From an uncultured bacterium (GTDB lineage: Bacteria > Fidelibacterota > Marinisomatia > Marinisomatales > AB-629-J13), in assembly GCA_964489755.1 (NCBI GenBank), contig CAZBBE010000001.1, positions 356 through 64,355 of the forward strand: a stretch of DNA of 64,000 bases, in the 5' to 3' direction. Below, piece after piece: positions 1 through 64,000 of the stretch. Numbering within the stretch: position 1 is the stretch's first letter; each line of letters opens with the position of its first letter. Made by a program: the position numbers and the translations under genes. The notes beneath the pieces were generated by a model. It saw only the letters and a program-made list of their open reading frames with translations. It did no database searches and was not told where the DNA came from.

Positions 1-743
1 TTAGTGCGCAGTGTAACGGCCGCTTCATCATCGTAATATAATGAGTGCGTAAAGCCTAAAATCGCTGAAGCACCATTGTCCATATCTAATGCACGGCGGG
101 CACCAGACAGGTCAACAAGCATCATTTGTTTGTCTGTTTGACCTTTCCTCAAGTTAAATGTCCCTGACACGTTAAAGTTGTACGTTGTAAAGGCATTATC
201 CATGGTTGAGCCGATGAACGTAACGCTTTCTCCTACCGTTATACTTAATTGATCTGCCAGTTTTGAACTGATAAGTACATCATCTGTATTTTTAGGAAGT
301 TTGCCGCTCACAAGATGTCTTTCAAGCTCCCAAATCTCTACCTGCCGAGATCCATCGGAAAAAAAATCAATACCCAGTGCAATAACTGGACCCTGAGATT
401 TTGTCTCACCGTTTTCATCTGGGACATCCAAAAGCCCTGCGAAAGTGATCCGTGGTGTCCAAAAAAAATCCAGGTATTCCTGGTTTAGATCGTGGGTCAA
501 CTGGTCCGTATCCAATAAGGCTAGATCATTAGGCATAAGTTGGCTTTCTTCATTATAAGCACGGGTGGTGATTTTTTCATGGCCTGTTAATATGACAGCA
601 GTATCAAGAAAAAGGCCATTCATAGTACCTCTCATAAAACCAATTGCGAAAACAACCATAGCTATGGTAAGAGTAATAACCAAAACCGGAAAAAGACTTC
701 GGGAGCGATCCCGGAGCAACCCTTTGATTAAAAACTTGATCAT
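1..743 (-). CDS. ABC transporter permease, FtsX/MacB-LolCE type (partial; the 3' end lies left of the window)
   Basis: Absent from the ORF track because it has no stop inside the window. My translation from ATG 743..741 reads MIKFLIKGLLRDRSRSLFPVLVITLTIAMVVFAIGFMRGTMNG... I checked the frame codon by codon and it stays open to position 3. ATGA start/stop overlap with the upstream permease (stop 740..742). An N-terminal TM helix is followed by a long soluble loop, as in FtsX-family permeases. Confidence 0.7.
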   Translation of the reverse strand, partial: MIKFLIKGLLRDRSRSLFPVLVITLTIAMVVFAIGFMRGTMNGLFLDTAVILTGHEKITTRAYNEESQLMPNDLALLDTDQLTHDLNQEYLDFFWTPRITFAGLLDVPDENGETKSQGPVIALGIDFFSDGSRQVEIWELERHLVSGKLPKNTDDVLISSKLADQLSITVGESVTFIGSTMDNAFTTYNFNVSGTFNLRKGQTDKQMMLVDLSGARRALDMDNGASAILGFTHSLYYDDEAAVTLRT

Positions 744-1915
744 GCCATGGTCCTTCCCCGCAAGGCATCAGTGGGTTTCATCTTGGCAATACGGCGGGCA
801 GGGACATAGCTCACAATAAGGACAATGATGGATACAAGAACGGTGGTTGATAAAACAAGCCCAATAGTATAAACCGGTATCAGGCGCTTGGCCATAATCA
901 GGCCCATTTCTGTGTAATCAATGGGTAGAGGAATACCATACACACCAAAGTACCAGAGCATGGGACCGAAGAAAATTAATGTCGCCACAGCGGCCAAAAC
1001 CGCATTAAGGCCTCCCTCCAGGGTAAAAAGTCCTACCACGCGGGTGCGGGTCATTCCGATGGCCATGAGAGTACCAATCTCTTTCCCCCGACGAAAGATA
1101 GATAATACCTGGGCATTAAAGATCCCCATAGCAGCCAAGGCCAAGAGAATTATGTACATGACCTGGGCTCCTGGTTTGTCCGCTGCGATGATGGCTTCCA
1201 TGTCCTGCACCAAGTAGTTAATATCACGAGGGATCCAGTCACCTTTGTCTTTAACTGGCGGAAATCCTTTTTCATAGGTCACATAGGTAGCCTCTCCCTC
1301 CATGGCTAACATGGTCTGTGCTTTTTTAAGAGGTATCCAGATATGCCCCATATCCAGCTTGAAATTCTCCGTATCCATAATATGTACCACGGTCCCTTCA
1401 TCTGCATCATAGGTTCGGTCCGCATCCAGCCAGCGAATGGTAAAGGAATCTCCCACTTTTAATTTGGTGTCGCTGGCCATTCCTTTGCCAATCAGTACCG
1501 GCAAAGGAATATCATTATGTCCAACCAGTTTGGTTGTTGGCAAATTAACAATATTCTGTTCAGGGGGAATGCCCTTCATGATGGCTGGCATGATGCGGCC
1601 GCCGGGATAGATTGAAGCCTGGCTTACCAAAACCGGGAACGCTTTTTTCTGATCCACTATTGATCGCAGGTCCCGGGGCAAAACAGAGTGAGCATCTTCA
1701 AAGGTCATGGGATCTAGGGGGTCATATTCCGGGTGCCAGTAGGCCCCGCCGGCGATCTCTGTGTCCATGGTAACCTGTTTAGCATGTTGCAACATACCGT
1801 CGTACATGGCAGACATGAATAGTATCAGAAAAAATGAAAAGGCTGTTACAAGAACATTTAGAAAGGTGCGCAGTTTGGCTCCTAGTAAATTTTTTATGGC
1901 AATTTTAAAGAGCAT
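740..1915 (-). CDS. ABC transporter permease, FtsX/MacB-LolCE type
   Basis: 391 aa. N-terminus MLFKIAIKNLLGAKLRTFLNVLVTAF (TM1), then a roughly 220-aa periplasmic loop, then three C-terminal TM helices (…IFRRGKEIGTLMAIGMTRTRVVGLF…), which is the FtsX domain pattern. It lies 5 nt downstream of the ATPase gene. Confidence 0.85.
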   Translation of the reverse strand: MLFKIAIKNLLGAKLRTFLNVLVTAFSFFLILFMSAMYDGMLQHAKQVTMDTEIAGGAYWHPEYDPLDPMTFEDAHSVLPRDLRSIVDQKKAFPVLVSQASIYPGGRIMPAIMKGIPPEQNIVNLPTTKLVGHNDIPLPVLIGKGMASDTKLKVGDSFTIRWLDADRTYDADEGTVVHIMDTENFKLDMGHIWIPLKKAQTMLAMEGEATYVTYEKGFPPVKDKGDWIPRDINYLVQDMEAIIAADKPGAQVMYIILLALAAMGIFNAQVLSIFRRGKEIGTLMAIGMTRTRVVGLFTLEGGLNAVLAAVATLIFFGPMLWYFGVYGIPLPIDYTEMGLIMAKRLIPVYTIGLVLSTTVLVSIIVLIVSYVPARRIAKMKPTDALRGRTMA

Positions 1916-1920
1916 GACTA

Positions 1921-2631
1921 TTATCCGGGCTTGGGCTGGCTGATCAGTTCATCTTTCGTGATTTCGCCATCTTCAAGGTGAACAATCCGCCGGAGGTAGG
2001 CCATAATCTTTTCGTCATGGGTGGCAAAGACAAAGGAAGTGGAAAGTTCTTTGTTCAACCCCACCATGATCTGCATGATATGGTGAGAGTTTTCAGCGTC
2101 CAGGTTGGCAGTTGGTTCGTCTGCCAATATCAGTGCTGGTTTATGAACAATAGCTCTGGCAATGGCCGTCCGTTGACACTCGCCGCCGCTGAGCATTGCC
2201 GGGCGGGAGTCACGCTTATCGCTCAACCCTACCCATTCTATAGCCTTGGCTACTTTTTCCTCCCGTTCCTGGTGATCGACCCTGTTCAGGATCAGTGGAA
2301 GCTCTACATTTTCAAAAACCGTGTAGACAGGAAGTAAATTATAACTCTGGAAAATAAAACCCATATGCTCCCGTCTGAGCTTCGCCCGTTCGCCATGGGA
2401 GGTGTTATCTAATGCTTTTCCCAGTACGCTTACCTTCCCTTCGCTGGGGGAGTCTAACCCTCCGATAATATTTAGCAGGGTGGTCTTTCCAGAGCCGGAG
2501 GGACCAATGAGACCCATGAACTCTCCCTTTAAAAGAGTGAGGTCAATATCCTTAAGGGCAGTAAAAAAACCGCCCCCTACGGGAAAACGTTTTACAAGAT
2601 TCATGATGGTGATGACGGGGCTGTTTTGCAT
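1921..2631 (-). CDS. ABC transporter ATP-binding protein (MacB/LolD-like)
   Basis: Walker A GPSGSGKTT, Q-loop FQSYNLLP, signature LSGGECQR, Walker B LILADEPT, H-loop ATHD. Confidence 0.92.
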   Translation of the reverse strand: MQNSPVITIMNLVKRFPVGGGFFTALKDIDLTLLKGEFMGLIGPSGSGKTTLLNIIGGLDSPSEGKVSVLGKALDNTSHGERAKLRREHMGFIFQSYNLLPVYTVFENVELPLILNRVDHQEREEKVAKAIEWVGLSDKRDSRPAMLSGGECQRTAIARAIVHKPALILADEPTANLDAENSHHIMQIMVGLNKELSTSFVFATHDEKIMAYLRRIVHLEDGEITKDELISQPKPG

Positions 2632-2640
2632 TTTCTTTAC

Positions 2641-3693
2641 TTAATGGTTGTAAATAAACATAAATTGTAATCCGGTTCCAAATCCTGCTAAAGTGTTTGG
2701 TATTTCGATTGGTAGACACTTATCACGTTTTGGGCCAATAGACAATATGAAATTTAAACTATAATGATCATGGGTGCTGGTCCAGCGCAAATATTGATAT
2801 GTCTGTTTTTCCGTCCAGCCCATCTGAGTAATATACATGACCTGGTGAACCATCCCTACGGGGAGGCTGGCCATGAGAACCGTAAGGGTCTGTGAGGATG
2901 TGGAGTCATTTGCTTCGCTATAGACATGCATGGATTCCGTCATAACTAGAATTCCGTTGGCAATCGGGAGTGTGTAGTCTGCCCCGACTGTGACCATTCT
3001 GGTCTCTGACTCATTGGACATTATCATAGCGCTTTCATTCCAGAATCCAATAAATCCATCATATCGGTAGTCAAAGGCAACTCGCTGATGCGGGGGTGTG
3101 TTCCTATGATAGGTGAGTCCCCACTCCCCCCGATTTGTTGAAAGCTCTGCCCGTCCACCATAGGATAGAGTGTCTTGATCATTGTTGATCGTCCAGGACC
3201 ACACAGACAAAGTATTGGAGGGGTACCATCGCAGCCTGAATGCTTCCACGCCATCCGTTTGCCCTGTGGGATCCTTCAAGTCAATGGTATCAAACCAGGA
3301 TAGTGAGCGTAAAACCTGAGATGGTCCAAAAACAATTTTCTGCAGGCCCAGACGGACCTCAAGTTTTTTGCTGGAATAACGTATCCAGTAGCGCTGGAAA
3401 TCCTCGGTATTGTTTATTAGAGAATTGCCTGAATACGTGCGATCTAATCGATAACTTAGTTCCATGTCTAATAATTGGTTATTGGATAATTCCTGTAATA
3501 CAGAAAGGGTGGGAATGTATCCTATGGTCGACTCAAGCGGTGATTGACCGTTTGGCACATCATTCCCGGTCAGGCTGCTTGTCCAAAACTGGCCCTTGGT
3601 TGAAATGGACTGTGCGGTAATTGTTATTGGTGGGATTAGCAATATTAATACCAATATCATAAATAAGGCACTTATATTATTTGTATAATACAA
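2641..3693 (-). CDS. uncharacterised secreted protein, predicted outer-membrane beta-barrel
   Basis: 350 aa. Hydrophobic signal-like N-terminus (…LILLIPPITITAQS). Long runs of alternating hydrophobic/polar residues rich in Y/W/T/S/G, and an aromatic-rich C-terminus (LQFMFIYNH). It ends 9 nt upstream of the ABC ATPase start. No family recognised. Confidence 0.4.
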   Translation of the reverse strand: MYYTNNISALFMILVLILLIPPITITAQSISTKGQFWTSSLTGNDVPNGQSPLESTIGYIPTLSVLQELSNNQLLDMELSYRLDRTYSGNSLINNTEDFQRYWIRYSSKKLEVRLGLQKIVFGPSQVLRSLSWFDTIDLKDPTGQTDGVEAFRLRWYPSNTLSVWSWTINNDQDTLSYGGRAELSTNRGEWGLTYHRNTPPHQRVAFDYRYDGFIGFWNESAMIMSNESETRMVTVGADYTLPIANGILVMTESMHVYSEANDSTSSQTLTVLMASLPVGMVHQVMYITQMGWTEKQTYQYLRWTSTHDHYSLNFILSIGPKRDKCLPIEIPNTLAGFGTGLQFMFIYNH

Positions 3694-3800
3694 AGAATTG
3701 TTCAGGTGGACTTTTTCTGTTAATTATGGAAGTTATGATGATAGGGGGTCTTTTTGTGTGACTGAAGTTATAAGAAAGTGTGGGGGTGTGTTCGTACGGT

Positions 3801-4571
3801 TTAGTCTACAGCCCATTGCAGGTCCAGCAAGGGTAGGGTATGAGCGTGAGCAATGTTGTCGTTTGGATAGCCATCAGGGTAGAGTCCATAGATCAGCTTA
3901 TACCCAAAGGAAACTTGAAACTTTGAGGATTTTTTCCAGGTTAACATCCCTTTATGTTCTAATGCAAAATATCCTTTCATTCCTGGGATTAACAAAAGGT
4001 CACCGTCAACCAAATAATTCCATTTTTCTCCTAATTGTCCATTTAAATCTGAACCAAATCTCAACAGCCATCCATTATAATAAACAGCCATCCTGTGATA
4101 AACCAGCGGAAGGTCAATGGTTGATTCTATGGCTAAATCTGCTCCGCTAAGCGCCAGCGCAATCCCGGCTTTTGCTGTTAGGGTTTTTCTGTGATCCAAC
4201 GGTTTACTTACCAACACCATGTTCCATAGTGATAACAGGTGTGGAATTTCAAACTCCGGTGAAATCATTCCGCCAATGCCCTCCTTCGTCACTATTTTTA
4301 ATAAAGGCGTTGGGTAGTACAGCGAATGGGTCGTTGATATAGTCCAACTGTTGGGCTGACCCCAGCGCTGCTTAATGGTCACACCAGGCATGAGTAGGCT
4401 AGTCAGCTTGTAAAAGGAAATTTCTCTGTTTTCATTTTGTCCCCAGCGCACCGGCTGAAAAAGTCCAATTTCCCAGCGCCCTTTTGGTAGCGTGTGTGCC
4501 GTTCCCGGCAACCATTCCCCTTGAGCAAACACCTGGCTAAAAATAATAGTTGTGATAAGAATACTTTTCAT
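3801..4571 (-). CDS. uncharacterised secreted/outer-membrane protein
   Basis: 256 aa. Clear signal peptide MKSILITTIIFSQVFAQ. Beta-strand-like alternation (FQVSFGYKLIYGLY, GIALALSGADLAIESTIDL). 4-nt overlap with the upstream EEP gene. No family recognised. Confidence 0.4.
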   Translation of the reverse strand: MKSILITTIIFSQVFAQGEWLPGTAHTLPKGRWEIGLFQPVRWGQNENREISFYKLTSLLMPGVTIKQRWGQPNSWTISTTHSLYYPTPLLKIVTKEGIGGMISPEFEIPHLLSLWNMVLVSKPLDHRKTLTAKAGIALALSGADLAIESTIDLPLVYHRMAVYYNGWLLRFGSDLNGQLGEKWNYLVDGDLLLIPGMKGYFALEHKGMLTWKKSSKFQVSFGYKLIYGLYPDGYPNDNIAHAHTLPLLDLQWAVD

Positions 4572-5674
4572 TGTCCTAAAATGATGGACACGCTCACTGG
4601 TGCATGGTCTGATAGCTGCCTGGATTCCACGGCATCCTGGTGGGTTTGACCCGTCTCGGAAACAATTTCCTGATTCGTAAAAATGTAATCCAATTTACGG
4701 TCCAGCTCCCTATCCCAAGATGTGCTGTGAGTATTGTGGGTAGATGTCACCGCATCTGCTAACGAAATTGCTGTATTATAGGTATTATACAGCGGTTGCA
4801 GTAATACTGGCTCATCTTCAAAATTATTGAAATAACTGCCCTCCAAGTGTGGCCCACCATCCTCGGCTGTGTGAAGTATGTCATCTTCACAGGCATCCTC
4901 AACGCAGAAATCTATTTCCGCTCCAGGGGGCACAGAGTTCAAATCTCCAGCAGCAACAAAAACGTATCCCGCTTCATCAATTTCATCAAGAACCTCACTG
5001 AATTTATCAATATGCCTTTGTTTTGTATCATCGGTAGCAAAAGCAGTGGCGTGAGTGTTAATCGCATAAAAGTTGTCTTGACCCTGGATCGCAATTTTTG
5101 CTTTTAGCGCATTCCGACGCAGGTAAAACATTTGAGTCAAGGCGTCCTGATCTGTTCTTAGGGGTAACTGAATGCGTTCAGCTGTTTCAATCTCCCATTT
5201 GCTCATAACCACATTCCCAGCATCAATGCGACCAATGCCATCGCTGGGAATTACCTGTGCTTTCCACATAGAGGCATAGGCGGCATAATTCATTTCTGTA
5301 TGGTTCAACAGCCATTGCACTTGGTCAATGTATTGTGTGCGCTTAGATTCTATGTCTACCTCTTGTAATAAAATAATATCCGGACCAATGGCGTCAATTT
5401 CTGCAGCAACAAGCTCCAACATATTCAATACTTCACCCTCAGTAAAAATAGAGCGGTCACCGCAAGAGTCGCCAAAAAACGGAAGGCGTCCAATACCAAA
5501 ACGAATATTCCATGTCATGACCCTTACGCTGCCCTCGGGTGCCGGGGCAGTAATAAAATTTTTAGCTTCGTACATAATAGCGTCTTCCACAACATCGAAT
5601 GTGGTTACCAGTGGTTCGCATGAAAACGTGATCCATGCTATAGTTAAATAAGTTATTCTATTTATTTTTTTCAT
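4568..5674 (-). CDS. endonuclease/exonuclease/phosphatase (EEP) family protein, probable lipoprotein
   Basis: EEP motifs VMTWNIRFG, ILLQEVD, INTHATA, GDLNS, LSDHAPVSV. I prefer the internal start MKKINRITYLTIAWITFSC (lipobox-like ITFSC) at 5674 over the ORF-track start at 5740, which would run 83 nt into the upstream gene. Confidence 0.75.
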   Translation of the reverse strand: MKKINRITYLTIAWITFSCEPLVTTFDVVEDAIMYEAKNFITAPAPEGSVRVMTWNIRFGIGRLPFFGDSCGDRSIFTEGEVLNMLELVAAEIDAIGPDIILLQEVDIESKRTQYIDQVQWLLNHTEMNYAAYASMWKAQVIPSDGIGRIDAGNVVMSKWEIETAERIQLPLRTDQDALTQMFYLRRNALKAKIAIQGQDNFYAINTHATAFATDDTKQRHIDKFSEVLDEIDEAGYVFVAAGDLNSVPPGAEIDFCVEDACEDDILHTAEDGGPHLEGSYFNNFEDEPVLLQPLYNTYNTAISLADAVTSTHNTHSTSWDRELDRKLDYIFTNQEIVSETGQTHQDAVESRQLSDHAPVSVSIILGQ

Positions 5675-6404
5675 TTTTATTGAGAAAATAAAAGGGTGAG
5701 TAGGCCAGAAAAAAATGGAATATCGCCACAAATTCAGCACTTAAAATATACCATGGCCATGGTCCCATAAAATCCAAAATGGAGGGAACATGTTCTCCCG
5801 TAGGTGTTGTGGGTTTCCCGCAAATCCAGAAATAGTTCGCATCCAAAATTAGGTTCGCAATCACAGCTAAAATTAAGAATATATTCAAAGCAACAAACGA
5901 TTTCCATAAACTGTGTATTGTGGGTCTCATTCTAAACACAACTACAGCATAAATAAGGGCAAGAATGATTCCGTTGTGCCCAACCCAAAATCTAAAATAA
6001 TGAAAATGGGGGAAACCGGCAGAAATGTCCGGAGTGATGGCTCCCTGAAGAGAGCCGCTCAGACCCCAGAAAAACAATATTTCGAATGTAAGAAAATGCT
6101 GTTTTACCATAACCAGCGGAATTAAGAGACTAGAAACACGGCACAGGTGAACAGGGAGGTGGAGTGACACATCAAACGAACCTGCAATGATTTCCAGCAT
6201 AACCCAGGCCGGGTAGTTTAACATGACAATATATCCGATAATCATGCCAAGATTATTTTGAGATTTTCTGTTCAAATATCTTACAGAAATCCAAGGAATA
6301 ATTACAATTAATAAAGCTGAGATCGTTAAGCCCCAAAAATGGTCCGATCCAAACACTTCAAATGATGTATCATTATACAAATAATGGTGTATGGTTTCTC
6401 TCAT
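5658..6404 (-). CDS. integral membrane protein, TIGR02206/YwaF (TMEM164-like) family
   Basis: 248 aa with about 7 TM helices. The pattern HLPVHLCRVSSLLIPLVMV … GFPHFHYFRFWVGHNGIIL resembles the YwaF/TP0381 family. The assignment is from memory of the family pattern. Confidence 0.55.
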   Translation of the reverse strand: MRETIHHYLYNDTSFEVFGSDHFWGLTISALLIVIIPWISVRYLNRKSQNNLGMIIGYIVMLNYPAWVMLEIIAGSFDVSLHLPVHLCRVSSLLIPLVMVKQHFLTFEILFFWGLSGSLQGAITPDISAGFPHFHYFRFWVGHNGIILALIYAVVVFRMRPTIHSLWKSFVALNIFLILAVIANLILDANYFWICGKPTTPTGEHVPSILDFMGPWPWYILSAEFVAIFHFFLAYSPFYFLNKNEKNK

Positions 6405-6457
6405 ATTATTGTATGGTACAAGTGTTTACAGTAGGGGGGATAATAAAAATAGGGCGG

Positions 6458-7423
6458 TTACTCCACACTCATTATTTGATCCAGTAAGTCATTATCGTCC
6501 GGTAGTAGCTCTGATGGTACAATTCTTGGTGTCATTGTTTTTAATTCTGGAGCTTTCTGAAAAACATCCCGGAACATTGGCAGGGCTTCCTCAAGCTTTC
6601 CTCTCCCTGCCAAAGTAACAGCGGTCCAGTATTTTAATTCTGGGTTTTCGGGATAGAGGCTTGATGAAAGATTGTATTCCACAAGGGCACTCTCCACGTT
6701 TCCGGTTTCCATATAATAATCACCCTTGTTGGCGTGACGATATGCCCTGTGAATTCGTATCAATCGCTTGAGTTGTTTCAGGGGCTCTGGGTGGTCTTCA
6801 ACCCGTAAGTCCAAGACAGTGTCCTTCCATGGAATGCCTGTTGGGTTTCCAGAAACAATAAGCATTGACGCAGACTGTTTCCCTCTCAGGTCACCACCCT
6901 CCGCCTGTGCTGTTTCCAGAGCTGCCATCATTCGCTCCGCTAAATCACCATCCGTCATTTCAAAAGTCATTGCCATAAGAGGCCACACTGTTGGAGATGC
7001 CATAATGTTCGCCTGAACTGTAAAATTATTACCGGTTTTATGCCCTGCAAACTCAATACATTTTTTACCGGTGTGTACTGCAACATTTCCCCTGGCATCT
7101 ACCATGCCTACCTGCCTGACAGCTCTTCCTGGGTCTTTTGAAACAAGAGAATCCAGCGCACCCTGTGCTGTCAGGCCTTTTTCCATAAGTTCTAATCCTT
7201 CGGGCCCATATTCTATTTTTACAAAGGACTGGGTCGCCACTGCGCCAACGCCCGCTTTTGCCCAAGGGACAATTGACCCCACAGAAAACCAGTGGCTTTG
7301 AACTGCAACACCCAACTCTCCTGTTTTTTCATCGTACGCTACTATGGAATAGGTAGAAACCGGTCGGTGCTGGGAATAAAGAACGGTTGTGAACAAAATT
7401 AAAATGGTTTTTAGAATTTTCAT
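6458..7423 (-). CDS. DUF1028 (Ntn-hydrolase-fold) domain protein with a C-terminal TPR-like tail
   Basis: Signal peptide, then TYSIVAYDEKTGELGVAVQSHWFSVGSIVPWAKAGVGAVATQSF, the characteristic DUF1028 N-terminus (Thr/Ser directly after the leader). The C-terminal region, about 100 aa, is helical-repeat-like. Confidence 0.7.
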   Translation of the reverse strand: MKILKTILILFTTVLYSQHRPVSTYSIVAYDEKTGELGVAVQSHWFSVGSIVPWAKAGVGAVATQSFVKIEYGPEGLELMEKGLTAQGALDSLVSKDPGRAVRQVGMVDARGNVAVHTGKKCIEFAGHKTGNNFTVQANIMASPTVWPLMAMTFEMTDGDLAERMMAALETAQAEGGDLRGKQSASMLIVSGNPTGIPWKDTVLDLRVEDHPEPLKQLKRLIRIHRAYRHANKGDYYMETGNVESALVEYNLSSSLYPENPELKYWTAVTLAGRGKLEEALPMFRDVFQKAPELKTMTPRIVPSELLPDDNDLLDQIMSVE

Positions 7424-7442
7424 TTTTAAATCTCTCCTTGTT

Positions 7443-9791
7443 TTATTCGATTATAATCTCATCGGAAAAAATCCATGCCTTTCCGCCTGAGCCGGGATGC
7501 CAGTCGGGACACACTTTACGGTTTTGTGCTTGAATTCTAATATATCTACACAGTTCGCTAATACCTGAAAAATCAGCAGTTCTTCGCTCTGGTGGGGAAT
7601 CGGGGGGGGCTTCTGTTAATTGGATAATTTTCTCATTTTTAAATTGTTTGTCTTCAATAGAAAACGAGACCGCTATGTGTATCGGCAGGAATATCCATGA
7701 ACCGACAGACTCTAAAAACCCCGCAGAAATTTTTGAAATTAACGTTCGCTCCCCAAGATCAAGAATCACGTCCATATCGTCACCCTCCCAGCCCTGCCAG
7801 TATCCATCATTATAGTGTGCTGTACCAATCAGCCCATCCACAAGGTTTATTTGTCCCTTTCCTGAATATTTTCGCTTATGTGGAACCAAATATTCAACAG
7901 GTTTTCCTACGGCCTTGTGAAAATAAAATGTCTTTTCAGAAATTTTTCCTGACTGTTTTCCATCTATGAAAAGGGCGGCCTTTACCGGGGTTGTTTTTTT
8001 AATAGAAATTGTATGTTGAAACCTTGGAGAGGAAATAGAGGGATCTGTTCCGTCCACTGTAAAATGAATGGGGTTTCCTGGTTTTTCAGAAGAAAGGTCA
8101 ATCTTGAACGTTGATCTGTCTGTTTTGGGGCTGGCCTGAATTGAAACGATGAATGACCCCGGTGCGTAGGTCCAATCCAAAACATCAAACCGTTCTTGAA
8201 GTTTAATAAGCCTTCCATAAAAGTCGTCATAATCCCGAAAATTCTTTGGAGACCAAACAACTTCAGCTAGTGCGGTCATCCGAGGAAGAGTGCGATATTG
8301 TGCTCTTTCGTTGGTTTTCACATATTCTGTCCACAGGTTTCCCTGTGCACCTAAAATGTGTTCTGATTCCTCCTCGTTCAGTTCTTCTGGGACAGGATTA
8401 AAGGAATACACTTTTTTTAATGTTGTGAAGCCACCGATGGCTTCCGGGGAGGTTTCGGGGTCTGCCTGATAATAATCAAAATAACAATGTGATGTAGGGC
8501 ACATAATGACATCGTGCCCCTGTCTGGCTGATTCTACACCACCCTTTGTCCCTCTCCAGCTCATGACAGTAGCTTCGTCTGCCAGTCCACCCTCTAATAT
8601 TTCATCCCAGCCCACCAATTTTTTATTCTTTGAAACAAGAAACTTCTCGATCTTTTGAATAAACCAGCTCTGAAGCTCCTGTTCGTCCTTTAGGTCTTCT
8701 TTCCTTATTCTATTTTGACATTTTTGACATTTCTTCCAGTTGGTTTTATCTGCCTCATCGCCGCCAATGTGAATGTATGGTCCCGGGAATAACTCAACAA
8801 CCTCTGATAAAACATTTTCTATAAATGCGAAAACCTCATCATTTCCAGCACAAAATATGTCCACATTGGGCCAGTAGGACCCAGGAACAACATCTAGCGT
8901 GTCGCCCTTACATGAAAGTTCAGGATAGGCGGCAAACACTTCGGATGTATGTCCCGGCATTTCTATTTCCGGAATTACCGTAATATAACGATCGTCAGCA
9001 TATTGGATGACCTCCTTAACCTCATCTTTTGTATAAAACCCGCCATAACTTGCTTTTTCATTAGCCTGAACAGGGGACCATTCCTTCCAGTTTTCGTGTT
9101 CTCTGTCCACCCTCCAGGCAGACTTTTCGGTGAGTTCCGGGTAGCGGTCAATTTCAATTCGCCAGCCGTTGTCATCAGTCAAGTGCCAGTGAAAAACATT
9201 CATTTTATGAATGGCTATCATATCAAGATAGGTTTTAATAAACTCCACGTCAAAAAAATGGCGGGATACATCTAAGTGCATCCCTCTATATCCGAACCGA
9301 GGATAGTCTTCAATCTCAACACATGGAATAGTGGGGCTTTGGGGCTCAATTCCTTTCTCCAGTTCTGGCGGTAATAGTTGGCGCAAAGATTGAAATCCAT
9401 AAAATAATCCTGCGGCTGATGGGGCCTCAATTAAAATCCTTTTTGAGAAAATTGAAAGATTGTACCCTTCCTTATTTTCACTGACTTTAGAATTTATGTT
9501 CAATTCAATTCGCCCTTTTCCTTTTTGAATGTTGGGTGCTATTTCTATATCGATAGCGGGGGAGAGTAGGGTTTTAATTTCGTCTGCTATAAAACGTGTT
9601 TCTGGTGTATCCGGGTGGATAAGGATATGACTAAATGTTTGAAGCGTGACACTGTCTTTAGGTATTTTCACTGACACTGGTTTTGGGATTAGTGAGGTGG
9701 TTGTTTCAGTGTTTTGGGAGCACTCTTTAATCACAGTAAAACATCCCATAAATACAACACACAAAGGAAGGCTGTAATAAAAAAATTTCAA
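7443..9791 (-). CDS. beta-N-acetylhexosaminidase (GH20) with a C-terminal discoidin/F5-F8-type-C-like domain
   Basis: GH20 core motifs RGMHLDVSRHF, HWHLTDDNGWRIEI, IPEIEMPGH, IHIGGDE, W. The C-terminal region, about 150 aa (…RYIRIQAQN…AWIFSDEIIIE), looks like a carbohydrate-binding discoidin domain. The N-terminus has a signal/lipobox-like VFMGC. Confidence 0.88.
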   Translation of the reverse strand: MKFFYYSLPLCVVFMGCFTVIKECSQNTETTTSLIPKPVSVKIPKDSVTLQTFSHILIHPDTPETRFIADEIKTLLSPAIDIEIAPNIQKGKGRIELNINSKVSENKEGYNLSIFSKRILIEAPSAAGLFYGFQSLRQLLPPELEKGIEPQSPTIPCVEIEDYPRFGYRGMHLDVSRHFFDVEFIKTYLDMIAIHKMNVFHWHLTDDNGWRIEIDRYPELTEKSAWRVDREHENWKEWSPVQANEKASYGGFYTKDEVKEVIQYADDRYITVIPEIEMPGHTSEVFAAYPELSCKGDTLDVVPGSYWPNVDIFCAGNDEVFAFIENVLSEVVELFPGPYIHIGGDEADKTNWKKCQKCQNRIRKEDLKDEQELQSWFIQKIEKFLVSKNKKLVGWDEILEGGLADEATVMSWRGTKGGVESARQGHDVIMCPTSHCYFDYYQADPETSPEAIGGFTTLKKVYSFNPVPEELNEEESEHILGAQGNLWTEYVKTNERAQYRTLPRMTALAEVVWSPKNFRDYDDFYGRLIKLQERFDVLDWTYAPGSFIVSIQASPKTDRSTFKIDLSSEKPGNPIHFTVDGTDPSISSPRFQHTISIKKTTPVKAALFIDGKQSGKISEKTFYFHKAVGKPVEYLVPHKRKYSGKGQINLVDGLIGTAHYNDGYWQGWEGDDMDVILDLGERTLISKISAGFLESVGSWIFLPIHIAVSFSIEDKQFKNEKIIQLTEAPPDSPPERRTADFSGISELCRYIRIQAQNRKVCPDWHPGSGGKAWIFSDEIIIE

Positions 9792-9797
9792 ATAAAA

Positions 9798-10760
9798 TCA
9801 GTTTGTATATATGCTCTTAACCCATTTTATGTCACTGTCTGATACCGGTTTTCCAAGGGACGAAGCGACCTCAACCTGGCCTATGTTCCGCTGCCCAAGA
9901 AGTACACAACTGTTTTTTGAATCGGAAACGAGTGTGTCAATCACGCCATGCATTACCGGATTTGGGTGGTCTTTAAATTTTTCCCTTAATTGTTCCGCGT
10001 TCTTCTGAAAAAGGTTAATGACTGACTCGTCCTTAAAGGCGCCTACGTTTTTCCTGAAGTCCCCTTCAGAAAATTCAGCAGGCTGGGAATATTTTCCGGT
10101 CAACAAGCCGTGCATAAGGGGCGAAAAATAACAAACACCTAAGTTGTGTGTTTCAATGTAATCTTTTAATCCGCTTGATGAATATGTGTCCTCATAAATG
10201 TTGCGATAGGGCTGAACCACGTCGGGATCTGCTCTTTCAATAAAATTCATAATCTTGTTTAAGTCCCAATCAGACAATCCGGTAAATTTAGTTTTACCCT
10301 CTTCTTGAAATCGGTTAAGGGTGTTTGCCGCATCATCAAAATATTCCTCATTATTTCCAAAATTACAGTGATGAAAATACATAAGATCCACACAGTCTGT
10401 TTTCAGGCTGACTAAGGACCGCTCCATTTTTTGTCTCATGTGTGCGGGGTGATACCAACAAGAGTGGGGGCCTTGGTCCCACCCAACTTTCGTAGCAAGA
10501 AAAATTTCATCCCGGGGGACAGTTTCCCACATGGAGCCAATCACGGATTCTGACCGGCCATCTCCGTAAACATCTGCCGTGTCCCAATGGTTTATCCCAA
10601 GTTCCCAGGCCCTAACTAGCGCCCTTCGGGAGTCTTTGTTTTCCTGTCCCGCCCAACCAACAGACCTGCCGCTTGACACATTTGCCCCACCATAAGACCA
10701 AGTTCCCAGGCTTACAGACGATACAGACACTTTTGTTCTTCCCAGTAAAACCTGTCTCAT
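9798..10760 (-). CDS. aldo/keto reductase family oxidoreductase
   Basis: LGTWSYGG, HWDTADVYGDG, …ATKVG…, and a C-terminal LLGQRNIGQVE pattern typical of the AKR family. It starts 18 nt downstream of the ArsC-like gene. Confidence 0.85.
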   Translation of the reverse strand: MRQVLLGRTKVSVSSVSLGTWSYGGANVSSGRSVGWAGQENKDSRRALVRAWELGINHWDTADVYGDGRSESVIGSMWETVPRDEIFLATKVGWDQGPHSCWYHPAHMRQKMERSLVSLKTDCVDLMYFHHCNFGNNEEYFDDAANTLNRFQEEGKTKFTGLSDWDLNKIMNFIERADPDVVQPYRNIYEDTYSSSGLKDYIETHNLGVCYFSPLMHGLLTGKYSQPAEFSEGDFRKNVGAFKDESVINLFQKNAEQLREKFKDHPNPVMHGVIDTLVSDSKNSCVLLGQRNIGQVEVASSLGKPVSDSDIKWVKSIYTN

Positions 10761-10778
10761 TATTTTACCCTTTTAAAA

Positions 10779-11129
10779 TCAGTCTATTAATGTTAATACA
10801 TTCTCGGGTGGGCGCCCTAAAACGGCTCGATCTCCCTTAATCGCGATCGGCCTTTCTATAATTTTTGGATAGTGTGACATGGCTTCAAACAAGACCTGTA
10901 TATCCTCTAATTTGTCGGTTAACCCTTGCTCTTTAAAGTCCGCTTCTCGGGTTCTAATAAACTCTTTTGGATGTAAACCCAGTTTTTTAGATAAACTTTG
11001 TAAATCTGAAACTGAGGGCGGGGTTTTTAAATATTCAATTATTTGAAGTTCAACACCCTGGTCTTTTAGAAGCTGCACGGCTTCTCTGCTTTTACCTCAC
11101 CTGGGGTTGTGGTAAACGGTGATTTCCAA
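10779..11129 (-). CDS. ArsC-family (glutaredoxin-type arsenate reductase-like) protein with in-frame UGA at the catalytic Cys position; probable selenoprotein
   Basis: The ORF track reports only 10779..11078. The same frame continues upstream: SD AGGAG (11136..11140), TTG 11129..11127, then MEITVYHNPR-UGA(11099..11097)-GKSREAVQLLKDQGVELQIIEYLKTPPS… This matches the R773 ArsC motif ITIYHNPACGTSR with UGA in place of Cys12. Downstream Arg counterparts are present (RTRE, IERP, LGRP). Confidence 0.7.
11068..11085 (-). promoter_or_regulatory. SECIS-like hairpin 11 nt downstream of the in-frame UGA
   Basis: The minus-strand RNA reads UGA-GGUAAAAGCAG-[AGAAGC-CGUGCA-GCUUCU]-AAAAGACC. It has a 6-bp perfect stem and a 6-nt loop containing GU about 19-20 nt after the UGA. 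GGU right after the UGA can pair with the ACC 5 nt past the hairpin, forming a lower helix. Folded by eye only. Confidence 0.45.
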
Positions 11130-11361
11130 TTATTTCTCCTGTTTAAATTGTTTTCAAAAACAACATGTTAAAATATAAATTAAAAACTATACGGACTATG
11201 AAATGAAATTGGATTTTTCCATTTAGAATAATACGTGCATGCTATTAGCTGTACTAATTACTACATTTTATGAAACATGTTGCAAGCAGAGGGGGCTCGG
11301 TTGGTTCATTGAGTGGTTCCACCGAAGAAGGTGGGGTCTCAGAAACAGAAGATTTGACAGA

Positions 11362-12015
11362 CTAAACAAACACACATGCTTCAGAAAGTAGTTTTTTCCT
11401 AAGTACGGGAACCTTTGCTTCTTTATTCGGATAGCCCACCGGGATCAATAAAAATGCCCGTTCGTTTTTTGGGCGCTTAAGTATTTTTTCAAGAAACCCC
11501 ATAGGGCTGGGTGTGTGAGTTAATACAACCAATCCTATTTGATGAAGCGCCATTAATAAAAAACCTGCTGCAATACCAACGGATTCATTCACGTAATAGT
11601 TTTTTTTCTTGGATTTTGCTTCAAATTCATAAATTTGTTTAAATACCACAATGAGGCAGGGAGCCATTTCAAGAAACGGTTTGTGCCAATCAGTTTCAAA
11701 GGGATTTAAGTCTTCCAGCCATTCACGGGTGGCACGGTGGGTATAAAATTCTTTTTCTTCTTTTTCAGCGGCAATGCGAATTTTCTTTTTGGTTTTTTTA
11801 TCCGTCACTATTGCAAATGTCCATGGTTCCTTATTTGCGCCAGATGGAGCAGAAACAGCAATCCGTACTGCATTCTCAATTGCTTCTAATGGAATCGCTT
11901 CATTTGAAAAATCTCTCACTGTCCTTCTGTTTTTCATTTTGTTCAGTAAGAGCTGTGACGTACTTATTAATTCGAATTTATCTTTTTTTATAAAGTGTAA
12001 TTTTTGGAATGGCAT
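11362..12015 (-). CDS. nitroreductase-superfamily flavoprotein, iodotyrosine deiodinase (IYD)-like
   Basis: RRTVRDFSNEAIPLEAIENAVRIAVSAPSGANKEPWTFAIV, then EKEEKEFYTHRATREWLEDLNPFETDWHKPFLEMAPCLIVVFKQ, and a C-terminus LLIPVGYPNKEAKVPVLRKK. It is collinear with animal IYD (…EEEINYMKR…W..[15 protein letters not shown]..FKQ … LLPVGYP..EA.VP.L.RK). Confidence 0.75.
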   Translation of the reverse strand: MPFQKLHFIKKDKFELISTSQLLLNKMKNRRTVRDFSNEAIPLEAIENAVRIAVSAPSGANKEPWTFAIVTDKKTKKKIRIAAEKEEKEFYTHRATREWLEDLNPFETDWHKPFLEMAPCLIVVFKQIYEFEAKSKKKNYYVNESVGIAAGFLLMALHQIGLVVLTHTPSPMGFLEKILKRPKNERAFLLIPVGYPNKEAKVPVLRKKLLSEACVFV

Positions 12016-13426
12016 GGTTCTCCCTTATGGTTTAATTTTGCCGATATTTTTTATCAACTTAACTATTATGCGATTATTAGAAATTATGTTTTTGGGTTCT
12101 CTGTTGTGGGCAATTTATCTTTTATTTTGGAAAGATAAAAAATTGTTTCTTTACTCATTGGTCGGTTCATTAGTATTCTGCCTTTTTCATTTTATTCTGG
12201 AGTCATACCGTTGGCAAATGGTTCCTGCATATCTTCTGTTTATAATCCTTTTTATCCTTTTTAAGAGTCGGGTACGTACATCTCTCTTGTTAAAATCTTT
12301 TCTCTTTATTTTGCTGTTACTGTCCATTCTCCTTCCAGTTGTGGCCCCTGTTTTTTCGTTACCATCACCAACCGGTCCCCACTCAATTGGAACACAAATA
12401 TTTCAGTGGACAGACTCTACCAGGCTGGAATGGTTCACAGAAGAAAATCTCGGCGACTATAGAAAAGTGTTGGTTCAGGTGTGGTATCCATCTCAAAAAC
12501 CAGAAAAAGAGAAACCCGAGCCCTACATTGACCATATAGATATCCGAGCTAAAACCATTGGTAATGCTGGGGGTTTCCCGGGAGAATTAATTAGCCACAT
12601 CAATCTTGTAAAAACCCATTCTTTTTTAAATATTGATCCAGACCTTTCTCAATCGCCTTATCCTTTACTCGTTTTGTCCCACGGCATTACTGGAATGCGC
12701 CAAATTCACACAACTCTTATCGAGGAGCTTACAAGCCATGGTTATGTGGTGGTGGCCTTAGACCATCCCTATGACTGTAATCTTACTGTTTTCCAAGATG
12801 GAACAATTGCAGATTATCGATCTGATATTACCGGACATCCAGACAGTGTCAATATCAGGAGAAACCAATTAGATACTAGGGTTGCTGATGTTGGTTTTGT
12901 TTTGGATAAATTAACAGAATTAAGCACAGCTTCCGTGTTTGGAGGGATGATGAATCTGAATAAAGTTGGTGTGTTGGGTCATTCCTATGGTGGGGCAACT
13001 GCTGTTCAGGTTTCTTATGAAGATGACCGGTTTAGCTCGTGTCTAGTTTTAGATAGCTGGATGAACCCGTTGCCAAACAATATTATAAAATCAGGAACAC
13101 ACCATCCTTTTCTTTATTTAGGTCGCCCGCATTGGGGGGATTCGGATTATCCTTCCAGCCCTGAACTGGTGAAATTATTTATGAATACGTTTTCAGAACA
13201 CAATTACCATTTTATTTTAAAGGGGTCGCGCCATCTCGATTTCTGTGATGCTCCGCTTTTTACTCCCCTGTCAAGCTGGTTTGTTGAAACTGGATCAATC
13301 CCAGCGAAAAAAGCAATTTCCGTTACAAACAGTATCGTTCTTTCATTTTTTGATCATTTCATGAAAGAAAAATTGAATGAATTCCCCAATAATCTTTTAA
13401 GTGAACCTTATATTATTTTTCGTTGA
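12014..13426 (+). CDS. alpha/beta hydrolase, platelet-activating-factor acetylhydrolase (PAF-AH, plasma/isoform II)-like lipase with an N-terminal multi-TM domain
   Basis: The ORF-track frame 11774..13426 runs antisense through the IYD-like gene; the plausible starts are ATG 12014 or ATG 12068. About 5 TM helices are followed by PLLVLSHGITGMRQIHTTLIEELTSHGYVVVALDHP and the nucleophile elbow GHSYGGATA, as in Pfam PAF-AH_p_II. Confidence 0.7.
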   Translation: MVLPYGLILPIFFINLTIMRLLEIMFLGSLLWAIYLLFWKDKKLFLYSLVGSLVFCLFHFILESYRWQMVPAYLLFIILFILFKSRVRTSLLLKSFLFILLLLSILLPVVAPVFSLPSPTGPHSIGTQIFQWTDSTRLEWFTEENLGDYRKVLVQVWYPSQKPEKEKPEPYIDHIDIRAKTIGNAGGFPGELISHINLVKTHSFLNIDPDLSQSPYPLLVLSHGITGMRQIHTTLIEELTSHGYVVVALDHPYDCNLTVFQDGTIADYRSDITGHPDSVNIRRNQLDTRVADVGFVLDKLTELSTASVFGGMMNLNKVGVLGHSYGGATAVQVSYEDDRFSSCLVLDSWMNPLPNNIIKSGTHHPFLYLGRPHWGDSDYPSSPELVKLFMNTFSEHNYHFILKGSRHLDFCDAPLFTPLSSWFVETGSIPAKKAISVTNSIVLSFFDHFMKEKLNEFPNNLLSEPYIIFR

Positions 13427-13798
13427 TACTCTTTTCTTAAAAAATATTAATGGATACCATTTTTTCTTTTAACCTTGGTTCTTGAGTTTAACAATGCTTG
13501 ACACTGTGGTGGTAAAAATGATGTTGTGTTTTTTCTTGTTGTTTATAAAATCTAACCCATGTTGGGGTCTTTAGTTGTTTCAGTTTAGTGGGCATTGCTG
13601 ATTGAAAGTTAAAGTAACATTATGAAGTGGTGGGGGTACCTAATATATACTAATTAATTTTCAAAGTTTTAAAATAGTTGTTCAGTTTTCTATTTGACGC
13701 TTTGCACCTATAGATTATTGTCAGTAACCTTTAATGTTTATTTTTATTATTGAACAGTTTTTTCCTCATACCAAAGGCTATCTATTAATTTCTGATTC

Positions 13799-15091
13799 GT
13801 GACACCAAACTTGTCCAAAATTACCGCAATTGTCGGTGCACAGTGGGGTGACGAAGGCAAAGGAAAGGTCACTGATTTTTTTGCCGGGGAATCCGACTAC
13901 GTTGTAAGGTTTCATGGCGGTAATAATGCCGGCCACACTGTTGTTGTTAACGGAAACACCTACAAGCTGCACCTAATCCCCTCCGGCGTTATTTATGGAA
14001 AACCAATCAGTGTTATTGGTAATGGTGTTGTAGTTGATCCCAAGGTGCTGTTGGATGAAATTGATTACATAATAAAAAAGGGGGTAGAACCCAAACTGAT
14101 GGTAAGTGACCGCGCTCATGTTATCATGCCTTATCATATTGCCCTGGATGAAGCATTATCAAATCACCAGGGAAAGCTCGCCGCAGGAAGCACCAAGCGA
14201 GGAATTGCTCCTGTTTATGCAGACAAAATGTTCCGAAATGGAATCCGGTTAATCGATTTACTGGAGCCTGACGTTTTCAGGGAGAAACTTGAAAATGGTT
14301 ATGGGTTTTCCAAGAGCCTTATTGAAAAATCGCTGGGGCATAAACTGGGAATACCAAAGGAAGAAATATTTTACACTTATTCCGGTTATGGCCAGCAGCT
14401 AAAGGAATATGTCGCAGATACAGCTGTGGAATTGTACAACGCACATAGATCAGGTAAATCCATTTTATTCGAAGGCGCCCAAGGTATCAGCCTGGACGTT
14501 GACCACGGCGTTTATCCTTACACCACGTCCAGCAATACAGCTGCCGGGCATATTTCCACTGGGACCGGTGTCAGTTTTCGGGATATTAATCGAATTATTG
14601 GAGTTGTAAAGGCTTATTTAAGCCGTGTAGGAGAAGGCCCTCTTCCGTCTGAAATGTATGGAGATGCTGCGGTCTCTCTTCGAGAAAAGGGCCATGAATA
14701 TGGAACCACAACCGGTCGCCCACGTCGTATGGGTTGGTTAGATCTTGTCCAGGTTCGCCAAGCGGTACGCGTTAACGGACTTACTGAAATTGCCCTGACA
14801 AAATTGGACGTCCTAAACGGGTTCGAAAAGCTTTCTGTCTGTGTTGCTTATGGTGTGAACAATGAACATATCACTGAAATGCCTGCCAGTCTTACGTTGT
14901 ACCGTAAAGCCAAACCAATTTATAAAACATTGCCCGGTTGGGGTGATTTGCCTGAAAATATATGGGATAAGGGCTACGACGAGCTTCCCCAAAACTTAAA
15001 AGATTATATTGATTTTATAGAAGGTGAGGTCTGTTGTCCCGTGAAAATCGTTTCCGTGGGGCCCCAGCGCCACGAGACCATAATTCGTTAG
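13799..15091 (+). CDS. purA: adenylosuccinate synthase
   Basis: GAQWGDEGKGK P-loop, GGNNAGHT, TTKRGIGP-like STKRGIAP, GTTTGRPRR. The start is uncertain (GTG 13799 or TTG 13811). Confidence 0.95.
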   Translation: MTPNLSKITAIVGAQWGDEGKGKVTDFFAGESDYVVRFHGGNNAGHTVVVNGNTYKLHLIPSGVIYGKPISVIGNGVVVDPKVLLDEIDYIIKKGVEPKLMVSDRAHVIMPYHIALDEALSNHQGKLAAGSTKRGIAPVYADKMFRNGIRLIDLLEPDVFREKLENGYGFSKSLIEKSLGHKLGIPKEEIFYTYSGYGQQLKEYVADTAVELYNAHRSGKSILFEGAQGISLDVDHGVYPYTTSSNTAAGHISTGTGVSFRDINRIIGVVKAYLSRVGEGPLPSEMYGDAAVSLREKGHEYGTTTGRPRRMGWLDLVQVRQAVRVNGLTEIALTKLDVLNGFEKLSVCVAYGVNNEHITEMPASLTLYRKAKPIYKTLPGWGDLPENIWDKGYDELPQNLKDYIDFIEGEVCCPVKIVSVGPQRHETIIR

Positions 15092-15174
15092 AAGAGGTCT
15101 CGTGTGTTTAGGTGTTCAAAAAAATGTAGATCAAGTTTTAACATCTAAAAACTTTCGCAACTAAATACATAAAA

Positions 15175-17511
15175 ATGGCATTCACGAAAGAAATTGTTGA
15201 CTTCTCCAGGCTTTCCAACACTGACATTAAGGCCAAGTTGAATGAGCTCAATATTCCGCTAACCGTAGATGAGGCACGCAAAATTCAAAATAATATGCTA
15301 GGCCGTGCTCCGTCCTTGTCAGAATTAATCCTTTTTTCAATCCAAGGTTCAGAGCATTCCAGCTATAAAAGCAGCCGATCACATTTAAAGCAGTTTACCA
15401 CCACTGGTCCCGATGTGGTTCTGGGCGCCGAGGAGGATGCTGGTGTGGTTGCCGTGGCCACAGATATTGATGGAAGTCGTTGGTGCATCGTTATGAGCCA
15501 TGAGTCTCATAATCATCCCTCCCAAATAGTCCCTTATGAAGGTGCTGCCACCGGCGTAGGTGGGAATGTGAGAGATGTAATGTGCATGGGTGCCGAGGTG
15601 ATCGCCTGTACTGATTCATTCCGCTTTGGGGAAATCAATAACAATAAAACCAAGTGGATTCATGACGGCGTGGTGGCAGGTATCGCTGGATATGGTAACC
15701 CCTTGGGTGTTCCCAATATTGGTGGGGATATTTATTATCACAAAGGCTATAACGAAAACTGCCTGGTAACATTGGTAACGCTGGGTATTGTGAAAGAGGA
15801 CCAAATTATCCATTCTTATGCTCCAAAAAATGCAGATGGGTATGATCTTATTCTAATCGGAAAACCTACGGACAACAGTGGTTTTGGCGGCGCCAGCTTT
15901 GCCTCCCTGGAATTGGAAGAAGAAAAAAAAGAGCAAAACAAAGGAGCAGTCCAGGAGCCCAACGCCTTCCTAGAAAGGCATTTACTCAAATCTACTTATG
16001 CCTTGTTTGACATCCTGAAAGAAAAAGGACTGATCGACAATATCGGTTTCAAAGATCTTGGTGCTGGAGGTGTGGCCTGTGCCAGTGTGGAGCTGGCGGA
16101 AACAGCAGGTTATGGATCTGAGGTCTGGTTGGACAGGGTCCACATCGGTATGGATAATTTACACCCTTCTGTTTATCTCTGTAGTGAGACTCAGGAAAGA
16201 TTTATGTGGGTTGCGCCACCGGAAGTAACGCCAATGATTGTAAACCATTATAATAATGTGTTCGATCTGCCCGGCGTAAGCGCTGGTGCCTGCGCTTCTG
16301 TTATTGGAAAAATCAGAAACGACGGCCAATACATTGTTCATAACGGAAATGATGAGATTGTAAATGCCCCGGCGGAAGAAGTAACAGAAGGTTTTTTATA
16401 TAATCGTCCATTTGAACCAGGGAATAAAATATTTACTGAACCAGTCTTGCCGGAGCCGGTAGATTATAATAAAACATTATTGGATATTATTTCCCATGAA
16501 AACATGGCCAGCCGTGGGCCGGTGTTTGAACAGTATGATAAACAGGTCCAGGGGCGGACATACACGGAAACAGGGTTGGCGGATGCCGGGGTTATGGCTC
16601 CGTTTAATTCTGAAAAATATCCGGAAGAAATTCGAAATATTGGCATTGCTCTTTCTACCGATCATAACCCTATGTATGGACTTATCAGTCCTTATTGGGG
16701 TGGAATAAACGCTGTGGTAGAGGCCATGCGCAATGTGGCTGCCGTGGGAGCAACACCCCATGCTATTACTGACTGTTTGTGTTTCGGTAACCCAGAAAAA
16801 CCTCAGCAGATGTGGGAATTTGTAGAAAGTGTTCGCGGTGTGTCTGACGCTTGCCACGCTATCACACTGAAAGAGTATCCAGATGAGGCCACGCCCATCA
16901 TCGCCGGGAATGTGAGTTTTTATAATGAATCCAAAACTGGTGCAATCCCGCCAAGCCCTATTATCAGCTGCCTTGGTAGGCTCAAGGATGTAAACAAAAC
17001 TGTACCAATGCATTTTCAAAAGACCAATTCTGTTTTGCTTATGGTGGGTGAGCGAAAAGATGAATTGGGAGGCAGTATCTATTACAGTCTGCATAGCGAG
17101 CTGGGTGCCCATGTACCGAAGCCCGAACTGGACGAGGTGAAGAAACAAATCTTTGCATTAACCGATTGCATTGATGGTGGACTTGTGCTTTCTTGCCATG
17201 ATATTGCCGATGGTGGAGTTGCTGCGGCTATTGCTGAAATGACATTTGGAAACGGGATTGGCTGTGAGGCTAACGTTTTTGGTGATTATTCAGTGGATAA
17301 ATTATTATTTTCCGAATCTGGAGGATTTGTTCTGGAAGTTTTACAGAAAAATGTAAATCCCCTTAAAAGCGTGTTTGCAACATATGAATTAAAAACTGAT
17401 GTGATTGGCAGCACAACAGTACATAGGGTTATAGAAATAAACGGTGTCGTCCATTTATCCACCGGGAGAGTGAAAGAAATGTGGATGCGTGGATTGTGGG
17501 AAAAACTATAA
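15175..17511 (+). CDS. purL: phosphoribosylformylglycinamidine synthase subunit PurL (small PurL / FGAM synthase II)
   Basis: 778 aa. SEHSSYKSS, DAGVV, HESHNHPS, GAATGVGG, two PurM-like repeats, DCLCFGNPE. Confidence 0.95.
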   Translation: MAFTKEIVDFSRLSNTDIKAKLNELNIPLTVDEARKIQNNMLGRAPSLSELILFSIQGSEHSSYKSSRSHLKQFTTTGPDVVLGAEEDAGVVAVATDIDGSRWCIVMSHESHNHPSQIVPYEGAATGVGGNVRDVMCMGAEVIACTDSFRFGEINNNKTKWIHDGVVAGIAGYGNPLGVPNIGGDIYYHKGYNENCLVTLVTLGIVKEDQIIHSYAPKNADGYDLILIGKPTDNSGFGGASFASLELEEEKKEQNKGAVQEPNAFLERHLLKSTYALFDILKEKGLIDNIGFKDLGAGGVACASVELAETAGYGSEVWLDRVHIGMDNLHPSVYLCSETQERFMWVAPPEVTPMIVNHYNNVFDLPGVSAGACASVIGKIRNDGQYIVHNGNDEIVNAPAEEVTEGFLYNRPFEPGNKIFTEPVLPEPVDYNKTLLDIISHENMASRGPVFEQYDKQVQGRTYTETGLADAGVMAPFNSEKYPEEIRNIGIALSTDHNPMYGLISPYWGGINAVVEAMRNVAAVGATPHAITDCLCFGNPEKPQQMWEFVESVRGVSDACHAITLKEYPDEATPIIAGNVSFYNESKTGAIPPSPIISCLGRLKDVNKTVPMHFQKTNSVLLMVGERKDELGGSIYYSLHSELGAHVPKPELDEVKKQIFALTDCIDGGLVLSCHDIADGGVAAAIAEMTFGNGIGCEANVFGDYSVDKLLFSESGGFVLEVLQKNVNPLKSVFATYELKTDVIGSTTVHRVIEINGVVHLSTGRVKEMWMRGLWEKL

Positions 17512-18548
17512 TGGGAAAGATTGATTATAAATCAGCTGGTGTAGATATTGATGCAGGAAACGAGGTGGTAGATCGCATTAAACATAGGGTGCGGTCCACT
17601 TTTTCATCTAATGTGTTGACAGGTCTCGGAAGCTTTGGTTCGCTCTATGATCTTAAACCGGTACTAGAAACCTATAATAATCCGGTCATGGTGCAAAGTG
17701 TTGATGGTGTGGGAACCAAAACCATTATCGCAAGAAAATTGGGGAAATTTGATACAATTGGGTTTGATCTGTTGAGTGCCTGTGCCAACGATATTCTGGT
17801 TATGGGTGCCCGGCCCCTCACTTTTCTCGATTACATCGCAAACGATAAACTGAAACCAGAAATTGTTGAAGAGATTGTATCAGGCATGGTGATAGCTTGC
17901 AAAGAAACCGGAGTATCGCTTGTTGGTGGTGAAACAGCGGAAATGCCTGATACTTATCTTCCAGGAGAACATGATATAGTGGGTGTCATTACAGGTGTTG
18001 TGGAAAAGGACAAAATTGTCACCGGTGAATCCATCAAGCCCGGAGATGTGGTTCTGGGTTTGCCATCCAGCGGACTGCACACCAACGGTTACTCTCTTGC
18101 CCGTAAAATTTTCTTTGAAATCAACAGCTATGGTGTAAACGATACTATCCCGGGATTGGATAAATCGGTTGGGCTCACATTGCTGGAACCACATATTAAT
18201 TATACAAATCCTGTGTTTGCTGTTTTGGATGTAGGTATTGATGTAAGGGGAATTGTCCATATTACCGGCGGCGGTTTATTGGAAAACATTCCCAGAGTTT
18301 TACCTTGTGGTGTTGGTGTTGAAATCCAAAAAGGGTCTTGGCCTTCGCTTCCAGTGTGTGAAGTGATGCAGTCCATTGGTAACGTGGATGAAGAAGAAAT
18401 GTACCGCGCATTCAATATGGGCATCGGGATGGTGTTTATTGTTAATTCTTCTGATGTGAGTGCGGTAAAAAGTGCAATGAAATATTTGACTGAAGTTTAT
18501 GAAATTGGGGTGGTAGTAGGCAGTGATGGGGAAGTAATAATAAAATGA
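17511..18548 (+). CDS. purM: phosphoribosylformylglycinamidine cyclo-ligase (AIR synthase)
   Basis: MGKIDYKSAGVDIDAGN…, DGVGTK, GGETAEMP, HITGGG. ATG 17511 overlaps the purL stop (TAATG). The ORF-track start at 17481 lies inside purL. Confidence 0.95.
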   Translation: MGKIDYKSAGVDIDAGNEVVDRIKHRVRSTFSSNVLTGLGSFGSLYDLKPVLETYNNPVMVQSVDGVGTKTIIARKLGKFDTIGFDLLSACANDILVMGARPLTFLDYIANDKLKPEIVEEIVSGMVIACKETGVSLVGGETAEMPDTYLPGEHDIVGVITGVVEKDKIVTGESIKPGDVVLGLPSSGLHTNGYSLARKIFFEINSYGVNDTIPGLDKSVGLTLLEPHINYTNPVFAVLDVGIDVRGIVHITGGGLLENIPRVLPCGVGVEIQKGSWPSLPVCEVMQSIGNVDEEEMYRAFNMGIGMVFIVNSSDVSAVKSAMKYLTEVYEIGVVVGSDGEVIIK

Positions 18549-19804
18549 GTGCAAACATTGCAGTAATCCAATTCCCCGGTTCCAATACTGAACGGGAAAC
18601 TCTTATGGCATGCTACCGTGTGGGGTTAAGTCCCGTAGAATTTTTGTGGAACAAACCAACGGAAAAGCTCTCAGACTTTAACGGTTATGTGATCATTGGG
18701 GGATTTTCTTACGAAGACCGATCCCGAGCCGGTGTCATTGCGGCACTAGATCCTATCATGAAACAGATACGCTTGGAAGCAGAAAAAGGGAAACCGGTTT
18801 TGGGTATTTGTAACGGTGCACAAATTTTGGTGGAAAGCGGGCTTGTCCCGGGATTGGAAGACCACAGGCTGAGCATGGCTCTCACGGATAATAAGCGGGT
18901 GCAGGGTGGACATGTGGTAGGAGTTGGGTATTATAATGCTTGGTCCAACCTACAGATGTCAGCACCATCCAGCCGGTGTGCTTTCACTCGCCATTTAAAA
19001 ACCGGGGAGCGGATTAACGTCCCCCTGGCTCATGGAGAAGGGCGGTTTGTTATTCCTGATGGGTTACTATCACAAATGATAAATAATGATCAAACAGTTT
19101 TTATTTACTGCAATGATGATGGAAATATCATAGATGAATTTCCCACTAATCCCAATGGTTCTGTGTACAATTTGGCAGCAGTTTGTAATTCCTCTGGAAA
19201 CGTCATGGCTATAATGCCCCACCCTGAACGGACAGAAGGCGGTGACGTTATTTTTTCTTCCATGAAAGAATTTATCGAACAGGGAAATCCTATTACTGAT
19301 CATACGCTAATGTTTGATCGTCCCCATTATGAAGTGACTAATTACAAACCCAATGGGGATTCCACAGGGTGGGTCATCGACATGATTATTACGGATAATG
19401 AAGCGGCATCGGTTCATAATGCCCTGGGGCGCATGGGCTACAGCGTCAACGTCACACGGCAAGTCCATTGGGAAATTGAAACGAACGGAGATCGAGAATT
19501 TATTCTGCAAAAAATTAACGAAAGCGGAGAATTATACAATTCCAACAAGGAATTCCTCAGCAACATCACAGCAAAAGAAAACACCGCATCTTTCCTGGTG
19601 CGCCAAAAAGAAGATATGATCGGCCGAGCTAAGCTTGAATCCCTAACCGAGCGTTTCGAAATTAATGGAATTTCCAAACTTAAGCGTGGTGTCATATGGA
19701 ATATAACTGTGAATAGCAGTAATATTGACACTGTCATGAAAGCTATATTGAACACTCACATACTATTTAACCCACTCTCTCATGAATGTTATCGAATTAA
19801 CTGA
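18545..19804 (+). CDS. purQ: FGAM synthase glutaminase subunit PurQ fused to two tandem PurS-like domains
   Basis: aa 1-235 are PurQ (IAVIQFPGSNTERE, nucleophile GICNGAQIL, HGEGRF, MPHPER). aa ~275-337 and ~348-419 each align by eye to about 80-aa PurS (SVHNALGRMGY…VTRQVHWEIE…ELYNSNKEF and GRAKLESLTERF…KRGVIWNITV…ILFNPLSHECYRI, versus B. subtilis PurS AVQHALHSMTY…VRIGKYMELTIE…LLANTVIEDYRYEV). Confidence 0.85.
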   Translation: MSANIAVIQFPGSNTERETLMACYRVGLSPVEFLWNKPTEKLSDFNGYVIIGGFSYEDRSRAGVIAALDPIMKQIRLEAEKGKPVLGICNGAQILVESGLVPGLEDHRLSMALTDNKRVQGGHVVGVGYYNAWSNLQMSAPSSRCAFTRHLKTGERINVPLAHGEGRFVIPDGLLSQMINNDQTVFIYCNDDGNIIDEFPTNPNGSVYNLAAVCNSSGNVMAIMPHPERTEGGDVIFSSMKEFIEQGNPITDHTLMFDRPHYEVTNYKPNGDSTGWVIDMIITDNEAASVHNALGRMGYSVNVTRQVHWEIETNGDREFILQKINESGELYNSNKEFLSNITAKENTASFLVRQKEDMIGRAKLESLTERFEINGISKLKRGVIWNITVNSSNIDTVMKAILNTHILFNPLSHECYRIN

Positions 19805-20768
19805 ACACTATACAGACCGAATCAAGGCGGGGTTGGGCAACACGTTAACTGAAACTGCTTTGCCTTACGGAGAAAAGCTGACCGGGAAGGTTCGAGACCA
19901 ATATGATTTGGGAGACAAAATAGCGCTCATTACCACGGATCGCCAGAGCGCTTTTGACCGGGTTCTTGCATCAATCCCATTTAAGGGGCAGGTTCTGAAT
20001 CAGACTAGCGCCTGGTGGTTCGAACAGACTAAAAATATTATTCAGAACCATGTTATTGATGTTACTGACCCTAATGTAACACTTGCAAAAAAATGTGACG
20101 TTTTTCCCATTGAGTTTGTGGTCCGGGGCTACATCACAGGCAGTACCAGTACAGCTTTGTGGACTGTCTATAATAATGGAGATAGAGAATATTGCGGGAA
20201 CATCCTTCCAGAAGGGTTAGTGAAAAATCAAAAGCTGGATACCACCATGCTCACCCCTACCACTAAGAATGAAACACATGACCACCCCATCGCACCGGAT
20301 GAAATTACAAATAAGGGTTGGATGACCCGGGAAGACTGGAACTTTTGCAGCAAAAAAGCTCTGGAACTTTTTTCTTTCGGGCAAAAAAAGGCAGCCGAGC
20401 ACGGGTTGGTTCTTGTGGACACAAAATATGAAATGGGTAGGGACCCGGATGGTAATATCATTCTCATTGATGAAATCCATACTCCGGATTCCAGCCGTTA
20501 CTGGATCGCTAAAACATACAAAGAGCGCATGGCCGCAGGACATGAACCTCAAAATATTGACAAGGAATTCTTACGGCTGTGGTTTGTGGACAACTGTGAT
20601 CCGTACAATGACACAACGCTGCCGGAAGCACCGGTAGAGTTGGTGATCAAACTTTCCAGCCGTTATATTTATTTATATGAAACCATTACCGGCAATCAGT
20701 TTTTATTTCACGATTCAGAAAAATCTGTTCAGGAAAGAATTAACAAAAACATGAAGGGTTATTTATGA
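19782..20768 (+). CDS. purC: phosphoribosylaminoimidazole-succinocarboxamide (SAICAR) synthase, long form
   Basis: GKVRDQYDLGDKIALITTDRQSAFDRVL, EFVVRGYITGS, LVDTKYEMG, IDEIHTPDSSRYW. 328 aa (Ade1-like long type). 23-nt overlap with purQ. Confidence 0.93.
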   Translation: MNVIELTEHYTDRIKAGLGNTLTETALPYGEKLTGKVRDQYDLGDKIALITTDRQSAFDRVLASIPFKGQVLNQTSAWWFEQTKNIIQNHVIDVTDPNVTLAKKCDVFPIEFVVRGYITGSTSTALWTVYNNGDREYCGNILPEGLVKNQKLDTTMLTPTTKNETHDHPIAPDEITNKGWMTREDWNFCSKKALELFSFGQKKAAEHGLVLVDTKYEMGRDPDGNIILIDEIHTPDSSRYWIAKTYKERMAAGHEPQNIDKEFLRLWFVDNCDPYNDTTLPEAPVELVIKLSSRYIYLYETITGNQFLFHDSEKSVQERINKNMKGYL

Positions 20769-21151
20769 AAACTGTAATTATTATGGGCTCAAAATCAGAC
20801 CACCCTCACGCAAAAAAAATTACTAACAAGTTAGATGAATACGGCGTTGCCTGGGAACAGCACACCGCATCCGCTCACAAGCAACCCTTGAAAGTTCTGG
20901 ACATCCTAAATGACAACAAAGATAGTAAAAACATTGTCTATATCACCATCGCTGGCCGATCCAATGCCCTGTCTGGATTTGTTGCGGCCAACTGTGAATT
21001 CCCAACGATTGGGTGCCCACCTTTTGCAGACAAAACAGACCTGTTGGTAAATATTCATTCTACGCTGCAAATGCCCAGTAATACACCGGTACTCACAGTC
21101 ATTGATCCTGAAAACTGCGCATTAGCTGTTAAGAGAATGCTCGGTGCGTAG
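20765..21151 (+). CDS. purE: 5-(carboxyamino)imidazole ribonucleotide enzyme PurE with class II (AIR carboxylase, PAICS-like) loop signatures
   Basis: IIMGSKSD, SAHKQP (class I has SAHRTP), IAGRSNALSGFVAANCEFPTIGCPP (class I has AGGAAHLPG…VIGVPV; human PAICS has [24 protein letters not shown]). Short, 128 aa. Confidence 0.85.
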   Translation: MKTVIIMGSKSDHPHAKKITNKLDEYGVAWEQHTASAHKQPLKVLDILNDNKDSKNIVYITIAGRSNALSGFVAANCEFPTIGCPPFADKTDLLVNIHSTLQMPSNTPVLTVIDPENCALAVKRMLGA

Positions 21152-22493
21152 TCCATTAAATAACATTACCCCATTGGATGGCCGTTACTCAAGTAGCGTA
21201 AGGGGATTAACTGCCTTTTTTTCTGAATCAGCGCTCATGCGCTATCGCCTGAAAGTAGAAATTGAATATCTTATCGCGCTGGGTAACGAAAAACGAGTTC
21301 AAGAGTTAGCGCCTTTTTCGAACAAAGAGCAGGTGCGCCTTAAAAAAATCTACAAGAACTTTAATTCGGCCGACGCTGAAAACGTGAAAGAGATTGAGTT
21401 AACAACAAATCATGATGTGAAAGCCATTGAGTATTATATCCAAAGCAAAGTGAAAAAAGCATTACATCCGTGGATTCATTTTGCGCTCACCTCAGAAGAT
21501 GTGAACAATCTTTCATATTCACTCATGTGGCGGGATGGACTAAGACAGGTTTACATGAGGTCCCTTCAAAATGTAAATAAAGAATTAAAGAAACTGGCCC
21601 GGAAGTATAAAAATTCGTCCATGCTTGCTTTGACGCATGGCCAGCCCGCAACTCCAACCACGCTTGGAAAAGAATTAGCTGTTTTCTGCCATCGGCTTGA
21701 CCGCCAAATTGACCAGATGGGGTCACATATATTATTGGGGAAATTTGGCGGTGCGACAGGTACTTGGTCTGCTCATATGGTTGCTTATCCAAAAGTAAAT
21801 TGGATGCGTTTTGTAGAAAAATTTATTAAAGCACTTGGTCTTAAACCTAACCTTATCACATCACAAATTGAACCTCACGATTCCGCTGTTGAAAGCTATC
21901 ATCAGGTTATTCGTGTGAATTCTATATTGATGGACCTTTGCCAAGATATGTGGTTTTACATCAGTCGTGATGTTCTTGGGCAAAAGAAAAAGGAGGGAGA
22001 GGTGGGCTCATCCACTATGCCCCATAAAATCAACCCAATTCAGTTTGAAAATGCGGAGGGGAATCTGGGTGTGGCAAATTCATTGTTAAACCATCTTTCT
22101 GCCAAGCTTCCAATTTCTAGACTGCAGCGAGACTTGACTGACAGCACCACGGTTCGCAACCAGGGGGTTGCCTTGGGGCACAGCACTTTAGCGCTGAAAA
22201 ATATTTTGAATGGTCTTAGTCGCATCTCCATTAATAAATCTCAATTATCAGCCGAACTGAATCAACACTGGGAAGTATTGGCGGAGGCAGTTCAGACCGT
22301 TCTCCGAAAAACTGGAAAGCAGGATGCATATGAGGGAGTGAAGACGCTAACTCAAGGTCAGAAGGTTGATTCTGATTCAATAAAACAATTTGTGTCCCAA
22401 TTAACAATTAACGATAACGATAAACAGACGTTGCTTAAGCTGACACCGGCCGACTACACCGGGCTTGCCCCAAGACTCGTGGAGATGATCTAA
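21144..22493 (+). CDS. purB: adenylosuccinate lyase
   Basis: PLDGRYSS…, HFALTSEDVNN, THGQPATPTTLGKE, GSSTMPHKINP signature. GTG start overlapping the purE end. Confidence 0.95.
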   Translation: MRSPLNNITPLDGRYSSSVRGLTAFFSESALMRYRLKVEIEYLIALGNEKRVQELAPFSNKEQVRLKKIYKNFNSADAENVKEIELTTNHDVKAIEYYIQSKVKKALHPWIHFALTSEDVNNLSYSLMWRDGLRQVYMRSLQNVNKELKKLARKYKNSSMLALTHGQPATPTTLGKELAVFCHRLDRQIDQMGSHILLGKFGGATGTWSAHMVAYPKVNWMRFVEKFIKALGLKPNLITSQIEPHDSAVESYHQVIRVNSILMDLCQDMWFYISRDVLGQKKKEGEVGSSTMPHKINPIQFENAEGNLGVANSLLNHLSAKLPISRLQRDLTDSTTVRNQGVALGHSTLALKNILNGLSRISINKSQLSAELNQHWEVLAEAVQTVLRKTGKQDAYEGVKTLTQGQKVDSDSIKQFVSQLTINDNDKQTLLKLTPADYTGLAPRLVEMI

Positions 22494-23974
22494 TGTGTGG
22501 TGTTGTTGGTATCTTATCTACAAAAAAGCAGATAGCGGGAGAACTTTATGAGAGTCTCATTCACCTTCAACATCGTGGGCAAGATGCAGCCGGAATTATG
22601 ACTTACAATGAACGGTTCCACGTAAAGAAGGGTACTGGACTTGTCCGTGACGTTTTTGATGAACAAAACATGGCACGTCTTCAGGGAAAAATTGGAATTG
22701 GGCACACTCGATATCCTACCGTAGGAGGTTTCAGTATTGAAGAAGCCCAACCGGTTCTGACAAGTGTGCCTTACGGAATCGCAATGGCACACAATGGTAA
22801 CTTAGTGAATTATTCCGAATTGGCTCGGGAGGTGTCTCAAGAAAATCATCGCCATATAAATTCATCTGTGGATATTGAGGTCATCCTTCATGTTTTTGGT
22901 CATGCCCTAGATCATCCTGTAGGTAATACTGCTGAGCTTTCTTTCTTTGATCAAATTTGCCAAGGCGTAGAAGCTGTGTTTAATCGCGTGAGTGGAGCTT
23001 ATTCTGTTGTTGGTATTATTATGAATAAGGGGATGGTTGTTTTTAGAGACCCGCACGGTATTCGTCCTCTAACAAAGGGAATAAGGAAAAACGAAGATGG
23101 TTCAATTGATTATATTTTCGCTTCCGAGACTACTATGTTTTACACTTTAGGGTTTGAACCGTCTGGAAACGTATTGCCGGGAGAGGTTATTTATATCGAT
23201 GAAAGCGGTGCCTATAACAGAAAAATTATCCTAAAAGAAAAGTTCACTCCCTGTATCTTTGAGTATGTTTATTTCTCCCGTCCTGATTCTATACAAAATG
23301 AAGTGAGCGTATACCGGTCTCGTTTACGTATGGGGCAAAATCTTGCCCGCCGGTGGCAGAAACAATACCCAAAAATTGTCCCAGATATTGTCATCCCTGC
23401 CCCCTCTACTGCCAACACCGCTGCTTTAAGTTTTGCTAATGAGCTTGGTGTTCGCTATTCCGAGGGTTTATATAAAAACCCGTTCATAGGAAGAACTTTT
23501 ATCATGCCTGGACAGGAAAATCGGAAGCGGTCTGTGCGCTACAAGCTTGTACCACAGGAATTCGAGATACGTAACAAAAATGTTTTAATTGTTGACGATA
23601 GTATTGTTCGAGGAAACACAAGTAGAGAGATTGTAAGGATGATAAGGGAGTTTGGGGCAAGAAAAGTGTATTTCGTATCTGCCTGTCCTCCAGTGAAATA
23701 TCCGTGCTATTACGGTGTTGATATGCCAACAAGGGAAGAGCTGGCTGCTGCCCAAAGTACAACCGAAGAAATTCAGAATCAGATGGGGGTGGATATCCTT
23801 ATGTATCAGAAAATTGAAGATTTAGTGGAGGCGGTGACACGGAAGGGGGAACACAATATAAATCGTCCCTGCATGGCGTGTTTGGATGGCTGGTATGTAA
23901 CCGGAGATGTTAATGAGAAAAAAATAGACAGTCTGGAGAAACAACGAAAAAGGGAAAGATCTCATTTAATATGA
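22493..23974 (+). CDS. purF: amidophosphoribosyltransferase
   Basis: MCGVVGI (N-terminal Cys nucleophile), HRGQDAAGI, HTRYPT, AHNGNL, PRT motif VLIVDDSIVRGNT. Confidence 0.95.
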   Translation: MCGVVGILSTKKQIAGELYESLIHLQHRGQDAAGIMTYNERFHVKKGTGLVRDVFDEQNMARLQGKIGIGHTRYPTVGGFSIEEAQPVLTSVPYGIAMAHNGNLVNYSELAREVSQENHRHINSSVDIEVILHVFGHALDHPVGNTAELSFFDQICQGVEAVFNRVSGAYSVVGIIMNKGMVVFRDPHGIRPLTKGIRKNEDGSIDYIFASETTMFYTLGFEPSGNVLPGEVIYIDESGAYNRKIILKEKFTPCIFEYVYFSRPDSIQNEVSVYRSRLRMGQNLARRWQKQYPKIVPDIVIPAPSTANTAALSFANELGVRYSEGLYKNPFIGRTFIMPGQENRKRSVRYKLVPQEFEIRNKNVLIVDDSIVRGNTSREIVRMIREFGARKVYFVSACPPVKYPCYYGVDMPTREELAAAQSTTEEIQNQMGVDILMYQKIEDLVEAVTRKGEHNINRPCMACLDGWYVTGDVNEKKIDSLEKQRKRERSHLI

Positions 23975-25278
23975 ATATTTTATTAATCGGGTCTGGGGCA
24001 AGAGAACATGCTATTGCAAGAGCATTGGAACGATCACCTAAAAAAAAAAGAATAAACTGCCTTGCGTCCAGTGTGAACCCCGGGCTGATTAAGCTCTGCT
24101 CTGAAATTAAAATTGGAAATATAAACGACCCAAAATCTGTCTCTCGCTACGCTAAAGAACATAGTATAAGATTGGCTATTATTGGTCCTGAAAATCCACT
24201 GGCCAATGGTGTCGCTGATGCCCTTTGGGATGAAGGGGTAAAGGTGGTCGGTCCTAAAAAAGAACTGGCCCAAATCGAAACATCTAAGTCCTTTACTCGT
24301 GATCTGCTTGTTGAATACAAAATCCCTGGTTGTCCAAATTATCGAACATTTTCATCCATGAATGGTGTTGTCAGCTTCTTAAATGAATTGGGTGAAAATT
24401 ATGTAGTAAAATATGATGGTCTAGCCGGTGGAAAGGGTGTGAGAGTGGCTGGTGATCATCTTCATTCACAAGACGATGCGCTGTCCTATTGCCAGAAGCT
24501 TATAAGTCGGGGTGATGAATTTGTCATTGAAGAAAAGCTTTTCGGACAGGAGTTCTCCCTTATGAGTTTTTGTGATGGGAGCACTCTAAAACATATGCCA
24601 GCAGTACAAGACCATAAACGAGCCTACGAAGGTGACACTGGTCCAAACACAGGCGGTATGGGAACCTATTCTGATACCAATCATTCTCTTCCTTTTTTAA
24701 ATGATAACGACATTGCCAAGGCCCGCGATATTAACACCTCAACAGTGAGAGCATTAAAAGATAAGTTTGGTGCAGGGTATAAGGGTGTTCTTTACGGCGG
24801 GTTTATAGCCACAGCCAAAGGGATAAAGCTCATTGAATATAATGCTCGGTTCGGCGACCCGGAAGCAATGAACGTTTTGCCGTTGCTTGAATCAGACTTT
24901 GTTGAAATATGCAATGGTGTTGCCAGTGGGACGCTAGAAAATGTTGATGTAAAATTCCAACACAAAGCGACGGTCTGTAAATATGCCGTGCCAGAAGGGT
25001 ATCCCGACCGTCCAACGAAAGGTAGCCCCATTGATGTGTCCAGCATTGAAAATCCAGATAGTCTTTTTTATGCATCTGTAGACATTCAAAACGGTCAACT
25101 GGTGGAAGCTGGAAGCCGCACTGTAGCTGTAGTGGGCATAGCGGACTCTATTTCTGAAGCAGAAGTCATCGCTGAAAAAGAAATATCATCCGTGACCGGT
25201 CCACTCTTTCACCGTACCGATATTGGCACAGATAAGGTCGTTCAGAAGCGCGTTGACCATATGAATTCTTTGAGATGA
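23971..25278 (+). CDS. purD: phosphoribosylamine--glycine ligase
   Basis: MNILLIGSGAREHAIA, GPENPL, ATP-grasp core VVKYDGLAGGKGV, EYNARFGDPE. Confidence 0.95.
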   Translation: MNILLIGSGAREHAIARALERSPKKKRINCLASSVNPGLIKLCSEIKIGNINDPKSVSRYAKEHSIRLAIIGPENPLANGVADALWDEGVKVVGPKKELAQIETSKSFTRDLLVEYKIPGCPNYRTFSSMNGVVSFLNELGENYVVKYDGLAGGKGVRVAGDHLHSQDDALSYCQKLISRGDEFVIEEKLFGQEFSLMSFCDGSTLKHMPAVQDHKRAYEGDTGPNTGGMGTYSDTNHSLPFLNDNDIAKARDINTSTVRALKDKFGAGYKGVLYGGFIATAKGIKLIEYNARFGDPEAMNVLPLLESDFVEICNGVASGTLENVDVKFQHKATVCKYAVPEGYPDRPTKGSPIDVSSIENPDSLFYASVDIQNGQLVEAGSRTVAVVGIADSISEAEVIAEKEISSVTGPLFHRTDIGTDKVVQKRVDHMNSLR

Positions 25279-25859
25279 TAAAATTGGGTGTCTTGGGGTC
25301 CACAAAAGGCACAGATCTTCAGGCAATTTTAGATGCCATAAAAGGAGGTGATTTAGATGCTGCGGTTTCCGTGGTGATTTCTAACCAAGAATCTGCTTAC
25401 ATTTTACACAGAGCCAGAAACCACAACATACCAACAGTGTTTATTTCACACACAGGCAAAGATAGGAAAGAGTTCGATGGTAAAATGACATCTGTTTTAA
25501 AAGAACACGGGGTGGATCTTGTTTTACTTATAGGCTTTATGCGGATACTTTCACCTGAATTCTGTCGAAAATGGCATGGTCAAGTCTTAAATGTGCACCC
25601 ATCCCTTCTACCCAAGTACGCCGGTGGCGTGGATACAAATATTCACAAAGAGGTGTTAATGAATGGTGATGCTAAAACGGGTTGTACGATTCATTTTGTT
25701 ACGGAAGAGGTGGATGGGGGACCTATTTTAATTCAGAAAACATGTTCAGTGGATTCGAACGACACAGTTGATTCACTTAAAACAAAGGTTCAAGACATAG
25801 AGGGTGTTGCCTTTGTTGAGGCGATAAAATTAATTCAAAATAATTCACGTGTTACATAA
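25275..25859 (+). CDS. purN: phosphoribosylglycinamide formyltransferase
   Basis: VISNQESAY, GFMRILSPEF, NVHPSLLPKYAG, HFVTEEVDGGPI. Confidence 0.93.
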   Translation: MIKLGVLGSTKGTDLQAILDAIKGGDLDAAVSVVISNQESAYILHRARNHNIPTVFISHTGKDRKEFDGKMTSVLKEHGVDLVLLIGFMRILSPEFCRKWHGQVLNVHPSLLPKYAGGVDTNIHKEVLMNGDAKTGCTIHFVTEEVDGGPILIQKTCSVDSNDTVDSLKTKVQDIEGVAFVEAIKLIQNNSRVT

Positions 25860-27402
25860 TTATACTTTAAATCGATCACCGATTCAAGTAAAACGGGCGC
25901 TTATTTCTGTGTTTGATAAAACCGGCGTTGTAGAGTTAGGCCAAGCACTGAACAATTGGGGTATAGAAATCCTATCCACCGGAGGCACAGCGGAGACGCT
26001 TCGAGGTGCCAGTGTTCCCGTCATCGATGTAGGTAATTACACACGGTTCCCGGAGATTATGGACGGCCGGGTAAAGACCCTTCACCCGCTGGTGGGGGGG
26101 GGTATTCTCGGTTTGCGAGACAGGCACAGTGACGACGCAGAATCCAACAATATACAATGGATCGATCTTGTTGTCTGTAACCTATATCCTTTTTCTGAAA
26201 TAATTTCAAAGGTTGAGTGTGATCTTTCGTTGGCACTAGAAAATGTGGACATCGGTGGTCCAACCATAATCCGATCAGCCGCTAAAAATGTGGGGTGGGT
26301 TTGTGTGGCGGTCGACCCGGAAGACTATTCCACCATTACCAATGGGTTGCGGTCCGGTAAAATTTCTTTTGAAACACGAAAAAAACTTTCAACTAAAGCA
26401 TTTGGTCACACAGCAAAATATGATACCATAATCCATAATTATTTAAAAGATGAAAAACTGTCTGATGATTTTTCCATTACATTTAAAAAGCATTCTGAAA
26501 TGCGGTACGGTGAAAACCCCCACCAGTCAGCCGCATCATACAGGATTCCTGGAAATGATGAACCAAATATTCTAAATGCCACGGTCCATCAGGGTAAGCA
26601 GCTTTCCTATAATAATATTATGGACGCCGACGGAGCCTTGGCCTGTGTTAGGGAATTTGGCGGGCCGGCCTGTGTGGTAGTAAAGCACTCCAATCCCTGC
26701 GGCGTAGCAGTGGGTGACAATCTGTTGGATGTGTACACCCGCGCCTTCAGCGCAGACCCCATTTCTGCGTTTGGCGGTATTATCGCATTTAACCGTACCT
26801 GCACTAAAGAGGTAGCAAAAGCTATTACGTCCGTTTTTGTAGAAATTGTCTTGGCTCCAGGCTTTGAACCAGATGCGCTGGAAGTGTTTAAAAGGAAAAA
26901 GAATCTTCGCGTGTTGGATGTCGGTGAATTCGGAACACGAAAATCAAAACTGGAAGTGCGGAATGTAGATGGGGGTCTTCTCGTTCAGGATGTAGATACA
27001 AAAATATTAACGGAAGACGATTTTACCGTGGTCACGGAAAAACAACCCACACCAAAAGATGTCCAGGCTGTCCTGTTTGCCTGGAAAGTGCTTCGCCATG
27101 CAAAATCCAATGGGATTCTCATTGCAAAAAACAACACAACCGTAGGGTTGGGGGCGGGACAGGTCAGCCGTATAGACGCAGTACATATGGCACTTAAGAA
27201 GGGCGGTGAAAATGTGCGGGGTTCAGTTCTGGCTTCTGACGCCTTTTTTCCGTTTCGCGACAGCGTTGACATCCTTGGCGACGCTGGCATTACCACCGTG
27301 GTACAGCCCGGTGGTTCTATCCGCGACCAGGAGGTGATTAATGCCTGTAACGAACATGGTCTCTCAATGGTTTTTACAGGAACGCGGTGTTTTAGGCATT
27401 AA
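25849..27402 (+). CDS. purH: bifunctional AICAR transformylase / IMP cyclohydrolase
   Basis: KRALISVFDKTG, STGGTA, GRVKTLHP, DLVVCNLYPF, VDIGGPTIIRSAAKN, HSNPCG, VVQPGGSIRD. The GTG 25849 start is tentative. Confidence 0.95.
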   Translation: MLHNYTLNRSPIQVKRALISVFDKTGVVELGQALNNWGIEILSTGGTAETLRGASVPVIDVGNYTRFPEIMDGRVKTLHPLVGGGILGLRDRHSDDAESNNIQWIDLVVCNLYPFSEIISKVECDLSLALENVDIGGPTIIRSAAKNVGWVCVAVDPEDYSTITNGLRSGKISFETRKKLSTKAFGHTAKYDTIIHNYLKDEKLSDDFSITFKKHSEMRYGENPHQSAASYRIPGNDEPNILNATVHQGKQLSYNNIMDADGALACVREFGGPACVVVKHSNPCGVAVGDNLLDVYTRAFSADPISAFGGIIAFNRTCTKEVAKAITSVFVEIVLAPGFEPDALEVFKRKKNLRVLDVGEFGTRKSKLEVRNVDGGLLVQDVDTKILTEDDFTVVTEKQPTPKDVQAVLFAWKVLRHAKSNGILIAKNNTTVGLGAGQVSRIDAVHMALKKGGENVRGSVLASDAFFPFRDSVDILGDAGITTVVQPGGSIRDQEVINACNEHGLSMVFTGTRCFRH

Positions 27403-27408
27403 TTTTAT

Positions 27409-28212
27409 TTACAGTTTTTGACTGAATTGGGGGATTTCGTCTGTTATAATCCCTTTCACCCCTTTTTTATATAACCAGCTCCATGATAATGCGTTGTTAA
27501 TGGTCCAGGCATTTATCGGGATACGTTTTTTTTCAGCATACGAAAGAACCTCATCATTAATAGTGTCGCCTCTGGGGTGAAAAAAGTCCGGGTGAATTAT
27601 GTTGGTTAATCTCAAATATGATTGATCTTTAATAATAAACCCAGTTAATATTTTTGAGTCTATCCATTTTATAAGGAGAATTAAAAATGGATTAAAGCTG
27701 GAAACAATCACTGTTTTTTTTCGCTTAAATTTCTTTATTAGTTTAACAATGTTTATTGCAGAAGATATGTCCCACAGGCTTTTTGTTTTAACATCGATTA
27801 TTAACAAAACCCCTTTTCCAAAATCTTCTAATACATTGCTTATTAGCGGCATACATTCATTTTTGTTTTTGTTGTTTTTTGTTCTGTGTGTGATGTCTTT
27901 CAGTTCATCATATTTCTTTTCATCAACAAAGCCGATTCCTTCGGTTTCCCTTTCTAAATCAATATTGTGGGAACAAATAATCTTTTTATCTAAAGATGAA
28001 AACACATCCAGCTCAATCGCTGTAAAACCCAATTTAATTGCTTTTTTTATAGATGCTGTTGTGTTTTCTGGTTCGGTTTTATGTAAGCCTCTGTGGGCAA
28101 TAAAAAGGGGGTGGGGGTGTTTATATATACGGCTTCCGGAAACAGGGCTCCAAAAAAACAAATGCTTTATCAAAAGTCCTATAAAAACCATTAATATAAT
28201 TGAAGCTATCAT
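27409..28212 (-). CDS. glycerophosphodiester phosphodiesterase (GDPD) family protein, membrane-anchored
   Basis: An N-terminal TM helix, then FIAHRGL…EPENT…AIELDV (GDPD His/Glu/Asp motifs). 4-nt overlap with the upstream acylase gene. Confidence 0.8.
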   Translation of the reverse strand: MIASIILMVFIGLLIKHLFFWSPVSGSRIYKHPHPLFIAHRGLHKTEPENTTASIKKAIKLGFTAIELDVFSSLDKKIICSHNIDLERETEGIGFVDEKKYDELKDITHRTKNNKNKNECMPLISNVLEDFGKGVLLIIDVKTKSLWDISSAINIVKLIKKFKRKKTVIVSSFNPFLILLIKWIDSKILTGFIIKDQSYLRLTNIIHPDFFHPRGDTINDEVLSYAEKKRIPINAWTINNALSWSWLYKKGVKGIITDEIPQFSQKL

Positions 28213-30608
28213 GGCCCGGGCAGGAAAATCAATTTTTTAAATGTTTTGTCTTTTCTAATCTTGTCCTCATTAAAATGTGTTATTTTATATTCTCCTTTGT
28301 TATATAGGTTTGCCTGGTCTCTATAGTGGGGACTGTGGGGGTGTCCAGATTGCCCTGTTGGAAGAATAAAGTGTGCTTTATCAAGGTTGTCAAAATCAAC
28401 AATTCTTCTCATGGATGCCCCTGCGGTTTGTTGAAAGGGGTGCGTGTAGCTAAAGCCGCCGGCTCTTACTGTTTTGTCCGAACCTCCTGACATAAAGGGC
28501 CCTACGTTAAGTTTAAAAAACCTATCGAGCAGTAACACTTTTTCCAAAAGATGTGGGTGTGTGAGTGTGTGCGCCTTCCCCCAGGCCCAGCTTTTTTTAA
28601 TTAATCCATGCTCCTTAATAACTTTTTTTACTCCTTCAATAATTGATTTTTTTATGATGTCTTTCATTGTTTCCTGAATTTCCGGTGTTTCAATATTATC
28701 AAACCATGACGAGTTTCCGTTTTTTAATAAAATTCTTAAATTTCTAGTATAAAGATATTTTATTCCTAAAAATGCCTCTACATAGTTTTCTCCTAAAACA
28801 GAAAGCTCGTCAGCGTATATGTTGAGAATAAGCTCCCGCATGATCGTATGAAAAAGAAGAGCCTCACTTGAGGTTTTGCTTTCGTTTCCGTCCCAATTTC
28901 TAATATAATTTACTACGTCTCTTGTTTCTTTATCTTCAAACTCAAAATTAAATTGTAAAACATATGGGATCACCTCTTTTGCAAACGTTGATACTAAGTC
29001 CAGCTGCACCATCTTCATGTCCTGAGCGGTGGCGTTGCTTAGTGGTTCTATTAGTTCAATGATTCTTTCTATTCGACTTGGGTCTGCCCATAAACCAGAA
29101 ATATAGTATGGAAATTCGTTCCCTATGGTCTTGTTGTTTGCTGTTGCAATGTAGCCGCTTTCGGGGTTAAAAATATATGGCATTTCTTCAAACGGAACAT
29201 AACCGGACCAGTCAAAATTAGGGTCGTGCCCCGGCCTGGGTATTAAGCTGCGCCCTTCTTTTCGAATGGGGACATACACTGCGGGTCTCCATCCAATGTT
29301 TCCCATTGTGTCTGCGTAGATAATATTTTGTCCAGGAACACCAAAGTTTTTTACTGCTTCTGTAAAGTCTTCCCAGTTTTTCATTGTGTTAAGTTTCATG
29401 AAAGCATTCATTTCGTTCGTTATTTTATGTCCGGTCCATGCTAGAGAAACTGCGGTGGTTCCGTTTTTCATGAGAGGGTGAATGTCGCTAATTAGGGGAC
29501 CATGGTGTGTTTCCCTAATCACTATGGTCGTGTCACCGGCGTTTTTACGCGGAACGGTCTCTTTTCTGATAATTATGTCCCGCCATTCGTCTCCGTAGCG
29601 ATATTTGTTTGGATTGTTTGGATGAATTTTTTCAATAAAAAAATCGACATCGTCTACCATGCTGTTTGTAAATCCCCATGCGCACGACTCATTGTTTCCT
29701 ATAACCGGAACAGGAATCCCAGCAATACACACTCCACTTGAGTTATATTTTCCTCCCTTCAGGTGCATTTCATACCATCTTGCCGGTTGGGTAAAGTCTA
29801 AATGCGGATCGTTGGCTAATATGGGTTTCCCGGTGGTCGTCTTTGTTCCAGATAACACCCAACTGTTTGACCCAGTGTGGGGAGAGCGAAAACCAAACAC
29901 GTCTCTGATTTTAAATTCATGTGATAAAATTCTGTCAAACACGGGCTTCATGCCATGTGCAATTGTCGGTTCGTTTGGAATATAGCCTGGGTATATTTCT
30001 TTCAGTTTTTCAATTCCAAAATACTCAGCGATCGCACCATACACAATTTCAGGCTTCCACGATGACTGCATTTCGTGTGCCATCATTCTAGCATATCCCG
30101 TTACATCAGAGGGGTTCCAATAGGGTGGTTTTATTCTTAATATTTTAAATTCAATGGGTAGGTCGTCCATGGCTTCATCAATATGTGCGTTGATTCCCTG
30201 ACAAAATGCCTCCAATATCTTTCGCTCTTCCGGATACATGTTTTCTGCCAATTGTTTGGCAATTCTGGGGATTTTCCAAGTTCTTAAATAGATGTCTGAT
30301 GATACGTATTTATCGCCCAACGCAGAGGCCAGCTCTCCCCGAACAGCGTATGCCACCATGCTCATCTGGAAAAGCCTCTCCCTAGCAGCAATATAGCCTG
30401 CTGAAAAAAACAGGTCTGTATCGTTTTTTGCAAAAATGTGGGGAACACCAAAAGTGCCCGTGTACACATTCACTGTGTCGCTTAGTCCGCCCAGGGTGAT
30501 GTTGCCCTTATAAACAGGAAGCGGGGGGTAGATGTATATCCATAGCCCAATTATTAAAACAAGAACTGTTGTTAAAATACAAATGGTTCGCTTAATTAAT
30601 TTTTTCAT
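28209..30608 (-). CDS. penicillin acylase family Ntn-hydrolase (penicillin amidase / acyl-homoserine-lactone acylase-like)
   Basis: 799 aa. N-terminal anchor. VPHIFAKNDTDLFFSAGYIAARERLFQM. The beta-chain nucleophile context HTGSNSWVLSG. ANDPHL, and a C-terminal LPTGQSGHP. Confidence 0.88.
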   Translation of the reverse strand: MKKLIKRTICILTTVLVLIIGLWIYIYPPLPVYKGNITLGGLSDTVNVYTGTFGVPHIFAKNDTDLFFSAGYIAARERLFQMSMVAYAVRGELASALGDKYVSSDIYLRTWKIPRIAKQLAENMYPEERKILEAFCQGINAHIDEAMDDLPIEFKILRIKPPYWNPSDVTGYARMMAHEMQSSWKPEIVYGAIAEYFGIEKLKEIYPGYIPNEPTIAHGMKPVFDRILSHEFKIRDVFGFRSPHTGSNSWVLSGTKTTTGKPILANDPHLDFTQPARWYEMHLKGGKYNSSGVCIAGIPVPVIGNNESCAWGFTNSMVDDVDFFIEKIHPNNPNKYRYGDEWRDIIIRKETVPRKNAGDTTIVIRETHHGPLISDIHPLMKNGTTAVSLAWTGHKITNEMNAFMKLNTMKNWEDFTEAVKNFGVPGQNIIYADTMGNIGWRPAVYVPIRKEGRSLIPRPGHDPNFDWSGYVPFEEMPYIFNPESGYIATANNKTIGNEFPYYISGLWADPSRIERIIELIEPLSNATAQDMKMVQLDLVSTFAKEVIPYVLQFNFEFEDKETRDVVNYIRNWDGNESKTSSEALLFHTIMRELILNIYADELSVLGENYVEAFLGIKYLYTRNLRILLKNGNSSWFDNIETPEIQETMKDIIKKSIIEGVKKVIKEHGLIKKSWAWGKAHTLTHPHLLEKVLLLDRFFKLNVGPFMSGGSDKTVRAGGFSYTHPFQQTAGASMRRIVDFDNLDKAHFILPTGQSGHPHSPHYRDQANLYNKGEYKITHFNEDKIRKDKTFKKLIFLPGP

Positions 30609-30683
30609 CTTTTATGTTTTTTTTGTATTTATTCCATTGTAATATTTTAAAATGTGTTGTGCTGCGTTAACGATTAAAGTTCT

Positions 30684-31499
30684 ATGCCCGAACTCCCTGA
30701 AGTAGAATCTGTTGTTCGATATTTACGTCCCTATGTCACTGGGAAGTCCATATCAAAATTATTGCATCACAATGAATTCTCAAATGTTTTTTCTTCCCAC
30801 TCCCCTGAGGACATTTCACAAATAGTCAGTGGTCAAATAATTCAAAAAATGTGGCGAAGGGGTAAATATATCGTTTTTACGCTTGGGGGCGGGTATGTGT
30901 TTGTTCATCTTAGAATGACGGGACACTTGACAGCGTCTGTTAAAGTTAAAGACCGTAAATATATCACCGCAGAGATGGTGTTTTCTGACCGGTCTTCTCT
31001 TTATTTTAAGGATTTCCGTAAGTTCGGACGGTTCGGATATAGTGATAATATTAAGCATGTTAATCAGCTTGTTGGTGTAGAGCCGTTGAGCAGTGTGTTT
31101 TCTTTTCCATATCTGCAAAAAGAATTAAATAAACGTAAGAGACAGATAAAACCTCTGTTGTTGAATCAGGGCTTTATTTGTGGCTTAGGCAATATATATG
31201 TAGATGAGTGTCTCTGGATGGCACATATTCATCCCAAAACCATTTCAAATAGTCTTCCTAAAAAAAACATCGAGGTGCTTTATAGGTCCATAATTTCTAT
31301 TCTGAATGAAGCAATCAGCCTCAAGGGAACAACCATAATTAATTTTAACTATGCTGCTAACAGGGGGGGTGCGTTTGGTCAGCATTTAAATGTGTACGGA
31401 AGGGCGGGTCAACCCTGTTATAGGTGTAAGAAAACAATTAAAAAGATTTTTGTTGGACAAAGAGGAACCTGTTTTTGTGTTAATTGTCAGGGTGGGTAA
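30684..31499 (+). CDS. mutM: formamidopyrimidine-DNA glycosylase
   Basis: MPELPEVE N-terminus, H2TH region LLNQGFICGLGNIYVDE, C-terminal zinc finger CYRCKKTI…CFCVNCQ. Confidence 0.93.
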   Translation: MPELPEVESVVRYLRPYVTGKSISKLLHHNEFSNVFSSHSPEDISQIVSGQIIQKMWRRGKYIVFTLGGGYVFVHLRMTGHLTASVKVKDRKYITAEMVFSDRSSLYFKDFRKFGRFGYSDNIKHVNQLVGVEPLSSVFSFPYLQKELNKRKRQIKPLLLNQGFICGLGNIYVDECLWMAHIHPKTISNSLPKKNIEVLYRSIISILNEAISLKGTTIINFNYAANRGGAFGQHLNVYGRAGQPCYRCKKTIKKIFVGQRGTCFCVNCQGG

Positions 31500-31573
31500 T
31501 AAATACAGAAAAATAATATACTACTGTTTGATGATTGCCGTCTGTGATGAAAATCACCAAAATTTACCAAAAA

Positions 31574-32020
31574 TCAATGTTTTATGCTATATTGAAGCTG
31601 GAAAATTCCTTCATCTGGTAATATGGGGGTCTGTTTCTCAAACTTTAACTTTATCTCTTTGCCTAAAGATTCAAACAGCTTTACACCCTGTCCAAATATC
31701 AATGGGTGGGGAGTTATATATAGATGCGTTAGGTGGTCAGCAAATTTAGAAAACGTTTTTCCGCCACCAATAACAAAACATTTTTCGTCCGTCACTCTCT
31801 CTATTATTTCTTTTGGACTGTCTTCTCTGTGTACTACTATTGAGCGTCTCTTGTCCAGCTCAACAACCAAAGATTTACTTGTGTTTGAGCCCATAATTAC
31901 GGTGTGGTTCAATGTCTGTTTTTTAAAAAGTGGCAGGTCTCTCGACCAATTTACTGTTTCGAGTCCGTGCCTCGCAATATAACCGTCTATGGTTACAGCA
32001 GCAATACCAATGATTTTCAA
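31574..32020 (-). CDS. dihydrofolate reductase-like protein
   Basis: 148 aa. IIGIAAVTIDGYIAR, NWSRDLPLFKKQTLNHTVIMGSNTSKSL (compare E. coli FolA [30 protein letters not shown]), FVIGGGKTFSKF. It could be FolA or a RibD_C-type paralogue. Confidence 0.6.
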   Translation of the reverse strand: MKIIGIAAVTIDGYIARHGLETVNWSRDLPLFKKQTLNHTVIMGSNTSKSLVVELDKRRSIVVHREDSPKEIIERVTDEKCFVIGGGKTFSKFADHLTHLYITPHPLIFGQGVKLFESLGKEIKLKFEKQTPILPDEGIFQLQYSIKH

Positions 32021-32035
32021 TTGTGTGACTTTTGT

Positions 32036-34585
32036 TTAGTATTTGTCCAGTGTAAGGGTGATCTTGTGATGTAAAAAATCCCTATGTTGTCTTGTTCCTT
32101 CGTCTTTTCCCGACCGTTTTGACACCATCTTGTTTATCGTTTTTAAGTTTGAAAACGCCACCGCCTGAGAAATATAATCATAATTACTTGTTTTTCCTTT
32201 GCCTGTCCCAACAATGTCAACCAGTCTGCTAACATATTCTGTTTGAAGGTTTCTACGAAAAGTGTTTACTGTTCCCTTGGTGTCTGCTATAAAAATAGCA
32301 TTAGTTAAATCATTTAATACCTCCTCAATGAAATATTTATTTCCATAAATCTGTGTATCAATTATTCTTTGTAGCACGCGGGGGTGTAATAGGTGGTTTA
32401 GGGCGGCTTTATGTATAAATAATATATGATTGTGTGGTTTGGGATCTTCTGTCCTACCGGAAAAACCAAACCCCCTTCTTTGATATTGTAAATAATTTAA
32501 CAAAGAATCCGATATGCTTATTGCGTCAGGAGAAAACACATGGTTTTTAATGGTGTCCATGGCTCTTTTTTGTTTTGCATAGGGAACAGGGGTAAGGGGA
32601 GTGTTTGCTTCTGGTTGCCCTGCCATAGATCGGTCAACATACACCCCTCCAATAAATCTTGATATGGTTGCTACAGCGTTTCTTTTCTCTCCCATTAAAA
32701 TATTAAATGCGTCTCTCAGGGCATGATAAGACATGCCCTTCTTTGTATATTTTTTCTGTAAGCTCTTCATTAAATGGTCCATTAATTCAATTCTCTGGAT
32801 GGCGTGTTCTATGGGCTCGTTTGTCATATCGCCTATCATGGCCCGTGGATCAATTCCTTTTCCGGGATACCGCATGTCGTCCGCATCATTACCAAACATA
32901 TGTTCTGGGTCTGTTGACATAGATAAAATATTTTCTATCCTTTTTTGTTCTTCTTTTGGGTTTAAAACCGAAGAAGAATAGCCAAACTGAATCGCCCAAT
33001 CATCATATGTCCCGGGAACGGTTGAATAATACTGCCCCTGGTCATCGGGGTTTCTGGAAAGGTTTACAGGCACATAGTCCATTACCGAGCCCGTAAGCCC
33101 CATAGCTTTTGTAAGCGCTGCGTTGTGCGATTCTTTAATGTTGTGTAAGTGGCTTGATTTAAAATTGTGACTCAACCCCAGCGTGTGACCCACCTCGTGC
33201 AGTACGAGATTTATGATTGATTCTTTTACTAGCTCCTTTTTGATTGATTCGCTTGTGGAAATTATTTCTGTCGATATAAGCCCAAGGAGGTTTTCCTGGT
33301 GAATATATTCACCTATTTGACAGTGGTTTGTTCCCTCTTTAATGTTCTCCGGATCATAGAGTCGGTCATACTTGACCCGGTTCGTGAAATAAACATATTC
33401 CAGCATAATGTCTGCCCCTAAAATTTGTCCGGTTTTGGGATTTACAAAACTAGGGCCATACCCGCCAAACGGAGGCGAGGGAGAGGATGTCCACCTCAAT
33501 ACATTATACCGAATATCTCCAGCGTCCCATTTTGCGTCGTCTGGTTGGATTTTAACCTGAATGGCGTTTTTAAACCCTACCTTCTCGAAGGATTTGTTCC
33601 ATGCCAAAACCCCCTTGGTAACAGCGTTCCTAAACTCATATGGGGTAGTGTTTTCAACCCAAAACACTATGGGCTTTTCTGGCTCTGATTTTGATTCTTT
33701 AGGATTTTTCTTTTTCAAATTCCACCTGTTAATTAAATCTCTGTATGGCGTGTGGCTGGCTGAGGTCATGTCCGTAACCTTGGTGGTGAAATAACCTATC
33801 CTTGGGTCATCCGTCCGTTGCCTATAATCATTTTTGGGTACTTCCATTAGGCTGTGTTGAATTACGAGATTTATTGACCGGGCATCTGTTATTCCGGACC
33901 TGCCTCGATTTTTTGGGGTGGGGTTATCATAGGAATACTGAACGACTATTTCAGAGTTTTTAGGGTAGTTCCGAATGCTCACATATTTGCTCTTTTCCTT
34001 GCTTAGTTTTCCCAGAGCAAAGCGTTTACTTTTTGGGTTAGAATAATGTTTAATCTGCAGAAGTTTTTCCGTGAGAAACAGATCGTCTCCCTTTATTAAA
34101 AACCTGTTCTTTAGGGTGTCCCTGGCGACAATTTTATTAGAGGACATGATGGACCTGCTTATGTTTGCACCTGCTGCTCTGTTTAGCGGACTTTTATGAT
34201 CAAAATAAAATGAATAGTTTTCTAAGACAAACTCTATGCGGTCAAAATATTTCCTAACAGAAAAAATTTTACTGGAACGATAGGACCCCCTGTTGAGGCC
34301 CACGTCTACTATTCCATCGTGAGAGTGGCCAAAATAAATATACTCCCTGTCAATCTGTTTCTGATGTATTTCCATATAAACAGAACCATCTGCGGTGTCC
34401 TGATAAAAGGTAAAGAGTCCCGAAAATTTATCCATTTTCTCTGTTTTCTTTTCCAGGCTGATTTTCTTTTTCTTTATTTTGGTGGAGTCTTTTACTGATT
34501 TTTTGGTGTCTTTTTCTGTTGCATCTTGGGCTAAAGAAAATGCTGTTATTAATATAACGAATAAATAGGTCGTCTGTTTTTTCAT
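32036..34585 (-). CDS. secreted zinc-dependent metalloprotease (DUF5117/DUF4953-type, HExxH…)
   Basis: Zincin motif LVLHEVGHTLGLSHNF, followed by GSVMDY. I prefer the start MKKQTTYLFVILITAFSLAQD (signal peptide) at 34585, which avoids overlap with lpdA; the ORF track extends to 34645. Confidence 0.8.
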   Translation of the reverse strand: MKKQTTYLFVILITAFSLAQDATEKDTKKSVKDSTKIKKKKISLEKKTEKMDKFSGLFTFYQDTADGSVYMEIHQKQIDREYIYFGHSHDGIVDVGLNRGSYRSSKIFSVRKYFDRIEFVLENYSFYFDHKSPLNRAAGANISRSIMSSNKIVARDTLKNRFLIKGDDLFLTEKLLQIKHYSNPKSKRFALGKLSKEKSKYVSIRNYPKNSEIVVQYSYDNPTPKNRGRSGITDARSINLVIQHSLMEVPKNDYRQRTDDPRIGYFTTKVTDMTSASHTPYRDLINRWNLKKKNPKESKSEPEKPIVFWVENTTPYEFRNAVTKGVLAWNKSFEKVGFKNAIQVKIQPDDAKWDAGDIRYNVLRWTSSPSPPFGGYGPSFVNPKTGQILGADIMLEYVYFTNRVKYDRLYDPENIKEGTNHCQIGEYIHQENLLGLISTEIISTSESIKKELVKESIINLVLHEVGHTLGLSHNFKSSHLHNIKESHNAALTKAMGLTGSVMDYVPVNLSRNPDDQGQYYSTVPGTYDDWAIQFGYSSSVLNPKEEQKRIENILSMSTDPEHMFGNDADDMRYPGKGIDPRAMIGDMTNEPIEHAIQRIELMDHLMKSLQKKYTKKGMSYHALRDAFNILMGEKRNAVATISRFIGGVYVDRSMAGQPEANTPLTPVPYAKQKRAMDTIKNHVFSPDAISISDSLLNYLQYQRRGFGFSGRTEDPKPHNHILFIHKAALNHLLHPRVLQRIIDTQIYGNKYFIEEVLNDLTNAIFIADTKGTVNTFRRNLQTEYVSRLVDIVGTGKGKTSNYDYISQAVAFSNLKTINKMVSKRSGKDEGTRQHRDFLHHKITLTLDKY

Positions 34586-34599
34586 GTTCTTTCCTCGTT

Positions 34600-36018
34600 T
34601 CATTTTCTTTTTGGAATAAAAATATCGGTTACTGTTCCTAAACACGCCTCTGCAGCATTTGACATTGTTTCTGAGAGTGTAGGGTGAGGATGAATGGTTT
34701 GTCCTATATCTTCAGCATCTGCTCCCATTTCTATTGCCAGTACCGCTTCAGAAATTAAATCACCTGCCCCGGGCCCCACAATTCCTGCTCCCAATACTTG
34801 CTTTGTTTTCGAATCAAATAAAATCTTTGTCTTCCCTTCACGGAAACCTATGGTTATTGCCTTTCCGCTTGCTGCCCAGGGAAACTCTCCTTTTTCATAG
34901 GCTATAGATTTCTCTTGTGCTTCGGTTTCAGTGAGTCCGGCCCATGCAATCTCTGGGTTGGTAAACACCACTGCCGGAATCGCTCTGGCATTAAATTGTG
35001 ATGGCAGCCCGGCGATGTGCTCAGCGGCGACAATTCCTTCATAGGCTGCCTTGTGTGCTAGCATTGGATTTCCGGATACGTCTCCTATGGCGTAAACCGT
35101 TTTCATCGTTGTCTGCTGAAATTGGTTTACTTCTAAAAACCCACTTTCTTTTTTTTCAATCCCGGCGTTTTTTAGTTTTAATCCGTTAGTGTTTGGCTTT
35201 CTTCCTACAGAAAACAAAACAGCACCATAGTTCTCTGAAATTTCTCCTTCTTTAGTTTTTATTTTAACCTGGATTCCCGTGCTTGTTTCTTTGGTTGTTA
35301 TAAGTTTTGCTTCCAAATAAATGTGTTTAAGTTGTCGGGATAATTTTCTTTGTAGCGGTTTCACTAAGTCCCGATCCACTCCGGTAAGTAGGTCTGGAAG
35401 CATTTCCACAATGGAAACCTTTGAACCTAAGGCACTGTAAACCGAGCCCATTTCTAGTCCAATATATCCTCCTCCAACCACCAGAAGACTTTCCGGTATT
35501 GATACAAGCTCCAGTGCCTGTTTTGATCCCATTATTTTATGGGAGCTGTTAGGCAGAGAGGGAATGTTTTCAGAAACGGATCCTGTAGCAATGATTGCAT
35601 TTTCAAATGACACCAGAGAGGTGCCGTCCTCGGTTTTGATCTCCAGTTCTTTTTCTGACATAAAGCGTGCCTGTCCGGTCAGGGTTTTTACTTTTCTCGT
35701 TTTTGCCAATTGGGAAATCCCAGAGCTAAGATTCGAAATAATTGAGTTTTTCCACCTACGGATTTCTTCTATATTTATTTCAGGGTCAGCAAAGCATACT
35801 CCTTTCTTTTTTGCCTCTTTAGCGTCTTCTATCAATTTTGATAAATACAGGAGCGCTTTTGAGGGAATACAGCCCCGATTGAGACAAACGCCTCCTAATG
35901 ATTTATCCTTGTCAATTAGGACTACCCTTTTCCCAAGGTCTGCCGCCCGAAATGCGGCTGCATAACCACCGGGGCCCGCTCCAATGACCACGACATCTGT
36001 CCGGGTTCTTTCAGCCAT
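34600..36018 (-). CDS. lpdA: dihydrolipoyl dehydrogenase (E3)
   Basis: GAGPGGY FAD motif, redox disulfide GGVCLNRGCIPSK, NAD motif VVGGGYIGLE, C-terminal HPHPTLSE. Confidence 0.95.
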   Translation of the reverse strand: MAERTRTDVVVIGAGPGGYAAAFRAADLGKRVVLIDKDKSLGGVCLNRGCIPSKALLYLSKLIEDAKEAKKKGVCFADPEINIEEIRRWKNSIISNLSSGISQLAKTRKVKTLTGQARFMSEKELEIKTEDGTSLVSFENAIIATGSVSENIPSLPNSSHKIMGSKQALELVSIPESLLVVGGGYIGLEMGSVYSALGSKVSIVEMLPDLLTGVDRDLVKPLQRKLSRQLKHIYLEAKLITTKETSTGIQVKIKTKEGEISENYGAVLFSVGRKPNTNGLKLKNAGIEKKESGFLEVNQFQQTTMKTVYAIGDVSGNPMLAHKAAYEGIVAAEHIAGLPSQFNARAIPAVVFTNPEIAWAGLTETEAQEKSIAYEKGEFPWAASGKAITIGFREGKTKILFDSKTKQVLGAGIVGPGAGDLISEAVLAIEMGADAEDIGQTIHPHPTLSETMSNAAEACLGTVTDIFIPKRK

Positions 36019-36023
36019 TGCTT

Positions 36024-37262
36024 TTAATTAAAACAAGAAAGGTTTGATAGGATTTTGCCAAGGTGTTGGGTGAAGGTGGCTGCCTCCACTCCGTCAATAA
36101 CCCTGTGGTCATAGGTAAGAGAAAGCGGTAGCATATACCGGAGATTAAAATCTTTGTCAAACCTTAAAAAAACCGATTCCCATTGCGCTCTCGACACACC
36201 CAAAATAGCAACCTGAGGAGGATTTATAATTGGAGAAAAATACGTACCTCCAATGCCCCCCAGGCTGGACAGTGTGAATGTCCCTCCTTTAAACTCTTCC
36301 GGTTTTAGTTTTTTCTGTCTTGCTCTTTTGCTTATGTCACTCAGTTCTTCGGAAAGGGACTTAATGTCTTTTTTGTCCGCATCTCTAACTACGGGCACTA
36401 CAAGGCCACCCGGGGTGTTTACAGCAATGCTAATATGATAATAGTTTTTGTGGATAAGAGAATCTTTTTCGGCAGACAAAGAGCTGTTAAAATTAGGGAA
36501 TTCCTTCAGGGTTTGGACTGATGCTTTAATTAAAAACGGAAGAAATGTTGTTTTATTGGTCTCAATATTCTCGTTTATTTTCTGTCTGTGTTCGTCTAAT
36601 TCAGTGATGTCTGCCTTATCGAACTGGGTGACCTGTGGTATGGATCGCCAGGCTGATTCCGTGCGCTGGCCCGTGATTTTTTTTATTCGGGAAAGTGGGC
36701 TGTATTCAACAGGTCCCCATTGTGAAAAGTCTGTTTTCTCTTGCGTGTGTCTGGGGGCGCCAGACATGCTCTTTTTTATTTTATTGATTAAATCATCTCT
36801 TGTTATTCTTCCTTTTTTACCGGTTCCTTGAATATTAGAAAGATTTATATTGAGTTCTCTGGCAAGCTTTCTGACGCTGGGGCTGGTCCTGAAATTGTCT
36901 TTTGGTGTCTGTTGGGCAGGGGCTGGGCGGTACGCTTCTTTTTGATGAATATCCTTTGGGGTAATTGGTGTTTTTACTTCCTGTTTAGTTTTTTTTGAAG
37001 GTTCTTTCTGTGGTCCCTTGTTTCCCGTGATTGATATTATTTTATCACCCGTAGATATTAGCGCGCCCTGCTTCACATATACCTCCTTAACTGTTCCTCC
37101 TGTTTCTGTGGGAATTTCCATAGATGCCTTTTCGGATTCAAGCACTATAATAGGATCATCCTTATTTATTTCATCTCCAGGCGAAACCAGCACTTCACTC
37201 ACATCTGCTGAATCTATACCTTCTCCCAGGTGGGGAAGGGTTATAATAAATAATTTACTCAT
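36024..37262 (-). CDS. aceF: dihydrolipoamide acetyltransferase (E2) of the pyruvate dehydrogenase complex
   Basis: A single lipoyl domain (VLESEKASMEIP), an E3-binding domain (SPSVRKLARELNINLSNIQGTGKKGRITRDDL), and a catalytic domain with DHRVIDG. Confidence 0.92.
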   Translation of the reverse strand: MSKLFIITLPHLGEGIDSADVSEVLVSPGDEINKDDPIIVLESEKASMEIPTETGGTVKEVYVKQGALISTGDKIISITGNKGPQKEPSKKTKQEVKTPITPKDIHQKEAYRPAPAQQTPKDNFRTSPSVRKLARELNINLSNIQGTGKKGRITRDDLINKIKKSMSGAPRHTQEKTDFSQWGPVEYSPLSRIKKITGQRTESAWRSIPQVTQFDKADITELDEHRQKINENIETNKTTFLPFLIKASVQTLKEFPNFNSSLSAEKDSLIHKNYYHISIAVNTPGGLVVPVVRDADKKDIKSLSEELSDISKRARQKKLKPEEFKGGTFTLSSLGGIGGTYFSPIINPPQVAILGVSRAQWESVFLRFDKDFNLRYMLPLSLTYDHRVIDGVEAATFTQHLGKILSNLSCFN

Positions 37263-39913
37263 ACGGTGATAGGGCTCGGTTTTTCAGGATCAATGTCGTA
37301 TTTCTTCACTGCTTCCTGCATTTTTTCTTTTTCAATTTTTCCTAATAAAGCTAGCGCTCTTATTCCAGCAAGAACAATATAAAATCGATCTATTTCGAAA
37401 AAATGTCTAAGGTTTTCTCTTGTTTCGCTCCTGCCAAACCCGTCTGTTCCAAGAGCATAATAGGGACCTTGTATATACGGGGCAATCTGTTCCGATACCA
37501 TTTTTACATAATCTGATACAGCAACCGTGGGAACTCTGTAATTCTTTAATTTGTTTTCCAAATGTGATTTTTGGGCTTTTTCATCCGGGTGTAAAAGGTT
37601 CCATCTTTCTATTTCCTCTGCCTCTCTACGTAATTCACTAAAGCTTGTCACACACCATACCCCCGCATCAATTCCCCAGTCTTTGTTCAAAAGGTCGGCT
37701 GCATCCAAAACCTCTTTCATTAGGGGTCCGCTCCCCAGTAGGCGCAGGGTGGGTTTGTCTGTGGACCTTATTTTATACATACCCTTAATGATCCCTTCTT
37801 CAGCCCCTTTGGGCATTGGCGGGGGAATATAGTTTTCGTTTTCAACTGTTAAATAATATACAACGTCCTTTTGTTCTTCTATCATTTCTTTCATACCATG
37901 ATGAATTATTGTAGCAATTTCATAAGAGTAGGCTAAGTCATATGCCTTAATGTTAGGGGTTGCTGCTGCTGCAAGGTGGCTGTGTCCATCCTGATGCTGA
38001 AGTCCCTCTCCGTTTAGCGTGGTTCTCCCTGCGGTTCCTCCCAACAAAAAGCCCCTTGTTCGCATGTCTCCGGCAGCCCAAATAAAATCCCAGACCCTCT
38101 GAAATCCAAACATGGAATAATAAATATAAAATGGGATCATGTTGATGCCGTGGTTGCTATATGATGTTCCTGCAGCAATGAATGAGGAAACGGCCCCGGC
38201 TTCGTTTATTCCTTCTTCAAGAATTTGTCCTTGCTTGGTTTCTTTATAATATAAAAACTGATCTGAGTCAACCGGTTCATACAATTGTCCAAGGTGTGTG
38301 TAGATTCCTAGTTGACGAAATAGTGGGTCCATTCCAAACGTTCTTGCCTCATCAGGGATGATTGGCACCACATATTTTCCAATTGTTTTGTCCTTACACA
38401 AAAGGGTCAGAAGCCTGACAAAAACCATTGTGGTGGACACCTCTCTGCCCTCCATTCCGCTAATTAGTTCTTTAAAAATAGCAATGTCAGGCATGGAAAA
38501 CGTGTTTGTTCTTCTCTTCCGTGAGGGAAGAAATCCCCCGAGGTTTTCTCTTTTTTCAATTATGTATTTTTGTTCCCTGCTTCCTTTTTTAAATCGATAA
38601 AAGGGTGCGTTTGATGCTTGGCTGTTTGAGAGTGGAACTTCAAACCTATCTCTAAAATACAATAACTCATTCTCGTTAAGCTTTTTCTGTTGATGGGTGA
38701 TATTTCTTCCCTCTCCTGCTTCACCAAGCCCATACCCCTTAATTGTTCTGGCAAGAATAACCGTAGGCTGGCCCTTGTGCCGGGTCGCTTCATAATATGC
38801 AGCATACATTTTCTCAGGGTCGTGCCCGCCTGCTCTCAGGTCATGAAGTTCTTTATCAGTATAGTCTTTTACAAGTTCTTCAAGTTCCACATATTTTCCA
38901 AAAAAATTTCTTCGAATATATTCCCCTCCCTCAACAATGTATTTTAACATTTCCCCATCTACAACCTCCTCCATTCTTTTCAGCAGTAAGCCTGAAATGT
39001 CATTTTCTATAAGCCTGTCCCAATCATCTCCCCAGATGACTTTTATCACATTCCATCCAGCGCCCCTGAACGCTCCTTCGAGTTCTTGAATTATTTTACC
39101 GTTTCCCCTGACGGGACCGTCTAGTCTTTGTAAATTACAATTAATCACAAAAATTAAATTGTCTAGCTGTTCTCTGGTTGCCATGGTTAATGAACCCATT
39201 GCTTCTGGCTCGTCCATTTCTCCGTCACCTAAAAACGCCCAGATCTTCCTTCCGGTATTTGGCATTATTCCCCGGTCTATTAAATAATTCATAAATCTTG
39301 CCTGATAGATCGCCATCAGCGGCCCCAGCCCCATAGACACAGTAGCAAACTGCCAAAAATCAGGCATGAGCCAAGGGTGGGGGTAAGAAGACAGTCCGCC
39401 CTCGCTGGCAAGCTCTCTCCTAAAGTTCTCCAGGTGCTTTTCTGTAAGGCGTCCCTCAATAAATGCCCGGGCATAAATCCCCGGAGAGGCGTGTCCCTGA
39501 AAATACACCAAGTCTGCGCCTTTAGGGTGGTTGGGGCCTTTGAGAAAATGATTAAATGCCACCTCCAAAAGGGTTGCGCTAGAGGCATAGGTGGAGATGT
39601 GTCCGCCGATTCCTGGAGACTTTTTGTTTGCCCGAACAACCATGGCCATGGCGTTCCACCGGATGAGAGATTTAATTCTTCTTTCAATAGCCCGGTCACC
39701 TGGAAATTGTTTCTGTTCTTGAGGTTGAATCGTGTTAATAAATGGGGTCACCGAGCTGAAGGGCAGGCGCGTGCCATGCAACTCGGCGTGTTCTATTGAT
39801 TTTTCTAAAAGAAACCTAAGCCTTTCTTGTCCACTGTCGTTTAGAATATCCTCAACAGATTCTATCCACTCCCTGGTCTCTTGCGGGTCTATATCTTGTT
39901 TGTCTTTTTTCAT
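37259..39913 (-). CDS. aceE: pyruvate dehydrogenase E1 component, homodimeric type
   Basis: 884 aa. GGHISTYASSATL, the ThDP motif GDGEMDEPE…NCNLQRLDG, GEGLQHQDGHS. 4-nt overlap with aceF. Confidence 0.95.
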   Translation of the reverse strand: MKKDKQDIDPQETREWIESVEDILNDSGQERLRFLLEKSIEHAELHGTRLPFSSVTPFINTIQPQEQKQFPGDRAIERRIKSLIRWNAMAMVVRANKKSPGIGGHISTYASSATLLEVAFNHFLKGPNHPKGADLVYFQGHASPGIYARAFIEGRLTEKHLENFRRELASEGGLSSYPHPWLMPDFWQFATVSMGLGPLMAIYQARFMNYLIDRGIMPNTGRKIWAFLGDGEMDEPEAMGSLTMATREQLDNLIFVINCNLQRLDGPVRGNGKIIQELEGAFRGAGWNVIKVIWGDDWDRLIENDISGLLLKRMEEVVDGEMLKYIVEGGEYIRRNFFGKYVELEELVKDYTDKELHDLRAGGHDPEKMYAAYYEATRHKGQPTVILARTIKGYGLGEAGEGRNITHQQKKLNENELLYFRDRFEVPLSNSQASNAPFYRFKKGSREQKYIIEKRENLGGFLPSRKRRTNTFSMPDIAIFKELISGMEGREVSTTMVFVRLLTLLCKDKTIGKYVVPIIPDEARTFGMDPLFRQLGIYTHLGQLYEPVDSDQFLYYKETKQGQILEEGINEAGAVSSFIAAGTSYSNHGINMIPFYIYYSMFGFQRVWDFIWAAGDMRTRGFLLGGTAGRTTLNGEGLQHQDGHSHLAAAATPNIKAYDLAYSYEIATIIHHGMKEMIEEQKDVVYYLTVENENYIPPPMPKGAEEGIIKGMYKIRSTDKPTLRLLGSGPLMKEVLDAADLLNKDWGIDAGVWCVTSFSELRREAEEIERWNLLHPDEKAQKSHLENKLKNYRVPTVAVSDYVKMVSEQIAPYIQGPYYALGTDGFGRSETRENLRHFFEIDRFYIVLAGIRALALLGKIEKEKMQEAVKKYDIDPEKPSPITV

Positions 39914-39958
39914 AGATATATAAATAAACGAAAAGTAAAAGTTACAATAATATTTGTT

Positions 39959-41368
39959 TCACACTTCAATCTCTTTCCACTCACCTTTCTTGATTTTCCA
40001 CGTTACGATGAAAGCAAAAAGGATAATATGAATAGACACGGCAGCCCACGGTGCTAAAAATCCTACTTCCATTTTAACTCCTATAAAATAACTGATAGGA
40101 AGCGCAATTCCCCACAACAGCGCTGACTCAACAATAGCAGGAAAGAGCGTGTTACCCGCACCGGTTAAAGCAAACCAGAGCGTAATCCCAACAGCATCAA
40201 AAAACTGTAATATTCCAATTATTCTTAAACCAACGATCGAAATATCAATAATCCTAGGTTCGTTTGTAAATAAAGGAATAATCAATTGCGGTAAAAAAAT
40301 AAAAACAAGCCCAACAGATCCCATAATAATCTCTGACCATCGCACACCCTCTATAATGCTTTTCTCTGCTTTATCTATTCGTTTTTCTCCCATATATTTG
40401 CTGACTAGAGTTGCACAGGCTTGACCAATTCCAACAGCCGGCATAATAGATGCATGCATAATTTGAAACACTATTTCTGTTGCAGCCAATTCCAGAACTC
40501 CAATCATTCCAACAATTTTATAAAAAACAGCCCACCCTCCTGTTATTATGACTTCTTGGGTGCCCATTGGGAGTGCTAATTGTAGTTGTTTTTTTATCAT
40601 TTCTATGTTCAGGCTAAAACGAAAAACATTAAAAGCCTCCATAGAGTTTCTTTTAAATAAACAAACAAAATAGTGAAAAACCATCCAAATAGATGCGATT
40701 ACTGTTGCCAGGGCTGCGCCCTTTATTCCCATTTGGGGGAAATGTGTCCAGCCCCATAGTTGAGCTAGCCAGCTCATATCTATTTCATAAACATTTGAAA
40801 GGGCTGCTTTTAGGTTTTCGGTTCCGTAGATTAGCCCTGCATTTAAATATACATTAATGATGTTGCTTGTCACTGTGACTTTCATGTGATACTCTGTTTT
40901 TTCTACACCGGTGAAAAATCCTTGAAAGATGAATCCTAATGAAGTGAATAAAATACTAATGCTTGTTATTTTGGTGTAATCTTTGCACAGGTTTCCAGCC
41001 TCTCCATCTAAAAAAAAGGGTACAACCGTGTCTGCAAAAAGATAGCCGAATGCCGATGCTGGGATACCATAAATCAATGCCATAAGCAAACCGTTGTGCA
41101 TTGCTGTACCACATTGGCTCAGCTTTTTCTGTCCAACCCTTCTTGAGGCAACTGTCTGGGTTCCTGTTCTCAGGCCTATAGAAAATGTTATCATTGTCCA
41201 GACCAACATTGCACCCATGCCGGTAGCGGCAAGAGCCTCTGCTCCTAGCCTCCCTACCATTGCCATGTCCGTAAGGCTCATTAAAACCCTGCTAATATTT
41301 CCAATAATTACAGGGATCGCAAGTACTATTATCTCTTTTGATAAATCTTTGTTTTTAGGTAAAAACAT
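39959..41368 (-). CDS. MATE family efflux transporter
   Basis: 469 aa, 12 predicted TM helices. The N-terminus …ILVLAIPVIIGNISRVLMSLTDMAMVGRLGAEALAA is typical of NorM/DinF-type MATE proteins. Confidence 0.88.
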   Translation of the reverse strand: MFLPKNKDLSKEIIVLAIPVIIGNISRVLMSLTDMAMVGRLGAEALAATGMGAMLVWTMITFSIGLRTGTQTVASRRVGQKKLSQCGTAMHNGLLMALIYGIPASAFGYLFADTVVPFFLDGEAGNLCKDYTKITSISILFTSLGFIFQGFFTGVEKTEYHMKVTVTSNIINVYLNAGLIYGTENLKAALSNVYEIDMSWLAQLWGWTHFPQMGIKGAALATVIASIWMVFHYFVCLFKRNSMEAFNVFRFSLNIEMIKKQLQLALPMGTQEVIITGGWAVFYKIVGMIGVLELAATEIVFQIMHASIMPAVGIGQACATLVSKYMGEKRIDKAEKSIIEGVRWSEIIMGSVGLVFIFLPQLIIPLFTNEPRIIDISIVGLRIIGILQFFDAVGITLWFALTGAGNTLFPAIVESALLWGIALPISYFIGVKMEVGFLAPWAAVSIHIILFAFIVTWKIKKGEWKEIEV

Positions 41369-41500
41369 GTTTTAAGATTTTGTTTACCGGTTTGATATCT
41401 GTCCCGTGTCTTTTGGGTCTGGTGAGTGTTTATTTGAAATACGGGGGGGTTAATTTCAGTTATCTTTCATAATTTCTCCAATAAGTTTGAATTAGAAATT

Positions 41501-42403
41501 TTGAGCTACCAACTAAAAATTGATGTTTCATTAAGAAATAAAATTAATTCCGGACAGCCTGTGGTGGCCATTGAGACAGCAATTCTTACTCATGGTATGC
41601 CTATTGAACCTGGAAATCAATTTGTTAAATTAGCTTTTAATGTATGTAAACAACACGGAGTGTCACCCGCATTTCTCTCCGTAGTAAATGGTGCCTTACG
41701 CATAGGGGCATCTGAAAAAGAATTATCTGCGCTGGTAAATAATCCTGATTCGAAAAAAATTTCCCGGCGAAACATGGGGATTGCTCTAGCTATGAAGTGG
41801 TCCGGCGGAACCACGGTTTCTGCCGGTATCTTCATGGCAAAACAAGCTGGAATTTCTGTTTTTTGTACGGGTGGAATTGGCGGTGTTCATAGAGAATTTT
41901 CTAAAAATTTTGATATTTCCCAAGATCTTTTCGCTTTAAGCAAAACTCCTGTGATTGTTGTGTCTTCCGGCGCAAAGGCGGTGCTTGACCTGACAAAAAC
42001 TTTTGAAGCTCTTGAGTTTTTTGGAATTCCCGTTGTCGGATATCGTACTGACGAATTTCCTTCATTTTGGTCAAGAAATTCCGGACTATCCCTCGAAGTC
42101 ACAGCCAACAGTCCAGAAGAAATTATCTCTATCTGGAAACATCATCTCAGCTCTGGTGTCGGGTCGGCGCTGGTCGTTGCTAATCCTGTTCCTGAAAAAA
42201 ATCAAATTCCTTACCCAGAAATAGACGGTTTGATTAAATCTGCTTGTGTTGAGGCGGACACATTGGGGGTCTCCGGTCCTGACCTGACCCCCTTTCTCCT
42301 TAAATTTTTAAATGATCGAACAGAGGGAAGATGCCTGGAGACAAATATTTCCCTTGCTGTTAGTAATGTTGTTCTGGGGGCAGCTGTTTCAAGTTTAATT
42401 TAA
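41501..42403 (+). CDS. psuG: pseudouridine-5'-phosphate glycosidase
   Basis: PVVAIETAILTHGMP, ISRRNMG, GGTTVSAGIFMA, FCTGGIGGVHR, VVSSGAKAVLD. TTG start at 41501. Confidence 0.9.
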   Translation: MSYQLKIDVSLRNKINSGQPVVAIETAILTHGMPIEPGNQFVKLAFNVCKQHGVSPAFLSVVNGALRIGASEKELSALVNNPDSKKISRRNMGIALAMKWSGGTTVSAGIFMAKQAGISVFCTGGIGGVHREFSKNFDISQDLFALSKTPVIVVSSGAKAVLDLTKTFEALEFFGIPVVGYRTDEFPSFWSRNSGLSLEVTANSPEEIISIWKHHLSSGVGSALVVANPVPEKNQIPYPEIDGLIKSACVEADTLGVSGPDLTPFLLKFLNDRTEGRCLETNISLAVSNVVLGAAVSSLI

Positions 42404-42937
42404 CAGCTCAGCTGTTTTTATGTAACTGCTTACAATCTTTTTTGTGTCTCTCATCTTTTCTGGAAGCCCAAATGCAGTGACCGTAGCACCAACATAGTTT
42501 ATTATGGGTGTAATAATTCCGGCATTTTCTGAAATTATTTTTTTTGAAGCATCTTCTGTGCAAAATCTCTTCCCTCCAACAGTAAAAACTGTTTTTTGCG
42601 GATAGGCGGATGATACTTTATAAATAGAGGACATGTCCGGAAATATTGGATATGACTTAAAAGGTGTTTGTCCGGTCAGCCCATTCGTACCAGAAATGTT
42701 TACATGGTCCTTAATTGAAATGGGGGATTTCCATCCCTTAATTTGATCAATTAAAAGGATCGTATTTTTATCGCAGTCCAATAATGAGCTGTGCACACTG
42801 TAAACGCTTGGTGGAAAATGTGGGTACCATATGAATAGAGAGGCTTCCTCCTGGTGTACAACATATAGGCTGGTTTCGTTTGTTATAATATCATAACCGA
42901 AAAGTTTTGGGTCAGAACCAAAAACAACTGTTATCAT
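42395..42937 (-). CDS. hypothetical protein, short and divergent purine-nucleoside-phosphorylase (PNP/MTAP)-like
   Basis: 180 aa. ILLIDQIKGWKSPISIKDHVNISGTNGLTGQTPFKSYPIFPDMSSIYK resembles the trimeric-PNP segment [39 protein letters not shown]. Canonical PNPs are about 270 aa. ATGA overlap with the yggS stop. Confidence 0.35.
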   Translation of the reverse strand: MITVVFGSDPKLFGYDIITNETSLYVVHQEEASLFIWYPHFPPSVYSVHSSLLDCDKNTILLIDQIKGWKSPISIKDHVNISGTNGLTGQTPFKSYPIFPDMSSIYKVSSAYPQKTVFTVGGKRFCTEDASKKIISENAGIITPIINYVGATVTAFGLPEKMRDTKKIVSSYIKTAELLN

Positions 42938-43629
42938 GAAGGGCTTCTCTTTCCCAAAATGGCTGTACCAATCCGAACCTGTGTGGACCCCTCCTCAACA
43001 GCAACCTCAAAATCATTACTCATCCCCATTGAGAGTTCTTTTAACTCTTCATACTCTCTGGGCTTTTGCTTGTTTAGCGTATCTCTTGTTGCTCTTAACA
43101 GCTTAAATGACTTGCGAATTTCTTTTTCGTTCTGACGGGCCGGTGCAATTGTCATAAGCCCTTGTATATTAAGATTTTGATATACAAAACATTCTAACAT
43201 TTTATCAATCTCTTCCGGTAAAAACCCGTGTTTTTGTGGTTCTCGTGTCGTGTTTACTTCAAGCAAAACTGGTATATATAGGTTTTTCTGGTGTGCTTTT
43301 TTATTAATTTTTTTTGATAGTTTTATTGAATCAACTGAGTCAATAGAGTCAAACAATCCTAAGCATTTGTTGATTTTGTTTGTCTGGAGGTGGCCGATAA
43401 ACCTTTTATTAAGGCGGGGCATTTCTGGGTGTGGGAGAAACTTTTCTGTAGCTTCTTGTATTTTGTTTTCTCCAATGGAGCGTATCCCGGCCTCATAACA
43501 CTCTTTAATGCATGAAAATGGGTGGGATTTTGTTACAGCTATTATCTGCGTTTTTTGTTTTATTGCATTTTTTATTTTTGCTTTTTCAATTTTTTCCTGT
43601 ATTTTTTTCAGGCTGTCTTTTATGGTCAT
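42934..43629 (-). CDS. yggS: YggS-family pyridoxal-5'-phosphate homeostasis protein
   Basis: IIAVTKSHP (PLP Lys), [44 protein letters not shown]. Confidence 0.92.
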
Positions 43630-46124
43630 TGTGTTTCAATTATTTCTTCTTCCGTGGTAGCCTCCGTCGCCACCCCCTCCTCTTTTGGTGTTTGGTCCAC
43701 ATGAAAAACCCTTGTAATCGATGAAATGGTTGTGCCTTTGTCTAGCTTGACCAGCCTTACTCCCTGTGTTACTCTGCCAATGGTCCGAATAGCAGAAACA
43801 GGTTGGCGCATTAATACCCCCGAGTTTGTTATGATAATTAAATCATCCGTATCAACAACTTCCATAATATTAACCATTTTTCCTGTCTTTTTGGTACACC
43901 TCATGGTAAGCACGCCCTTACCCCCTCTGTTTTGGGTCCTATATTGAATTACATCTGTTCGTTTCCCGTATCCTTTTTCTGTTCCGACCAGAATGGTTCC
44001 TTCCCTTTTTACGACAAGCATTCCTATGACCCTGTCGTCCTTTGAGCTAAGCCTTATCCCCTTAACTCCCATTGTTTTTCTTCCGCTTGAACGAATATTT
44101 TCTTCTGAAAACCGTATAGACTTTCCTTCGTGTGTTCCTAAAAGTATATCATTGGTTCCGTCGGTTATTTTCGCTTCTATCAGTTTGTCTTTTTCCCTTA
44201 TGTCAATGGCATATATTCCTCCTTTTCGTGGGTTTCCGTACGCTGACAGAACAGTCTTTTTCACAATACCCTTTTCTGTTGCCATCATAATAAAGTGTTC
44301 ACTGTCAAACTCTTTGACACTCACAAAGGCTTCTACTTTCTCTCCGGGCTCACACCCAATAAGGTTAACAATGGCTCTTCCTCTTGTGGCTCGGCCCCCC
44401 TGGGGAATATCATACACCTTAAGCCAATAACATTTTCCCTTGTCAGTAAAATAAAGGATATAATTATGTGTGTTTGCTATGAACAGATGTTCTACAAAAT
44501 CTTCGTCTTTTGATATGGCCCCCTGAACCCCCCTTCCGCCCCTTCTTTGTGTTCTGTATGTTGTTACAGCGGTGCGCTTAATATAGCCCTTGTGTGTAAT
44601 TGTGATTACTACATCTTCTTCTGCTATCATGTCTTCAACAGAAAAATCCGTTGAAACTGGAATTATTTCTGTTCTGCGTTCATCTCCGTAGGTCTCTCGA
44701 ATCTCCATTAATTCGGACTTTATGATGTCCATCCTTTGTGTTCGGCTATCTAATATCCCCTTTAGATATTCAATCGTTTTTATCGTTTCTTTGTACTCTT
44801 CTACTACCTTTTCAGCCTCCAGTCCAGTAAGTTTTTGAAGTCTCATTTCCAGAATGGCCTGTGCTTGTTTTGCTGAAAGGCTAAAAATATTCATTAGCCC
44901 TTCTTTTGCATGGTTTGGGTCTTTGCTTCCTCTAATCGTTTTTATGATTTCTTCAATATTATCGAGAGCAATTTTTAATCCTTCCAGTATGTGTGCACGG
45001 TCCTCTGCTACAGTAAGATCGTACCGTGTTCGGCGTACAACAATCTCGTGTCTAAAGTCTATAAAGTGTTGTAGCATTTCTCTCAGGTTCATAACCTTTG
45101 GCACCCCATTGTACAAAGCTAAAAGGATTATACCAAAGGTGTCCTGAAGCTGTGTGTGTTTGTACAATAAGTTTAAAATTACCTCTGGAACTGCGTCCCT
45201 TTTGGTCTCAATAACCACACGTATTCCGTCTTTATCTGATTCATCTCTAAGGTCGCTTATTCCTTCTACCTTTTTGTTCCGTACCAGGTCCGCTATTTTT
45301 TCCATTAGCGTTGCCTTGTTAACCTGGTATGGGATTTCTGTTATCACAATGCTGTTTTTACCTGACTTTAGTGTTTCGACGTGTGCCCGGGCCCTCATCT
45401 TTATTTTGCCGCGCCCTGTTGTATATGCGCTCTCCAGGCCATCTAGTCCCATAATTAAACCTGCCGTTGGGAAGTCCGGCCCTCTGATGTGGTTCATAAG
45501 TCCCTCTACGGTAATACCGCTGTTGTCTATTAGGGCAATGATACCATTAACTATCTCGATTAGATTGTGCGGTGGAATCTTTGTTGCCATCCCAACAGCA
45601 ATCCCTTCAGATCCGTTTATTAAAAGGTTTGGTACCCCTGATGGTAAAACAGAAGGTTCTTTCATGGTTTCGTCAAAGTTTAGCGCCCAACTAACCGTTT
45701 CTTTTTCTATGTCTTTCAGCATTTCGCTGGACAGTCGGGTCATCCTTGATTCAGTATAGCGCATTGCTGCTGCGTTATCACCGTCAACGGAGCCAAAATT
45801 GCCCTGTCCGTCTACCAGTTCATAGCGCATTGAGAAATCTTGGGCCATCCTTACCAGGGCATCATAAACCGAAGAGTCCCCGTGGGGGTGATATTTACCC
45901 ATTACATCTCCTACAATCCGGGCAGATTTTTTATACGGGCGGTTCCATTGAGAGCCGAGTTCGCTCATACCATACAGAATCCTTCTGTGAACAGGCTTAA
46001 GCCCGTCCCGAACGTCTGGCAACGCTCTAGACACAATGACCGACATTGAGTAGTTTAGGTAGCTTTCCCTCATTTCCACCACAATGTCTCGTGGCACTGT
46101 GTTGTCTCTGTTTATATCACCCAT
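43626..46124 (-). CDS. gyrA: DNA gyrase subunit A
   Basis: [30 protein letters not shown], the active-site region AAMRYTE, the GyrA-box-like [10 protein letters not shown], and C-terminal beta-pinwheel repeats. Confidence 0.97.
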
Positions 46125-46141
46125 GGGCCTGTTTTTAAAAA

Positions 46142-48384
<2,243 letters not shown>

Positions 48385-48522
48385 GCGACTTTCGCCTTTA
48401 TGTATGGTGTGGGAGGGTAAAAGCTGTGGCGTGTTGTGGTTGCTTCTTTGTTTTCATATCCCTTCTGAACAGAAGGTGTGGCTATAAACAAAATCGTCGT
48501 TTCTTATCTATCGTAAAGCTTG

Positions 48523-49638
48523 TCAATCATTTAACCGGATTGGCATAAGGAGCATGGTGGTGTCCTTTCCTTCTTCCTTGTCTTCCGGACAAAAAACTGT
48601 TGCACTGATTGGTGTGTTTAGTTTTAGAACAACTTTTTCGCTAGGCATATAGGATAATAGCTCTTTCAAATAAAAGGCGTTATAGCCTATTGTGATAGGC
48701 TCCCCAGAGTATTCCCCGTTCAGTTTTTCTAGAGCTCTTGTGGCCTTTTCTGGATCTTCTGTTGCAATTTCCAAAACATCGTTATCCATTTTAATGGCAA
48801 TCTGTTGGGTTGTTCTGTTTGAAAAAATAGAAACCCTTCGTACTGCTGAGGTCAATTCCTGTACATCAACTGTGAGGGTTTTATCATTGTTTGTTGGAAT
48901 AACGCTTTCATAGTCGGGATATCTTTCATCTATAATCCGTGAGTGTACCGTGTCGTTTCCAAAGGTCGCTGTAATATAGCTCTTGCCCATTTGCATTTCT
49001 ACTGTTTCTGTTTGTCCTATAAGATTTTTAGACAGCGTTAAAAATTTTTTTGGGATGATAATATCTCCAGAAAAGCCTCCTGAGTCAAAGTCTTGTATTT
49101 TATAGCGTGCTAACCTGTGCCCGTCGGTTGACACTGTTGTTAGGCTGGTTTGGTCAAAATGAAAAAGCACCCCTGTCAGTGCTGGCTTTAAATCATCATT
49201 GCTTATAGCAAAGCTAGTTAGCTTGAAAATTAATTTTAATAATTCAGATGAAAAAATCACGGGGCTTTGTTTATCCAGTTCAGGGGGTGCAGGAAACTCT
49301 TCTGGTGACATACCTTTTAAATCATAGTCTCCTGTTTCGCTTTTTATAGAAATATTCAACTTTTTATCTACAGACAGTGTAATTCTTCCATCGGGGAGTT
49401 CGTTTGCAATATTTAGTAGTGTGTCAACAGGGATAACAGAAGAGCCCTCCTTTTCAATACTTGCTGGAATGGTCAAAATCATAGTTTGTTCAAGGTCAGT
49501 GGCTCTCATAATAATTGACCCATTGTCTGTGGTAATCAATACATTACTAAGAATAGGAATGGTAGATCGTGTAGGAGTAATTTTAGATAATTTTTGTAGA
49601 GATACTTGTATGTCTGTTTTAGTTGTGGAAAATTTCAT
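48523..49638 (-). CDS. dnaN: DNA polymerase III beta sliding clamp
   Basis: MKFSTTKTDIQVSLQKLSKITPTRSTIPILSNVLI…, three-domain length, C-terminus LLMPIRL. I prefer ATG 49638 (MKF…) to the ORF-track GTG at 49656. The start is not certain. Confidence 0.93.
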   Translation of the reverse strand: MKFSTTKTDIQVSLQKLSKITPTRSTIPILSNVLITTDNGSIIMRATDLEQTMILTIPASIEKEGSSVIPVDTLLNIANELPDGRITLSVDKKLNISIKSETGDYDLKGMSPEEFPAPPELDKQSPVIFSSELLKLIFKLTSFAISNDDLKPALTGVLFHFDQTSLTTVSTDGHRLARYKIQDFDSGGFSGDIIIPKKFLTLSKNLIGQTETVEMQMGKSYITATFGNDTVHSRIIDERYPDYESVIPTNNDKTLTVDVQELTSAVRRVSIFSNRTTQQIAIKMDNDVLEIATEDPEKATRALEKLNGEYSGEPITIGYNAFYLKELLSYMPSEKVVLKLNTPISATVFCPEDKEEGKDTTMLLMPIRLND

Positions 49639-49935
49639 TGTTGATACAGTCACCAAATTTAAAGAGGTTTATGTTATGGACAAATTATGAAAAATGTTTA
49701 ATTATAGTATTATTTATAATTTAATATATAAACTAGTAATAATAAGCAGGTTGATATTGGGCATAACCAAAAAAAAATATAATCGAATTTATTTAGGTAC
49801 TATAGAAAGGCTTACTAATTAAAGAAATTGTTTATGTTAATACTTTACGGTACAGTGTGTAAAAGTTCTTAATTAGCTTAGTATATTTCTTATAGTGATT
49901 AATCGTAAACAATTGTGAAAAACCAATGTGGAAAA
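49624..49935 (-). promoter_or_regulatory. cluster of four same-orientation DnaA-box-like 9-mers flanking an AT-rich tract, upstream of and overlapping the dnaN start (candidate oriC or dnaN control region)
   Basis: Minus-strand reading: TTTTCCACA (49935..49927), TTTTTCACA (49922..49914), TTTTACACA (49864..49856), TTTTCCACA (49632..49624, inside dnaN codons 3-5). All fit TT(A/T)TNCACA. Positions 49681..49800 between them are very AT-rich (…ttaattatagtattatttataatttaatatataaac…). Confidence 0.45.
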
Positions 49936-49937
49936 AA

Positions 49938-51215
49938 TTAAGAACCGTCATATATAGATATATACAAGAGTGACTTTGCCTGTTTAAGCCAATCCTTAAA
50001 CCAAATAAGCTTTTTTTGATTAATAGCCATAGACTCCACCTCAGGCCAGTGATCCAAAAGGTTTGGCTTTCCGCCCGGGCGGACACCAGATATCCAAATA
50101 AGATGATATCCAGCAGAGGTCTTTATTGGCGAACTGCACACACCAATAGACGACCCTGCCTGAATGGCGAGGGAGAACTCGGGTATTGGAAAGCTAGATA
50201 AGTCCACCCATCCTAAATCACCACCAATGTCTTTAGTACTTTTATCATCAGAATATGTTTTTGCAAACTGCTTAAATGTGTCAAAATTTAATAATGAATC
50301 TTTAAGAGTAAGAGCAAAACCAAAGACCCTTATTTCATCTGACTCTGTTATCTCAGGCTTTATAAGAATATGTCTAATTTTTGCTTTTTCTCCCTGCCTG
50401 TCTATTGTTTCTATGAGGTGAAATCCAAACTTTGTTAGTATGGGTTCGCTAACAAGACCAACATCTTGAGTAAAGGCAACAGACTCAAACTCAGAAACAA
50501 GGGTTCCCCTTTGTACATACCCCAGATCCCCACCTTGAGGCGCGGTTCCGGCGTCCTCCGAGTGGGCAACCGCAAGAGAACGAAAGGATGATTCACCCGA
50601 TGTAATTTTAAGTCGAATCTTGTTGATTTTGGATAGCGCACTTGACACGCTTTCATTGCTTGGCCCGATAGACAATTGAATATGGTTTATATTATAAAGA
50701 GAGGGAAGGAAACCGAGACTGTCTTGATATTCTTCATAAAAATCAACAACCCCCGCCCTGTTTATGGTAATTTTATTAAGCAGAGAATACTGATACTGTT
50801 CTATAATAAGCTGACCCTGCATATCCACCCAAGATTCTCGACGGAAAGATTTGATGGACCGGCCTAAATACTCCTCTGCTATCTCCTGGCTTCCTGCTCG
50901 GGAAATAATATTTTCAATATGGTTATTTAAGGCCATGTCTACATCTGTTTCTTTTACTTCAACAGAATCTAACTTAGCCATTTCAAGAATGACCTGCTGA
51001 TCTATTAAGCTCTCTATTGCCTGAGCCTGTAACAGCGAATAGGTTTCTGGATTTTTATTTAAATCTATTTTTTGTTGAAGTGCTGTAATTGAGACGAGCT
51101 GTGAAACATCACTTTTTAGAATTACAGCGCTACCAACAACAGCTGCGACACCTTCAAAGAGAAGGCTTTGTGCTGCAAGAAAAACAAAAGAAGAAAGTAG
51201 CATATATATTTTCAT
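49938..51215 (-). CDS. surA: periplasmic chaperone / peptidyl-prolyl isomerase, SurA-like (two parvulin domains)
   Basis: Signal peptide, an N-terminal SurA_N-like helical domain, then parvulin motifs …GDLGYVQRGTLVSEFESVAF…SEPILTKFGFHLIE and GGDLGWVD…SSPIKTSAGYHLIWI. Confidence 0.8.
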   Translation of the reverse strand: MKIYMLLSSFVFLAAQSLLFEGVAAVVGSAVILKSDVSQLVSITALQQKIDLNKNPETYSLLQAQAIESLIDQQVILEMAKLDSVEVKETDVDMALNNHIENIISRAGSQEIAEEYLGRSIKSFRRESWVDMQGQLIIEQYQYSLLNKITINRAGVVDFYEEYQDSLGFLPSLYNINHIQLSIGPSNESVSSALSKINKIRLKITSGESSFRSLAVAHSEDAGTAPQGGDLGYVQRGTLVSEFESVAFTQDVGLVSEPILTKFGFHLIETIDRQGEKAKIRHILIKPEITESDEIRVFGFALTLKDSLLNFDTFKQFAKTYSDDKSTKDIGGDLGWVDLSSFPIPEFSLAIQAGSSIGVCSSPIKTSAGYHLIWISGVRPGGKPNLLDHWPEVESMAINQKKLIWFKDWLKQAKSLLYISIYDGS

Positions 51216-52042
51216 TAATTTATTAAATTTCTAATTCTTTGACTATCAACCTTTATAGGGTATTCTAACCATAAACTATCAACAAGTTCTCTGTGTTTTA
51301 ATGTAAGTGCTTTGTTTTTGAGCGTTTGATAAATTTCATCATACACAAGGTCTAGTCCGATGTAAGAGTTTTCAAGAAAGACTTTTTCTATTTTTATGAT
51401 GTAATAATTATTATCAACTAAATAAGGGCCCAAAAGGTTTCCTTTTTTGAAACTTCTTTTATTGAACACCCTCTCGTTGATTTTTGGCGGAAGCTCTCCG
51501 TATCGGAGGACAGCTCTTGTTCCTCGATATTTTGAAAGCACATCAGAGCCGCTTGTCCCATAGTTTTTTTTTAGTTCACCTTTTATTTTTAGAGCCGCGG
51601 AGTGTCCCGGAGCAGTAAAATAAGAGACATGAGCCTCTTTTATCTTTCTTTTATACCTATCCTTGTTGTCTGTATAATATTTTCTAACAGAATCCCTTTC
51701 AATTGTATACTCTTTTACGCCTAAAGACAGAAAGCCCGCACCTATAAGGTCTTTTTTATAATCTGATATTTTTTGCAGGACAGAAGCGTCTTCATCTATT
51801 CCCTGAGAAAGTCCACCTCGATACAACAGTTCTTTTTCAATCCAGTTTGATAAAAAACTATAAACAAAGAGACTATCCTTTATTTTATCACCAAAGCGAG
51901 CCCTCAGGCTTTCTATACCAATTGAGCTATTACCAACAGAGGCAACCGGAGAAGGGTCGGCCCACATCTCTTTTGTAGAGCAGTCCAGCCCAAAAAGGGA
52001 CAAAAGGGGTATAAAAAAATAAAGAGACCGGTGCGCAGACAT
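51215..52042 (-). CDS. SurA/PpiD-like periplasmic protein with a degenerate parvulin domain
   Basis: 275 aa. Signal peptide. SurA_N-like helices (…FLSNWIEKELLYRGG…). HVSYFTAPGHSAALKIKGELKK…LLGPYLVDNNYYIIKIEKV resembles a parvulin fold lacking the canonical catalytic His pair. 1-nt stop/start overlap with surA. Confidence 0.5.
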   Translation of the reverse strand: MSAHRSLYFFIPLLSLFGLDCSTKEMWADPSPVASVGNSSIGIESLRARFGDKIKDSLFVYSFLSNWIEKELLYRGGLSQGIDEDASVLQKISDYKKDLIGAGFLSLGVKEYTIERDSVRKYYTDNKDRYKRKIKEAHVSYFTAPGHSAALKIKGELKKNYGTSGSDVLSKYRGTRAVLRYGELPPKINERVFNKRSFKKGNLLGPYLVDNNYYIIKIEKVFLENSYIGLDLVYDEIYQTLKNKALTLKHRELVDSLWLEYPIKVDSQRIRNLIN

Positions 52043-52050
52043 ATCAGAAA

Positions 52051-55000
52051 TTAGTGTACATCCCTTTTTAAAAACAGCTTTTCTATAAAGCCAAAGATTT
52101 TTTTTATAGAAGAATAGGTCACCAACACCCCACCTATAACAACAAGCGCGCTTTTGTCCTTGTTGTTTTTCAGCAGGAGGTCTTTATTTGTAATGCTAAA
52201 AACACTTAAAACAGCGGCAATAAAATCAGCCACCGTTTCAAAAGGGGCAAAAGAGCTAACGGTGAGTTCAATATTTTTTTTAAGGACACACACTCTTTTT
52301 ACTGAAGTACCTGACAAGAAAACCCTTAACCTTGATATATTCAAAAGAAGGGCAGCCCTGCGGGGAAGAGGGCCAAACCGGTCCACAAGCTCTTCTTTAA
52401 TGTCGCCGACCTTTTCAAGAGAGCCCGCGAGAGCCAGCGACTGGTAAAAATAGAGCCGGTCTTCTATGAGAGGAACAAAACCTTTGGGCAAGTCAGAAGA
52501 AAAACCAGAAACGATTATTGTAGAGGAGTCCTCTTTTTTGACACCACGCTCCTCATCAATAACAGCCTTCAAAATTTTATTATACATATGAAACCCCACA
52601 CTTGAAATGGCCCCACTTTGTTTTGTACCAAACAGGTCTCCCGCCCCCCGGATGTCCATATCTCTTTGGGCAATCTTGTAGCCCGAACCGAGGCTTGTGT
52701 TTTGCTCCAGGGCTTTTAGTCTTTGGAAAGAGGCCCCCCCGAGCCTTGCCCCCACAGGAACAAACAGATAACAAAACGCCTGCTGAACACTTCTGCCCAC
52801 CCGCCCCCTTAATTGGTAGAGTTGAGAAAGCCCAAAATGGTGCGCATTGTTTATGATAATGGAGTTTGCATTTGATACGTCTAACCCCGAACCCACGATG
52901 GTAGTGCAACATAAAACATCAATACTGTTTTTGAAAAAATCAAGCATAACTGACTCGAGCACCCTGCTTTTTGTTTTTCCATGAGCGATTTGTGTTTTTA
53001 AATTAGGAAACCTCTTTTTTATTTTTTTTGCTAAAAAAGAAAGCGCCCGAATATTATTGTTGACAAAATAAACCTGCCCCCCGCGATTTGTCTCATGCTT
53101 TATTATTTTAAAGACCCGCTCCCAGTCAAAATAACCTACAAATGTTTTAATTGGTCTCCTTGACTTAGGCGGCGTGCTTATAATGCTGATGTTTTTTAAT
53201 CCAACAATGGACTGTTTTAAGGTTCGCGGAATTGGTGTTGCTGTAAGCGTCAACACGTCCACCTGTGACCTCATTGATTTAATTTTTTCTTTGTGTTTCA
53301 CACCAAAACGGTGCTCCTCGTCTATAACAACCAACCCCAAGTTGTCTGTGTGCACATCGTCTGAAATTAATCGATGGGTACCAATCAAAACATCAACATT
53401 GCCACGAGAAACAGACGCAATGATTTTCTTTTGTTCAGTTTTTGTTCGAAAACGAGACAAAAGCTCCACATGAACACCCAAAGGAAAAAAGCGCTTTGTA
53501 AAACTGATATAATGCTGGTTTGCCAAAACAGTGGTCGGAGCCATTACAAAAACTAACCTACCACTTTCAACAGCCCTTATGGATGCCCGAATAGCAATTT
53601 CGGTTTTTCCAAACCCCACGTCTCCACAAATCAACCTGTCCATAGGGGGACGCTTTCCCATGTCTGACATAACGTCTTGCATCGCAGATAACTGCCCACC
53701 TGTTTCTTGGAACGGGAAGGACTCACACACAGCCCTATAAAAATCACCCTCCTTTTCGTATAAAAACCCCCGGGAACCCAACCTTAATGCATGGTTTTTT
53801 AGCAACTCTTTGGCAATTCTTTTTGCATGTTTTTTTATTACCCCCTTTTTCCTGCTCCACGACTTCAACCTTAAAGAGGAAAGCTTAACAGAGCCCGGGG
53901 ACACGCCCACTAGTCGGTGCAGCTTATTAAAACTATAGACAGGAACATAAACAGCCCCACCGTCTGCATATTTTAATTTAATACACTCGTTTCCCCCTGT
54001 TTTTTCAAGCCCCCGATAAATACCAATTCCAAAATCTTCATGCACCAGGGGCTCGCCCCAGCCAAGGTCAGATATGTCTATTATTTCGCTCGCCACCCCG
54101 CTATGGCCACCATCCACCATCCATCGAGACTTAATATTAAAATGAGACCCAGAAAGGTCTTTTGATCCAAAAACGATCAGGCCAGGCACACGTAGGCAGA
54201 ACCCGTTTTCTATTGACCCAAAAACCTGTTGCACAGTGTGTTTTTCGGGAAAATATGAGGGAAGAGTAAAATCGCCGGGCTTATCAGAAAAAACAACACA
54301 TGTAGTTTTTGTGTTTTCTGATAGCGCGTTATTTACAACGCCTTTTGAAATGTTTTCTGATTTTAAACATGAAACATCGCCATCCTCCTTATTAAAAAGT
54401 ATTTGATAATCGCCACCCCCACAGCGCTCAACGCTATATATATTAATGGAAGAATCAGAAGAAACAAAAGAAAACAGAGACTTGCTTGTGGTTTGTTTTT
54501 CAAGAAGGCGAGGGAGGAGCGCTATTTGTTTAAGTTTTTTAATTGTTCGCTGAGAATAGGGATTAAATAATCGTATAGATTCTACCATATCACCGAAATA
54601 TTCTATACGAACAGGGTTTCTTGAATGAAAAAGAAAAACATCTATTATTCCACCCCTTACCGCATAATACAGAGGGTTTACCACCCTGTCGGTCTGGTGA
54701 TATCCCCACCGATCTAAAAAACTAAGAACATCAATCATCTTTGTTTTTTTCTTGATATAAACATTTATTTCTTCATCATTAGTTCTTACACGAGGAGCGC
54801 TAAGGCCACAAAGGGCCTCATTTGTTGTAAAAAGCAGACCAACCCTGCTTTTTGTAGAAAGAACTGACAAAGACTCCTCTGTATAGCGCTGGTCCTCTGA
54901 GACAAAGCCAGGAACCCCCCGGGGGGGCGACCCCTGCTCAGGCAGAAAAAAAGAAAAATCAGGGCACAACCCATAACACACAGAGTAAAGCGCGCTAGCG

Positions 55001-55185
55001 GTTTTTTCGTTGGGGGAGATTATTACAACAAGCCCATCACGGTTAATAGACACAGAAAGAAGGGTTATTGCGGCAGCCTCTGCGGAAAGGGGGCCTGTTT
55101 TTTTAGGGTATTTATTTAAAACACACTTTTCATACCACCGAAAAAAAGAGTCCAACTCCCACCCCGTGTTTTCACGTGAAACCAC
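52051..55185 (-). CDS. mfd: transcription-repair coupling factor
   Basis: CarD/RNAP-interacting region EPLVHEDFGIGIYRG, helicase motifs CGDVGFGKTE, VIDEEHRFGV, LTLTATPIPRT, QLYQLRGRVGRS, and a C-terminal TRCF domain. Confidence 0.95.
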   Translation of the reverse strand: MVSRENTGWELDSFFRWYEKCVLNKYPKKTGPLSAEAAAITLLSVSINRDGLVVIISPNEKTASALYSVCYGLCPDFSFFLPEQGSPPRGVPGFVSEDQRYTEESLSVLSTKSRVGLLFTTNEALCGLSAPRVRTNDEEINVYIKKKTKMIDVLSFLDRWGYHQTDRVVNPLYYAVRGGIIDVFLFHSRNPVRIEYFGDMVESIRLFNPYSQRTIKKLKQIALLPRLLEKQTTSKSLFSFVSSDSSINIYSVERCGGGDYQILFNKEDGDVSCLKSENISKGVVNNALSENTKTTCVVFSDKPGDFTLPSYFPEKHTVQQVFGSIENGFCLRVPGLIVFGSKDLSGSHFNIKSRWMVDGGHSGVASEIIDISDLGWGEPLVHEDFGIGIYRGLEKTGGNECIKLKYADGGAVYVPVYSFNKLHRLVGVSPGSVKLSSLRLKSWSRKKGVIKKHAKRIAKELLKNHALRLGSRGFLYEKEGDFYRAVCESFPFQETGGQLSAMQDVMSDMGKRPPMDRLICGDVGFGKTEIAIRASIRAVESGRLVFVMAPTTVLANQHYISFTKRFFPLGVHVELLSRFRTKTEQKKIIASVSRGNVDVLIGTHRLISDDVHTDNLGLVVIDEEHRFGVKHKEKIKSMRSQVDVLTLTATPIPRTLKQSIVGLKNISIISTPPKSRRPIKTFVGYFDWERVFKIIKHETNRGGQVYFVNNNIRALSFLAKKIKKRFPNLKTQIAHGKTKSRVLESVMLDFFKNSIDVLCCTTIVGSGLDVSNANSIIINNAHHFGLSQLYQLRGRVGRSVQQAFCYLFVPVGARLGGASFQRLKALEQNTSLGSGYKIAQRDMDIRGAGDLFGTKQSGAISSVGFHMYNKILKAVIDEERGVKKEDSSTIIVSGFSSDLPKGFVPLIEDRLYFYQSLALAGSLEKVGDIKEELVDRFGPLPRRAALLLNISRLRVFLSGTSVKRVCVLKKNIELTVSSFAPFETVADFIAAVLSVFSITNKDLLLKNNKDKSALVVIGGVLVTYSSIKKIFGFIEKLFLKRDVH

Positions 55186-55188
55186 AGG

Positions 55189-57069
55189 CTATTTATGAAG
55201 ATAAACAGAGAGGACAGAGGCGTCAGACGGGGTGACCCCGGAAATTCTCATGGCCTGCCCCACGGTTTCTGGCCTAATAAGAACAAGCTTCTCCCGTGCC
55301 TCCAAAGAAAGGCCCTTAATTTTTTCATAGTTAAAATGATAGGGTATTTTTTTTCTATTTATAGAGGAAAGCCTTTTTATTTGGCCTGTCTGTCTTTTTA
55401 TATATCCCTCATATTTAATAATGGTTTCAGCCTCAAGAAAAGCCTCTTCGATTAGGTGCACAGAAAGAGAAGACGACAAAAGGGTTTTTTTAAACAAAAC
55501 CCGCCTAAAATCATTAATAGAAATGTTTGGCCTTTTTAGAATTTTTATCAGGGGAGTTTTTTGCTTAACAGGGATCTCCTTTTTTCTGTTTAAAACAGAA
55601 TTAATAACCCCCGGCTCCAACGAGACTAGGGCGACACCAACAATTTTCTCAGTAAAAGAGGTCTTGTTTTGTAAATATACAATTTCATCATTCGACAACA
55701 GGCCGTGCCGGATGGAATGTTTCAAGAGCCTTTTTTCTGCATTAGAATACCTAAGAAGCAGACGATATTCAGCCCTAGAGGTAAACAACCGATAAGGCTC
55801 AAGGGTGTCTTTTGTAATAAGGTCATCTAACATGACACCAAGGTAAGACTCCTCCCTAGATAAACGAAGAGGCTCTTTATCTAAAACATACATTGCGGCA
55901 TTTATTCCTGCAACAAGCCCCTGTCCCGCAGCCTCTTCGTAGCCAGACGTTCCGTTTATTTGACCAGCCAAAAAAAGACCAGAAAGCGCCTTCGCCTCAA
56001 GCGTTAACTTAAGCTGTGAAGGATGAAAAAAATCATATTCAATGGCATAGCCAGGCCGCAAGAACTCCGCCTGCTCAAGCCCCGGAACTGCCCTTAAAGA
56101 GTCTATTTGCACAGGCTCAGGAAGGCTTGTTGAAAAACCGCTTACATATGTTTGGTCAGAGCGAAACCACTCAGGTTCAAGATAAAGAAAATGTTCTCCC
56201 CTTTGGGGAAAACGATAAATTTTATCTTCAATCGAGGGACAATACCGTGGACCCACTCCACCAACATCACCGGAAAACATGGGTGACCGAAAAAGATTTT
56301 TATTTATTATTTTATGGGAGAGAGCACCTGTCTTTGTAAGGTAACACGGAACATTGGGAGGAGAAAAAGAAGAGGTGAAATGTGAAAACGGAGAAGGACG
56401 CTCGTCACCCACAGAAACAGAACACTTAGAAAAATCTATTGTTGATGTTTTTAGGCGGGGAGGGGTTCCTGTTTTTAATCTGGAGAACGAAAAACCCAGA
56501 GACGACAAGGACTCTGTAATTCCACTACTATGACCCTCCCCCATCCTTCCGGCGCTTGTTTTTTGTTCACCAACATGAATAAGTCCATTAAGAAATGTTC
56601 CACAGGTTATAATAAGTGTTTTACAAAATATTTTTTCGGTGGACAACAAGACAACGCCCGAAATCACTCCACTCGAAACAAGGATATCCACCACCTCACC
56701 ACAAAAAACCTTTATATTATTACAACCCGAGACCAGCCGCACAACTTCCTGTTCGTATTTTCGTTTGTCAACCTGTGCCCTTGGGGACCACACTGCCCGC
56801 CCCTTAGATTTGTTTAACATTTTATATTGAAGGGAGGCAGTGTCCGCGACCCGCCCCATAACCCCACCCAAAACATCAATCTCCCGAACCACCTGTCCCT
56901 TTGCAATGCCACCAATGGAGGGGCTGCACGACATTCTCCCAATAGCCTGAGGGTTAATAGTTACAAGAGAGACAGACAGCCCCAGCTTGGCACAAATCAA
57001 CGAAGCCTCTACACCAGCATGACCACCACCCACAACAATGGTATCACTATAGGGGCCGGGGTGTTTCAC
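55189..57069 (-). CDS. mnmG: tRNA uridine-5-carboxymethylaminomethyl modification enzyme MnmG (GidA)
   Basis: [64 protein letters not shown]. Confidence 0.96.
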
Positions 57070-57075
57070 GTGAAA

Positions 57076-58437
57076 CTATTTTCCAACACAAAAACCACTA
57101 AAAACACTATCAAGGATATCATCGGTAACCGTTTTTCCGAGAACCAGATCCAGCTGGCTCAAGGCATCCCGAAGCTCAAACGACACAAGGTCAAAAGGGA
57201 CAGGCCCAGAACCGGACAGGAGGTCCCCTGCGTTTTGAATACAGTATAGTATTTTTTTGAGAATTATATTTTGTCTACTTGTAACTACAGGAACGAGATC
57301 ACCAAGAGAGGGGGAAATACTAATACATACCTGAATGATCTTTAGTAATTTTTTAACTCCAAAAGAAGCTTTGGCCGAAACAATACAAGACTCAGGGAAT
57401 TGTTTTTTCAAAGATTCAATCTCTTGTTTTTTGCACAGATCGGCCTTGCTTATCACATGGACAAGGGGGCCACCAAACACACTAAGATCACCAATGTTAA
57501 TTTTTCCGTTTGCGGGCGTAACAATAACCACACAATCAGCGTTCGATATTTCCCTTTCGGCCCGCAAAACACCCTCTTTTTCGATCTTATTTTTGGAAAT
57601 ACGAAGCCCCGCAGTATCTATCAACGTAACAGGAACACCACCAATAGAAACGGAGGTCTCAATAACGTCTCTTGTTGTTCCTGGTTGAGGGCCTGTTATG
57701 GCTCGATTAAAACCAGCGATAGAGTTTAGGAGGGTTGACTTTCCCACGTTTGGGGCACCACAAATAACGACATTTGCACCCTCGTTTAACATCCGGACAG
57801 AGTTGTGGCCCACTAACGCTTTTTCTATTATAGCCCGGAACCCACCCAGGGCCAACAGTGCGTCACCTAACAACTTAGGCTGAAGATCGCCCTCACTAAC
57901 GTCAAGTTCAAATTCAATTTTGGCAAGAAGACCAATTAATGATTTTTTTATTTTTTTCATTAGTGTAGAGAGTTCACCATGAAGCATTTTAAAACTTAAC
58001 GAGGCACTCTCGTCGGTTTTAGACTGTATTAAAGAGGCAACAGCCTCTGCCTGAATTAGGTCAATTTTTCCATTAAGAAAGGCGCGCTTTGTAAACTCTC
58101 CCGGCTCTGCGGTCCGTGCCCCATTAACACAACAGATCAAGATAAGCTTGTTGACAATAGAGGGGTTTCCATGACAAGAGATTTCAACAACGTCTTCACC
58201 GGTATAGGAGTTGGGTTTTTTGAAAAAAGTCACGACCCCATCTTCAAATGGAACATTGTTCTCGTCTATGAGCCTAACTAGCACAACCGTTTTGTGCTTA
58301 AAGGGTTCTTTGTTTTTAGAGGATAAGGATATGGACCTAATAATATTTTTTGAATCAGGCCCGCTCATTCTCACAACGGAAACACCACCAAAACCATGAG
58401 GGGTGGCGGTAGCAACAATTGTGTCCAAAGGGATCAT
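57076..58437 (-). CDS. mnmE: tRNA modification GTPase MnmE (TrmE)
   Basis: DTIVATATPHGFGGVSVVRMSG, G-domain GAPNVGKSTLLN / DTAGLR, C-terminal CVGK motif. 4-nt overlap with yidC. Confidence 0.95.
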   Translation of the reverse strand: MIPLDTIVATATPHGFGGVSVVRMSGPDSKNIIRSISLSSKNKEPFKHKTVVLVRLIDENNVPFEDGVVTFFKKPNSYTGEDVVEISCHGNPSIVNKLILICCVNGARTAEPGEFTKRAFLNGKIDLIQAEAVASLIQSKTDESASLSFKMLHGELSTLMKKIKKSLIGLLAKIEFELDVSEGDLQPKLLGDALLALGGFRAIIEKALVGHNSVRMLNEGANVVICGAPNVGKSTLLNSIAGFNRAITGPQPGTTRDVIETSVSIGGVPVTLIDTAGLRISKNKIEKEGVLRAEREISNADCVVIVTPANGKINIGDLSVFGGPLVHVISKADLCKKQEIESLKKQFPESCIVSAKASFGVKKLLKIIQVCISISPSLGDLVPVVTSRQNIILKKILYCIQNAGDLLSGSGPVPFDLVSFELRDALSQLDLVLGKTVTDDILDSVFSGFCVGK

Positions 58438-60158
58438 TTTTTCTGAACTAAACTCTTTGTGGGTGCAACGGGTGTAAGATATTTTTGTTGTAGGATAGTG
58501 AGTACGTTAAAAAGTGTATAATAAAGGTTTAGGCCGGACGGAAATCCGTTAAACAACAACACAAAAAACCCAGTCATAAAATAAGACATAAATACCTGTT
58601 GTCCAGATGCCTGGGTGGGCATCATTTTTTGCTGAATGAACATTGTAACTCCCATTATTAATGGTAAAATAGCCACCCCGTCTCCATATAGGGGTACAGA
58701 AAAAGGAAGCCTAAAAACCACATCCGGCGCAGAAAGATCAGTAATCCAGCCCACGAAGTGTGCCCCGCGTAGCTCAATGGTTGAACGAAAAACCTGAAAA
58801 AGGGAAATAAGTAAGGGCATTTGTATAAGAATAGGCAAACACCCCCCAAGAGGGTTTACCCCGCGCTCCTTGTATAGGCCCATTGTGGCCTTATTTAATT
58901 TTTGGGGATTGTTTTTATATTTTTCTTTCAGTTTAGCAATTTCAGGCTGAAGGGCCTGCATCTCCTTAGAAGACTGATAGCTCTTTTTTGTTAAAGGAAA
59001 CACTACAATTTTAACGAGCACAGAAAATAAAATTAAAACAAGCCCGTAATTTGGAATCCAGACATGAAAAGACCTTAAGAGCCACAGAACACCCAGAGAA
59101 ATCGGCCTTATAAGAGAAAAACCAAAATTCATTATACTGGGAATGCCCTTGTTTATCTTTTTTACGGTTTCATATTCAAGGGGCCCTAAATATATAGATA
59201 CGGACGAGGATTGATTTTTATTAAGCCCCACGGCCATACTATATAAAGGGATAGAGACAGACCCCAACATTATTTCTTTAAAACCAACCCAGCAGATCTC
59301 GCTTTCCTTTTCAGGCAAAAAAACAGAAGTAAAATATTTAGATCGTATTGCTGTCCATTCAGTTCTTCCACGAACGGTCTCCAGAGAGCCAGTTTGGTTT
59401 TTAAGATTTTGTGCCACCTTCTTAAACTCGTAATAGTCACCAGCCTGATAAACATAACCATTAAAATATGTAATATCATCCTTAAGGTTTGTCTCTGTGG
59501 GGGGGATTCCCCCGTCCCACCCCAATGAATAAAAATCTCCAGAAAGCTTGTCCGATATATTAGACAGATTTGTGGTGACCCCAACGACATAAGAGCCCGG
59601 GTCAAACAACAGTGTTTTTTCTATACTCTCTCCTTTATATATATAAGAAAGTTCTAATAGGTAGGAATCATTAAAAACCTCTATGTGTTCGCGGCCCTCA
59701 TTTGTGAACCAGGGCTCCTTAATAGAAACATTTTCACCATCAATACTGACAAACGACAAATAGAGGTTGTTAAGGTTTTGTTCAAAAATTAAGTTAACAA
59801 AGGCAGAGTCCGCCCCAACATATTTTTTTAGTTCAAAGCTTACGAGCGAACCACCCATTTTTGTAGAAACCACAGCGGAATATAGGGGTGTTTCTATTAA
59901 AATATTTTTTTCTTCATATTCTGTTTTTATTGGGAGGTTGGGCTCTAAACCTAGAGGAGCCGCCACCTGCGGTGATATGTATTTACAGCTTCCGTCATCT
60001 TCGGTTGCGTCCGGATTATAATTGCTGGCCCCCGGATCTGTACACCCTCGCGCGGAGGTCACAACAGGCGGTGGAGGAGATATAAGCTGAAAATAGTATG
60101 GCATTAGGATTAACACCATAGCAATAAGAAAAATAGCTAAAAGAGAACGACGGTCCAT
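58434..60158 (-). CDS. yidC: membrane protein insertase YidC
   Basis: TM1, a large periplasmic beta-sandwich-type domain, then the conserved core GLVLILFSVLVKIVVFPLT…MQALQPEI…GVNPLGGCLPILIQMPLLISLF. It carries an extra Cys-bracketed 22-aa motif after TM1 (see findings). Confidence 0.93.
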   Translation of the reverse strand: MDRRSLLAIFLIAMVLILMPYYFQLISPPPPVVTSARGCTDPGASNYNPDATEDDGSCKYISPQVAAPLGLEPNLPIKTEYEEKNILIETPLYSAVVSTKMGGSLVSFELKKYVGADSAFVNLIFEQNLNNLYLSFVSIDGENVSIKEPWFTNEGREHIEVFNDSYLLELSYIYKGESIEKTLLFDPGSYVVGVTTNLSNISDKLSGDFYSLGWDGGIPPTETNLKDDITYFNGYVYQAGDYYEFKKVAQNLKNQTGSLETVRGRTEWTAIRSKYFTSVFLPEKESEICWVGFKEIMLGSVSIPLYSMAVGLNKNQSSSVSIYLGPLEYETVKKINKGIPSIMNFGFSLIRPISLGVLWLLRSFHVWIPNYGLVLILFSVLVKIVVFPLTKKSYQSSKEMQALQPEIAKLKEKYKNNPQKLNKATMGLYKERGVNPLGGCLPILIQMPLLISLFQVFRSTIELRGAHFVGWITDLSAPDVVFRLPFSVPLYGDGVAILPLIMGVTMFIQQKMMPTQASGQQVFMSYFMTGFFVLLFNGFPSGLNLYYTLFNVLTILQQKYLTPVAPTKSLVQKK

Positions 60159-60160
60159 TT

Positions 60161-60406
60161 TTACGGTGGGTCAATACCCCCAGGATGATACGGGTGACAC
60201 CTAGACAACCTTTTTGCTATTTTTAAAAATGCCTTACATGAAGAATATTTTTGTATAGACCGCAAGGCATAATCAGAACACGACGGAGAGAATCTACACT
60301 GTGACCCTAAAAGCGGGGACAGACAAAACTTATATAAATTAATAAACACCCCAAAAAAAAAGAGAACAGACCTATCGCTTATCCTGAGGGCAGCCTTAAA
60401 AAACAC
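60161..60406 (-). CDS. yidD: membrane protein insertion efficiency factor YidD
   Basis: LYKFCLSPLLGSQCRFSPSCSDYALRSI…RLSRCHPYHPGGIDPP, the YidD signature. It starts 6 nt after the rpmH stop. Confidence 0.88.
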   Translation of the reverse strand: MFFKAALRISDRSVLFFFGVFINLYKFCLSPLLGSQCRFSPSCSDYALRSIQKYSSCKAFLKIAKRLSRCHPYHPGGIDPP

Positions 60407-60412
60407 TCTACT

Positions 60413-60547
60413 TTATACAGTTAGGGACTTGCGACCACGCTGGCGGCGGCGGGACAAAACCCTCCTCCCGGCCTTAGTAGACATTCTTTTTCTAAAGCCG
60501 TGAGTTCGCCTTCTCTTTTTATTGTGAGGTTGGTATGTCCTTTTCAT
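60413..60547 (-). CDS. rpmH: 50S ribosomal protein L34
   Basis: Not in the ORF track (44 aa). My translation of the minus strand from ATG 60547: [44 protein letters not shown], stop TAA at 60415..60413. Canonical L34 sequence. Confidence 0.95.
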
Positions 60548-60736
60548 GAATTATCTTTCTTATTTAGCCGGGAAAAGTACAGCCTATTGTATAAACACAC
60601 AAATTTTTTTAGTGAAAATTGTAATCTAATTAATAGAGCGTATGGTTTTAAAATTATTTTTTATTATAGATATATTATTATAGGAAAAGATAAATAATTG
60701 TTTTTAATTTTAACATAGAATTTATAAAAACCAAAA

Positions 60737-60756
60737 TGTGGATAACTCGTGGATAA
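60737..60756 (+). promoter_or_regulatory. two tandem DnaA boxes at the dnaA start codon
   Basis: TGTGGATAA (60737..60745) is the perfect complement of TTATCCACA. CGTGGATAA (60748..60756) matches 8 of 9 and contains the GTG start of dnaA (60749). The 200 bp upstream (60548..60736) are AT-rich. Confidence 0.6.
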
Positions 60757-62110
60757 ACAATTAGCGCACAATCATAAGAGGGTTTGGCAAACAGTAAAAA
60801 AGTCTATAAAAACAGAAATACCCAGCCACGCTTTTAATACTTGGATCACCCCAATCAAGCCAGTAGCCCTTAATGTGGACGAGTTGATCCTTGAGGTTCC
60901 CAATCAATTTTTTTATGAATGGCTAAATGCCCACTATAAGGAAACAATAAAGAGAAAAGCCTTTGATGGCAAGGGCGAACCACTAAATGTTAAATACACG
61001 GTTTCAACAGAACCAAAAAAATATATAAACCAAGTTAATGAAGAAAAAGATGAGCCAAGGTTTAAACAGAAACCAACAACGTTTATAAATAAAAACCAAA
61101 GATTTGAAAACTTTATAGAGGGACCAAACAATCAGTTTGCGAGAGCCGCAGCTGTGTCGGTCGCAAAAACCCCGGGAGAGTCACAATATAATCCTTTAAT
61201 TATTTATGGTGGGGTTGGTTTAGGAAAAACGCACCTACTGCATGCAATTGGAAACCGGACAATAGTAAACGGAAAAAGAAAAAAGGTGGTTCTGGAGACA
61301 AGCGAACGCTTTACACAGGAATTTATAAACAGTATCCAAAAAAACACCAATGGCGAATTCACAAAAAAATACAGGAGCACAGACCTATTGCTTATTGATG
61401 ATATACAATTTTTAAAAGGTAAAGAGCAAACTCAAGAGCAATTTTTTCACACATTTAACGAACTACATCAATTAAACAAGCAAATAGTTCTCTCTGCGGA
61501 CACATACCCAGGAGACATGGTGGGACTTCAGGAGCGGCTCGTCTCGCGATTTCAATCGGGACTATCTGTTGATATTCAGCCCCCCGACTTTGAGACGAGA
61601 GTGGCAATTCTTTTGGAAAAGGCTCAACAAAGCGGATTAGAGCTCCAATATGATTTAATTGAATTAATTGCAACCCACATAAAAACTAACATTCGTGTGT
61701 TAGAAAGTATTATTATTCGTCTTTTGGCAAACTCATCACTCCACGGGAAAGAAATAAATCGGAAACTGGTGGAGGAGGTGATAAGGGAAAAATTAGGCAA
61801 AGAAATGATTTTGGAGTTGAGCCTGGAAGATGTGGTCAAAAAAGTATCCGAGACAACAAATGTTCCCCTAAAACTGATTGTAGGACCATCCAGAAGGAGA
61901 GAATTAGTGAAAACCAGACACCTGGCAATGTATCTTTGCAGAGAGTTGACCAATAACACACTGACATCGATCGGATTATTTTTCGGGGGCAGAGACCATA
62001 CAACGGTTATACATGCATGTGGGCAGGTAGAAAAAGTTTATAAAAAGAAAACCGCTGTGACAAAGTTTATAAATCAAATTAGTAGGAATTTATCTGTAGC
62101 AAATTTTTGA
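60749..62110 (+). CDS. dnaA: chromosomal replication initiator protein DnaA
   Basis: Domain I …VWQTVKKSIKTEIPSHAFNTWI; AAA+ motifs NPLIIYGGVGLGKTHLLHAIGN, LLIDDIQFL, SADTYP, RLVSRF; domain IV RHLAMYLCRELT…SIGLFFGGRDHTTVIHA. Confidence 0.96.
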   Translation: MDKQLAHNHKRVWQTVKKSIKTEIPSHAFNTWITPIKPVALNVDELILEVPNQFFYEWLNAHYKETIKRKAFDGKGEPLNVKYTVSTEPKKYINQVNEEKDEPRFKQKPTTFINKNQRFENFIEGPNNQFARAAAVSVAKTPGESQYNPLIIYGGVGLGKTHLLHAIGNRTIVNGKRKKVVLETSERFTQEFINSIQKNTNGEFTKKYRSTDLLLIDDIQFLKGKEQTQEQFFHTFNELHQLNKQIVLSADTYPGDMVGLQERLVSRFQSGLSVDIQPPDFETRVAILLEKAQQSGLELQYDLIELIATHIKTNIRVLESIIIRLLANSSLHGKEINRKLVEEVIREKLGKEMILELSLEDVVKKVSETTNVPLKLIVGPSRRRELVKTRHLAMYLCRELTNNTLTSIGLFFGGRDHTTVIHACGQVEKVYKKKTAVTKFINQISRNLSVANF

Positions 62111-62148
62111 TGTGTTATATTAAAATTGTTTATTAGAAGAGCAGAAAG

Positions 62149-62165
62149 GAAACCGAAGGTTTTTT
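62149..62165. terminator. small hairpin plus T-run between the convergent dnaA and dehydrogenase genes (possible intrinsic terminator)
   Basis: GAAACC-GAA-GGUUUU followed by UUC on the plus strand (6-bp stem including one G.U pair). It lies 39 nt after the dnaA stop. The stem is short and the loop is only 3 nt, so this is weak. Confidence 0.3.
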
Positions 62166-62182
62166 CAACGTAAAATATTTAA

Positions 62183-63385
62183 TTAATCTTCGTCACTACT
62201 GATAATTTTATATACAGACCCTTCATAATCAAGAAAATAAACTTCCCCCAACCCACCTTTACCGAAAGAAGAAACATAAAATTGTTTTTTACCGGTTTCC
62301 TTTCGAAGCTCTTCGGTTCTATCTGTGAACAGAGTTGTTTCCGGGTTTCTATATACAAAGCTCCAAAATTTTCCTGTACAATAGTCTGCGAAAATATAAT
62401 GACCCTTAAATTCCGGAATTAATTCCCCCCTATATACATAACCTCCAGTTATTGAACAACCCTGAACCTCCCACCCTGTCTGGGAAAACCCAGCGAGAGT
62501 TTTCATATAATTTGCATCATTTGGGTATTCAAAAACGGGAAGAACCAGCCCCGCAGTATCACAGCCGTGTTCTGGGAAAAAACAATGGCTCCCTTCCATA
62601 ATGTTCCACCCAAGATTTAACCCCCCATCCATCAGGGAGACCACGTGTATTTCCTCCCAGCTGTTTTGCCCCACATCTCCAATATAAATTTCTCCTGCTT
62701 CGGCGTCAAAAGAAAACCGCCACGGGTTTCGAAGTCCATAAAGCCAAATTTCTCTCTTGGTATTCTTGGTTTTATAGAAAGGATTATTTTTGGGTATTCC
62801 ATAAGGACTTCCGGAATCCACATCAATTCTTAATATGGTTCCTAAAAGCGAGTTTTTGTTTTGTCCGTTTTTTTCAGGGTCACCTGCAGACCCCCCATCC
62901 CCAACCCCAACATATAAATAGCCGTCAGGCCCAAACTCTATCTGTCCACCATTATGGTTGGAATAGGGTTGAACAATGTCAAACAACACAACCTCGCTTT
63001 GTCTTAAACTACTAAGAGGCTTCACACAAAACCTTGAAACAATAGTGTGTTGGTCAACGGATACATAGTTCAAATAAAAGTACCCAGTTTCATAAAAGAG
63101 TGGATGAAAAGCCAGTCCCAAAAGCCCCCGCTCATCCCCAGGAAAAAGCGGATTGTGGACCCTGTCTGTAATATCAAGAAAAGGTTTTTTTAACAAACGC
63201 TCTGATTTTATCAGTCTAACTTTCCCCTTTTGCTCGAGAACATAGAGCTCGTCTTCTGTTCCGGCAGGAGCGGTTAGGTAGACCGGTTTGTCAAGGCCAG
63301 CGGTAATTAGCCTGGAGGCTATAGTAGTATTATTACACAGGGCGAAACAAACCACCCCTCCAAAGAAAATGAAAAACCGAGACAT
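62183..63385 (-). CDS. PQQ-dependent sugar dehydrogenase (soluble glucose/sorbosone dehydrogenase, beta-propeller)
   Basis: Signal peptide. GLLGLAFHP, HNGGQIEFGPDGYLYVGVGDGG, GLRNPWRFSFD, IGDVGQNSWEEI. This is the GSDH family pattern. Confidence 0.85.
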   Translation of the reverse strand: MSRFFIFFGGVVCFALCNNTTIASRLITAGLDKPVYLTAPAGTEDELYVLEQKGKVRLIKSERLLKKPFLDITDRVHNPLFPGDERGLLGLAFHPLFYETGYFYLNYVSVDQHTIVSRFCVKPLSSLRQSEVVLFDIVQPYSNHNGGQIEFGPDGYLYVGVGDGGSAGDPEKNGQNKNSLLGTILRIDVDSGSPYGIPKNNPFYKTKNTKREIWLYGLRNPWRFSFDAEAGEIYIGDVGQNSWEEIHVVSLMDGGLNLGWNIMEGSHCFFPEHGCDTAGLVLPVFEYPNDANYMKTLAGFSQTGWEVQGCSITGGYVYRGELIPEFKGHYIFADYCTGKFWSFVYRNPETTLFTDRTEELRKETGKKQFYVSSFGKGGLGEVYFLDYEGSVYKIISSDED

Positions 63386-63747
63386 TTTTATTTAATTTTT
63401 ATGGGAATGGTTTCTTTAAACTCAACAACCATCTCTGCGCGGGACACACTGATTGATATAAGTTTAGGAGAGAAACAGTAAAGCATTGGCACCCCCATAA
63501 AACACTAGTATGTAAATCATTTGTGTTGCTCAAAATTATAGAGAAAACATATTAACTATATAAAAAGCATAAAACCTCTTTTATTGCATCCTGAAAATTA
63601 CGATATGGGTAAACAAACGTTCTCAAATATTTATTGAATGAAAGGTCTAATTTTATATAGTTATTTAAAAAATGAGTTCTGGTATGTTTTGTAGTTTCAG
63701 AGATAGATTTAGTGTTTAACAGGGATGGGGTAAACGGTGAAAAATTT

Positions 63748-64000
63748 ATGAAAATCAAAAATTTATTCCTGATTATGGGCACAGCACTTGCCATAACTTT
63801 ATTATTTCCCTTTTACCAGTCTCTATATAGTCAGGGCAAAAACACATACGAAGTAGTAATAGAAAAGCTGCCAGTATTAAGACAAATTATAACTTATATC
63901 GATGAATATCATTTCGAAAAAATAAATGTGGCAAAACTGATGGACGGCGCCTTTGATGGCATCATGAAAAAACTGGACCCACACTCAGTTTATATTCCCC
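63748..64000 (+). CDS. carboxy-terminal processing peptidase, S41 family (partial; the 3' end lies right of the window)
   Basis: Not in the ORF track (no stop). ATG 63748: MKIKNLFLIMGTALAITLLFPFYQSLYSQG…LRQIITYIDEYHFEKINVAKLMDGAFDGIMKKLDPHSVYIP. The last segment matches the conserved S41 N-terminal helix (…ai.gml..LDPHS.Yl). Confidence 0.65.
   Translation, partial: MKIKNLFLIMGTALAITLLFPFYQSLYSQGKNTYEVVIEKLPVLRQIITYIDEYHFEKINVAKLMDGAFDGIMKKLDPHSVYIP

Follow-up and report, generated by a model that had tools for sequence, protein, structure and literature searches.

Selenocysteine (Sec)-containing arsenate reductases have been known from ocean metagenomes since 2005, when Zhang, Fomenko and Gladyshev described 14 arsenate reductase sequences with a UxxS motif from the Sargasso Sea as a new family of selenoproteins and included a figure of the SECIS (PMC1088965). 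The family is defined as 'Arsenate reductase (ArsC) 1', pfam03960, in Table 3 of that paper and in the table of Zhang & Gladyshev 2008 (PMC2398784), the published sequence sets comprising 14 and 77 members, respectively, and a 2026 review places it under TIGR00014 (PMC13188914). A first-pass annotation of the DNA studied here had noted that ArsC-like selenoproteins appear in marine surveys, and these three publications bear this out: the selenoprotein family is not new. A further group, 'Arsenate reductase 2 / arsenate reductase-like' (cd03032, NF041106, Spx/ArsC-related), has a UxxC motif; it shares the ArsC/Spx superfamily with the gene reported here and also carries Sec in the N-terminal redox motif.

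We analysed a 64-kb stretch of DNA, hereafter the window, from a marine SAR406/Marinimicrobia bacterium. The host lineage was assigned from window proteins that share 90% clusters with proteins listed at NCBI under Candidatus Marinimicrobia or Neomarinimicrobiota. Positions 10779-11129 of its minus strand very probably encode a Sec-containing ArsC of the glutaredoxin type, in which a hairpin within the coding region acts as a bacterial SECIS. The mechanical ORF list contains a sole arsC ORF at this place, a short frame of 99 aa with a GTG start (10779..11078, minus strand). Read further upstream on the same strand, the sequence holds a Shine-Dalgarno-like AGGAG (11136..11140), located 6 nt (AAATAA) before a TTG codon (11127..11129) that is the start of the full-length gene; an in-frame TAA stands immediately 5' of this TTG, which leaves no other codon for starting ahead of the UGA. 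Nine N-terminal codons follow (11100..11126; GAA ATC ACC GTT TAC CAC AAC CCC AGG), encoding E I T V Y H N P R, which supply the first beta-strand together with the beginning of the active-site loop and align to residues 3-11 of R773 ArsC. Next comes the in-frame UGA (11097..11099, minus strand) and, 3' of it, GGT AAA AGC AGA GAA GCC GTG CAG CTT CTA. The UGA, which occupies the position of the catalytic Cys12, is read as selenocysteine in a U-G-K-S (UxxS) motif. The full-length CDS thus read (10779..11129, minus strand) ends with the stop TGA at 10781-10779, and its read-through product, M/L-EITVYHNPR-U-GKSREAVQLL...LTLID, has 116 residues, including U, before the stop. On re-reading, the positions given earlier for the AGGAG, the TTG, the UGA, the hairpin and the short ORF were all exact. 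The accompanying claim that the gene would be mis-annotated as a shortened protein also holds, both the ORF list and the public calls giving the 99-aa product that lacks the nucleophile.

With U read as C, the product matches the Pfam ArsC family PF03960 (E = 1.7e-15, 57.5 bits vs a cut-off of 24) as well as the NCBIfam equivalog TIGR00014 (arsC, arsenate reductase (glutaredoxin); 127.4 bits vs a cut-off of 106.05), the latter match spanning positions 1-113 of the 114 in the profile. The best match among solved structures is the Vibrio ArsC 3f0i (residues 1-114, E = 5.6e-28), other matches being Yersinia 3rdw and the plasmid R773 structures 1i9d and 1jzw (E = 4e-17). Against 1i9d, the N-terminal part aligns without gaps and with a shift of one position; therefore residue 11 (U) corresponds to Cys12, R59 to Arg60, R93 to Arg94 and R106 to Arg107. 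Residue 11 also aligns with the Cys of 3f0i, 3rdw and 1jzw. The contexts of the arginine triad are fiR59, ieR93pi and lgR106ppe, compared with llR60, inR94pi and lcR107pse in 1i9d, and the ERP and GRP motifs are visibly retained in most translations of the Sec-ArsC family. By this alignment the active site is complete, apart from the nucleophile codon being UGA. The protein is thus close to the glutaredoxin-coupled ArsC of R773/E. coli, with the same fold family, the YHNPxC/U-xxSR loop and Arg60/Arg94/Arg107 common to both. It differs in its nucleophile, which is Cys in R773 ArsC and Sec here, and in its length, 116 aa compared with 141 aa for R773 ArsC, a size like that of the Vibrio and Yersinia forms. 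It differs also in its context, the gene not being part of an arsRBC operon.

A protein search returned about 45 clusters of relatives of exactly 99 aa, 70-97% identical to the query and all from marine metagenomes. Every relative of at least 70% identity among the matches listed has this 99-aa form and none has the Cys, full-length Cys ArsC proteins being found only at lower identity (51-61% among the matches listed). The Cys forms read YHNPRCSKSR, the Sec forms YHNPR-U-GKSR. The identical 99-aa product of the window has been recorded on 24 or more contigs, which differ in sample and assembler, and a 74%-identical relative is present on 22 contigs. In all 16 related contigs that were fetched, which come from independent marine assemblies, we found the UGA, the upstream TTG and codons, and the hairpin; AGGAG or AGGAGG stands at the same place in these 16 loci. 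The differences that do occur among their upstream codons are synonymous (TAC/TAT, AGG/AGA, ACC/ACT, ATC/ATA) or conservative (V/I). Five hits of 63% identity are called with W at the Cys site, and the DNA of all three that were fetched has TGA there.

The family was extended by a pattern scan of metagenome contigs for YHNPx-TGA-xKSR, which yielded at least 120 stretches. Together with the loci fetched earlier, this makes at least 122 loci, at least 100 of them distinct, in which an intact ArsC frame of no fewer than 95 codons comes after the UGA, and the family with UGA reaches down to about 40% identity. For 99 distinct members the sequence reaches far enough upstream to look for the start. 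In 93 of them the UGA is preceded at a distance of 6-12 codons by the nearest in-frame start; in the remaining 6, the codon immediately 5' of the UGA is itself a possible start. The start codons of these 99 members are ATG (84), GTG (8) and TTG (7). One locus of the family set, L139, is frameshifted and likely to be a real pseudogene, and it looks quite unlike the rest. The proposal that U occupies the place of Cys12 of R773 ArsC, with residues 1-10 conserved, is borne out by the structure alignment and by the DNA of the homologues. Likewise, the conservation of the flanks on both sides of the UGA, put forward as being unlike a decayed pseudogene, extends to the 16 related loci and to at least 100 distinct homologues.

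The SECIS-type hairpin (11068..11085, minus strand) begins 11 nt after the UGA and consists of 6 bp closed by a 6-nt loop, with the 5' arm AGAAGC at 11085-11080, the loop CGUGCA at 11079-11074 and the 3' arm GCUUCU at 11073-11068; the loop G is at 11078 and the loop U at 11077. The folding energy of the 66-nt fold is unremarkable (z = 0.01 vs shuffles), so the significance of the hairpin comes from its conservation and covariation, not from its stability. A search of the window against Rfam gave no family match. Covariation was assessed in 101 distinct sequences, aligned without gaps over a stretch that takes in the 6 nt preceding the UGA and the 57 nt following it. On this alignment RNAalifold predicts five of the six pairs that had been proposed from the single sequence. 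Over the six pairs and 101 sequences, 85.3% of the cells are paired, a share that drops to 30.7-52.3% on shifting the 3' partner by 1-3 columns. Changes on both sides of a pair account for 87 cells, and in 500 shuffles neither the pairing score nor the covariation score got as high as observed.

Compensatory changes are found at three of the six pairs, namely G-C to A-U in 31 sequences, A-U to G-C in 16 and G-C to U-A in 40. The last of these couples a change from Ala to Ser with one from Leu to Ile three codons away (GCC...CUU to UCC...AUU, 40 sequences), a coupling that is hard to explain by protein constraints. Moreover, in a comparison with a 62%-identical homologue, identical codons are used for 8 of the 9 conserved residues in the SECIS stretch vs 19 of 61 elsewhere. 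At least five of the six pairs form in the common register in 73 of the 101 sequences, and in these the loop is N-G-U-N-N-N, with G in 72 and U in all 73. The other 28 sequences are off this register; some have clearly shifted hairpins, such as AAUUCC-GUU-GGAAUU, and one subclade (MDGFTIYHNPRU) has a different, weaker stem. RNAalifold found no common structure for the 28 off-register sequences taken as a mixed group. The SECIS-like hairpin that had been noticed in one sequence is thus shared, with compensatory covariation, by homologous genes.

The hairpin can be compared with the SECIS of E. coli fdhF (formate dehydrogenase H, Sec140). Both are coding-region hairpins with an 11-nt spacer after the UGA. 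Measured on the E. coli sequence, and counted from the U of the UGA, the functional upper stem-loop of the fdhF SECIS covers nt 15-31 and the hairpin reported here nt 15-32, in agreement with the fdhF-like spacing suggested in the first-pass annotation. The apical-loop G-U is at nt 23-24 in fdhF and at nt 22-23 here. The two elements differ in that the fdhF stem has a bulged U and a 4-nt loop, whereas the window hairpin is a perfect 6 bp with a 6-nt loop; the latter is also without the extended lower stem of fdhF and shows no sequence similarity to the fdhF SECIS.

Genes of the Sec machinery were sought in the window and in related sequence. The window contains no tRNA genes, and tRNA-Sec was not found in the window or in 60 related loci; tblastn searches of the window and of 862 kb from related loci with E. 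coli SelA, SelB and SelD revealed no sel gene. An ORF with an AIRS domain was considered as selD and rejected, since it is purM (368 bits with TIGR00878, compared with 37 bits and a cut-off of 125 for the selD model), and the other tblastn match is an unrelated GTPase on two false-positive loci. Sister contigs that continue past the window ends, to about 6 kb beyond the left end, carry no sel genes in that sequence, and a scan of genome-collection contigs for close relatives returned only homologues of at most 55% identity from other phyla. Three SAR406 single-cell genomes are listed as carrying SelD ('orphan SelD') (PMC5029168), and this SelD listing was all that a literature search on Sec use in Marinimicrobia/Marinisomatota recovered. 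Neither selA, selB, selD nor tRNA-Sec was thus found in the window, the related loci and the flanks, and the Sec competence of this genome is a plausible inference. Our confidence in a Sec-containing ArsC stays below certainty because of this indirect view of the machinery, and because Se incorporation and arsenate activity are predictions from sequence.

Other explanations of the in-frame UGA have to be weighed against this reading. The gene could be decaying: the codon for the catalytic Cys would have suffered a nonsense mutation, leaving no more than a nucleophile-free fragment of 99 aa to be translated from the GTG at 11078. ORF finders and all public gene calls do show just the 99-aa product, as this would predict; however, the TGA, the ten upstream codons, the start and the Shine-Dalgarno sequence are kept with synonymous substitutions in the 16 loci and in at least 100 homologues. 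A dead 5' end would not stay conserved in such a way, and the likely pseudogene L139 looks different, which makes decay extremely improbable. We give even less credence to a sequencing or assembly error hiding a true TGT or TGC codon, a possibility that is practically negligible: at least 24 contigs share the identical product, all 16 loci inspected have TGA, and Sec forms are also present in NCBI, ENA and JGI assemblies. An assembly error is ruled out because the TGA recurs in dozens of independent assemblies.

It is also conceivable, if very unlikely, that the UGA stands for one of the standard amino acids, be it Trp or Gly under a code of the 4/25 type, a residue inserted by near-cognate read-through, or Cys delivered via the Sec pathway. 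Several public calls render the homologous codon as W, and the Sec machinery of this genome is presumed, both of which would suit such decoding. Against it, TGA ends 20 of the 48 window genes, among them the adjacent aldo/keto reductase gene and arsC itself; being an ordinary stop here, TGA has not been reassigned. The W calls are artefacts of gene calling, evidently under a code that treats TGA as sense, given that one of them (P0040) also reads through the normal stop of its gene. Moreover, Trp or Gly in the place of the nucleophile would kill catalysis, and a covarying hairpin at SECIS spacing is a requirement of SelB-dependent decoding. A slightly smaller chance still is left to the hairpin being something other than a SECIS, either an element that regulates transcription or translation or one that simply arises from conservation of the peptide SREAVQLL. 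In favour of this, a terminator-like site is scored on the complementary strand, constrained codon positions hold the loop U and several stem bases, and the folding energy is unexceptional. We rejected the terminator reading, as one terminator-like site was found vs 2.8 expected from shuffles and no gene of the plus strand ends there. Neither a regulatory nor a peptide-derived origin fits the coupled non-synonymous stem changes, which retain the pairing in 40 and 31 sequences while slid registers lose it, nor the freezing of synonymous sites specifically in the hairpin stretch. The claim with which the analysis started, that of a probable selenoprotein, is thus supported by the alignment of U with Cys12, by the conserved UGA and its flanks, and by the covarying hairpin.

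If the gene is decoded in this manner, translation would start at the TTG at 11129, and the hairpin at 11085-11068, with its apical-loop G and U, would serve as the bacterial SECIS for the UGA at 11099-11097. By recruiting SelB-GTP-Sec-tRNA(Sec), it would make the ribosome insert Sec where translation would otherwise terminate. The rest of the protein would follow the canonical ArsC fold, in which the triad Arg60/Arg94/Arg107 would bind arsenate. The selenolate could then attack arsenate like Cys12 does in R773 ArsC, and would be recycled via glutathione and glutaredoxin.

The genomic surroundings bear on the function of this predicted enzyme. An aldo/keto reductase (AKR) gene (PF00248; 9798..10760, minus strand) lies 18 nt downstream of Sec-arsC, with which it is probably co-transcribed; this adjacency is confined to the clade of the window, where it is kept down to 74% identity. 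A gene of the nitroreductase family (PF00881; 11362..12015, minus strand) lies 222 nt upstream, and a nitroreductase orthologue is found upstream and on the same strand in 23 Sec-arsC loci, down to 59% identity. An ars-operon context is typical of the glutaredoxin-type ArsC family, though not strictly defining. A tblastn search of the window and of 862 kb of Sec-arsC loci with the E. coli proteins ArsR and ArsB matched no arsR or arsB, and Pfam annotation of the 64-kb window showed no ars genes. Elsewhere the window, with a GC content of 41%, holds dnaA, dnaN, gyrB, gyrA, a purine-biosynthesis cluster and pyruvate dehydrogenase genes. Apparent coding gaps that were checked in it contain small ordinary genes, and a scan of the window for ORFs split by TGA gave no convincing second selenoprotein. 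The linkage of nitroreductase, arsC(U) and AKR, the lack of arsR/arsB matches near more than 100 loci, and the fact that the relatives found at 70% identity or above are all Sec forms together suggest another reading of the function. The Sec-ArsC of SAR406/Marinimicrobia would supply the selenol in a conserved redox module, not a part of arsenic resistance, and its substrate may not be arsenate; we regard this idea as unlikely.

With respect to the described selenoprotein families, the window gene matches 'Arsenate reductase (ArsC) 1' on every testable criterion. The Pfam and TIGRFAM families are the same, UxxS is at the Cys12 position, the habitat is that of marine metagenomes, and both have a SECIS-like hairpin directly after the UGA with a G in a small apical loop. 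There is no essential difference; what the window adds is a named host lineage and a view of the genomic context. Membership in the UxxC family 'Arsenate reductase 2' was rejected: the motif here is UxxS, the Spx/MgsR model TIGR01617 scores 50.9 bits, under its cut-off of 75.05, and NF041106 gives no match.

The finding of a Sec-ArsC in this window leaves the existing knowledge of selenoproteins unchanged. Its value lies in part in annotation, as every public call examined is wrong, giving either a 99-aa product without the nucleophile or a W in the active site, and this mis-calling touches many marine metagenome entries. The gene is also an unusually clean case of a coding-region SECIS shaping protein evolution, in which Ala/Ser and Leu/Ile are coupled by base pairing. 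Finally, it names SAR406/Marinimicrobia as the host for part of a family that had been described from anonymous reads.

Seven of the metagenome loci that carry homologues of Sec-arsC, the ArsC-family gene with UGA at the Cys12 position, have this gene interrupted (L080:80-1286, L149:8827-10066 and L134:2-9316, together with L082, L083, L097 and L103). All seven lie outside the window and belong to another Sec-ArsC subclade than the window gene, with the N-terminal sequence MDGFTIYHNPR-U-GKSRQTLQLLRDNG. In each of them the reading frame breaks immediately past codon ~27 (...CTGTTGCGTGACAAYGGT), just 3' of the SECIS hairpin, and is followed by a tyrosine-integrase gene and then by a primase-helicase (Zn-ribbon DnaG, Toprim, AAA_25), with a c4-2 antisense RNA additionally present in L097. 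The junction is adjoined by paired short direct repeats, then ATCAAGGAATTTGCC, and L134 contains two copies of the arsC 5' part in direct orientation, with ~9.3 kb between them. The arrangement looks like a ~9-kb integrative element whose attachment site would be the first part of the selenoprotein gene, comprising the start, the UGA and the SECIS; the putative element also appears to bring a replacement copy.

In the window, a consensus scan of positions 9700-12100 returned a single terminator-like site, at 11068-11085 on the plus strand, which is the reverse complement of the SECIS followed by CTGCTTTTAC. A genuine terminator was rejected at this position, which is not the end of any plus-strand gene; the site count is also under the shuffle expectation. 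The signal is a by-product of the SECIS.

In the window, a nitroreductase-family gene (PF00881; 11362-12015, minus strand) precedes Sec-arsC, and 23 loci, for example L089, L146, L044, L121 and L060, show such a gene upstream in the same orientation, down to 59% identity. Between the end of this gene and the Sec codon there are 66 nt to 5.7 kb. Its top NCBIfam match is BluB, far under the cut-off. This arrangement could reflect phylum-level synteny or a functional link. Elsewhere in the window, Pfam and NCBIfam domains point to a near-complete purine-biosynthesis cluster on the plus strand (13799-27402), composed of purA, purL, purM, a GATase_5 protein, purC, purE, purB, purF, purD, purN and purH; the GATase_5 protein is purQ-like yet long, with 419 aa. 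Further along, rpmH (60413-60547, minus strand) is directly followed by a YidD-like 81-aa ORF (60161-60406, minus strand) and then by yidC (58434-60158). The usual place of rnpA is between rpmH and yidD, and no ORF of that size is found there. Since dnaA (60749-62110) is divergent, this is probably the region of the replication origin.

The homologue at metagenome locus L139 retains the N-terminus, the UGA and the SECIS and loses its frame ~17 codons past the UGA, through true decay into a pseudogene or through a frameshift error in sequencing. This homologue illustrates how a decayed copy appears, in contrast with the window Sec-arsC. In public gene calls, five Sec-ArsC homologues (protein-collection matches P0040, P0049, P0066, P0099 and P0116; loci L029-L032) have W at the catalytic position. 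For three of them, P0049, P0066 and P0099, the underlying contigs were retrieved, and all have TGA at this codon. The P0040 call also passes its real stop and reaches 132 aa. These contigs were evidently annotated with a code in which TGA is Trp. Taken with the 99-aa truncations, among them the product called for the window gene (10779-11078, minus strand), the W calls show that the protein collection annotates Sec-ArsC members wrongly in a systematic way.
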